63,871 nt of DNA from Mesotaenium endlicherianum (taxonomy: Eukaryota). The translations under genes were made by a program, and so were the position numbers. Shown piece by piece: positions 1 through 63,871 of the stretch; positions within the stretch are counted from its first letter, which is position 1; each line of letters begins with the position of its first letter. The notes under the pieces are model-generated. The model saw nothing but the letters and a program-made list of their open reading frames with translations, did not search any database and was not told the origin of the DNA. The DNA lies in assembly GCA_009602735.1 (NCBI GenBank), contig WELA01003365.1, positions 377,491 through 441,361 of the forward strand, given 5' to 3'.

Positions 1-332
1 GGGGGGGGAGGGAAGAGGGGGGGGGCTTCCAGCTCTTCAGAAAGTCATTGGCAACATCATCACGAGCAAAGATTACGGACGTTGCTTGAGCTGCGACACC
101 AGCAGCTGCTGCACTGCTGGGCAACCAACACGTGTCGACATGCTGAACAAGGACGGGCTCGAGCGCTGCTACTCCAGCCGTGCAAGTAAGGACCTTGCGT
201 CGATACCAAGTATCGAAGACAGCAGCTTTCCAACTTTGATGCGTGCTCACGACAAGAGCAGCAAGGCGCTCAATCATCTGGCGCATCATTGACAACATGC
301 TCATTGTCCCAGCGGAGAGCGAGGGGGGGTAC

Positions 333-3300
333 CTCATCCTCGCGCATGCCCTTGGCATTGTTGGCGCCGCCCGCCAGCGAGTTGCCGGGCTGCTGCGAGG
401 TCTGGTTGAAGTAGGTGATGCTCCAGATCAGCGTCTTCAGCCCTGCACACGCGCGAGCACGCACGCACGCAGGCTCCCTTGAGCTTGTCAGCATCTGGCC
501 CCAAGTAAAATGCAAGAGGGGGTCTACTGTGCAGTCAGTTGATGCATGCCAGCTACCAAAGGCGGCAAGCAGAGCCGCACGATAACTGGGCACGGGAAAT
601 GAAGTAGCCTTGAAAGAAAACAAGCAAAAGCAGAGGCAGTTGAAAAGACATACGTGTGCCACACGATGCATGACAGACAAGGTGAGTGCGCCCATGTGGG
701 AGACACATGTACAGACTCAGAGCACCCAAGGAGGGGGAGGGGGAGGGGGGGAGGGGGGGGAGCATGCATATACCCATGATGAGCGTGCGCATGAGGGCCT
801 TGCAGTCGGCAACCTCCTTGGCGTGGCCCGGAGGCGGCATGAGGCTCAGAGCCGACTGCTCCCACAGCCCCCAACAAGGCCAAGCAGGCGCAGCAGACTC
901 GTCAGCATGCAGGTCAAATTTGGCGATTTGGCAGAGCTACTGCTGTGTCCCAGCAGCGTCCCTAAACTTTGCATCCATTCTGCCTCCAACTCTGGCTCCT
1001 GTGTAGCCCCCGGCTCCAGATTTGGCTGGGCTCTCTGGCGCCGACTTAAATTACGGCACCCCCTATCTGGCTCCCCGGCTCAATCTCTGGCTCCACTTCT
1101 GGCTCCGGCTCAAGTCAAGGCAGAGTGGCAAACCTGGGCCAGAGGGCACCCCCAAGCCCCCCATTGACTTCCCGACCAACCAGCAGATGGTTCTGTGGAA
1201 TAATATGTCGTCCGCACGCCTATGCATTTAGGGCGTCGGCTTAGTCAAGACAGTTGCGGATGAAACGGTGAATGGACTTTCTGAAAGGCCCACAACACAT
1301 GCATCTGACTCGCGAACAGCAGCGGCAGCAGGGTGAGGCAAAGAGTGGATGAGCGCAATCCACAGCTGACAGGGGACGCACGAGAGGGCAGCGCTCACCT
1401 GGACAGGAAGCTCCAGGCGCAAGCGCAGGCTGGCCGACCCCTTCTTCTCCTCTACATCTCCCTCCAGCAGCTGCGCCCACACCCCCCCTCTCCCCCCAAA
1501 GAAAAAAGATTCAGGCCCCGCCCCTCAAAACGAGAGAATGAGATGGTGGTGCCAAGTGAGCCTCCACTGAAAGGAGGCCTTCACACCACGGAGTGTTGTC
1601 AGACGGGGCAGAGAAATTTGTAGAGCTTGGCTCCTCCTATGCGAGCTAGCGGGAGCGTGTCATCCAGCGGGTGCTGTTGAGACGAGTAGGACAAGGAGGG
1701 AGAGGGAAAGGGAGAGGGGGGCTGACCAGCGTGACGTTGCGGCGGAGGTTGCTGAACTTGGTCACAAATGCGTCCAGGATTTTGCCCTGCCCACAAGAGG
1801 GACCCGCTTCGACTCAGGCCCCAAAGAAGGAATAAGAAAAGGGGGGGGGGGAACCCTCTGTCCTTCCATTCCCTGCTTCATTCAGGGTGTGTACCACAAC
1901 AGCGCACTAATCATGCCGGGCCTTAATGCTGCTCCAAAACGTCACCCTACCACTCCACAGACGTATGATCGAGACAGCAAGTGGGAGTTTCCAGTCAGCC
2001 CAACTGACTGAAAGAAGCAGCCGTACCAGCAAGGTGCGGCCCTCTTCGCGCGTCTGCTGGTCGACTCTCCTGCTGAAGATGGTCTCCACCTGCGTAAGGT
2101 GGCAAAGCCAAAGTCAATTCCCTGGGGCAGCGGAGACCTCACCCGGGCCATCCAGGAGCGGAGGTTTCAAGGAGCAGACAGCTGTCCCTTCTTGAAGAGC
2201 TTCCCCCTGGGAGCAGGGGGGAAGGAGGCAAAGAAGATCAAAAGCTTTTCACCCGGCAGGGCCTGGACGATATTCCACAACAGGGCGTAAGGAAGCAGTC
2301 GCCAGCAAGCAACCGAGCACGGATGAGCTGGGGGCAAGATCGAGAAGCCATCTCGAGGGCATGTGCAGCACTACTCCAGCAATAGGGTTCAAGTCAAGGC
2401 CTTGGGCCGCTTCCTCGTATGGGGGCGCAGCAGCAACTACAAAGGGCACAACATCATCGAGCGAGCCTTCTTGCGCTTGACGCACAAGTGGGAGATGGCT
2501 GCTTGTTCAATCGTGTCGGGCGTGGAGGAGGGGCAGCGGACTGACCAGGTTGAGCATGAGGCGCACGCAGGTGGTCTGCACACTTGTGGGCAGCGAGGCG
2601 TCGTGCACGTTGCGCGAGAAGACGTACACGATCCTTGCCAGCTGCCAGCACGCCGCCCACATGGAGGGCGTCAAGAGCCATCATCATCATGAAGAGCCTT
2701 AAAGCACGCTGAGAGTAAGACCCAGGCTGATAATATGAGCATTCTCAGGGAAGATAATCTGTTGTTTCGTTCTCAACGATCTTCACGGCAGTCCAAGAAC
2801 ATGCGGTGATAAGGATACTTGCACACTTACACTTCGAGCGCAAAGCGCCAGCTGTACGCAAATGAGTGCGCCAAGAAAAGATGGAACGGATGGACACGCA
2901 CAAGAGTTGCCTGCAGATATCCTAGAAGCAGCGTGACGGCTGTAATCACCAATGTGAGCACAGTGGGCGGAAGCATGCATGAGGGCGAACCCGAGGGCGA
3001 AAGTAGGGACGCACCTGGGCGAGGGAGAGATCGCCACGGAAGTTGTGGATCAGCTCGGCCAGCAGGCTGAAGCCGAGCGGGCGCAGAGTCTCGTAGCACG
3101 CGCGTCCGGCTCCGACAAGCACCCTGTAAGTGAAGAAAGAACAGAACGCAGCCCCAGACAAGAAGTTGACATTCACATCAGATTCGGGTTCAGCGAGGTT
3201 TTTCATCACTCTGGATGAGGCGGCTATATGAGAGCGGGGTCAAGCGCGGCCAATTCCCACAAGCCCCCCGAGTAAAGAACGCAATCCCCAGAAGTGACGT

Positions 3301-6300
3301 TGCATCTGAGATCGGTCTCGGCTTAAACAATTTCTTATTTGGGCGACGAGCCCATGTGTGAACGCTCTTCTGCAAGCACCCAGTGCCAAAGCAGCCCTGG
3401 AAAGTGATCTCAGCTCAGGTCCCGGCGTTCCCCGCATCAGTTTAGACCAAACCAACCAGATAGGCTACGTATGCTGGAACGGCCAAGCGCGGGTGGAGCA
3501 TAGTGTGCCATTCAGGGTGTCAAAGGAGGGCAGCCGGCAAAGGTGAGAAGCAGGAGCGACTCCCTCGCAGGACCCGAGTGCTGCCCACGCCCTGAGACTG
3601 TCTCTATTGTAGCGTTTTTTCTCGTATTTCTGATCTTGGATAAAGAGCACCCTCGTAGTTTTCCTCGGGCAAGCAAGCAACTACTTGGAAAGGTTTTCCA
3701 AGGGAAAGGGCGAGCAAGGCAGGAGCCGGCATTGACGCGCGCGTCGCATTTCCATCACATGCAGATCACATTAGACCGCAGAGGAGACTCCCCACTCATA
3801 ATGAGTGCGTTGACACAAGGTGTGGCCTGAGACCCACCGCTCGTCCAGAAGCGTGTCCATGTGGGGGAAGAAGCCGCGCTTGAAGTCCGTCGACAGAACG
3901 TGGCGAGTTGCAACCAGCAGCTCCTGCACGCACGCACGAGCACACACACACACACACACACACGCACGCGCGCACAAGCGCATGGACGCCCGCAGGCGCA
4001 ATCTCACACACCAGCTCAGTAATTACCTACGACGCCCAGCTGTCATGCTCTCATGAACTCCAGTAAAGTAACAGAACCCCGGCATGAATGATCACTCTTC
4101 TGGACCCAACCTCCTCCAAGCCCTCAGCTCAGCCCCAAGCCCAAAGTCCAACAGCCTAGGCCTCACCCAAACTCAAACATCCTGCCGATCCAAGCATTAC
4201 TGCACATTTTAAGAAGGGGAAAGAGAGAGAGGAAGAGAGGGGAGTGGGAGCAACGAGAGAGAGGGGACTGAGATAGGAGAACTGCTTCAGCAACGGAGCC
4301 ACTGGCAAGCCCTTAGGCGGGCTAGATCCTTCGTCTGATCTCTAGTGCAAGGGAAGCAGCAGAGTCGGCAGCTGCAGGCTGCCCACACCAGCGAAAGCCA
4401 GCAAGATGGATGCGGCTCTTTGTTGCAAACAAGAGTCTGTCCGGACCTCCACGTGTATCGACAAGAGAGTCCTTCTGCCTGCTTGCTGGGCCCAGCATGT
4501 ACAAGCCAGGCTTGTGATTATGGGCTATGATCGGTGTGAGGCCAAGGGGCGCAGGGGGGCCACACAGGGATGATCAACAAGCACACGCAAAGTAGATTCA
4601 TCAGAGAAAGGAGCATAGAGCTCAGGCCTTCTTCAGGCAAGTCAAGAGGCTGCAGCAGCAATAGCCCCCACTGCCCCAGCCCCAGCCCCAGTGCCAGCCC
4701 TAGCCCTCACCTTCGTCCCTCGCCCATGTCCCTGCCCCTCACCCTTGCCCTCGCCCTTGCCCTCATCCCTTGCCCCTCACCCTTGTTCTTGCCCTCCTAT
4801 TGCTGCCTCGCTCTGCCCCGGGGCATGTGAGGGAAAGGGGGCCGACCTTGCGGTGCGAGACGAGGTCGGGGCACGTGACGAGCAGGTTCACGATGCTCTT
4901 GGAGATGCTCTCCTCGTGCGGCTTGATGTAGTCGAAGTGCGACCTCAGGATGTACGTCAGGAACGACAGCGTCTGCACACGGCCCCAGCAAGTGCCAGCT
5001 CACCTCCCAGCGTTTTGAGCGATACTGGTTGCAAGGCTGACTTGACCCTGACCTTGACCTTGATCTTCGAGGCCACAGCGCGCGGTGGGGTCGAGAGGCA
5101 CAGCAGCACAGCACAGCCCAGCAGTTGCAGGGTTGACCTTGACCTTGACCCTGACATTACCATCATGACGACAGCAGGGGAGTGGGGCCCCTGACTGAAA
5201 GACTGACTGGGTAAGTGAGTGTCATGGCACATAGGAGCATGAAGGAGGTGCGCTGCCAACGGACGGCTGCAAATGCTGACTGAAAGTCCACTTGCACGAG
5301 GTCGAGTCTGCGTAACTGAGGGACTGAGGGACTGAGGACAGTCGCAGCCCTCCCCCCTCTTCTCCCCTGCTCTTCGCCACAGGGTCCGGCCCATCTCCTG
5401 CTCCAGGCTGGCCCTGAAGGGCAGGCTTCAAGATTGAATAGAGGTCAATACTCCAGCATTGAGTGGCAGCCAGGCGTAGTTCAGGTATGTGCATGTGTGA
5501 AGCTGCCGCAGGCAACTGAACCAGGGCCTGGGCATATGTGTGGAGTATATCTTGTCTGGACTCGCACTTCTTTTTACTGCCCCTCTCTTGTCGTAATGTG
5601 CCGTGGCCGCTGCTTCCAATCCGTCAGAGCCGGAGAAATTACCCCAGCTTTGAATCCCGTCCACTACTCCAGCCATAGACACTGGAACCGATGGGGCACG
5701 AAGCGCTGACTTGGCGGTGCACATCAAGACCGAAAAAAGTACCCATGACACCCACACCCAAACTCAAAAAAGGAGTCCTCTGCTCCCCACCCCCTCGCCC
5801 CTCCTCCCCCCCCTNNNNNNNNNNNNNNNNNNNNNNNNNNNNNNNNNNNNNNNNNNNNNNNNNNNNNNNNNNNNNNNNNNNNNNNNNNNNNNNNNNNNNN
5901 NNNNNNNNNNNNNNNNNNNNNNNNNNNNNNNNNNNNNNNNNNNNNNNNNNNNNNNNNNNNNNNNNNNNNNNNNNNNNNNNNNNNNNNNNNNNNNNNNNNN
6001 NNNNNNNNNNNNNNNNNNNNNNNNNNNNNNNNNNNNNNNNNNNNNNNNNNNNNNNNNNNNNNNNNNNNNNNNNNNNNNNNNNNNNNNNNNNNNNNNNNNN
6101 NNNNNNNNNNNNNNNNNNNNNNNNNNNNNNNNNNNNNNNNNNNNNNNNNNNNNNNNNNNNNNNNNNNNNNNNNNNNNNNNNNNNNNNNNNNNNNNNNNNN
6201 NNNNNNNNNNNNNNNNNNNNNNNNNNNNNNNNNNNNNNNNNNNNNNNNNNNNNNNNNNNNNNNNNNNNNNNNNNNNNNNNNNNNNNNNNNNNNNNNNNNN

Positions 6301-8766
6301 NNNNNNNNNNNNNNNNNNNNNNCCCCCAAAAAGAAACCACCACACACACACACGAAAGGGGGTGTGAAAAAAGCAAGCCCACAAGCCGTACCTTGATCTG
6401 GGCGCCCTTGAGGTCGGCATAGGCCGGCTTGAGGTGATGAGGCACCTGCTGGGGGCCGGAGATGCTGATGGACTGCACCATGAGGGGCAGCAGGATGGGG
6501 ATGTTGGCCGCCACAAAGCGGGGGTAGAGCTGGAGCAGGAACATGACGATGAGGGGGCAGTCGTTGATGAGCTTGAAGGAGCGGTTGGCCGGGTTGAGCT
6601 GCCCCGGGATGGGCCCGGAGGTGCCCACCTGGCGCTGGCCCACGTAGCTGATGCCCTGGGAGGCGGCCAGCTGGGACGCCAGCTGGCCCGCCTGCTGCAC
6701 CTGCACCTTGTTCAGGTTCTCCTCGAAGAAGTAGCTGACCGTGGCCTTGAAGTTCTGGTAGGCCTGCCAGGGGGAAGGAGAGAGAGAGAAAGAGAGAGAG
6801 AAAGAGACATGTGCTTGTGCTCTTGTTACTCAACAGAAGGTGCATCCAGGAAGGCAGAGGTGCACATGCATGGATGTAGCAAGCGCCGTGAACATGATGT
6901 TGTCCACAGGCTTCATTCCACGAGAGTTGGTTACAGTCCAACGAGCCCCCGCGTGTCAGCTGCGTGAGATGGACGCTGCTTGGCAACCGGTGGAGAGAGG
7001 GCAACAGCACTGGGAAGGAAAGGGCAACAAAACCAGGGATAGTGACGAGCTTGAGAACGTCAAGCTGCTTAGTTGCCACAGGAGTGGTGTTTCCCTACCA
7101 CAATTGAGGCGAGGGGGGGAGCACAGGCCAAGGGGGGGCTGTGTGCCAGGTGTGCCCCGCAGGCAGGTCTGGTGCAGTCCTCACCTTATTGACGTAGTCC
7201 AGGAACAGCTGGACCTCGTTCTCGAGGGAGGGGCGGAAGTTCTTGTGCAGGTCGAACATGATGCGCAGCGCGATGATGCCGTTCTCCTCATTGTCGCTGG
7301 CCATGACGGCGTGCGACAGCTTCAGGAGGTCAAACACGTACGGCCGCAGCACCTCGTTATGGGGCAGCCGGTTCAGGATCTCCAGGATCACGTTCCTCAC
7401 CTTGTGATCTGCTGAGTCTGTCAGCTGCCAGGGGCGACAAAGACAGAGCAGGGTGCGCAGCGGGTAAGAATCTGCAGCCAGGGCTGCTGAAGTTGTAGCT
7501 AGGGTCAACTGACGTCAAACACTGTCAACTGCAGTTGACCACGATTGACTAGGCACTTGCTCCAAAGGTACTTACATGGAAAACATGCGTGCAGGCTGCT
7601 TGGCTCCTAGGCACAGGTAGACAGATTGTGCCGCAACGCATCACATATAGTTTGAAGTCGAGGAATGCCCTCACACAGAGGTAGAAAGACAAGACTTCAT
7701 CGGAACACATATGGTTCTTTACTCGGCGCTTGACGGAGTGCAGGGAAGTGCCCTCGGGATTGCTGAAACAAGTCATTCACTCCCCTTCTTGACACCTGCC
7801 CCTTATGAGATTCCCCAAGCTCTGTTGACCTGCAGGACGTGCATATCAAGACTCTATGGCAAATGCATACCAGAGAGACTCGACAACTGTCATGTCCATC
7901 TGACTGAGTCACCATAGTGGAAGTCTTCATGATCTAGTGACCCTGACAACGCCGATTGGTAACGAATACCTTGCTTCCAAAATACGAGAAGGTAATCTCA
8001 TATTCTATCAGAATAATAAAAACAAACTCTCTCCTCCTTTCATTCCATCCCCAGACCTCCTTATGTCTTCCACGGTTTCTTTTTGCTTCCAAAAAAAAAA
8101 AATGTTCTGACTCAGCGGCACCTCGTAATCGCACGCTTCTATTTATTTCCCCTATGGATATATTCCTCCTCAAGCTCGTCCTTTCCTAGTAACTCATTGT
8201 CAGAAAAAGCTGGGAAGTTTTTCATTCCTGGAATCTGAGATATGGTTGCTGACACTTCCAGTCATGCAAGCTCAGTGGCCAATAATCCCCAAAAATAGGG
8301 AGGGCAAAAGCCAGGGAAGTAATACCTGGGGCTTGGTAATCTGCGTGAGCACTTGCCAGAATACCCGGAAGTAGCTCTTGAGGAAGTTTTGGTACTCGCT
8401 TGTATGGGCAATCTCGATGCTGTCCCGCACCTCCGTCGCCAGCTGGTGACGCTGGGCCATAGCTGTACACATATGATAATGGTCAAGGAACTCTTCTTCC
8501 TTATAATAAAAGCTTGGTAAAATACAGCACGCCCTTTTTCTTTAACATATCATATATGTCTCGTCTCTACGTTCATCTTAGAAGCACACAGCATCATACA
8601 ACAATGGGGGCTTGTCGGGAAAGCAAAGACATGAGTTTGGAAGGCAGTCATGCATAAGCTTCCACTGGAGACCTGCAGGTGAGGTAAAGAGTATTTTTTT
8701 AAGGATACTCTGCTCCGGCTCCAAAAACCTCCGAGCATGTTGGTCAAAGTTGCTTATCGGTATCAT
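333..8766 (-). CDS. TRA1: Transformation/transcription domain-associated protein (TRA1/TRRAP, PIKK pseudokinase), N-terminal ~537 aa; gene continues beyond the window start
   Basis: 13 GT-AG exons join in frame: 8766-8709, 8462-8326, 7424-7185, 6763-6392, 4972-4847, 3923-3838, 3123-3015, 2641-2546, 2089-2027, 1786-1727, 1470-1399, 855-774, 442-333. The translation MIPISNFDQHARRFLEPEQTMAQRHQLATEVRDSIEIAHTSEYQNFLKSYF...KVRNVILEILNRLPHNEVLRPY...ELLVATRHVLSTDFKRGFFPHMDTLLDER...ACYETLRPL is the recognisable plant TRA1 N-terminus. Confidence 0.95.
5815..6321. other. Assembly gap (N run) in a TRA1 intron
   Basis: Run of N flanked by poly-C tracts. Confidence 0.99.
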
Positions 8767-9078
8767 CTTTGCTGCGGCAGAACTGTGAAGAGGCTCTTTC
8801 AAGCGACTGTTCCTGAAATCTATCTGTTAACGTCGCAGTCAAGCGCGAAAGATTTCAAGTTAAGAATGAGGATAATGGCGGGAGCCTCGGCCCTAGCATC
8901 AGGCTCCCCATTAAGTGACCATTTTGACAGACAACTGAAGCTCGGGTATCGCATCTTCCACTACCTCTCTATATGCATCGTGAATGACTCGAGGAAAAGT
9001 GATTTGGAGCTTTACAAGAGCAAGTGGAATGCATTTTCATTATATTGAAAATAATAATTTAACTATATTAGGCAGCCA

Positions 9079-9095
9079 GCTCTAGTAGCTCAGTT

Positions 9096-9128
<33 letters not shown>

Positions 9129-9152
9129 AAGGTTCAAATCCTTCCTGGAGCG
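9079..9152 (+). tRNA. tRNA-Asn (anticodon GUU), intronless
   Basis: GCTCTAG/CTGGAGC acceptor stem; D arm with A box (TAGCTCAGTTGG); anticodon arm TGTGG-CTGTTAA-CCACA; T loop GGTTCAAATCC (B box); discriminator G; AT-rich upstream flank. Confidence 0.97.
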
Positions 9153-9169
9153 CTTATTGCAGACAAGCA

Positions 9170-9175
9170 ATTTTT
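9170..9175 (+). terminator. Pol III oligo-T terminator of tRNA-Asn
   Basis: TTTTT about 18 nt after the tRNA 3' end. Confidence 0.7.
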
Positions 9176-9671
9176 AAGGCTTACTTCGTTTCGGCTGCCC
9201 AGTCTGTAATCTGTGCTGGGCAGGTGCAGGGTTAGTTTTTTCCATGTCGGATCTTGCTTGCCGTCCGAGGAGTTTCTTTTCATAATTTACTCCCTTAGCT
9301 TTGTGAGTAAATTTCACGTCCTAAAACCCGTATATATAGCTTGCCGTTTGAGATTTCGGCTTAATGTTGCCATCTGCGAGCGGTGCTGGTACAAGCAACA
9401 TAATAAAGTGGTGCCACCAACATTTGTAAACCTTACACAGGTGCCAAACCCTTCACGAAATACTTGGAAGTGCTTGACGACTAGCTCTACATGTAGTCTT
9501 CTTAGTTTGCAGTCTCCTCGCGGCTCTTCCAGCTTTTACCTCTAAGTATCAAAGTTGAACCTGACACCGTAAATATCAGAATTGTGAGGTCATCAAACGT
9601 CTCTTCTTTTGTTAGATCAGGAACGTCCTTCTCAGCTCGCAGTTTCTTACCTGGTCTAGGTTCTAGCTCGA

Positions 9672-12600
9672 ATGCGGCCCCCAAGAGGTGGTGGTTCTTT
9701 CAGGGGAGGGGGGGGGAGCTTTAGAGGTGGCGGAGGTGGATTTAGGGGTGGGAGAGGTGGTTTTGGTGGACGAGGTGGTGGAGGCTATAATGACGGACCT
9801 CCAGAGCAAGTCGTAGGTAAAGCCTCAGTAATTTCCTGGTCGGACCTCGTGTACGACGGGAAATAAGGTGCCATTGTATTGTTACTTGCGCCACAGTGTC
9901 TTTTAATGTATAGCACGCGTGAGTGCACAAACTTCTCAAGTTTGAATGGAGACTACGGGGTTTCATACTGAGAAATGAAATGGCTATGGGTTTTCTAGGA
10001 TGTACTAAGCCGGTAGAGGAGCTTGGCTATGGTCTAGTGTCTGTATTGTCTCAATTGTTGTGTACTCTCGTGGCAGTCTGCGAATCTCACATTCAACTCT
10101 TACAAGCTCCATGTGGGTGTTTTCGTTGACATCCCATTTCACCTCATTGTGGGAAGTACATTGTCTGGTTGCTGAATTTCACATGCTGTTGTAGACGTGC
10201 TGTTAAAGAGCTGATGACTTGCCCTGTGTCAAAGATTGCTGTTGTGACTGTCGTATCGCGGCAGCATTGTCTTTGTAAGGAGGGTATTTCTAAGGGATTA
10301 GTAGTGCCATACTGCAGGATTTTTGTCTGAATTTTCCTGTGGCTGTGGTTACAATGGTTTGGAGCACAGTGTTCCTAGTGTCCAGAAGGCTTGAGATATC
10401 TTTGAAACGAAAAGCATATGATGGAAAGCAGTTGACTGGCTATACAGTAGCTCTCTTACAAATTCTGGTGCTTGAATCATCTGTCGCATGTTCTGACCCC
10501 TTGACCACATTTCTTGCTTCTCTTTTCTTCTCAACCCAAAACTCTGAGAACGATCAAGGACAGCATGATTGCTATAAAGTGCCGTGTGAAGCAGGAATGT
10601 GAACTAGTCTGCCCGCGTGGCTATGGTCTCTGTTGCAGAGGTAGCTACCTTCGTGCATGCGTGCGAGGGGGAGGCAGTCACCAAGCTTACAAATGAGAAG
10701 ATTCCGTACTTCAATGCCCCCATCTACTTGGAAAACAAGACACAGATTGGAAAGGTCGAAGAGATTTTTGGGCCCATCAATGAGGCGGTAAGGTTTCACT
10801 GCATTCGTAAGCCATGCTGCCCTACCCCTTGAGGGCTCTTTCTTCACAAGATGCAGCTAGTGCTTCTACGTCGAGGATATAGTCAGCTGCCTGCTTTCCT
10901 CACCTCTATGGCACCCGCGCAGACGCATTATCAAAGTACTCTGAAGTGCAGGCTAAGGTGTGCCAGGCCCTAGTGGGTCCAATTAACCATGTCAGCTTTT
11001 CTAGGGAGGGAGGTGGGGTGGGGGCAGTGCAGGCTGGGCCTTGCGGGCCACTTAGAAGTCCATGTTCTGGTAGATTGAAAGGGTTGTGACTTGCCTTTTG
11101 TTGCAGGCAAGTCCAATACTGTTCTTTAATGGGTTGTGTATGGAGTGCTCTGCAAGAGATTCTGATAATGAGATGTCTGCTTTCCTTGCTTTTGGTGGGC
11201 GCAGTACTTCTCAGTGAAGATGCAGGATGGCATCGTGGCGTCGTCCTATGCGGTTGGTGACAAGTTCTTCATCGATCCCATGAAGCTGCTGCCCTTGCAG
11301 CGCTTCCTCCCGCAAGCCAAGTGCGCTCTCCCTCCCCCCCCCCCTCTCTCCCTCTCTCTCTCTCCCTTGCTCTTTCTCTCTGGCTTCCCCCCTCTACCTA
11401 TGCCCATGAGCAGCTTATCTTTGAACCAGTGTTTGTCCACACTAGCAGAACAGGCGTGCTGAAATATGGCAGTGGACTTCAGTACAAAACACGAAGTGGG
11501 ATGCTTAAACAAAGGATGTACAACAGCTCCACGAATGCCGAGTATGATTTAAGGGACCTCGAAGCCTTGTTGCTGAAGCACCTGAGGAAGCACCTATGCA
11601 GTTAGAGATGTGTACTGGTAATGGCCTATTGTTATGACTCATGTGTGTTGTATTGCCCTGGGTGGGTCATTTGTAGTCATTATGTTTGAACACTGGGTAT
11701 TGCTCTATAGGTCTCTATGAGCTGTGAGTAAGGTGGGAGGGACCAAAGTCGGATCTTAGTCAAATCAGCTCTGCACCTCAATGACTACCTGTGAAGCACC
11801 TCTTAAGGCCTTTGAATCTAAACATCCCCTTCTTATTGACTGATGCTGGTGATAGCGATAGCTGTAATACGTGCCGATTACTGTCTCTGGAGCTTGTTAT
11901 GAGAGGCACTTGGTTGTCTGCATGTTCGGTCTGTGCTCAATTTGTCATGTATATTACCCTGCGTATTACCTTCCAACAGTCCTATGCTTGTTCCTGCAAT
12001 GCAAGTGGGTCGGTCACCGGTATTGTGTGCTCAACAGGTGCTACGCCCTGGGTTAAAATTTCGTATGCTTGCTGGCTGCATCAAAATAAGCTTCTAGCAC
12101 GTAGACCAAGTTGGACTTTGCTATCAAGTGGCAATGAGCAAGGAGAAGTCAAGGTTCATGAAGTGTGAGCAAAACCTTGATGCCAGGGGTGTGATTCCAA
12201 TGCTTTGGTGTGCAGGGGTGAGGGAGGTGGACGAGGAGGAGGCCGTGGTAAGTCCCTTCTTTCGCGCTTTGAAAGATGCTGACATTCTTAGGCACTGCTA
12301 CTGCTCACTGTTTTTAGCAGAGCAGTCGAATCTGATTTACGACAGATGTGGGTCGAGGCTGCGGGGCACGTCTGGTCCGTTGGCACGGCTGACAGACACC
12401 CTTTGAAGCCATTACCAAAGCTTGTTGCTTTCTGAACCTCAATGCTTTTCTCGAAGAGGTTCTTGGGTGGAAACATAGATAGAAACAGCTAGTTTCTTGT
12501 GCTGTCCTGTGTAAGCTGACGTTACAGGCGGCCCTTCTTTGCGATGCTGGATGTGCTTTTCCACCCTGTCTCGTGTCGAGCATTCATGATCTCTGGTCGT

Positions 12601-12865
12601 GAAAATCAGAGGTGCAGATGGTGCATGGCTTACAACATCCTACTTATAATGTAATGCTTGCAATGTGGCGCTTACAGGTGGCCGCGGTGGGGGCAGAGGT
12701 GCTGGTGGCTTCCGCGGAGGGGGCCGGGGGGGAGGCGGCTTCAGGGGTGCTCCCAGGGGAGGAGGTTTCAGGGGCGCCCCTAGAGGGGGAGGTGGCTTCA
12801 GGGGTGGTGGTGGCGGTGGAGGCTTCCGTGGTGGAGGTGGTGGAAGAGGGAGGGGCAGGTACTAG
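9672..12865 (+). CDS. GAR1: H/ACA snoRNP subunit GAR1 (209 aa)
   Basis: Exons 9672-9816, 10639-10787, 11205-11320, 12216-12247, 12678-12865 join in frame. RGG-rich termini flank the core [56 protein letters not shown]...[16 protein letters not shown]. Confidence 0.96.
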
Positions 12866-13481
12866 GCTGGGGTCTGAGAGAGTCTGCTGTAGGTTAGTTT
12901 GTCGAAGGGTGACGAGACTATGGTTATGTGAGCAGACGATTGGAGAGTGGCGGTTCCTGGTTTGTGGAACCTCAGGCTCTTTGCTCAGATGCATTGCTTG
13001 CATGTCCTTCCCAAGCTTAGGACGTGTACATAGAGAATTGGGAGATGTAAGACGACCACTATAATTTTCATACTTTGCAGATTCAAGTCTGAGCGGAAAT
13101 TCTTATCCATCTGTGCACGGTAGGAGAAGCCCCTGAAGATGGGGCAAGGACGTAGAGGCTGTATTTACATGTATGCAGGCTTTTAATGTAATGTTTAGAG
13201 GACACCTTACACTCAGGCAGTATGTCCAAGTTGGTGTGCACTACATCACCAGAACAAGCAGCTACAGGTTTCAAAACGGATTCTGCAGTGCTGAGATCGC
13301 ATGTTTGTGTATCGTACATACACAAAAGGAGGGTATAAGGAACTGGATACAAGGCATGCTGTGTGATAGTCACCCTCACTTCGCCCCAGAACTAAGCATG
13401 CATAAGCAGTAGTATGCCTGACCATCAAATACAGGAACTAAACAAAGTTTGTTCTTCAACCTTCATCTGTTGTAGGACTGA

Positions 13482-13515
13482 AGCAAAAGCAGCAAAAGCA
13501 GCAAAAGCAGCAAAC
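13482..13515. repeat. 9-bp tandem repeat (AGCAAAAGC-type, about 3.5 copies) downstream of ATX1
   Basis: agcaaaagc agcaaaagc agcaaaagc agcaaac. Confidence 0.8.
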
Positions 13516-13704
13516 GCACTACTTAAAGGTGTCAAACACGTAAGTCATCCTATGGCATTAAGAGGGTGAGCGAATTGACCAAAAAATAAAAAACAGAGTA
13601 GTATGTAATAAAGGATAGCTTAAGAAGGTCTTCTCATTTGACAGTCACGAGCACAACTGGGCCTGACGGTAAGGAGCTGCTTAATATACGAACTATAACA
13701 AAGC

Positions 13705-26500: not shown

Positions 26501-27244
26501 TGAAAGGGGCAAAGTGCCCTAGTGGAAGCGTAGTGACTCACGAGGAACAAAGCTAATTGCAATCATACTCAAGAGTGCAGCGGCATACTGCTAAGAAAGC
26601 TTAGGAAAATTACTTGACATTTTGAGTGGCAAGAAACTGCTCACAAATGATGTAGGATGAAAGGCCTTGTCATTACAAACCCGTAGAAATTTACAGAAGT
26701 GAAAACTGATAAGAAACAAAGAAGTTATGCCTATTTATAATTTTCTGCCTAAGTGCTCCCCTCTAGGAGGAAGCTACGGATTTTCCGAAGTGTTCGTCAA
26801 ATCGTCCCTTCCAGAATATTCGTGAGTAAGCCAGATCAGTCTAATCTGACGTGTCGGGCCGAATTGACGTCCACATACATGCATCGACATTACTAGAATA
26901 TTCTATCTTAGACGCGCTAGGCTAAACCGAAACTTCTAGGTAAATCGACCTAGTCGGCACTCCGCGTCAGCCGAACTTACGTGAAGGTTCGAGTTCATTC
27001 TAACGGGCCAGATCGCTCGACGCTGTCGGTCAATCCGACGGTCGCGCTCACCGCGAATTAAGGACAGTCGTCAACCGACCTCAAAACTAATTAAACTTCG
27101 GAAATCCATAACTCTCTCAATACTTGACCAAATTCGATGAATTTTATATCAAAATGACCACAAAAATGCACTCTACACTACTATACAATCAAAACATACT
27201 TTCATGAAACTCAAAAATGCACTTTATAAATCTATGACCTTACA
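26501..27244 (-). repeat. 5' LTR of element B
   Basis: Near-identical to 21034-21777. Confidence 0.95.
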
Positions 27245-28880
27245 CTGAAGCCAGGCACGAAGCGGTGGTAGTAGTTGGCGATCCCAAGGTAGGCCCTTAG
27301 CTGCGAGATGTCAGTGGGCGGCGGGATGCCTGTGATGGCCGAGATCTTGGCCAGCTGCGGTGCCAAGCCACTAGAGGAGAGGAGATGCCCGAGGTACTCC
27401 ATCTCTCGGGTCCCAAAGGTGCACTGCCCTTGATGGCACTTGAGCCCAACGTCCTCCAAGCGGTCCAGGACGGCAGTGATGTGCGCCACGTGCTCCTTGA
27501 ACGTCACATTGAAGACGAGCACGTCATCAATGTAGTACCGGGCAAAAGATAGCCTTGCCAGCTCCTTATCCATGACCCGCTAGAAGGTAGCTAGAGCGTT
27601 CTTCAACCTAAAGAGCATCACCCTCCATGTAATGAATCAGTATATTGCTTGACATAATATTCATTTAAATAATATAGTTAAATAAGTTCAGCCTGCTAAA
27701 CTCTAGTTATATTTAATATCAATTTAACGACTCAGCCGGAAGCAGCATGCTGATGTGAGCTTAAGTCAGCTTGCTGACACATTCTTTGACAGCCAGCTAA
27801 CTTCCGTACTCGGTAGCAGCGAACTGCTTCGAAATGCATCTAAGTGTGGTTTGCTAGATGAATGGCCAGATGACATCCCTATGATGGATGGCGATTCGGG
27901 ATGATGGGAGATGGCGGTGGATTTAGTTAACCGAGGTCCTACCAACGTGGTTAACTCCCGGGTAGGCGGTGCCATCGCACTGGCCGTTGAACAGTAAACT
28001 CATTCCATGTACGTATGCTAGGCATTGCTCTCGAGTTTGGCATTCGGAAACGAGGCCAACTCTCTTGTACAGCTTACTGAGAGAGATCTAAATCCAAGGC
28101 GAGAAGCCATTGATACGCACTGTCTTCTAACCTTGCTTATGTATGAGTTTATTGATTTGCATTATTGATGCTAGTTTACTCGCATTTGACTTACGAGTAT
28201 TATTCACTGCTAGTGTGTTGTCCTTTGCCGTTTAACCAGTTGACGGAAAATACCATACAGATTACTTGCTGATATAAAGATCTTTATCAATTGTTAATCG
28301 CCTATTTGGTAAGTCGATTCATTTCACTCCACTTGTAAAGGCGTTGTGCCCCCAGAACGCTGTCTTGTGCTGGTCCTCCGCCGCAATAGGTATCTGCTTG
28401 AAACCCTGCCTCAAGTCCAGCACCAAGAATTATGTGCACGTGCCAATGTCATCGAAGATCTTGTCAGGGTAGGCATGGGATATTTGTCCTGCTCAGTGAC
28501 CTCATTCAGCTTACGATAGTCACCGCACATCCTCTTCTCAAACCAATTGCCTGAGGCATCCTTCTTTGCCAGCATGACCGTGGGGGCCGCGTAGGTAGAG
28601 GACGACTTCCAAATAAGCTGGTTGTCCTCTAGCTTGCCTGTCTGCGTGCTAATCAAGCCGTCCTCGAAGTGACTGTTGCGGTATCGCTTCTGGAAGATGG
28701 ATACGTCTGACGTGAGGCAGAGCCTCATGGGGTCGCCAGTGTAGCGCCCCAAGTCATGCATACTACTGGCAAAGCACGCACTGCGCCGAGCATCGAGCAT
28801 CTCAGTCAGCTGCGCTGCCTGCTCCGTGGTAAGGGTCCCCCCCAACTTCCATGTAGGGGCTGCTGGAGATGGTACTTGCC
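27245..28880 (-). pseudogene. Element A reverse transcriptase, split by solo LTR C1
   Basis: KRMCGDYRKLNEVTEQDKYPMP...KTAFWG..YKW|RVMLFRLKNALATF*RVMDKEL...YYIDDVLVF...YLGH...LRAYLGIANYY. Confidence 0.9.
27628..28326. mobile_element. Solo LTR, family C (699 bp)
   Basis: TGTAATGAATC...GATTCATTTCA inverted termini; TSD CTCCA (27623-27627 and 28327-28331); removing it restores the RT sequence. Confidence 0.93.
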
Positions 28881-28964
28881 CTACACCTGTCGCCTCGTGG
28901 GATGTTGCGGCCCTGTGCCCTCCTGTTGGTATTGCCTGTCCGCTGGCAGAGAGCGGCTGGCCTG

Positions 28965-29060
28965 CCTCTGCTCTTGCTGGCATCTGCTGACTCCTGCTGG
29001 CTCCTGCTGGCACGGGCTAGTTCCTGCTGGCTCCTGCTTGCACCTGCCCTGCTGCTGCAA
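28965..29060. repeat. 10-bp minisatellite (CTCCTGCTGG-like) in the DNMT-RT linker of A
   Basis: Repeated ctcctgctgg / ttcctgctgg / ctcttgctgg units. Confidence 0.7.
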
Positions 29061-29321
29061 GCTGTCCCGTCGGAGCCGCCTGCCGGCGTGCCGGAGGGTC
29101 CAGAAAGGAGGAGCGATGCGGCTTCCTGGCCTGTTGTGTCCCCTCCCTGGACCGTCCCCCCCCTAGTGGGCCTGAGTCGGCGTCGGATGTAGGTGGCGTT
29201 GGTAAGGGTGGCGAGGAGGAGCCTGCGGGGCAAGCCCTGCCCTTTGGGAGCGCCAGCGGGTACTGGGTGGAGGGCGAGGGCTGTCGTCCTTGGAAGAGCT
29301 ATCATCGGGTGCGTCCATGCG

Positions 29322-30320
29322 TTAAGGGAGCTCGGGATGGCCGGCCTCCCGATAAAGGGGAGTCAAGGCTTGCGTCTGCAAAAGAAGCCAAGTCAAGACA
29401 TTGGCATCAATGGCCTGCCCCAAGAGCCGAACGCGGTTGACCTTGGTGATGCCATCCACCTGGGTCAGATGGGCCGGAAAGCCCAAGGCGCGCTCCATCT
29501 CCACGGCGCGCGGCCGTCTGTACAGGCCAAAAGAAAGGTCGATGATCATGCCGCGAGCTGCACCAATGTAGGCGGCGCTGTTGTAGCGTCTGACGAAAGT
29601 AGGCAGAGCGTGCGTGACATTGCCGAGCACCTCACACTGGGCCTGCAACAAATGGGGCAAGGCTGTAACGCGCTGGGCCAGCCGGGCGACGTCGAGGATG
29701 AAGTCGACGTTGCGCGTGTGGCGGGGGTGCGCGGCTGCAAGGGCCTCCAGCGTGCCTGGCAGGGCTAGGTTGGTGAAGTAGGCGCGCACGCGGTGGGCAA
29801 AGGACCCAATCTGCGCGGCGTCGATGACGGCCTCGCTTCCGAGGTAGCTGCTGCAGAGCTCAAAGTCGGCGCAAACATTGGCTCGTTCGTCGCCGCACAC
29901 CGCTACATTTTCCAAGACCCACGCGAGGGAGTGAGGTGGTTGTCGCGTCTCCACCAGGTTGAGGACGCGGAGGAGGTGCCAGAAGAGCGCTGTGCGAGGG
30001 TCGCTGAGGGCACCGCTGCGACCTGCGATGGAATACCCGTGGCATGCCCAACCAGCAATGACGAGGTCCACTGGGCCGAGGCGCGTCACGTGCTCGTTGG
30101 TGATGTTGCGGATGTCCATGGGCCAGTTAGTCTGCGCGTGGCGGAAGGCGCGTGCAGGAAAGATGTCGGAAAAGCGCTTGTGACAGAGCGCCATCTGACG
30201 TCGAGCAACCTGCTGTGCCTCTAGGTCAGGGTCGACGTAGACGTAACGTCAAACGGGAATGCCAGCCTGCAGGGTCGCGATGCCGACGAACATCTCCACC
30301 AGAACGATGCCACCAGGTCG
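29322..30320 (-). pseudogene. C5-cytosine DNA methyltransferase domain encoded inside element A pol
   Basis: Motifs in canonical order: I VLVEMFVGIA; II YVYVD; III DIRNI; IV DLVIAGWACHGYS; VI WVLENV; VIII AHRVRAYFTNL; IX EMERALGFP; X RLLGQAID. In-frame TGA at 30249-30251. Confidence 0.92.
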
Positions 30321-32299
30321 CTCATCCAGCTGGTTTGTGTAGATCGGCGTCGGCAGGGGCCGAAGGCCCATGGCAGGATGGCCTGGCTCCGCGGTGGGCG
30401 GGTACGTACGGGCGATGCTGAACTGGTGTGGGGCCATGTCGGGTGCAGCGACGGCTCGGTCGGCGTTGTCACGCGTAAGATGTGAAAAAGGCCCAGCCAG
30501 CGGCTGGGGCTGGGTGACGCGCGCATGGGCCTGATATTGACGCCGCCTGTCTTGAGCGTCCTGCAAGATGTGCGAGGGAATAGGTGCCGAGCATGACTGG
30601 GCTGTGCGCACGTAGGTGAGCTGCCACAAGCGCCTGGCCTCGCGATCCTGTGCGTGAGAAGTGGTCCTGCACGTACGCCAGCTGGTCCAAAATCGGGCAC
30701 TGAGGCAGGTACGGATGCGGATCGTAGTACGCCTGCTGGCGTCGGTGGAACGGGAGGTCCGCCAAGTTGGCGCTGTCGGCTGGCTTTGTGCGGTAGGCAA
30801 ACTGTCGGACGCGCAGAGGCTGGCAGGGCGCCAGCTGCATCCGGGCACGTAGCGGAGGGTGGAGCGGCTGCTGATCGTCTGGACGCTGGTGGCAGCGCGC
30901 GAGGTCAGCAACGGCTGCAGAACGGCGACCGGGTCGGGAGTCGCATGCGCGGGTGCTGGTGCGGGCCACTTTGGAGGGAGGTGGACCGCCAGGCCTGTCA
31001 TCGGCAAAGGGGTTGCAAGGAGCGGGCGGGCGCTGGTCGTACAGCGCGTGGAAGGCAAACGTGGTGGACTGCGGACCGCCCTCCCGGTCGTTTGCCTCGT
31101 GGTAGGACGGGGTGGCTGCCCAATTGCGGCTGTTGCGATAAGGCGGCGTGAGGGAACGGCCACGTTTGGGTGGCGGCGTGAGGCTGCGCTCGCTGCGCAG
31201 GCTGCGCCTGAGCTGCGGCGGGGTGACAGCACGTCGCCGGCCACACACCCTGCGGCCTAACTTTGGTTGTAGGACCAAGCGTACAAGGACGGCTGTCATC
31301 ACAGTGCCCGCGACGTTGGCCACTGCGCGGGCTGCCTGAGGACCAGTGCTAAAGGTGGCGGAGGTGGCTGCGGAGAATGCGTAGGCTCAAGACCAATTGT
31401 TGCTGGTGCCTCCGCCATACAGGTGATGCGAGAGGTTGCGACAACTGGCGTCTGTGGAGCAATCATGCTCGGTACTGCATCGGGGCCCTACGGCACAGCG
31501 GTAGGCTGCGTTGGACCTGGCGGACGCTGGGCGGCTGAACCCAAGCAATCCGGCCGAGGGAGTGCGGCCAAACCCTGGAGGTCCAGCAGGCCTGTCAAAG
31601 CCTATTGGCCCTATCAGCGTGCTGAACCCTGGGGGTCCCGTGGGCCTACGACGAATGCGAGCAACGAGAGTGACAGGCCGCGCCTGCGACTCAGTCGGCT
31701 CGTAGGGCTCCTGTGGCGCACGCCCGTACGACTCGTCGTCTGTCAGTTGGTCATAGGCTGCCTGACGTATGGCCTCCTCCTCTGAAGTGGTCGTGCGGCG
31801 GTCGGAGTCGTCGGTGTGCATTGGTGACGAAGGTGACTGCGACGCCATCAGGAATCGCATGGCCACTCCAACTCGTACCTCTTGCCGCAGGGGGACGTCG
31901 GATTGGGCGTCTGGCGAGCGAGCCCTCTTGCGCAGAGGCTGCACAGGAGCAGGCGGCAGGCTCGTGCCCGCGGCAGCGGCAAGGACCTTGTGGGCCCTAG
32001 CAGCTGTGGCCAATGCGATGGCGGCAACATTGGCGGCTGCGGTCGCTGCTGCTGTAATCTGGCGCATCGCGGCATGCTGTGCTGCGTAAATGTGCACGGA
32101 CTCCCGCGCCTGCGTCGTCAGTAGCTCTTCCTGCTGCTGTGGGGTAAGGTGGAGCTCTGCAGTGGGTAGCTTTGGCTCCTTATCCTGGGGCTGGAGCAGG
32201 TTGGCCCCGACAAAAACGTCGTCCTCCTCTGGGCCGCCCTTGCGAGTCTGACGCCAAACGGGTCCTCATCGTCGCCGAGCGCCGTAGAGGCTGAGGTGG

Positions 32300-32760
32300 G
32301 ACGCCGATCCAGAATGTCCAGCGGCAACGAGGCCGTGCGCGTGCATCCTGTGCGCCAGTCGGGCCGATAGTGTGCCCGCTCCGTCCAGTTACCCACCGCT
32401 GCTCCAATGGGGAAGAGCACGTCCTGCCCCAAGAGGACGTCGAAGGTGTCAGAGCGCGTCACCAACGCGTGACGATGAAATGTTGTCTTGTCCTCGATCT
32501 TGGGCCGAAAGGTGAAGACGAGCGCCAGCCGAGTGCGCCCCCTCACGAACTTGGATGTGCCTGATCCGCATGGACGAATCCTCCAGGTCAGCTGAGGAGA
32601 GGCCCAGCTGTCGGAGATAGTTGTGACTGATCAAAAATGGCTGTGTGCCGGTGTCAAACATGATGTGCTGTGGGGCCTGCTTGTTGACCAGCACGATCCC
32701 TTGCGCGTTGTCCAGAAACGTCTCGTTAGGGCTGCTGATCAGCCTGCGCTTGTGCGGGGG
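32300..32760 (-). pseudogene. Element A aspartic protease
   Basis: IMFDTGTQPFLIS (DTG) and downstream FDVLLGQDVL after a frameshift. Confidence 0.8.
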
Positions 32761-33873
32761 TCGAGCGGGGGCTGAGAGCGTCGCAGTGGAAGCCCCTGCT
32801 GCCGGCTTGTCTGTGTCGGTGCGGGCCCCCGAGGCGCGGGAACGAAGCATCAGCTAGGCGGCCTGCCGGGTTGCCTCCAACGTCACGCCAAGCTCGGCAA
32901 ATGACTTTGCCGGCATGCGGTGCAGTGCCAACGTTAGCACCTCGGCGCTCAGCTGTACCGTCATCACTAGCAACGCGAGTGCGTGCGATGCTGGCGTGAC
33001 TGGCGCTGCTGGCGGGTCCAAGACGCAAAAGGAGCGGGGTAGGCGCGGGGCTTCCTCCATACGCTGTCCCTGGTCGGGTCCGTCGCGCTTGGGCGCGCCT
33101 GATGCTCGACCCGCAGTTGCCACAAGCGGACGTTCGCGAGTAGCCTCGTGAGCTGCCGGGCCGCTGCCAAGTGGCCGTGTCCGTTCGCACCAAAAAAGAG
33201 CTGCGGCTGTTGTTCCTGGCACCTGGCGCTGCTGCAAGTGGGGGCACCGATGCGTGCTTTGCCAGGGGCGCTGGCATCCTGGCGAGGGTGAGCGCCGGTG
33301 CGAGTCCCGTCGCCGGCGTCGGGATGGCAGCAGGGACCTGCAAGACCCCTGCTAGATAGCCAGGTGGCGCGCCAGGGTCGCCCCTGAGGTGCACCAGGCG
33401 GGCTGTCGATCCGCCGGCGCCCTCTCCTGCGTAGGGCCCGTGCAATGCTTGGGCGTCCCGCTTCCGCGCGAGAAGGTCCTGCGCAGCCTCGGCAACGCAG
33501 CTTGGGGGCTGCCGGGATTTTGCGCGCAGCCAGGATTCAAGCCCTGGCTGAGCGATGCCGTGCGCAAGCCGTCGGGCGGCTTCCTGATGATCGGGTCGTG
33601 CGGCGGTGTCGTAGACGTCCCCACCTGGTGGATAGTGCCGACACCCTCGGCCGTCTGCAATCAAGCCCGATCGAGCCACCTGCGCACGCCAAGTGGCGGC
33701 GCCTGAGAGCAGCTGTCAACTGAAGCTGCGAAGGCTGGCGTGCCAGGAGCGAGGAGGCCAGGTCGCCGAAAGGGACCTTGCGACGCCGTCCTTGGCAACT
33801 GACCAGCGGCAACGCGGATGGTGATGGGGCGTGACGCCTCGGATGCCGTGTGCATGCGAAGTTGCGCCAGCTG

Positions 33874-35594
33874 CTAAATCCTGCTACTGGCAGCTAGTAG
33901 CAGGCGGCTGTGCTCCTGTCGCTCCCTTGTGCGCAGATCTGTGCACGCGTGCACGGTGCGCGTGCCAAGACTCGTCGCGACCTGCGCCGCCGTCTGGCAG
34001 GCTAGCAGGGGGCTGCCACTTGCCGCCAGGCCGGCCATTGCCGGTCCTGCCGCCGATAGCAAGGCCGTGCAGGCCAGAGTCGTCACCTGCGTCGGTGCTG
34101 GCTGCGCTGGCGTTGGGGACGCCTCGTCGCCGAGACGGATTGCTATGTCGGCCAACTGGGCTGCGCCTGATGGGTGCTGGCCAGCTGTCAGCCGGTTGAA
34201 GCGTGTCCGTTGGCCATTGGCAAAAACCCTAGCTGGGAGCATGCTGCTGACAGGAGCGTACAGAGCTCCGCACGCATCATAGCCGGTGCTGGCGTCGCGA
34301 GCGTGTAGGCGGGCAATCTCGGCCTCGGCCGCTAACAGTGCGTCGTTAAGGGCGTCGTAACTGTAGTGATCCTCGCCGGGCGTCATCACGGCGCTGGTCG
34401 TGGCCGTGGCCGCCGTCATCGCGAGTCGTCCGCCAGTGTGCGGATTACGCATGTCCTGCTGGCCTGCTGCACCGGAGGGTCTGATCCAAGCGCGCCCGTT
34501 TTCGAGGTCGCGCTTCTTTTGCAGGTAGACGATTTGCAAGTGGCCGGCTTTGCCGCAGTATGTGCAGTTGCCGGGCTTGCCGTTTTGCGCGAGCGTGCAG
34601 TCACGGCAAGAGTGGCCCATCTTCCCGCAAGACCAACAGGGGTTGCTCGTCGTGGAGGCCATCGAGATACGGCCGCGCGACGCTCCGCGCTACTGAGTCT
34701 GTTGGGGCAGCTGCGCGCGCTGAGCTGCTGGGGCTGGCGTGCAGGGGCTGGTCGCATTGTGGAAGATGGCAGCACCGTGGCCTCCTGCCGTATGCTTGTA
34801 GATGCGAGGCCCATACGGTTGCTGATGTTGCTCCGTGTGGCTACCAGTATCTGCTTCTCAACTGAGAGGTAAGTGTCCTCCAGTGAGTATCCGGAACCCT
34901 TGCGGTCGATGAGGGGGGCGATAGCTCTCTCCCTTAGACGCGGCTCCACGGCACGCAAGAAGATCTCTGCTGCCTCTCAATCAGTAACCGTGCCCACGTC
35001 TCTTCGTAGGTGGGTCAGACGTCGGTACATCATGCGGATCATCTCATTTTTGCGGCGGAAGAAGTGGTGCAGCTCATACACCTTCTCCTCCATGGCGGCC
35101 TGGAACTCCTGTCTGAGGACGTCCCAGAAGGCCTGCACTGGGTCAGCTTGTGGGGTCTGAATGTCCCCCACCAGCTCCGTGCGCGTGAGGATCTCGGCTG
35201 CCTTCTCTTGATAGGTGTCGCGAGCCTCGTAGAGAAGGTAACGCATGAGCGTGCCAAACACCTGGCGCTTAGTGAGCGCGGGCGTCTTGAGCTTAGCGTT
35301 CTTGAAGTCAGCCTCGAACTCGGAGATAGTGTCGTCCAGATCACAGGTGCCCGGCCTGCCGCTGAAGCGGAAGAGGGAGGCCCTGTCTACCTTCGTATCC
35401 TGGTCACCTGCCATGGAGGACGAGGGATCGTAGTGAGTCCACTGAAGAGGTGGCTCATGGACGGCAGTAGGCTGAGGGGGCACCGGGTGCTCCTTCTCAG
35501 GGGGATCAGTGTTAATATTGAGATCTGAGTCTGAGTCCTCGCCATTAACCCCTTCGTAGTAAAGCTAATGAGATAGCCCACTACGGGTAGGCAT
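33874..35594 (-). pseudogene. Element A gag with two CCHC knuckles
   Basis: Starts MPTRSG at 35594; capsid-like FRFSG..., FFRRKNE; knuckles CWSCGKMGHSCRDC and CTYCGKAGHLQIVY; internal stops at 35565 and 34977. Confidence 0.82.
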
Positions 35595-35630
35595 ACGCTG
35601 AAGACTCTAATTGCGAGCAGGCAAAGAGAT

Positions 35631-35644
35631 ATCTTTTTAAAAGT
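35631..35644 (-). promoter_or_regulatory. Non-tRNA primer-binding site of A, complementary to the predicted transcript 5' end
   Basis: - strand ACTTTTAAAAAGAT pairs with ATCTTTTTAGAAGT (35949-35936): 13 Watson-Crick pairs plus one G:U. Confidence 0.65.
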
Positions 35645-36579
35645 AAGGGAGTGTTTACTCTCCAGAGTGAGCACCTCAAGATTGTAATCTGGTAGGAGAA
35701 CAACTAATGAATTCTGGCTAAAAAGATCACTGGAAGCACATCATGATCTTCAAGAGTAGTCCTACGGCAGGGTTTAAGCTGTGACTTTGCTCACCACTTG
35801 TGAAGTTCCTCAAGTGACAGGAAGCCTGGAGGGCTTGCTCTTCACAAGAGAGAGACTAAGTGGTCTTGAAAACACAAGAGATAAAAGTGTAAGCTATGCT
35901 GACAATCTCTGTGACTTACAACTGGCATAATGGGGACTTCTAAAAAGATGTCCTTCTAAGGGCATCTACTGCTATATACTCCCTGCAGAATCGGCGCGGA
36001 AGGCGGCGGATACAATGCACACAGTCCCACCAGGATGCTTTCGTAGGTCCACGAAAGTAGAGGCAAAGCAAGTACTAGCTCTCCTATTGGCTAAGCACAA
36101 CACACACCAATCAAATATAGTGCAAGCAAGTGGATGCATGGCTCTCGTTGGCGGAGCTTACCTCGAGTAATGCTTTCTAGATAATGCCTCAAAAGTAGAT
36201 GGGAAACGTGAGGAAGCTTCCTCTAAGAATGAGTGATGCAGTCACCGAGTTATGGCTCAGGTGGTGCTCATATACTATGCTAATACATGCTAAGTGTACT
36301 TTATCAAGCTCGCGGATTTGTATGCTAATGGCTAGAGGTCTTTGGAGTCGCGAAGAGCCAACAATGTCACCTTTGGGCACATTGAGTCATAAAGTGGCCT
36401 TTGGCGGGATTCGCTCGGGGCCGGTAGGTGGCGCAAAGTAGATCGCGGATATCTCGCTCGATACTTGTCCAAATGGCGTGCAACCGATGTCGTTCGGAAA
36501 GTGACGCGACGCTCTACATTTGGGCGACTAGGAATGCTAGTAAAGGTCAACATATGAATGCGTGCAGCAAGGTCAAAGT
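35644..36579 (-). repeat. 5' LTR of element A (outer end not resolved)
   Basis: Matches the 3' LTR blocks; contains - strand TATATA at 35978-35973 and a CA initiator at 35950/35949. Confidence 0.8.
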
Positions 36580-36699
36580 CGACCTTCTTAGGTCGATGGT
36601 CGACGCACGTATGTTTTGGCAGGGTTGACGGTCTCGACCTAATGAGTCATGACAACAGTAACTCATTCTATTTACGTATGCTAGGTATGCTATCGACCA

Positions 36700-37697
36700 G
36701 AGATGTCAATTTAATGTCTCTCTAGCATTGCTAGTGTTGAAGGATGTAGTAATTTGACATATAATATATTAGTTTGGATATAATGCTTTTGAATATATTT
36801 GGAGTAGTATTGTGTGGAGTCGAGTGTGAATAGATACTCTAGTGACTTGGTTCATGTCCTTTGAACCTTTTAAGGCATTTTCAAAGTTAGAGGAAGGACC
36901 TAGAAGGACTCCATGTGGCAAAAGTCAAATGTGCCATTTTTAGGTCAAAAGGAAATGTGTAAATTATTCTAGAAAGAGGTGGCAAGTTTTGGGCTGTGTT
37001 GGGTGCCAACACATCAACATGCACCTTACTAGAAATTGCTTATGTAGCAGGTATATAAACAAGAGTTAGAACACTGAAAGACATTCCAGAATCACTCTTG
37101 TACGTGCCAAAGTCCAGAAATATAATAACTTTCAGGAAGTCATCTCTCTTTCAAGAAGTTACCACTTGTGTTCAGAGATGCTTGTCTTGAAGAGATATAG
37201 TATTACATTTTACTAAGTACTTTACCTATCTGTTTCACTACAGAGGAATTCTCCCACCTTTTTTGATGATGACTTGATTTATTGGCATGTGTTACAACTC
37301 TTTCAATAATTTCTGACTTGCTTAGACATGCCTGGCTAGCAATAAGTTCTTGCTAGCACAGCTGTGGTCTGTAATGATATAAAGCGTTTAATCAAGAGGG
37401 TTGTTGTGTGCTTCCCGTAAAAGCAAGAGACCAAATTGCAAGTCATTAAGAACACATCTCTAGCCAGTGTCTTGCCTGAGCCAATGATTGCCATCTTGCT
37501 TCTTGTATGGGTCCAAAGCTGCTTCTCTAGCTGTTCTTGTAATAAGGGACTGCTTCATAGGTGACAGACATTGCGCCTCCAAATCATTGTTGAAGGTTGT
37601 CATGATCGAGTTTACTTACAACCTTGCAAGGAAGTTGGAAGAATTTGTCTTGTCGTGCTAGTAGTGTATCTTGATGTATTGTTGCAGGTATTCCATA
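36700..37697 (-). pseudogene. Fossil Gypsy RH-end/integrase Zn-finger fragment (related to B), split by a solo LTR
   Basis: MEYLQQY.IKIHY*HDKTN, KKQDG..W, LLLREAHN, TAVLARTYC*PGMSKQV, SCNTCQ*IK...KKVGEF|LQ align to B WMEFLQQF...LLLAEHHD...YYWRNM...SCDTCQRNK...KKGGTLQP. Confidence 0.8.
36745..37242. mobile_element. Solo LTR, family E (498 bp)
   Basis: TGTAGT...ACTACA termini; near-perfect TSD AAGGA/GAGGA; internal TATATAA near 37052; removing it rejoins the fossil integrase. Confidence 0.8.
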
Positions 37698-37699
37698 GA

Positions 37700-38255
37700 A
37701 ATTACTCACCTTACTGCATTTTGTATGGAAGAAGCCTAGTGGTGCCCATCAGCATCAAATTGAAAGTGAAGCAGGTGAAAGACGTGGACGTACTGAAGAG
37801 TTGTTATGCGCCAGAAGACCTTGTTTAAGCGCATGATGCCAACCGCTCTTGACAATCAGAAGATTGCACGGAAGTGGGACACTCAGCGCTACGCTTACGC
37901 AATGAATGGACGCTAGCGGCAGCAAATGACGCAAGTCTAACAAGAAGATTTCGTATATCAGAAGCAACAACCTAAGGCCACTATTGATGTCATCTAAGGT
38001 GCAGTAAGTTGAACATCCATTTGCAAACGGTCTGCTAGAATTGGAAGATTCAGGTGGCAAAATCATCCGATTTCATGTGCGGAGTTAGTTCTTTGTGCCA
38101 AGTATTAGATATCAATCTATGTAGTGGCAATGAGGAACTTTTGGCAAGACAATGAAAATGTCCTGATTACCATAAAATCCCTCACACGGAATGCTGGAAA
38201 ATAAAAGTTGCTTCCACTTGAAGTGCGAGACGCCCCAGCTGAATGGGAGGGGAGT
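37700..38255 (+). pseudogene. Fossil Gypsy integrase tail plus PHD remnant and purine tract (related to A)
   Basis: YSPYCILYGR, LFKRMMPTALDNQKIARKWDTQRYA, NGLLELEDSGGK and FHLKCETPQL match element A SPYFLLYGR, LFQRLMPMAMDNLSIAQHRDTLRYA, SGVLELEGADG and FHIGCLDPPL. GGGAGGGGAG follows. Confidence 0.8.
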
Positions 38256-38269
38256 AAGAAGAATTAGAG

Positions 38270-38975
38270 TGTAATGAATCAGTATATTGGATAGATATAA
38301 TATTCATTTATACATAATAATTAACTAACGTAAGCTTGTTGAACTCTAGGTAATATTTAGTTTGCTGGATATTTGATACTAAGTTGAATGTCTTAGCCGA
38401 GAGCAGCAGGCTGAAGTCAATTAGGTCAGCCTGTTGACTTAGGTCAGCTTGCTGACACATTCTTTGACAATAAACTGGCTGCCGTACTCGGCAGCACCGA
38501 ACTTTTTAGCTATGCATCTAAGTGTGGTGTGCTAGATGAGTGGCCAGATGACACCCCTAAGGTGGATGGCAATTCGGGATGATGGGAGATGGCTGTGGAT
38601 TTGGTTAGTCGAGGTCCTACCAACGTGGTTAACTCCCGGGTAGGCGGTGCCATTGCACTTGCTGTTGAACAGTAAATTCATTCCATGTACATATGCTAGG
38701 TATTGCTCTCGAGTTCGGCATTCGGAAACGGGGCCAACTCTCTTATACTGCTTACTGAGAGATATCTGAATCCAAGGCGAGAAGCCATTGATACGCACTG
38801 TCTTCTAGCCTTGCTTATGTATGAGTTTATTGATTGCATTATTGATGCTAGTGTACTTGCATTTGACTTGCTAATATTGCTCACTGCTAGCGTGTCAACA
38901 TACTTTAAAGATTACTCGCTGATATAAAGATTATTATTGATTGTTAATCGCCTATTGGTAAGTCGATTCATTTTA
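38270..38975. mobile_element. Solo LTR, family C (706 bp)
   Basis: Homologous to 27628-28326; TSD TAGAG (38265-38269 and 38976-38980); terminal CA mutated to TA. Confidence 0.9.
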
Positions 38976-38980
38976 TAGAG

Positions 38981-40620
38981 GTAACTCAAATTTTTTGCAA
39001 AACATTGGAACCTTTGAGAGAAAGGGTAAAAGTGAGCTTAATGCGTAAATATTGAGCCTACTGATAAAGAACTTGACTTTTGCTAGTTCAAGTCAACACA
39101 AAAGTGGAGTCAACCAGGTGTGGCCATCGACCGAGACACGTACAATCTTAACCTTTGGAGATTAACCAGGTTGACAATCCACGTGCGAGAGCCACCGATA
39201 AAGGTCGACCAGGTCGACAGCATACATTGTCGAACAATGACTGACACAGATAGGCACAACAATTGTTGCGACCGGCAATTATTGACTGTCTAACACGCGC
39301 TGGAAAGTCACAGCGAGTCAAGGGACGGCACAGAGACCTGTTGACCACAGGAGACCAGGCCAGGTTGACTTGACAAGGTCTTCCTAAATCCTGGGCCTTT
39401 GATTTTGTCATGCGTGATATATAACATGTACATTTTGACAACCGTAAGATAAGTGGGGAAAGACACTCTAAGATGGGTAGGAGGTGCAGGCATGTCATAA
39501 GTGGGGATGACCACAACAAGGTCAGAGATGGCAACGGCACACCTGACAAGCATGACATAATTGAAGTGGACAACAATGTCAGGACTTGGTCCACTAGCAG
39601 GACAGCCACGACAGGGAGGTCACGGCAGCAAAATTCCAGGTTAGTAACTACGTACACTCAGCCGCATCCTGAGAGACAAGCTAACTACGGGCAACTTTAA
39701 AGGGACAGCACAAAAAGGCTTGGTGATGCAAGCATAAGTTCTAAGAAGTTGTTTTGTCAATTTTTGCATGTACAATCATGAGGAAAACACAAGCACATAC
39801 CATATATAATTGTATGTTCACGAAGGAGAGGAGGGAGAGTGCGAAAGAGATGAAGGCATTCCTAAGGCAACGAGGAGTCCAAGAGCCACGCTTTTGCCGA
39901 CGTTTTTAGGGCTCCCTTTCCCGTCACAATAAAATTCGTGAATAAGTTAGCGTTCAAGAGTTATCTACACAGGATTTGACTCCTTGCCTGCAAATTTGAT
40001 ATTCTAGGCACTTCTTGAATATAAATTAGGACAAACACCAGAGTGTGCGAAGGATGCATAAGGTGGTGAGGTGTTTGTTTGATTTCAAGTTCTCTGAAGT
40101 CCTTTGTACTAGAGCAAGTTCTTTGATTAAGTTCTCAGTGAACAACTGAGAAAGATAGGCTTTCAGTGAGAAATTGATAAGTATAATCAAGGGCAAACAA
40201 CCCCTGCCAAAGCAAGAGGTTGCTGTAGGTTCATAACTGCAAGTTTGCCTGACGAGGCGACTTTTCTCTGCTTCCGATCAATCTTGCATCGCTTGTACTT
40301 GATTTTTTGCAAACTACAAAAATTTCTGTGAAACCGTCGACATGGGCAAAGAGCCCGCTTGAAAGTAAGAAGAACCAAATGCATCCTTGTAGAATTCTTG
40401 AAGAAATGGTGAAAGTGAGGTAAGTGTGTAAGTAGTAAGCCTGTTGATCAAGAACTTGGTTTTTGTCAATTCAGGTCAACACAGGAGCAGAGTCAACCAG
40501 GTCTGGACATTCCTAATCACACGTAGGAGTCAACCTTTGGACATTCAACCTCACACTTGTGGACAACCAACGACGGTACCGGAATTACCGACGCGCGTAG
40601 GCACGGTCAAGAGGCTCCTT
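38981..40620 (+). repeat. Repeat block, probable decayed 3' LTR (family D)
   Basis: Inverted homologue of 14760-16532; internal repeat (GAGTCAACCAGGT at about 39108 and 40490). The outer boundary is approximate. Confidence 0.6.
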
Positions 40621-41954
40621 TTTAACTTCATTTTACCACCTCCACGTTTCTTCACGACATTATCAAGGTGATGTGGAGTGTGCACCAGCGTGTACTCCTT
40701 ATAACGACCACACTTTGCCCCTTCCGATGTCCGTACCTTGAGAGTCGTGACCATTTCTGCGCCAGTTCTGCATTCTGGCCCCTGACTCCTGAGGTCAGGT
40801 ATTGGCCAAAAGGTCCTTGCCACATGGTCTAGACTCTAGTGCCTACAGTCCGAAAACGGCTTTTGTCCTATTGCCACTTTGCACCACTTTGTAGATGCAC
40901 CGTTGTCACGTGTTTACGCCTTTTCCCACCTTTTCAACCGGATTCCAAATTAATTTCAGTTTATCGCCCATTCCTGAAGGCTAAATGGTACGCTATAGTC
41001 CTCATATGAGAAGCAATTCGAAGCCAGCGAACGACTAAACAACTATAAAGTACCTGGACAAATCCGGGATCGACCGCCCGCACTGCCTACCTGCTGACCG
41101 CTTCAAGCAGCTACAAGAGCAAGGTGAACCTAGACCTGGTCGGAACAGAAGTATGAATCTCTTTAGATAGGGCACCTGGAAACGTATGAACTTACTGGGG
41201 ATTGCGGATACCTGCTGGTTTTTGCAGACCTGGCGCTACAACCAGTGTGAAGCAACTTGGGTGGAAAGTGACATGATACCCTTGTAACTTAGCTCATTAG
41301 AAAACTGAAGACGCTTCGTAACCAACACTGCACTGCCCGGTATTCACTTCTGAACGAATACTAGAGGACTGCTTCGAGTATACTTATAAGAGGGAGAAGC
41401 CAACGAGAGTGGGAACACTGCGCGGTAGAATATAGCGTTCATGCGCTTGTAAATTTGGCCACTGCAATCGAGCATTTTGGTCCCCTAATGGATAATATGG
41501 GACACGGGTCTAGTTCCAACAGTAAGTCACTCAGCTTACTTATCACGTTATGCTCTGTACGTATTCTTAGGTAGCCTGTTCACATGCAGTAGAACTAAGT
41601 AGTAACGTTTAATGAGCTTCTTAATTGTCTGGGAACCCTACAGACCTACGTGGCTTACTGCTCATTTTCCAATACTAAGCACTTCTCTTACCCTCAGCAA
41701 CAGACCTTGAACTAGACAGTGCCATACGTCCAATGTACGTGCGTCACAGAGCTGAAAGATGTCGAGCACCTTAATGGTCGGTGAATAACAGCAGGTCCTT
41801 GTATGTGCTCTGTGACGAGCTCCCGTTATCAAACTAGGTCACCTGTGAGTTGGCCCAGCGCCGTGCATGATCCAAGTTATGGTCCGAGCGGACCTGAACC
41901 CTGAAAGGTTGATTTACTGAACTATGTAGCTTCTGATGCTGATGCTGAAGACGC

Positions 41955-43813
41955 ATGGGAGAACTTTCTCGTGTACTGTTGTGTGCAGACAGTTCATCAA
42001 TGTCCCATCACCACATGCACATGTCATTCTACTGGAGCGAAAAGGCCACCATCCTCTTCGACCAATGGACAACGCAGTCCATGGCGTCCTACTGGGCGGC
42101 AATGCTGTTGACTTTCCTCTTCTGCATCCTCCACGAGTGGTTGACTACAAGCAGAGTGAGGGTGGCAGCCCCAGCAAGGACACCTTTGATGAAAGACGAA
42201 ATGGTGGAACGCTCCGACTCAGAGCAAGGCCCAATGCCCTTGTAATTATTCCCACCCCAGCCTCCACCTTTTCTCCCCAACTTATCCCTTGTCAGTGTCT
42301 CATTCTTGCTGTCCTGTACTGTCTGTCGCATACTTCCTAATTTATAGCAGCTGCCTCTGTCCCCCTTACTGCTTCAGACGCATACTTTGACAATATATTC
42401 CTCAATAATCTTTGGGCAAACTTCATATCCCTAACGCACCCAATTAACCACCGTTTACCCACCCACTGCCCCCTCCCCCNNNNNNNNNNNNNNNNNNNNN
42501 NNNNNNNNNNNNNNNNNNNNNNNNNNNNNNNNNNNNNNNNNNNNNNNNNNNNNNNNNNNNNNNNNNNNNNNNNNNNNNNNNNNNNNNNNNNNNNNNNNNN
42601 NNNNNNNNNNNNNNNNNNNNNNNNNNNNNNNNNNNNNNNNNNNNNNNNNNNNNNNNNNNNNNNNNNNNNNNNNNNNNNNNNNNNNNNNNNNNNNNNNNNN
42701 NNNNNNNNNNNNNNNNNNNNNNNNNNNNNNNNNNNNNNNNNNNNNNNNNNNNNNNNNNNNNNNNNNNNNNNNNNNNNNNNNNNNNNNNNNNNNNNNNNNN
42801 NNNNNNNNNNNNNNNNNNNNNNNNNNNNNNNNNNNNNNNNNNNNNNNNNNNNNNNNNNNNNNNNNNNNNNNNNNNNNNNNNNNNNNNNNNNNNNNNNNNN
42901 NNNNNNNNNNNNNNNNNNNNNNNNNNNNNNNNNNNNNNNNNNNNNNNNNNNNNNNNNNNNNNNNNNNNNNNNNNNNNNNNNNNNNNNNNNNNCCCCCCCA
43001 ACTCAGTCAAAATCTATGTGTTCACATTTCTTTTACAGTCACCAACTCCCAGCCTCAACTCTAAGGCCCCTCCTGCAGCCAATGTATCACAAGGGTTCAC
43101 CCTTGGTTGTCACGCCAAACCATACTTTGAGGCTTACAAACGTGCTGCTACACATGTTAGTCTGGCGTATGCTGCTGTGCATGAAAACATTCAGCTTCAG
43201 AGAGTGTCACTAACCCCTCAGCCGCCTTGAAACAATCTATTCAGACTAATTTCTACCCTCCCAAACGAAGCACCTCACGAAGTTGCTGAGGTTTTGTTTT
43301 CCCATTAATATTGTCGCACCGAGCACTTTCAACAGTAGTCTACAAGGGTCAGAAGCAGACCCTTTTTGCTGGCACCAGATCTCCAGGGGTACGAACAAAA
43401 GAGCAGGGTGATGCTGTTATCTCCTCGCATGTCGCTGCCCTGCATCTAAAATTGCATCCCCAGCAGGTGCCCAGCATGTTACGATGAAATGAGTGTGCCC
43501 CTCCCACACAAGATGTTGCAGTGCTCAATACTAGGAATTGCCGTGAAAAGCGGGCGAGGCTTATAGGATGTGGCGCTTGTGTCAACCTATCTGCAGGTTG
43601 TCCGATGGGCAAGCACCCGTAAGCGGAATCAGGCGAGCTGGCGCAACGCTTCTGTATGGCCTGAATGCGGCCAGCAGCTACATTATTATGTTGATAATTA
43701 TGACCTTCAATATGGGCTTATTCTTTAGCGTTGTGTTAGGTTTATCTACTGGCTTCTTTCTCTTTGGGTTCTCGAGAGTAGGATCTTCTTCTCAGCTTTG
43801 TCACGCCTCTTAG
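41955..43813 (+). CDS. COPT: CTR/COPT family copper transporter
   Basis: Exons 41955-42241 and 43597-43813 join in frame. His/Met-rich MSHHHMHMSFYW..ILFDQW N-terminus; MLIIM-x12-GLSTG is the MxxxM-x12-GxxxG signature; C-terminal LCH. The start could be the Met at 42000. The intron contains an N gap. Confidence 0.93.
42480..42992. other. Assembly gap (N run) in the COPT intron
   Basis: Run of N flanked by poly-C. Confidence 0.99.
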
Positions 43814-45399
43814 TAACTTATTGCGGGCTTTCTTAGACGCATCCATTTACGCCATAGCTAGTCCAGCCGTCACTAATCTTTAGGGTTAGTGAGCCGTAAG
43901 TAGCCCTGTCGTGAGATCACTCGTCTCCCAAGGCCTACCTCACTTCATCACGTCCATAGTAGCAGATCTTAACGTCCCCGCACAATGTACATATAATCGA
44001 CAAATGTAACGTCAATGCATCTCTAAGTTTCAAATGGATTTACAAGTAATGCAACCTGTGCTTGCTTGTTGCGAACAAGTAGTCATCCTCACTAGGTCAG
44101 TCTCAAAGCGCTTGCACCCTCCCATCTACGATCTGGAGGGACGACTTATAGGTACACTTTGGTCCAGCATTTTCTTGCTCATTTCCAAAGAACTTACAGT
44201 GAGTGTATGGTAAGTCTTACCAACCTCTATCATACACCATTGGGACCCTGTCAATCCGTATGGCAAAGGTGAGGTAAGAGCCGCAGTATCCGATAAGTGA
44301 AAGTAGTGGGTTCAGCCCTGCCTGCTTAAGCATCTGCACACGTGTGTTTTGATAACCAAAACAATACACTCACTTCCTGCAGTCCATTAGCACACCGTAT
44401 TGTGTAGACATGTTCAATGTCACACCGTATAGCTGCAAATTGATAAGCCTGATGTTTCTTGACGCTGAGATAACAAGCATGTACTTTGCACCAGTATAAC
44501 TTGTCTTGGCCTGCTCAAGCACAGATTCTTAATATAGCAGCACCCTACTATAATCCTTTGTTGAGAAGTCTCAATGCACGATCTTGGTTGTAGTCATTGC
44601 CTGCAGGAAGGTGTGCAAGCGGCGCTACAACTACGCCAGTGGAGGGCGAAGGATGTACACAAAAATTACAGCTGTGAGACAATAGCAAAATGAAAACCAT
44701 GACTTTCTTTGTGCATTCTACACAGCTCAGATATGCTTTGAACAACTAGCCCAAAGTGTGTGGATGTACATCTGCAAGGTTTACGATTGAGTAGCATTGT
44801 GATTACTAGCCAAAAAGATGGAATTACAACATGCGTTCCTTTTGTCGAGCTGTCAGGTGTATGGTATGCTTTTGAACTGAATTGAAGTGCCTGCAATGCC
44901 TTACAGAGAGGCGCAAGAGTGTCACGAATGGCGATCATATAAAGAACGCAACAGGGTAATCACTGCAGGGAGAATCACTACCGACATCAAGGAAGCATGT
45001 TGCACAAATGTGGACTTTAATAAATATGACAGATTGCCTGCATGCTCTGGAGTCTGACTTACAACGCAATAAGATGCAAATAAGAAAATTGAAACTTCGA
45101 CATCCACATGGGTTTAGGCCCACATTCCAATTGTTTGCCATTGCTAGTGCTGTATATCGTGGGTAAGCCAGCAGATGGCTGTTGACATCATTAGTTCCGC
45201 AGGTATTTGAGGGTAATCAAGACTTGGTCTAGGATATTATTGCTCTGCTACATTCAGAATGTTGAATACTATTTACGCCAAGCTGTATATATTCCTATTG
45301 CCCTTCCATAAGGTGCCGCAGGTATTTTGGATAAGATGAAAGACCTAAGATATGCCTGGGCCTATGCACAGGCCAAAGTTGACATTTTTGAACGAGCAT

Positions 45400-52560
<7,161 letters not shown>

Positions 52561-53555
52561 CAACTAGTCTTGTCAAAGCACATACTCATCTACAGCACAG
52601 GTCTGATGGTGATTAAAAAGCTAGGTTGTAACAGAGAAAGATGAAGGAATAGAAACTTAACTGTAATTGAGGAGGTGAGGGCTAATATACCATAAGATAC
52701 AGAAGAATGTTACCATATGTTGCATACATAATTAACTGCTACAGCATCCGATACGTTCAAGAGCAGACGAGCCTGCATATGATATGTAGCCTATCAATTG
52801 CAAGAGTCACATTATAAATAACAGTACTGTAACAGGAAAAAACCTTGTGGTCAGATTAACTACTCCGAAATTGCACATGGCTTTGAACTTAAGCTATTAT
52901 AGGAAAGAATGCTATAATCTCCTGAGATTTGTCTAACAACTGGTGCCCTGCACATGACCAAGCGTACACATTGCCCATGCCTCAGAGTGCACTTACGGTG
53001 CCAATCTCTGGACAAAGCGAAGAGCCCTATCGATCATACTCCTTGTTCTACTCGTTCTAAGATCACTGCCAGATCGAAGCGCAAGTGCTAACAAATCAGG
53101 GAGCGAGCGATATGCACCAACGTGTGTGCATCGACCGAATCAACATATAGGAGAGCACCCACGGCGGTCCTTGCCAGCATGAATAAAGCAAGATTAGCTT
53201 AGTTCGCCTCTTTGCGTAGCACATGGATTACAGTCTTCATCCTTGCTTGTTTGTGTCACCACCTTCTCCATCGTGCAATCTGCCTTTATTGTCGTTACAA
53301 TACTAGTCCTGATTGTGTAGTTGTTCTGCTGCTGAATACCGGACGTGTTTGCGATTTCATTTTTTAAGTATCCAAGCCCGTAAGTTCCTACCAGAAACGT
53401 TTTTTTGCTTATACTACGACAGAGTAGTTGTTCCTCCCGACGGCAGGATGTAACACAATAACGCGTAGTTTTTATTGCAAAAGCCACGATAGTAAGTCTA
53501 CTATGAAATGCCGGACGAGTTGTTGTGAAATTTCTTCTGGAGACTAACAAAGACC

Positions 53556-55513
53556 ATGAGCAAGATTACCGTGTATAAGAAACTCAGATTCGGTTGTAAG
53601 AGAAGGCTCAAATCAAATACTCGTCCCAAGCAAGTGCTCTCTAGGAAAGTACGTGCAACTTTCAGGGCACATGTCATGAAGGGAAACCATAATCATAGAC
53701 AGGGCGTTTGCATTACTGATGGTGGAGAGGGACCAGCAGCTGGTAATGGACATGTGGAGGCTGAGGCCAAGCAGAGAAGCAGGGGCCATCCATCATGCCA
53801 TCAATCAGATCTGGAGTCAATTGAAGTCAATCTTGCGGAGGAGCCAAGTGCGCAGCAGATTCTAGGAGGCGAAGGTGTGCTTGCTTTACAATATCTTGAC
53901 AGTGCTACTGCTGAAGATGTTCAGGAAGCTGGCCTCCTCTGGGTACCAGTCTTATCTTCCCTGCTTTGCAACAACTCCCACGCAGTCGCGAGCCAGCAGA
54001 ATGCTCGCACGCTGGACCCAGCCAGGTACCCTGACGAGCAGCAGGAAAGAGCGGCCAACTGGGCCAAGAGGAGAAGCAGTTCCAATGTTGCAGAGTGGAC
54101 AGCTCTTGCCATCAATCGAGTCCATTATGGGTGGAATCGCACGGCAGGGAGTCGTCGAGAGGCGATGCTGGCAGATCTCCACGCCAAGCGTCAGACACGT
54201 GGCGGCAGGGAGGGCCTCAGAAGCATGAGCAAGGGTAAGCAGAGCGCCCCGAAGATGCTGAACCCGGGGTTCAGGCGGATGGCCCAGAAGCCGGGCAAAA
54301 CTTCCAGGGAGGATGAAGCTCAAGAGGCGCCTGTGGGGCCCACAGGGTGCTCCCTTCAGGTTCAAGACAGGCTGCTGCTTGAAAACGGCGAGGAGATAAG
54401 GACATACACGCGCCGCGCAAAGAGGAAGGACTCCCTGACCCCACCAGAGCAGCTATCGCATGAGGACCAACATCGCAACGGAGAGGAGGGCAACGCCAGC
54501 ACTGATGGTGATGGCGATGGTGCAGCACATCTCCAGAGCGACTCCGGCATGACTCAAGTTACGGTTCTGCTGTCAGATGCAGTCACCAGGGCAGAGGTGG
54601 AAGGGGAAGTCACGTGCCGCAGGGTCGAGCCTGAGCGGGCCAGTCTTGTTAGGAGACAGCTGCGACCCAGGAGCTCCTTGAGCGCGAGCACACCGTCATC
54701 GCCTGCTCTGCGTGCCTCAGGTGAGGCCCCCACCGGAGAGCTCCGAGTGCGAAGAGGCCCCGACCGCCCCGGCAGGCCAGCATTGTCGGCAGCCTATGCG
54801 CTCGCACTCCGTAGACAAGGCCAGGTGCTCAGCAGAAGCGAATGCAGAAGCAGACTTGGAATTGGAAGCAGAAGCAGAATTGGAATTGGAATCGGAAGCA
54901 GAAGGGGAAGCGGCAGCGGAAGTGGTGGCAATCTTTCGCAGCGCGCACAAGATGCAGCAAAGGGAACTGGTGATGCCGAGCACATTGTGGTGTACACTAG
55001 GAGAGCCAAGAGGCAGGCCCGGGACGAGGACGAGCTGCTGCTCCGCAAGCCTGGGCAGGCCCTGAGCCTGCCCCTGAGCCTCCTCCTGCAGAAGCAGAAG
55101 AAGAAGAGAAAGAAGCCGGAGGAGCTCACGGGGCACCACGCCGAGCATGCAGAGCATCCAGCTGGCGGGAGCCGCTCCTCCGGAGGCTTCTCCGCATCAT
55201 ACAGCGTGAGAGTTGTCTCTGGAGGGGCACGCGTTCCTTCTGAGGAGGCCGTTGAGGTTGTTGAGGTTGTTGAGGTTCCAGTGGTGCTGCACATAGGGGA
55301 TGAGCTGGAGAGCGTGCCTGCGCCTGGAGGAAGCTCCCATAAGAAAGCCAGGAGGACCCCCGGCACTCAGAAGGCCCCGGAGGCTTATTCTTATGCAGCG
55401 CTTGCATCTTCATCTGCTGGAGAGTCAGGCGCTCGGAGCCCAGGTGGCGCGCCTACAGGCTCGGGGCCTGGGGAGAGCGAGGGTCTGAAGCAGCCGCAGC
55501 AGCAGCACCGCTG

Positions 55514-55547
<34 letters not shown>

Positions 55548-58500
55548 GAAGAGGGGCCGCTGCTGCAACAGCTGCTGGAGATTACCGTCGAGGTGGTTGC
55601 ATCTGCTCCCGTCCGGCAAAGAGGCGCAGGGGCAGGCGCAGCTGCAGGCGCAGCGGCGGGCGCAGCCGCAGCAGCAGCTGCAGCCGCAGCCGCGCGCGCC
55701 CGTGTCAAGGGTCTCGGAGCTGCTGAGAGTCGCAAGCGGGAGCGCAGCAAAGAGCGTGCGCGCCAAGGAGAAAGGGCCAAGAGGCCGAGAGGGGAGAAGC
55801 AGCAGCAGCAGCAGCAGCAGCGGCGGCGGCAGCAGCAGCAGCGGCAGCAGCAAAGGTTGCAGAAAGGAGGGGCCGCAGGCGGTGCAGAGAGCAGAAAGAG
55901 GAAGAGCCTGAGGCTCACGGAGGCTGCCGTCGTCCTGGCCTTGGATGCTGCCGGCTCACTCGGTGCTGGTGGACCAGGAGGTCCAAAAGGGGAGCCACGT
56001 GGCCCCCCCCACAGGGGACAGGATGCAGCAGCCAGGGCTAAGAAGGCTCCCCAAGGAGATCAGGCTCCCTTTGGGGATCTTGGGAAAGGAGTGCAGTCGG
56101 CTGGCCAGGCGGGCCCCCAGGTGTCCGAGAGGGAGGGGGAGAGGTTGAGGAAGAAGGCTCCTGATAAGCAGTCCGGCGACAACCACAGCAAGTCCCGTGC
56201 AGCGTCTGCTCTTCCCGTCGCCATCGCTCTGCCTGCTCTTGCTGCTGCTCCTGATGCCGATGCTGCTGCTGTTGCCGAAGCTCGGACAGCTCGGGGGGAA
56301 GCTGACCATCTGGAGCAGGGGCTAGGCGAGCCTGCTGGGCCGGCTGCCTCTAGAGGAGACGAGGCACAGGTGGGGGCGCAAGAGGAGGGCTTGAAGGAGG
56401 CGCAAAGACCAGGGCACAGAGGGGCCCAGGAGCTGCCTGGTGGCGCAGATGTAGGCGCAGGAGCAGACGCAGGCGATGGCGGGCACATGAGCTCTGCCAG
56501 GCAGGATGCCGCCCGGCTCAGAAGGAGCTTCAGGAGGGCCATGGCCGTGACAGCTATCAGGCGCAACACTCTGGAGACGCAGCCTCCGGGACGCGTGGCG
56601 GAGATTGATGACATGCTAACCGGGGAGAGCAAGGAAAGGGCCAAGGCAGAAGAGCACGAGCAGCGAGCAAAGCAGGAGCATCCAGGAGCAGCCAAGGTCC
56701 GCAGCATCAGCACCAGCAACAGAGACAGGAGCAGTGGAAAGAAGGAGAAGAGGGGGGGAAGACTGCTTTCAGAGGCGGCTGCTGGGGCTGCTGCTGGCGC
56801 TGCCTCTGGGGCTGCCGCTGGGGCTGCTGCTGGCGCATCCCAGCTTCGAGCGAGAGAGAAGGAGCCCAAGAGAAAGGCAGTGGAGGATCTTGCCGGAGGT
56901 GCCCCCCGGCTTAGTTTGCTGAGCCCCGTTGATGGGCTTCAATCTGAGCGCAACCGTGCCGGTGCTGCTGGCGACAGGCGGGACAGGCGGGCAAAGGGGT
57001 CCAACGGTGCAGCCAGCAAGCAGAACCGAGACTTTGTGAAGGAAAAGAGTGTCCTCTCCAGCAGAAGTGACAAGGAAGCTGCGGCTGAGGATGAACACGC
57101 GGCTGGAGACGAAGTTGCGGCTGGGGAGGATGCGCTGCCAGGTGGTGGCAAGAAGGGCGAGGGAGAGGGCGACGCTGTGGAGCTGGACTTTGCTTCGCTT
57201 CTCCTTGACCTGGCCTCGAGCGAAACTGCCCCTGCCCCTGCCCCTGCCTCTGGCTCTGCCTCTGTGGGACACTGGGGCAGCGCTGGCAGAGCGACAGGTA
57301 GCTTGGGTGCCCTGCGGGTAGGTGGCGCAGCCGCAGCGAGCAGGAAGAGGGACAGGGCAAAGGGGGGCCACAAGAGAGGCCAGAGGGAGTGGCGTCTGCC
57401 TGCCGCTGGACGTGTCCGGACGACTCCTCTGAATTCTGCAGAGCGCAACCTGGCAAGGGCCAAAGCAGCCTCTGGTAAGGTGCCAGCTGGATCTCGGATG
57501 GCGAGTGCCCATGATGGGGGACAGGCCTCTGAGGGAGAGGGGGAACAGCAGGCGGGGCAGCTTCAGACGGCCACAAGGCCCCCGGCAAGAGCTGGTGAGT
57601 AGTGCAACTGCCAGGAGTTGCGTTGCTTTTCTGCTGTGGTGGTAACACTGCGTCAGTGTTGGCAGTTATATCAGAGTCTGCCCACCCCCCCCACCCCCCC
57701 ACAATGTTCAGTCCCTCCCTTACTCGGGATCTTGTGTGCTCACCGCGCTACTGGTCATGGCGCACTTTGCGCACCTTGCTGTGCACCTTGGAACTCTTGC
57801 CCTCCGGCTGGCCACTCTGCGTGCGTCTGTGAGTCACCAAAAGAAGGGGAGCTGATGCTGCAGTTGCTGCGCTGGTTGAGGCCCCTGCCGCGCTGCCCTG
57901 GGCTCCTCTTGGAGGAGCATCTCCGGGTCGCAGTGTCTGCTTCTCAGTTGCCTCCACTGGAGATGCTGCGCGGCATTGTTGTTGTTTGAATTGCATCCTT
58001 TTGGACACACCCTCGCGCTTTCTCACCTGCACTGCACAAGCAGCTGGCCTGCCTCACCTATGCGTCGCGGATCAACGGTTTGAGCTTGCGGCCGATGGTC
58101 GGATGCGCACCCATGCAACTTGGTGGGAGCCCGGGGGTGGAGACAGGGCCAGCCTAGGGCGGTCCTCTGTGGGCACTACGGGATGAGATCACTGCATGTG
58201 TGGTGATTGTTGTAAGTGATGTCTCTTCATAAGAGGGCTAGCTCTCTGCAAGGAGGTGGAGTTGATGTGATCCATGCATGCCGTTGGCTCGCCTCCCCCG
58301 AGAGGAGATATTGTTGTGCGGAAGAACTTCCACTGGGGGGTGAGTTCCGGTCCTGTGTCTAGTAGCAAGGCAACCGCAGCCCCTCACCGCAAGCCTTGTC
58401 TGCTTCCTGTGTTGTTACAGCTGGCAAGCCCGCGAGCCTCCCCGCGTCCCCAGCGCCGGCGCACGCCCCGGAGCCCGGCAGGGCCGCCACGCCGACGTTT

Positions 58501-58764
58501 CCGCTGTCCAAGGCAACGAGCAAGCTGTCGAGGGGTGGCCTGGCAGCCGCCGCCCGGGAGGTGGAGGATCGGGGCGGCGTGGACGGCTGGCTGTGGCACA
58601 TCGGGCTGTCAGCGTACGCCTCCATCTTCCGGAAGCACGGCATTGACAGCCTGGTGCTGCCCCTCCTGGCGTGGGAGGACCTCGTGCACATGGGCGTGCC
58701 GACGATGCGCGTGCGGGAGAAGCTCCACAAGGCCATCTGCGAGCTGCAGCGGCTCCACGCGTGA
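53556..58764 (+). CDS. Large low-complexity protein with a C-terminal SAM (sterile alpha motif) domain, about 1460 aa
   Basis: A 4-kb open exon 53556-57594 (donor G|GTGAGT) joins in phase to 58421-58764 (acceptor TTACAG). GVDGWLWHIGLSAYASIFRKHGIDSLVLPLLAWEDLVHMGVPTMRVREKLHKAI fits the SAM consensus. The start codon is uncertain. Confidence 0.8.
55489..55851 (+). repeat. CAG/GCN trinucleotide repeats encoding polyQ and polyA tracts
   Basis: (CAG)n near 55515-55543 and 55800-55850, with an Ala/Gly run between them. Confidence 0.9.
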
Positions 58765-60282
58765 GGAGGGGGAGGGGAGGGGGGCCGTCGAGGCTGAGGC
58801 TGAGGCTGAGGCGAGGCAAGGCGAGGCGAGGCACTTGTGGTGGCGGCGGTGGCGGCGGTGGCAGCAGCGACTTGGCGGAGGGCGCGCGCACCTGCGTGCG
58901 GGCTGCTGCTGAGCAGCCCGAGGACCGACGGCTAGAGCTGGAAAGAGTGGCGCTCGACTGTGTGAGGCTGTGTGACTGAGTAGGGATGTAGAATTTCTAT
59001 GAACCTGCTCTCATGGACGCGGTGTGTGACATTCTCACTCGGCAGCTGCTGCTGCTGGGCTGACGTGTTTGCCAGCAGTCTGGCCAGCGATTACCGAGGA
59101 TTGGAGCTCTTTAAGAGTTTATTTATTATAACTGTGAGAGAATTCATGTGAGACAGACCTCCTGAGGTGGGAGAGAGTTTTTGGAGGTCAAGTTAGACTG
59201 GAAAGGGATATCCCCCTGAGGAGAAAGGCAGATGGGAGCTGCAACCGGCAACTTACTAGCTTTTCATCTGAAATTGGGTCGCAGATAAATTTCTCCCTTC
59301 CTCTATCTTGAGAGGAGCCTGCTGGCTTTTTAACATTTTGGGAGGAGGTCCAGCTGCCAGAAGATTTTAAACGAGTACCCAGTGTTGTGGGAGGCTCACT
59401 GTACGCATATCGGAAGCACGTGGGGGCTGGGGTTAGGGAGGTACAGGGACTCCATTTTGGAGTACCGCACTCAGACTGGGTTTAGGATCATGCTGTTCCA
59501 ATTAGGAGTCATTTGTAATGTTTTAAGGTTCGTAGTATTTTAGATAACTCTTGTGGGACACTGTGGGGCATGGAGCTTCTGTCTCACAAGATTCCCCTCG
59601 TCCCATTCCTGTCCCACTCAAGTGCGATACAGTATTTGGACTCTGTTTTATCAACCAATTCTTTTGTAACTTTCTGTTCGGGACACCTTGCCTATGCTCG
59701 AGTTTTTCAGCAAATTATCATGGATTCTACGCAAGAATTCTAGACAGGAATTGATAATGTCTTCAATCTCAGTGACACCGAGACCCACTTTCAAACAACA
59801 AACTAAGTTTAGCCTCACATGGAATCCACTGAATGGTACAGCTAGTTACCTATATATATTGTATGTAGACAGCATTGCACTCGTAAGGAACGCGGTAATA
59901 TGCATTCTTTGGCAAGGAAAGCAAAACTTTACGTGGTCTTTTGTGTGTGAAAAATATGATCATTTCATTCCCTCACCATTAAGTATCTAGCCTACGGGTT
60001 GTAGTTACAACACGGCTTGAGGACCAGCTGCATATGTGGTTTTGTAAATCACGACAACAAGGTTTTACTGCGCAAGCTCAGTCAACAGCAATCACGAAGT
60101 AATAATCTTATTGCAATTGGGACAATCAGATACGGAATTCGTGCTGGTTTATTTCTTGTCAATCTGAAAGTTCCTCTTCAGATCGGAGCTTCAGGATGAC
60201 TCCATGCAGGCGCGAAATCTGTTCTCAGACTCTACCCTGCTTTGCCAGCAAGCCCAATGGCACAGCCGGCGTTATCATAAAC

Positions 60283-60490
60283 AAGTACTCCTATACATGG
60301 TAGTCGACAGTACGCATAATCCACATCTGCACTGGCCTTCACAATGTCCTCCTGTATGGTACATTCACTATGGCTCCACTATGATACGATAATAAAGTAT
60401 CCTCCTATGCATGGTAACCCATATTGCATGATTCGGGTTCACGTTGGCCTCCAAAATGTGCTCCTGCGTGGTACATCCACTATGGCTCTG
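60283..60490. repeat. Diverged ~112-bp tandem duplication between convergent genes
   Basis: AAGTA..CTCCTAT.CATGGTA...TGGCCT..AATGT.CTCCTG..TGGTACAT.CACTATGGCTC occurs twice. Confidence 0.75.
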
Positions 60491-60946
60491 CAAAGAATTG
60501 CAGGCCTTACGCACACGCGTTATGCAACCGCCCCACACTACCACCTTGTATGAGAGCAATAACCTTACCTCATAGACATGCAGGCACGAAGCATTCTGAA
60601 TGTGGCGTCAGCCAGGCCATTCTTCGCAGGTATCTCTCTACGCGCTAATTATACCTGGCAAGCGACGGCCGCACATCAACCCCTCTAAATGCACCGCATG
60701 CAACCACCCCTTGTTTTTGCACCTCGTGCACACTGCACCTTAACCTCGACACCAGCACACACCAGAAGTGCAGGGCCAAGAGCAGCCCCATACTTGCACT
60801 ATTCTAAATCTTATACGCATCATCACCTCCCTCCAACGTCACTCACCCTCACGCGGTTGACTCAGTAGTCTACAGGATGCCTCGTGCCTCGCGCACGTCC
60901 ATGCCAGCAAGCACGACAGCTGGCACACTGTCGAGGACTTGCATCA

Positions 60947-61524
60947 TCAAGCCCGCCTCGTCCGCAAAGCACGCCCCCCTGTCGCACGCCCAGACAGCGG
61001 CAGCCGCTCAGCACCCGACTGCAAGTCATCCGCCACTTGCCCCATTCCAGCCAGAGGCTTTCTGCCTCTCTTCTCATCAAGCTCTCTGTCGTGTGCCGCA
61101 ATGCTTGCATCCGCCTTTGCGCTTGCAACTGCCGGTGCATTTGCGCTTGCGTTTCTGTCCGTGTCCCCATTCGCGGTCCCAGGCGCGGCCGCTTTCGCCT
61201 CTCCGGCGGCAGCGGCATCATCAAGAAGGTCCAAGGCCTCATTGGATTTGACGTACTGCCGGATTCGCCAGGTGACAAGAACGCCAGCGAGGACGCCCAC
61301 GCCTGGCAGCACCAGCTTCCAGGTGCTGGTGCCGCCCGCCTGGGAGCCGCCGTCGGCGCCAGCTGTTGCAGCGATGGCGAAGGTGCCGAGGGACGTGTTC
61401 TGCAGGATCATGGGCATGCCGCCCGCGAGCGTCGGCAGCAAATAGTCGCGGAAGAAGCGCACGTCCGTCGCTGCGGCGGTCCAGCCGGCCCACACGCACA
61501 CACGCGCACCAACGAGATCTCACA

Positions 61525-61571
<47 letters not shown>

Positions 61572-63755
61572 AAGCACATTAGATACTCTGCATGGGGAGC
61601 TAGAGCCCCTCCGGCTCTTCATGGTGGGGCTCACTGGCTGTGTCAGCGGTAAAGCTTTAGCATCCGCCACCGGCCAGTGCCATCTACAACCGTTCAAATA
61701 TGACAACCCCCGTACTGCAGCACTCAGAGAACATAAAGACAGTGATGTAAGCGAGGGTCTCGAAGAGCAGAGTTTCAGGCCTGGCCACCGGACGAGGCCA
61801 CAACTGCAGCCACAGCCGCGACCGCAACCGTAGACGCAGGCGGAGGGGTCTCAAGCAGACTATTGTTTGCAAAGGCGTGAGGAGCAAGGACGAGGGCCAG
61901 GGCAGACAGCAAAGGACCAGGGGGTGAAACAACAAGCTGGAGAGAGAGGGAGAGAGAGAGGGAGGATGGCGAGGCATGCACCCCCTCCGTGCTGGCAGCT
62001 CAAGCAGCTCCACAGCTTTCATGCAGGACGACACGAGATGCGCACTCTCTATCAATCAGTTGCTTGCAGTGTCAACGGAGAGTTACTGTCATTGGCTTCC
62101 AGTGTGCTGTCCTCTGTAAACCTGCCCCCCCTCCTCTCCCCTGACCTCCCCCCCCCCCACTTTGAGCAGCACCAGCGCAAGGGCAAGAGGTGAGAGGGGA
62201 GAAGCGGACGTAGTGAGGCCGACATGTACAGCCCGAATACTCTCTCCTCCAGATGGGGGAATGGCAGTGGGGGAAGGGGGCATGGACGGACAAGATACTC
62301 GTGCCAATGTGAACACACATTAACACAACTTCTTGTGTGTGTGTGTGGGTGTGTGTGGGTTGTGTGTGAACATGTGTGCTACGTACGTGTCGACCCTCCC
62401 AGCCCATCGGCAGGGGGCGCATGGGTTTTAACAGCACGCATGTCTACACACATGCCCTCAAGGAAGTGAGGGTGGCGGGGCGGAGCCGGGAGCAGGGGGC
62501 GGGGGCTTGTATCCCTGAAAATTGACACAGGCAGCGCTGCAGTTCAACTGATTGGCCAACCCACGACTGCCAGGACTGCCACGCGGCTGCCAGGGTGTCC
62601 CTCCCCCTGGCAGGCGTGGCACTCCAGCAGCCGCAGCTGCCGGCTCCATCTGGAGATCCCACGGGCTGCAAGGAGAACCTGACGAGCCCTGTGAGGCCCA
62701 CTCTCAAAGCCCAGGCTGGGCCCCGCCCTCGCCCCCCCCCCTCCCTCTCCACCAACCATACCCCACCCTTCTCCCCCTTCCCTTCCGCCCTCCCCTTGCC
62801 CCAGATGCCTCTCTCTACCCCCCCCAAGCTAGCCCCCAGAAGAAGCCCCGGCAGCTCTGGCAACAGAGGTCCCGGCCGCAGACCAGAGGGCCCCCCCCCA
62901 ACTCCAACCTGCCCCTAGCTCTCTTTCCTGGGGCCCTTTCCCTGGGTCTCCCTGCCCCCCAGGACAGGGACAGACAGAGTGGGTGGCTGAGCCCATCTGA
63001 CTAGCAGCCCATCTGCAACCAGCTAATCTGAGCCCATCTGCAACCAGCTATCAACGTTGACCCCCCTGGCCTGTCTTTCTCGCGTGCTATGCGCAGACCC
63101 CGTCAGACCCCGTCAACACAGCCAGCACATCCGCCCCCGACGGCTCACGCAGCCTCGGCCCAACTACCCGCTCCCTCAGCACGCCCCCTTGCTTCCTCCC
63201 CCCACATCACCCTTTCATGCCCCCCTGCCATTGCCGCGCAGAAGGCAGCACACCATGCCTCCTGTCACAAACAGAGGCTGAGCTGTCGCGATTCGGATGA
63301 GTGGAGCGCACATAGTACAGAAGGAGAAGAAGAAGAAGAAGAAGAAAGCACTGACGGGAGTGGGGCAAGTGCAAGGGCAGGGGGGGAAGAGGGGAAGCAG
63401 CGTACGGGTGAGTGTGAGAGCACGCCTGTGACAGCTGCGTGTAGCAGATAGATAGAGAGAGAGGGAGAAAGGGAGGGAGGGAGGGAGGGAGGGAGGCTGA
63501 GAGGCAGAGACAGACAGAAAGACGGATAGGCCGCCAGGGCCGGCCGCATCAGCCACATCCCACTCACACGCACGCACGCACGCGCGCGCGCACGCACCTG
63601 CCAGCGAGTAGTTGATGATGTAGGAGGGCATGGGCGAGAAGCGCGCCAGCAGCACAAACTTCCACCCGTCGCGGCTCACCCCGCGGCGCACCACGTTGAA
63701 GTACTTGTTCTGCTCCACCAGCTCGCGCGCCCGGGGCCAGCTCCGGAACACCGCC
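60947..63755 (-). CDS. TVP38/TMEM64-type (SNARE-associated, VTT/DedA domain) membrane protein, last two exons
   Basis: Exons 63755-63598 and 61470-60947 give VVRRGVSRDGWKFVLLARFSPMPSYIINYSLAATDVRFFRDYLLPTLAGGMPMILQNTSLG, with the VTT-type R-x-x-P-x-P-x-x-x-x-N-Y motif. The 5' exons lie beyond the window. Confidence 0.9.
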
Positions 63756-63871
63756 CTGCAGGCGCCACGCGCAGGCAAGCACGCGCCAGCCCAAGGCAGG
63801 CAGAGGCACAATCCTCCAGGCTCAGAAAGCGCGTGTCAGAATCAAACTTGGAAGGGGTGGGGTGGGGGTGG

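What the first reader, a model, noticed from the sequence alone, without database searches (positions are those of the whole stretch)
29322..30320. Cytosine-5 DNA methyltransferase embedded in a Gypsy polyprotein
Seen: motifs I, II, III, IV, VI, VIII, IX and X in non-permuted order, on the same strand as pol, between protease and RT, with no introns or flanking TSD. R-x-R-x-Y-F-T-N-L and E-M-E-R-x-L-G-F-P are DNMT3-like signatures. The catalytic motif reads GWAC rather than the usual PC, motif I seems to lack a few residues, and there is one stop. Known: such captures have been reported but are rare. Inference: an integral, protease-released enzyme of this family.
Basis: partly seen in the sequence, partly recalled or inferred. 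Interest (0 to 1): 0.8.

Follow-up and report, generated by a model that had tools for sequence, protein, structure and literature searches.

The report
Dead Gypsy retrotransposon carrying DNMT3-like methyltransferase
This is a long-dead, twice-interrupted copy of a jumping gene whose replication polyprotein includes a DNMT3-type DNA cytosine methyltransferase domain and a PHD finger; elements of this kind were already described in a freshwater green alga, and this is a very divergent further member.

Summary
On the minus strand, 29322-30365 encodes a DNMT3-type C5 cytosine methyltransferase domain: PF00145 at E 5.5e-9, DNMT3A as best solved structure by sequence and by fold. It lies between protease and reverse transcriptase.

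The host element is about 11 kb net (18209-36579): gag, protease, linker, DNMT, RT, RNase H, integrase, PHD finger. It matches full-length database polyproteins domain for domain. A young chromovirus and a solo LTR, each with a 5-bp target duplication, interrupt it.

This copy is dead:
- one in-frame TGA inside the domain
- a 5-residue gap and a Gly-to-Val change at the SAM loop
- Ala in the catalytic loop
- frameshifts throughout

Dozens of sister contigs in the same organism also carry the domain.

The kind is in print: Gypsy-DNMT3 of Klebsormidium nitens (de Mendoza 2018), including the odd A-coding-B-A-B repeat layout seen here. This lineage is at most 39% identical to any database protein.

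The family's catalytic loop reads GW[E/P]C, so the missing proline is partly a family trait.

Verdict: a real feature, a new member of a known kind, of moderate interest.

The parts
35644..36579 (-). 5' direct repeat 'A1' of the DNMT-bearing element. A 471-bp foreign insert lies at 35765-36235.
   Evidence: About 91% identical to 18289-18745. K2P distance 0.076, 33 differences over 457 sites.
33874..35564 (-). gag region with two CCHC zinc knuckles (34597-34638 and 34540-34566). It is split over frames and has an in-frame stop.
   Evidence: ORF list. zf-CCHC at E 0.0033, below the Pfam cut-off. CCHC patterns located.
32184..32853 (-). Aspartic protease (DTG at 32647-32655), split between two frames.
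   Evidence: PF13975 at E 0.0016, below cut-off. tblastn matches to the protease parts of P0001, P0010, P0013 and P0017. DTG located.
30366..32183 (-). GC-rich (0.656) low-complexity linker between protease and DNMT. It is about 540 aa longer than in P0001 and is also present in sister contigs.
   Evidence: Sister contigs cover 30321-30873, 30713-31223 and 31599-32180 (table 8).
29322..30365 (-). DNMT3-type cytosine-5 methyltransferase domain. Motif I at 30261-30308, TGA stop at 30249-30251, GWAC at 30036-30053, ENV at 29904-29915, RVRAYFTNL at 29766-29792, EMERALGFP at 29475-29501.
28349..28878 (-). Reverse transcriptase, N-terminal part, with a frame change near 28468. Upstream lies a 10/30-nt tandem repeat at 28970-29047.
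   Evidence: tblastn to P0014 and P0017 in two frames. Tandem repeat.
27628..28326 (.). Nested solo LTR of a very high-copy family. It has TG..CA ends and a 5-bp target duplication, CTCCA, at 27623-27627 and 28327-28331.
   Evidence: Sister contigs skip it, joints 27627 to 28349 (table 5). Other copies lie at 38270-38973 and 16788-17134.
27245..27627 (-). Reverse transcriptase, C-terminal part (YIDD at 27523-27534).
   Evidence: RVT_1 at E 2.2e-7. tblastn to P0017 residues 1493-1621. YIDD located.
21034..27244 (-). Nested, nearly intact chromovirus: gag, PR-RT, RH-INT and chromodomain. It has 745-bp LTRs and a 5-bp target duplication, CTGAA, at 21029-21033 and 27245-27249.
   Evidence: Pfam hits. 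LTRs 98.4% identical. K2P 0.016 and the target duplication.
20746..21033 (-). RNase H, N-terminal part. It resumes exactly where the chromovirus ends.
   Evidence: tblastn to P0017 residues 1618-1713.
19025..20791 (-). RNase H C-terminal part, then integrase (H2C2 zinc finger at 19997-20113, rve core) and its tail.
   Evidence: RT_RNaseH at 4.7e-17, Integrase_H2C2 at 8.2e-16, rve at 9.8e-10. tblastn to P0017 residues 1713-2181. H2C2 pattern located.
18842..19021 (-). PHD finger at the C-terminal end of pol. It is in frame with the integrase tail, after a TGA at 19022-19024.
   Evidence: PF00628 at E 8.2e-13. Cys/His pattern at 18884-19018. Sequence read.
18209..18822 (-). 3' repeat block: B1 (18742-18822), A2 (18289-18745), B2 (18209-18289). 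Together with A1 this gives the layout A-coding-B-A-B.
   Evidence: The two B copies are 93-95% identical, and no third B copy exists in the window.

Best explanation
Window 18209-36579 (minus strand) holds a decayed copy, about 11 kb net, of a Gypsy-type retrotransposon whose pol frame carries a DNMT3-type cytosine methyltransferase domain between protease and reverse transcriptase and a PHD finger after the integrase; in intact relatives the domain is likely made as part of the Gag-Pol polyprotein and is predicted to methylate the element's own new DNA copy or its landing site, but here it is broken.

Shown:
- the domain, its position and its order among the other pol domains
- the two nested insertions
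- the damage to this copy
- many sister copies in the same organism
- a large family of related polyproteins in green algae

Inferred:
- that the domain is cut out by the element's protease
- that it is active in intact members
- that its substrate is the element's cDNA (my odds about 0.4), rather than host chromatin at the integration site chosen with the PHD finger (about 0.3), or something else

The excess of G/C-to-A/T differences in this copy against most of its sisters suggests that, after insertion, it decayed as methylated and silenced DNA does.
For: Domain identity: PF00145 at E 5.5e-9. DNMT3A at 2.7e-15 by sequence and 8e-23 by profile. The 33 rows printed (ranks 1-50) are all DNMT3A/B/C chains, best E 1.2e-18, from a model with pLDDT 89.8.

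Integral to pol: tblastn of the uninterrupted 2188-aa P0017 hits the window in the order protease, DNMT, RT, RT, RNase H, integrase. P0017, P0167 and P0164 are single ORFs with CCHC, DNMT, RVT_1, RNase H and integrase. The K. nitens protein GAQ93235.1 also has the order gag, protease, DNMT.

Nested insertions explain the gaps: the chromovirus has the target duplication CTGAA and the solo LTR has CTCCA. Sister contigs join straight across the solo LTR.

Sister copies: 468 contig pieces of run X2 lie on the 1.2-kb domain at 85% identity or more. Up to 40 different contigs cover a single site.

Decay of this copy:
- a TGA in the domain
- departures at five columns that are conserved across 138 relatives, namely motif I G to V, loop E/P to A, Q to H, W to F and R to M
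- a 5-residue gap after motif I
- coding spread over all three frames
- A-repeat divergence K2P 0.076, against 0.016 for the nested chromovirus
- at 74 sites the majority of sister-contig depth differs from the window; the window has A or T where they have G or C at 46 of these, and the reverse at 9

Repeat layout: A-coding-B-A-B, as stated for KnitGypsy-Dnmt3 in the Fig. 4c legend and the peer-review file of PMC5890265.
Against: No enzymatic activity is shown for any member of this lineage. In PMC5890265 the K. nitens domain gave no detectable methylation in yeast, which the authors call inconclusive.

No intact copy from this organism was seen, and no whole genome is held.

No target-site duplication, TG..CA ends or tRNA primer site were found for the DNMT-bearing element itself. 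Its exact ends and its replication mode are therefore unsettled.

The protease and zinc-knuckle Pfam hits are below their curated cut-offs.

In the tree the window is a long branch (0.73). It sits outside the RT-RH-DNMT-INT clade but is not firmly joined to any one protease-DNMT-RT group.

The high pLDDT comes from the family alignment and does not show that this damaged copy would fold.
Confidence: 0.85

Rival explanations
1. The DNMT stretch is a fragment or retrocopy of a host DNMT3 gene that happens to lie inside a nest of unrelated transposon fragments.
For: The region is a transposon nest with at least three other elements. The domain's nearest solved relatives are host enzymes, DNMT3A/B/C.
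Against: The window follows the single ORF of P0017 in domain order on one strand. The nearest relatives, at 36-39% identity, are polyproteins, whereas rodent DNMT3C is at 27%. Sister contigs carry the same linker-DNMT junction. The domain shares family traits that the one host DNMT3 aligned (rodent DNMT3C, P0009) lacks: GW[E/P]CQ, ALPT and ERER.
Confidence: 0.03
2. The domain is a working, domesticated methyltransferase gene of the host.
For: The catalytic Cys, the ENV Glu and the R-x-R motif are kept. The model is confident.
Against: There is an in-frame TGA. The SAM loop is damaged and has a 5-residue gap. No start or separate gene structure is present, and there are frameshifts on both sides. 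The copy differs from the majority of its sisters mainly by G/C-to-A/T changes.
Confidence: 0.02
3. The element is a DIRS/Ngaro-like retrotransposon that integrates by tyrosine recombinase, not a Gypsy element. The split repeats A-coding-B-A-B suggest this.
For: The repeat layout is the one typical of DIRS-like elements (PMC5890265). No target duplication and no primer binding site were found.
Against: The pol carries Gypsy-type RT_RNaseH, an H2C2 zinc finger and an rve DDE integrase, in Gypsy order. No tyrosine recombinase turned up in the minus-strand frames of at least 100 aa that carry the element's domains; shorter frames and the other listed frames were not scanned. The 2018 paper describes the same mix for the K. 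nitens element and files it under Gypsy.
Confidence: 0.05
4. Same element, different job. In active members the DNMT acts on host chromatin at or near the landing site, steered by the PHD finger. It would damp the element's own expression or blend the insertion into methylated surroundings, rather than methylate cDNA inside the particle.
For: A histone-reading PHD finger is encoded in the same polyprotein. It accompanies the DNMT in most of the RT-RH-DNMT-INT relatives: 65 proteins have the full RT-RH-DNMT-INT-PHD order. Animal DNMT3 also couples its catalytic domain to a PHD-like reader (recalled, not tested here).
Against: Nothing here tells the substrate. The 2018 authors favour cDNA methylation for pol-embedded DNMTs. 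In this architecture RT, RNase H and integrase lie between the DNMT and the PHD finger.
Confidence: 0.3

Closest known systems
KnitGypsy-Dnmt3 of Klebsormidium nitens (de Mendoza et al. 2018, PMC5890265; passages, section 11, Fig. 4 legend and peer-review file read)
   Same: An unrearranged, intronless DNMT3-type domain sits inside the Pol ORF of an element with Gypsy domains. The DNMT follows the protease, as in GAQ93235.1. The repeats are laid out A-coding-B-A-B.
   Different: Only 32-34% identical in the DNMT domain, and not paired with it in the tree. A PHD finger ends pol here, while the word PHD does not occur in the paper's main text. The supplementary figures with the K. nitens drawing could not be read. 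This copy is dead.
Unnamed Gypsy polyproteins of green algae with the order RT-RNase H-DNMT-integrase-PHD, for example CEUSTIGMA_g2191.t1 of Chlamydomonas eustigma and MNEG_11595 of Monoraphidium neglectum
   Same: The same DNMT family, at 27-36% identity, with shared motifs GW[E/P]CQ, ALPT and ERER. A PHD finger ends pol.
   Different: The DNMT sits between RNase H and integrase, not between protease and RT. These DNMTs form one clade with 100% SH-aLRT support, and the window lies outside it.
SymbioDIRS-Dnmt3 of Symbiodinium (PMC5890265)
   Same: A DNMT3-type domain in a retrotransposon Pol, with the A-coding-B-A-B repeats. Two tested copies methylated CG de novo in yeast.
   Different: They have a tyrosine recombinase and no DDE integrase. 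They are DIRS class, in a dinoflagellate host, and the paper infers an independent capture.
Catalytic domain of animal DNMT3A/3B/3C (for example PDB 6f57, 6u8p, 8tci)
   Same: Best match by sequence and by fold, with TM 0.77-0.81 normalised by target length. Motifs are in the same order. RxRxFW-type and EMER-GFP motifs are shared.
   Different: About 22-27% identity. A longer stretch lies between motifs VIII and IX. There are no PWWP or ADD domains. It is embedded in a polyprotein. The proline of the PC loop is replaced.
Retrotransposons with chromatin-reader domains: chromoviruses and PHD-bearing elements, as summarised in PMC6673714 (passage read)
   Same: A histone-reader module at the C-terminal end of the integrase, thought to steer integration.

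Membership tests
C5 cytosine DNA methyltransferase, DNMT3 type | Significant match to the DNA_methylase profile (PF00145) above the curated cut-off | tested here: met
   E 5.5e-9, 36.3 bits against a cut-off of 22.
C5 cytosine DNA methyltransferase, DNMT3 type | Motifs I-X in unpermuted order, unlike DRM | tested here: met
   Collinear alignment to DNMT3A in two stretches, to relatives and DNMT3C, and full-length fold alignment.
C5 cytosine DNA methyltransferase, DNMT3 type | Catalytic Cys of motif IV and Glu of ENV (motif VI) | tested here: met
   Both are present in the window and in 138 of 138 relatives.
C5 cytosine DNA methyltransferase, DNMT3 type | Pro of the 'PC' dipeptide in motif IV | tested here: not met
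   The window has Ala. Of 138 relatives, 70 have Glu, 56 Pro and none Ala. Most sister-contig depth differs from the window at that codon.
C5 cytosine DNA methyltransferase, DNMT3 type | Intact SAM-binding loop (motif I, F-x-G-x-G type) | tested here: not met
   Val replaces the first Gly, where 102 of 138 relatives have Gly and none has Val. A 5-residue gap follows.
C5 cytosine DNA methyltransferase, DNMT3 type | Closer to DNMT3 than to other DNMT classes | tested here: met
   Profile against the PDB: DNMT3A 8e-23, DNMT3B 4e-20, DRM 8e-11, HhaI 3e-9, DNMT2 4e-6; no DNMT1 chain is among the listed matches. No tree with DNMT1, DNMT5 or plant DNMT3 was made.
C5 cytosine DNA methyltransferase, DNMT3 type | Open reading frame and enzymatic activity | tested here: not met
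   TGA at 30249-30251. Activity cannot be tested with these tools.
Ty3/Gypsy LTR retrotransposon | Pol order protease, RT, RNase H, DDE integrase, with Gypsy-type RT_RNaseH and H2C2 | tested here: met
   The order holds once the two nested insertions are set aside.
Ty3/Gypsy LTR retrotransposon | gag with CCHC zinc knuckle | tested here: met
   Two CCHC patterns. The Pfam zf-CCHC hit is only E 0.0033, below cut-off.
Ty3/Gypsy LTR retrotransposon | Two plain LTRs with TG..CA ends, a 4-6-bp target duplication and a tRNA primer site | tested here: not met
   The direct repeats are split A-coding-B-A-B. No TG..CA ends, target duplication or primer site were found. Both nested elements do show these features, so the method works.
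Streptophyte Gypsy-DNMT3 (KnitGypsy-Dnmt3) | Unrearranged, intronless DNMT3-type domain within the Pol ORF of an element with Gypsy domains | tested here: met
   Definition taken from PMC5890265 section 9.
Streptophyte Gypsy-DNMT3 (KnitGypsy-Dnmt3) | Repeat layout like DIRS: A-coding-B-A-B | tested here: met
   A1 at 35644-36579, B1 at 18742-18822, A2 at 18289-18745, B2 at 18209-18289. Paper: Fig. 4c legend and reviewers' file.
Streptophyte Gypsy-DNMT3 (KnitGypsy-Dnmt3) | Close sequence kinship with the K. nitens copies | tested here: not met
   GAQ93235.1 (P0054) is 32-34% identical and is not sister to the window in the tree.
Streptophyte Gypsy-DNMT3 (KnitGypsy-Dnmt3) | Purifying selection on the DNMT among copies (Ka/Ks below 0.2 in the paper) | not tested
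   No full sister sequences from this organism were available.

The most novel reading that the evidence does not exclude
This copy is the trace of a third deep branch of a Gypsy superfamily that spans the green lineage. The superfamily carries a complete epigenetic module, a DNMT3-type writer plus a PHD reader, in two architectures: DNMT after the protease, or DNMT before the integrase.

Half of its members have swapped the catalytic-loop proline for glutamate. That points to a changed catalytic loop, suited perhaps to a substrate such as newly made cDNA.

Only the K. nitens tip of this superfamily is in print. Its breadth would reopen the question of how often plant and algal DNMT3 genes and transposon DNMT3s have exchanged. 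It includes at least 150 clusters at 50% identity, with members in Closterium, Chlamydomonas eustigma and Monoraphidium.
Probability: 0.35. Interest if true: 0.6.

Novelty: new member of a known kind. Interest (0 to 1): 0.35.

Why it matters
Cytosine methylation is the host's main weapon against transposons, so a transposon that encodes its own de novo methyltransferase is a paradox. Only one paper has examined it experimentally, and only in two hosts.

This window adds three things:
- a divergent lineage, amplified to dozens of copies and since decayed, in another organism
- the DNMT travelling together with a histone-reading PHD finger
- a family-wide catalytic loop that lacks the canonical proline in half of its members

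Together with the database relatives found here, this suggests such elements are much more widespread in green algae and their relatives than the literature says. It also gives natural, intact family members whose activity and target context could be tested.

For annotating this genome the practical message is simple. The DNMT-like stretch is transposon debris, not a host methyltransferase gene.

Tried and rejected
Whole genome: none is held for this window. Copy counts, intact copies and Ka/Ks were therefore out of reach.

Protein word search at similar length found nothing. The 'longer' search and the exhaustive search were needed.

Earlier findings of this scan:
- By place and by sequence they returned nothing.
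- By words they returned notes on similar elements in other genomes. These were used as context only.

Naming the host:
- Rfam and ARAGORN gave only one tRNA-Asn.
- The ESM Atlas search with the chromovirus integrase gave mixed phyla and no usable lead.
- Run and organism names are coded, and I did not try to decode them.

RNA:
- No RNA holder was listed for 28325-36600.
- Three RNA runs with the same species label (X5, X8, X11; 1.0-1.4 billion letters read from each) laid 0 reads on 29250-30450 at 85% likeness.
- The tool marks this as no test, because no other stretch was laid to show that the organism is in those runs.

Relatives' DNA:
- With protein P0010 it found 26 pattern matches but no relative.
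- The repeat layout could therefore not be checked in relatives.

Stop codon in sister copies: one search listed only 40 of 74 majority-differing sites, and none of those 40 lies in the stop codon. This leaves the question open.

Sequence context of the window's A/T-for-G/C sites: among the 29 transition sites listed, 11 were CG, 10 CHG and 8 CHH. No context preference can be claimed.

Two Pfam calls failed because my coordinates held stops. One search repeated the scan for two of the six stretches (PHD and integrase tail) and dropped the others.

Considered and rejected: host gene fragment, domesticated gene, assembly chimera and DIRS-class element (see rivals).

The 1357-aa open frame at 53529-57599 is low-complexity with no Pfam hit and is unrelated to the finding.
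Full report
**1. The observation**

The frame 29322-30248 (308 aa) continues upstream in the same frame, across a single TGA at 30249-30251, into a stretch that holds motif I.

Evidence that it is a DNMT3-type domain:
- The 308-aa part hits Pfam DNA_methylase (PF00145) at E 5.5e-9, 36.3 bits against a cut-off of 22.
- It hits DNMT3A chains of the Protein Data Bank at E 2.7e-15, in two collinear stretches covering motifs IV-VIII and IX-X.
- A profile of 19 family members scores DNMT3A at 8e-23 and DNMT3B at 4e-20. Tobacco DRM scores 8e-11, M.HhaI 3e-9 and DNMT2 4e-6.
- A model of the 347-residue domain was built with X at the stop and 35 aligned sequences. It has mean pLDDT 89.8. All 33 rows printed by the Foldseek search (ranks 1-50) are DNMT3A, 3B or 3C chains, at E down to 1.2e-18 and TM 0.77-0.81 normalised by target length. 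The confidence reflects the family alignment, not the health of this copy.

- the catalytic loop reads GWAC (30036-30053)
- ENV is present
- RVRAYFTNL and EMERALGFP align with the matching DNMT3A stretches
- there is one stop
- motif I has a defect

The motif I defect is precise. Val stands where 102 of 138 relatives have Gly and none has Val. A 5-residue gap directly behind motif I is seen against all 11 aligned relatives.

**2. What surrounds it**

tblastn with database polyproteins resolves the neighbourhood. The uninterrupted 2188-aa protein P0017 matches the window in this order, all on the minus strand:

| P0017 part | Window coordinates |
|---|---|
| protease | 32534-32184 |
| DNMT | 30320-29379 |
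| RT | 28812-28349 |
| RT | 27627-27241 |
| RNase H | 21036-20746 |
| RNase H and integrase | 20749-19283 |

Pfam confirms RVT_1, RT_RNaseH, Integrase_H2C2 and rve in the window pieces.

Upstream lie a gag with two CCHC knuckles and a DTG protease. Their Pfam scores are below the curated cut-offs.

Downstream of the integrase tail, in frame after one TGA, sits a PHD finger (PF00628, E 8.2e-13).

Two nested insertions account for the two gaps in pol:
- A nearly intact chromovirus at 21034-27244. It has TG..CA ends, 745-bp LTRs that are 98.4% identical, and the target duplication CTGAA.
- A 699-bp solo LTR at 27628-28326, with TG..CA ends and the target duplication CTCCA.

Contigs of sister copies join straight across the solo LTR (table 5).

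The element is bounded by direct repeats:
- A1 at 35644-36579, itself carrying a 471-bp insert
- A2 at 18289-18745, about 91% identical to A1, K2P 0.076
- A2 is flanked by two copies of an 81-nt repeat B, at 18742-18822 and 18209-18289

Without the insertions the element measures about 10,980 bp. I found no target duplication, TG..CA ends or tRNA primer site for it.

Its GC content is 0.58-0.66. The chromovirus has 0.48 and the flanks 0.44-0.47.

**3. State of this copy**

It is dead.
- Besides the TGA and the motif I damage, it departs from relatives at three further near-invariant columns. These are Q to H after the catalytic Cys (Q in 121 of 138), W to F in RxRxxW (W in 132) and R to M in ERER (R in 128).
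- The coding capacity from gag to RT is scattered over all three frames.
- The A repeats are almost five times as diverged as the LTRs of the chromovirus nested inside (0.076 against 0.016).

Against its sisters, 74 sites in the 1.2-kb domain differ between the window and the majority of sister-contig depth. The window has A or T where they have G or C at 46 of these sites, and the reverse at 9. That is the pattern expected for a copy that decayed by cytosine deamination. This is my inference. The 29 listed transition sites show no context preference.

**4. Sister copies and relatives**

DNA runs X1-X4 are one sample and one study, possibly the source of the assembly.
- 11,500-15,838 contig pieces lay on 27245-36600 at 80% likeness.
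- Up to 40 different contigs cover a single site of the DNMT domain.
- 468 pieces of X2 lay on the 1.2-kb domain at 85% likeness or more: 38 at 99% or above, 75 at 95-99%, 175 at 90-95% and 180 below 90%.

The domain and its upstream linker are therefore family features, not a private accident.

No database protein is more than 39% identical. The exhaustive search found 1534 representatives at E up to 0.001, of which 341 reach 1e-10 and 31 reach 1e-30. Most of the best 150 are long polyproteins.

I classified 218 fetched proteins that carry the domain, using BLAST probes:
- 33 have the DNMT between protease and RT, like the window.
- About 127 have it between RNase H and integrase, usually followed by a PHD finger. 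Of these, 65 have the full order RT-RH-DNMT-INT-PHD.
- 58 show the DNMT alone.

Named members of the first class come from Closterium strains NIES-53, -54, -65 and -68 and from Klebsormidium nitens (GAQ93235.1: gag, protease, DNMT). Named members of the second class come from Chlamydomonas eustigma and Monoraphidium neglectum.

The quick maximum-likelihood tree used 97 rows. I kept all 29 first-class rows and the 2 rodent DNMT3C rows. I sampled 40 of 121 second-class rows and 25 of 35 unclassified rows. Rows covering less of the domain than window residues 60-300 were left out. In this tree the second class forms one clade (SH-aLRT 100). The window lies outside it with the first class, on a long branch of 0.73 that is not firmly tied to any subgroup.

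Across 138 relatives the catalytic loop reads A-G-W-[E 70 / P 56]-C-Q. The missing proline is therefore partly a family trait. Ala itself is private to this copy, and most sister-contig depth differs from the window at that codon.

**5. How it most likely works**

Shown:
- The DNMT is one domain of a Gag-Pol polyprotein in intact relatives.
- Its catalytic Cys and the ENV Glu are invariant across 138 diverged members. This argues that the domain is kept by selection.

Inferred:
- It is released or exposed by the element's protease.
- It methylates the newly made cDNA. This is the reading favoured by de Mendoza et al. for pol-embedded DNMTs (section 11 of PMC5890265). My odds are about 0.4.
- Alternatively it methylates chromatin at the landing site, chosen with the PHD finger. 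My odds are about 0.3.

No activity has been shown for any Gypsy-type member. The K. nitens domain gave no methylation in yeast, which the authors call inconclusive. In this window the domain does nothing; it is a fossil.

**6. Comparison with what is known**

The kind is in print.
- De Mendoza et al. 2018 (PMC5890265; I read passages, sections 9-11, the Fig. 4 legend and the peer-review file) describe KnitGypsy-Dnmt3. It is an unrearranged, intronless Dnmt3 in the Pol ORF of a Gypsy element, with repeats 'the same as that of a DIRS retrotransposon'. The review file spells this out as A1 and A2 flanking the ORFs and two B repeats flanking A2. The window shows exactly that layout.
- A 2026 preprint lists 'streptophytes (Gypsy-DNMT3)' among known cases (passages read).
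- PMC12344493 and PMC6338049 cite the same source (passages read).

What differs here:
- a deep, separate lineage, 32-34% identical to the K. nitens protein
- a host that is probably not K. nitens; this is an inference from the lack of any closer database protein
- the PHD finger, a word absent from the 2018 main text

The main supplementary PDF of that paper was too large to read, and bioRxiv supplements are closed. The K. nitens domain drawing may therefore already show a PHD finger.

My five literature searches found no paper describing the RT-RH-DNMT-INT-PHD elements of chlorophytes or the Closterium elements. Subscription journals are not covered.

Earlier notes of this scan report similar dead elements in moss genomes. 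I did not test those notes. They lower the surprise.

**7. Verdict**

The feature is a decayed member of a known kind, in a new and very divergent lineage.

The most interesting by-products:
- the breadth of the family
- its two architectures
- the writer-plus-reader combination
- the Glu-for-Pro catalytic loop

Noticed in passing
window 21034-27244 (minus strand): A young, nearly intact chromovirus is nested in the RT/RNase H junction of the DNMT element. It encodes gag (310 aa), PR-RT (603 aa), RH-INT (522 aa) and a chromodomain. Its 745-bp LTRs are 98.4% identical, and it has TG..CA ends and the target duplication CTGAA. Four single N's fall in its ORFs.
   Followed up: yes
window 27628-28326; also 38270-38973 and 16788-17134: A 699-bp solo LTR with target duplication CTCCA belongs to an extremely abundant family. 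Summed contig depth is about 1.5 million, against about 50-75 for single contigs in the same runs.
   Followed up: partly
window 35765-36235: A 471-bp insert sits inside the 5' repeat of the DNMT element. The stretch 35669-35980 has about ten times the depth of its surroundings in the DNA runs, so another short high-copy repeat lies there.
   Followed up: no
window 16530-16783 (minus strand): A decayed fragment resembles the integrase tail and the start of a PHD finger of a related element (tblastn to P0023 residues 2376-2445, E 3.7e-7). It lies 1.4 kb beyond the 3' end of the DNMT element and is probably the remains of an older copy.
   Followed up: partly
window 53529-57599 (plus strand): A 1357-aa open frame in a 63% GC, purine-rich, low-complexity stretch (poly-Q, poly-A, GA repeats) has no Pfam hit. 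Whether it is a gene, a repeat or a chance open frame is unknown.
   Followed up: no
window 18209-18822 and 35644-36579: A split direct-repeat layout (A-coding-B-A-B) occurs in an element with a DDE integrase. No target duplication, TG..CA ends or tRNA primer site were found. How such an element replicates and integrates is unexplained.
   Followed up: partly
database proteins, for example P0005, P0019, P0023, P0211, P0224: A large class of green-algal Gypsy polyproteins has the order RT-RNase H-DNMT-integrase-PHD: 65 with the full order and about 127 in all among 218 classified. Half of the whole DNMT family has Glu instead of Pro before the catalytic Cys. My five literature searches found no description of either point.
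   Followed up: partly
window 9079-9153 (plus strand): A tRNA-Asn (GTT) gene is the only Rfam or ARAGORN hit in the window.
   Followed up: no
window 5815-6322 and 42480-42992: Two runs of N (508 and 513 bases) are scaffold gaps. ORFs listed across them are artefacts.
   Followed up: no

What the first reader, a model, noticed from the sequence alone, without database searches (positions are those of the whole stretch)
35631..35978. Self-priming signature: the PBS of A pairs with its own predicted mRNA 5' end
Seen: no TGG-type tRNA PBS follows the 5' LTR, and gag starts only ~50 nt later. Positions 35631-35644 (ATCTTTTTAAAAGT) and 35936-35949 (ACTTCTAAAAAGAT) form an inverted repeat of 13 pairs plus one G:U in RNA. 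The LTR-internal arm begins at a CA initiator 29 nt downstream of the - strand TATATA (35978), where transcription should start. Known: S. pombe Tf1 primes reverse transcription by annealing its first 11 nt to the PBS, followed by RNase H cleavage. Inference: the same tRNA-free mechanism in a non-chromodomain, DNMT-bearing algal lineage. The arms are AT-rich, so the case rests on position.
Basis: partly seen in the sequence, partly recalled or inferred. Interest (0 to 1): 0.75.

Follow-up and report, generated by a model that had tools for sequence, protein, structure and literature searches.

The report
Candidate self-primer in DNMT-bearing gypsy retrotransposon
The 14 bases directly after the left terminal repeat of a decayed, DNA-methyltransferase-carrying Ty3/gypsy-type retrotransposon are complementary to 14 bases inside that repeat, 29 bases past its only TATA box; this likely marks tRNA-free, Tf1-style self-priming of reverse transcription, but the RNA start and co-variation of the arms could not be shown.

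Summary
On the minus strand, 35949-35936 pairs with 35644-35631 by 13 Watson-Crick pairs plus one G:U. The second arm begins at the last base shared by the two copies of the terminal repeat. No TGG occurs in the next 62 nt. The first arm begins 29 nt after the only TATA[AT]A in the repeat.

The match is not chance: 1 of 4000 dinucleotide shuffles reaches 14 bp with at most one G:U, and only the window that abuts the repeat reaches it among 182 windows along the leader and gag.

Three contigs of other copies show the second arm with C at the G:U position.

The interpretation stays unproven:
- The element's 3' repeat copy lacks the 471 bp that carry the first arm and the TATA box.
- The repeats are arranged A-coding-B-A-B, as published for KnitGypsy-Dnmt3, not as plain LTRs.
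- No RNA read covered gag. All reads on the repeat came from diverged copies, some ran through the TATA box, and the only pile-up of 5' ends was at 35917, not 35949.
- No other copies could be fetched, so co-variation was not tested. Only one tRNA could be compared.

Self-priming is my best reading, at about 0.45.

The parts
35936..35949 (-). Arm 1, the candidate self-primer (ATCTTTTTAGAAGT on the minus strand). It starts at a CA 29 nt after the first T of the TATA box.
   Evidence: A few diverged RNA reads show 35946 A>T on the plus strand.
35631..35644 (-). Arm 2, the candidate primer-binding site (ACTTTTAAAAAGAT). Its first base is the last base shared by repeat copies A1 and A2.
   Evidence: In 3 contigs of run X2 the equivalent stretch reads ACTTCTAAAAGAT (loose end at 35637).
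35973..35978 (-). TATATA, the only TATA[AT]A in the repeat.
35644..36579 (-).
   Evidence: Self-BLAST: 36236-36579 matches 18409-18745 at 91.6% over 344, and 35644-35764 matches 18289-18409 at 91.7% over 121.
35765..36235 (-). 471-bp segment of A1 that is absent from A2. It holds the TATA box and arm 1.
   Evidence: DNA contig depth here (6.9-14.7 thousand in run X1) is close to that of gag (6.1-10.0 thousand).
35645..35935 (-). Stretch between the arms, which would be the template of minus-strand strong-stop DNA. It is the most abundant and best-kept part of the repeat.
   Evidence: summed contig depth is 144-254 thousand over 35664-35883 in run X1, against 6-30 thousand for most of the rest of A1 (36192-36279 reaches 37-91 thousand).
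35866..36161 (-). Candidate 296-nt intron, or a deletion variant, in transcripts of related copies. It removes the TATA box and arm 1.
   Evidence: reciprocal loose ends in run X22 at 35865 (30 reads) and 36177 (10 reads). GTAAGC lies at 36161. 35866 T>C in nearly all copies gives CAG|G.
34977..35564 (-). First open frame of the element (presumed gag), first ATG at 35545.
   Evidence: It has no Pfam hit itself. A weak zf-CCHC hit, below the cut-off, lies in 33874-34689.
29322..30248 (-). C-5 cytosine DNA methyltransferase domain.
   Evidence: PF00145, E 5.5e-9.: relatives at 29-39% identity carry DNMT, and two (P0005, P0006) also carry RT, RNase H, integrase and PHD.
19712..20791 (-). RNase H and integrase (H2C2 zinc finger, rve core).
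18884..19018 (-). PHD-type zinc finger at the C-terminal end of pol. No chromodomain was seen.
   Evidence: PF00628 is present in relatives P0005 and P0006.
18821..18835 (-). Purine-rich tract (GAGCTGAGGGGGAAA) between the pol stop codon (18838-18836) and B1; a candidate polypurine tract.
18746..18823 (-). Repeat B1.
   Evidence: 18740-18823 matches 18208-18289 at 92.9% over 84.
18289..18745 (-).
18208..18288 (-). Repeat B2, directly after A2.

Best explanation
The 14 nt that abut the 5' terminal repeat (35644-35631) are likely the primer-binding site of a tRNA-independent, Tf1-type self-priming system whose primer would be the complementary 14 nt inside the repeat (35949-35936).

Shown: the complementarity, its position at the repeat end, the lack of a TGG-type PBS, the TATA box 29 nt upstream of arm 1, and the gypsy-type gene content (DNMT, RNase H, integrase, PHD).

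Inferred: the genomic RNA would start at or near 35949, or carry arm 1 near its 5' end. It would fold back so that arm 1 anneals to arm 2. The element's RNase H would cut after the duplex (about 35936/35935). Reverse transcriptase would extend the freed 3' end from 35645 up to 35935. This strong-stop DNA would then transfer to the same stretch in the 3' copy A2. The purine tract just before B1 would prime the plus strand.

The copy in the window is a dead one. Its repeats are 91.6% identical. Another gypsy element and a 700-bp repeat are inserted in its pol. Its frames are broken, and arm 2 carries a C-to-T change.
For: 1. The helix is 14 bp with one G:U. It is reached in 1 of 4000 shuffles, and only 1 of 182 windows along the leader and gag reaches it, namely the window at the repeat end. 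With any number of G:U it is reached in 10 of 3000 shuffles, and the duplex energy in 2 of 600.
2. Arm 2 starts at the last base common to A1 and A2. RNA reads of other copies leave the window's sequence at that same point.
3. There is no TGG within 62 nt. The nested control element B shows a plain tRNA-Met-like TGGTATCGGAGC 2 nt after its LTR and only a 7-bp helix under the same criterion.
4. Arm 1 begins at a CA 29 nt after the only TATA[AT]A of the 978-nt repeat.
5. Three contigs of run X2 show arm 2 as ACTTCTAAAAGAT. That puts C opposite the G of arm 1, so the G:U looks like decay of a perfect match. No majority variant is listed within arm 1.
6. The stretch between the arms is the most conserved and abundant part of the repeat, as expected of R-U5.
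7. The centroid fold of 35949-35560 contains the long-range helix.
8. Self-priming is established for Tf1, proposed for Tj1 (PMC4600332, passages read) and predicted for 12% of plant LTR elements (PMC6317226, passages read).
Against: 1. A2 of the same element lacks 35765-36235, so it lacks arm 1 and the TATA box. Any retro-copying has to restore the promoter of A1 from A2, so this is either a later deletion or a sign that the segment is not part of the replicated repeat.
2. No 5'-end pile-up is seen at 35949. The only one is at 35917 (11 molecules, depth 38, run X17). At least 14 X17 reads run from upstream of the TATA box across arm 1. In run X22 most reads join 36162 to 35865, which skips arm 1.
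3. None of these reads is from this copy (0 reads at 99% identity or more) and none lies on gag, so they say little about the genomic RNA.
4. The minimum-free-energy fold does not use the helix, and the z-score is -1.28.
5. The tRNA-primed control element B also has a 14-bp helix between U5 and its PBS region, with 4 G:U and -20.5 kcal/mol. Pairing between repeat and leader is therefore not specific to self-priming.
6. ATCTTTTTAG recurs at 35727-35718, though the family majority there reads otherwise.
7. Contig depth at arm 2 drops to 2192 between flanks of 12 thousand and 122 thousand. This could mean the arm varies or that assemblies break there.
8. The repeats are arranged A-coding-B-A-B, which the standard LTR scheme does not produce.
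Confidence: 0.45

Rival explanations
1. The two arms form a long-range RNA stem between the repeat and the leader that serves another purpose, such as presenting the primer site, packaging or dimerisation. The real primer is a different, unidentified RNA.
For: The control element B, which has a clear tRNA-Met-type PBS, also pairs U5 with its PBS region over 14 bp (4 G:U, -20.5 kcal/mol). The non-random helix in A would be explained equally well.
Against: No tRNA-type PBS exists within 62 nt. The helix occupies exactly the PBS position and leaves no room for another primer site next to the repeat. B's stem is local (about 45 nt apart), while A's spans 305 nt.
Confidence: 0.2
2. The match is a by-product of a recurrent A/T-rich motif in the repeat (ATCTTTT.., TTAGAAG) and has no function. 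The copy is simply decayed.
For: The arms are A/T-rich with T5 and A5 runs. ATCTTTTTAG recurs at 35727. Loose ends of other copies show a related near-palindromic motif at about 35760.
Against: Only 1 of 4000 shuffles and 1 of 182 sliding windows reach 14 bp. Independently, arm 1 sits at TATA+29 with a single TATA[AT]A in 978 nt. Other copies have the better-matching C in arm 2.
Confidence: 0.15
3. The element replicates by a DIRS/Ngaro-like route implied by its A-coding-B-A-B repeats, and needs no PBS next to A1. The arms are then irrelevant or act in template switching.
For: B1-A2-B2 lies at the 3' end and A1 alone at the 5' end. The legend of Fig. 4c in PMC5890265 gives the same repeat layout for KnitGypsy-Dnmt3. 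No target-site duplication is visible at the outer ends. Junctions from A into B dominate in RNA and DNA of the family.
Against: The element encodes a DDE integrase (rve), and no tyrosine recombinase was found among the 20 frames scanned. A purine tract sits exactly before B1 and the complementary arm exactly after A1, which are the places of a PPT and a PBS if the LTR is read as B+A.
Confidence: 0.1
4. The primer is an internal tRNA fragment or another host small RNA complementary to arm 2, as in half-tRNA priming of some copia elements.
For: Half-tRNA priming exists in plants (PMC6317226, passages read). The host tRNA set could not be examined.
Against: The one tRNA in the window (Asn-GTT) shares at most 5 complementary nt with the site. 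A perfect complement is already present in the element itself.
Confidence: 0.1

Closest known systems
Tf1 of Schizosaccharomyces pombe and the Tf1/sushi group (self-primed Ty3/gypsy elements); Tj1 of S. japonicus
   Same: There is no tRNA-type PBS. The stretch directly after the 5' repeat is complementary to a stretch of the repeat placed where transcription would be expected to start. The element has gypsy-type RNase H and integrase.
   Different: The RNA 5' end is not mapped here. There is a PHD finger instead of a chromodomain, and a DNMT in pol. The repeats are split (A..B-A-B). Membership in the Tf1/sushi clade by RT phylogeny was not tested.
KnitGypsy-Dnmt3 of Klebsormidium nitens (de Mendoza et al. 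2018, PMC5890265; section 9 and the Fig. 4 legend read)
   Same: It is a gypsy-type pol carrying a Dnmt domain. The repeats are arranged A-coding-B-A-B. It is silent in RNA data.
   Different: The host of the window is not identified. The nearest DNMT relatives found are only 29-39% identical. A term search of the paper's main text found no mention of a primer-binding site or a PHD finger. Its supplements were not opened.
Plant lineages predicted to self-prime: Tcn1 (chromovirus) and TAR (Ty1/copia), from Neumann et al. 2019, PMC6317226 (passages read)
   Same: The prediction rests on the same kind of sequence signature.
   Different: These are different lineages. That survey found no non-chromovirus gypsy elements in algae.
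DIRS/Ngaro/PAT tyrosine-recombinase retrotransposons with split direct repeats
   Same: The repeat layout is A1-internal-B1-A2-B2.
   Different: This element has an integrase of the rve type, and no tyrosine recombinase was found.

Membership tests
Tf1-type self-priming elements (mechanistic class) | No PBS complementary to a tRNA 3' end next to the 5' LTR | tested here: met
   No TGG in 62 nt after the repeat end. The control element B shows TGGTATCGGAGC.
Tf1-type self-priming elements (mechanistic class) | The stretch abutting the LTR is complementary to a stretch of the LTR | tested here: met
   14 bp with one G:U; reached in 1 of 4000 shuffles and 1 of 182 windows.
Tf1-type self-priming elements (mechanistic class) | The complementary stretch is the very 5' end of the genomic RNA | tested here: inconclusive
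   The TATA box lies 29 nt upstream. RNA reads from diverged copies show no pile-up of 5' ends at 35949, only at 35917, and some run through. No read lies on gag.
Tf1-type self-priming elements (mechanistic class) | The primer sequence is present in both LTRs | tested here: not met
   A2 lacks 35765-36235. This may be a later deletion in this old copy.
Tf1-type self-priming elements (mechanistic class) | The arms stay complementary across copies (co-variation) | tested here: inconclusive
   Only glimpses are available: 3 contigs with C at the G:U position and an A-run one base shorter, and a few reads with 35946 A>T in arm 1. No copies could be fetched.
Tf1-type self-priming elements (mechanistic class) | RNase H cleavage after the duplex, and the primer found on strong-stop cDNA | not testable with these tools
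   This needs bench work.
Tf1/sushi clade of chromoviruses | Chromodomain at the integrase C-terminus | tested here: not met
   A PHD finger ends pol. There was no chromodomain hit among the 20 frames scanned. Relatives carry PF00628.
Tf1/sushi clade of chromoviruses | RT/IN phylogeny places the element inside the clade | not tested
   No reference sequences were at hand.
DNMT-bearing gypsy elements of the KnitGypsy-Dnmt3 kind | Dnmt domain together with RT, RNase H and integrase in one element | tested here: met
   PF00145 in 29322-30248; RNase H and integrase in 19712-20791. A YIDD-type RT motif flanks the C insertion. The architecture is shared with P0005 and P0006.
DNMT-bearing gypsy elements of the KnitGypsy-Dnmt3 kind | Repeats arranged A-coding-B-A-B | tested here: met
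   A1 is 35644-36579, B1 18746-18823, A2 18289-18745 and B2 18208-18288. The stretch upstream of A1 is not B (63 of 300 shuffles score as well).
DNMT-bearing gypsy elements of the KnitGypsy-Dnmt3 kind | Close sequence relation to the published K. nitens family | tested here: inconclusive
   The best DNMT relatives are 29-39% identical and none is named. The host was not identified.
DIRS/Ngaro tyrosine-recombinase retrotransposons | Encodes a tyrosine recombinase | tested here: not met
   There is no PF00589 hit. rve integrase is present.

The most novel reading that the evidence does not exclude
A DNMT- and PHD-bearing, chromodomain-less gypsy lineage with DIRS-like split repeats primes its own reverse transcription from a 14-nt stretch of its terminal repeat. 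The 291-nt stretch between the arms is then the strong-stop template. This would be an independent origin of self-priming outside the Tf1/sushi and TAR lineages and the first in an alga. It would also tie the odd A..B-A-B layout to a standard PBS/PPT-driven cDNA with LTR = B+A.
Probability: 0.4. Interest if true: 0.6.

Novelty: new member of a known kind. Interest (0 to 1): 0.4.

Why it matters
Self-priming has been demonstrated for Tf1, and is otherwise implicated or predicted from sequence in a few gypsy and copia lineages. A further, unrelated lineage would show that tRNA-free priming arose repeatedly. This one carries its own DNA methyltransferase and a PHD finger, and has repeats laid out like those of tyrosine-recombinase elements.

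It would also give a concrete handle on how an integrase-bearing element with A-coding-B-A-B repeats copies itself. The published description of that layout, as far as I read it, gives no mechanism for this. As it stands, this is a sequence-level prediction on one dead copy.

Tried and rejected
- **Whole genome:** none is held for this window, so no family alignment and no host tRNA set.
- **Sequencing runs:** no RNA holder is listed for the stretch. RNA runs came only through the species label.
- **Related loci:**
  - gag against viral contigs and metagenome contigs: no relative.
  - A degenerate pattern for the repeat end plus arm 2 in metagenome contigs and viral contigs: 0 matches.
  - P0005 against viral contigs: none.
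- **Earlier findings of the scan:** nothing relevant.
- **Rfam:** no match at E up to 1 on 35400-36700.
- **DNMT search at near lengths:** no hit.
- **Arms as terminal inverted repeats of a high-copy MITE (35949-35631):** rejected. The abundant copies leave the window's sequence at 35644/35643 and continue into B, so arm 2 is not part of the abundant unit.
- **Stretch upstream of A1 (36580-36622) as a decayed B, giving plain LTRs B+A:** not supported; 63 of 300 shuffles score as well.
- **B2 supplying the poly(A) site (AATAAA at the A2|B2 junction):** not supported. Loose ends run 17 to 80 nt into B without a tail.
- **The 700-bp repeat C (27628-28324, 38270-38973) as the true LTR pair:** rejected. 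It has 8-bp inverted ends and sits inside the RT frame of A.
- **A Tf1 paper by PMC id:** not held.
- **Not used:** structure prediction and complex prediction, as they do not bear on the question.

Full report
**What is at the coordinates.**

On the minus strand the window reads ...GGACATCTTTTTAGAAGTCCCC... at 35953-35932 and ...CTCCCTTACTTTTAAAAAGATATCTC... at 35651-35626. The stretches 35949-35936 and 35644-35631 pair without gaps over 14 positions, 13 Watson-Crick and one G:U at 35940:35640. TATATA lies at 35978-35973 and is the only TATA[AT]A in the 978 nt examined. A35949 follows C35950, 29 nt after the first T. No TGG occurs in the 62 nt after the repeat end. One detail differs: the first ATG of the downstream frame is at 35545, 86 nt after the arm.

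**Is it more than chance?**

- Allowing any number of G:U pairs, a helix of 14 bp or more between the 22 nt at the repeat end and a dinucleotide-shuffled repeat occurred in 10 of 3000 shuffles. A duplex energy of -16.3 kcal/mol or better occurred in 2 of 600.
- Allowing at most one G:U, it occurred in 1 of 4000 shuffles.
- Of 182 sliding 22-nt windows over 2 kb of leader and gag, only the window at the repeat end reaches 14. The next best reaches 11.
- The position of arm 1 at TATA+29 is an independent coincidence of roughly 1 in 100.

I take the pairing as non-random.

A caution comes from the nested control element B, which has a plain tRNA-Met-like site (TGGTATCGGAGC at 26498-26487). Under the lenient criterion it also shows a 14-bp helix between its U5 and its PBS region, with 4 G:U and -20.5 kcal/mol. 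Under the strict criterion it shows only 7 bp. Pairing between repeat and leader therefore exists in tRNA-primed elements too.

**The element.**

Element A lies on the minus strand from about 36579 to 18208. Pfam hits among the 20 frames scanned:
- a C-5 DNA methyltransferase domain in 29322-30248 (E 5.5e-9);
- RNase H, the integrase zinc finger and the rve core in 19712-20791;
- a weak zinc knuckle, below the cut-off, in 33874-34689.

Pol ends in a PHD-type finger at 19018-18884. The stop codon is at 18838-18836.

The RT frame is interrupted twice:
- by a complete younger gypsy element B (21033-27244; LTRs 745 bp, 98.4% identical; TTCAG duplication);
- by a 700-bp repeat C with 8-bp inverted ends (27628-28324).

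The nearest proteins found are 29-39% identical in the DNMT part. Two of the nine (P0005, P0006) combine DNMT, RT, RNase H, integrase and PHD. The host was not identified.

**The repeats are not plain LTRs.**

Self-BLAST pairs 36236-36579 with 18409-18745 (91.6% over 344) and 35644-35764 with 18289-18409 (91.7% over 121). The 3' copy (A2, 457 bp) thus lacks 35765-36235, the 471 bp that hold the TATA box and arm 1.

A2 is also flanked on both sides by an 82-bp repeat B: 18740-18823 matches 18208-18289 at 92.9%. The stretch upstream of A1 is not B, since 63 of 300 shuffles score as well. The layout is therefore A1-coding-B1-A2-B2.

This is the layout that de Mendoza et al. 2018 report for KnitGypsy-Dnmt3 of Klebsormidium nitens. 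Their Fig. [quoted passage not shown] A term search of that paper's main text found no mention of a primer-binding site. Its supplements were not opened.

A purine tract (GAGCTGAGGGGGAAA, 18835-18821) sits between the pol stop and B1. Arm 2 sits directly after A1. These are the places of a PPT and a PBS if the functional LTR is read as B+A. I saw no target-site duplication at the outer ends.

**What reads of the host show.**

*RNA at 90% likeness.* Four RNA runs (X16, X19, X22, X17) gave 18, 32, 112 and 120 reads. None was 99% or more alike, so none came from this copy.
- The reads cover 35648 to about 35930, mostly with the first mate on the plus strand. In the usual stranded library this means minus-strand RNA; that reading is inferred.
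- Depth is zero on 35400-35619.
- At 35652/35648 the reads leave the window's sequence and continue as the A-to-B junction (TCCCTTAATTAAAACATTTGAC...), not into arm 2 and gag.

*RNA and DNA at 80% likeness* (runs X17 and X22 for RNA, X1 and X2 for DNA contigs).
- RNA coverage extends to about 36059 and again over 36148-36279.
- At least 14 X17 reads run from a diverged TATA region across arm 1 (loose end at 35967).
- In X22, 30 reads at 35865 and 10 at 36177 mutually define a junction 36162|35865. Its skipped part begins GTAAGC. In nearly all copies it ends CAG, because of 35866 T>C. This is a 296-nt intron or a deletion variant that removes the TATA box and arm 1.
- The only pile-up of 5' ends is at 35917 (11 molecules, depth 38, X17). 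One search also lists 35911 (7 molecules).
- There is no pile-up at 35949.

Gag is not expressed in these runs, which agrees with the silent, methylated state reported for KnitGypsy-Dnmt3. These reads therefore neither support nor refute the predicted start of the genomic RNA.

*DNA contigs* (X1 and X2). Summed depth in run X1:
- 144-254 thousand over 35664-35883;
- 91 thousand over 35884-35927;
- 22 thousand over 35928-35971;
- 6.9-14.7 thousand over 35972-36147;
- 6.1-10.0 thousand over gag (35400-35531).

The stretch between the arms is thus far more abundant than the rest. The segment with the TATA box and arm 1 has about the copy number of gag. Many single-copy contigs skip or replace about 35890-36145.

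Contigs of other copies run from gag through arm 2 into the repeat at about 85% identity (records 1 and 9), so the A1-arm 2-gag arrangement is not peculiar to this copy. Three X2 contigs read the arm 2 position as ACTTCTAAAAGAT. That puts C opposite G35940, with an A-run one base shorter. Two contigs show a 1-nt deletion at 35638.

No majority variant is listed inside arm 1, although the table is truncated (162 rows not shown). Depth at 35638 is only 2192, between 12 thousand at 35616 and 122 thousand at 35655. That may reflect variation of the arm or assembly breaks at an A/T run.

**Weighing.**

The signature has everything a sequence can show for Tf1-type self-priming: position, lack of a tRNA site, a non-random complement at a plausible start, and a hint that the ancestral match was perfect. 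Self-priming is described for Tf1, proposed for Tj1 and implicated from fungi to vertebrates (PMC4600332, passages). It is predicted for 12% of plant LTR elements, in the Tcn1 and TAR lineages (PMC6317226, passages).

Against it:
- the first arm is missing from A2;
- there is no evidence for the start site;
- the co-variation test could not be run;
- the tRNA test is nearly empty: one tRNA (Asn-GTT, 9079-9153) with at most 5 complementary nt;
- the split-repeat layout is not produced by the textbook scheme.

A variant of the model does not need the start at 35949. An RNA that begins further upstream could still be cut after the duplex and prime from 35645. Known self-primers, however, sit at the very 5' end.

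I put self-priming at 0.45. The rivals are another role for the stem (0.2), a by-product of a recurrent motif (0.15), a DIRS-like route without a PBS (0.1) and a tRNA fragment or other small RNA (0.1).

**Novelty.**

The mechanism is known, and so is the element type with its repeat layout (PMC5890265). What would be new is the link between the two: a self-priming signature in a chromodomain-less, DNMT/PHD-bearing gypsy lineage. One full-text search for Klebsormidium, retrotransposon and primer binding site together found no paper. That search covers only the held library.

Noticed in passing
window 18208-18835 and 35644-36579: Element A has split repeats A1-coding-B1-A2-B2 (B is 82 bp). A purine tract lies directly before B1 and the candidate PBS directly after A1. 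This fits a functional LTR of B+A plus one extra B at the 3' end. No target-site duplication was seen. The published description of this layout (KnitGypsy-Dnmt3), as far as I read it, offers no replication scheme.
   Followed up: partly
window 35866-36161 (minus strand): RNA reads of related copies join 36162 to 35865. The skipped 296 nt begin GTAAGC and, in the family majority, end CAG. This is an intron inside the terminal repeat or a common deletion variant.
   Followed up: partly
window 35645-35935: This 291-nt stretch of the repeat has 15-40 times the contig depth of gag and is mostly followed by repeat B, not by gag. Either many solo or truncated A-B units exist, or there is a non-autonomous family sharing this stretch.
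   Followed up: partly
window 21033-27244 (minus strand): A complete, younger Ty3/gypsy element is nested in the RT of A. It has 745-bp LTRs (98.4% identical), TG..CA ends, a TTCAG duplication, a tRNA-Met-like PBS (TGGTATCGGAGC) at 26498-26487, and gag, protease, RT, RNase H and integrase. It served as the control.
   Followed up: yes
window 27628-28324, 38270-38973, 16804-17134 (inverted): A 700-bp dispersed repeat with 8-bp inverted ends (AATGAATC / GATTCATT), MITE-like. One copy interrupts the RT of A next to the YIDD motif. A 45-nt piece of it resembles 36654-36696.
   Followed up: partly
window 18884-19018 (minus strand): A PHD-type zinc finger ends the pol of A where chromoviruses carry a chromodomain. 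Two distant relatives (P0005, P0006) also carry PF00628.
   Followed up: partly
window 9079-9153 (+): A tRNA-Asn (GTT) gene, the only tRNA in the window.
   Followed up: yes
window 5815-6322 and 42480-42992: Two runs of about 510 N (assembly gaps), and four single N inside element B.
   Followed up: no
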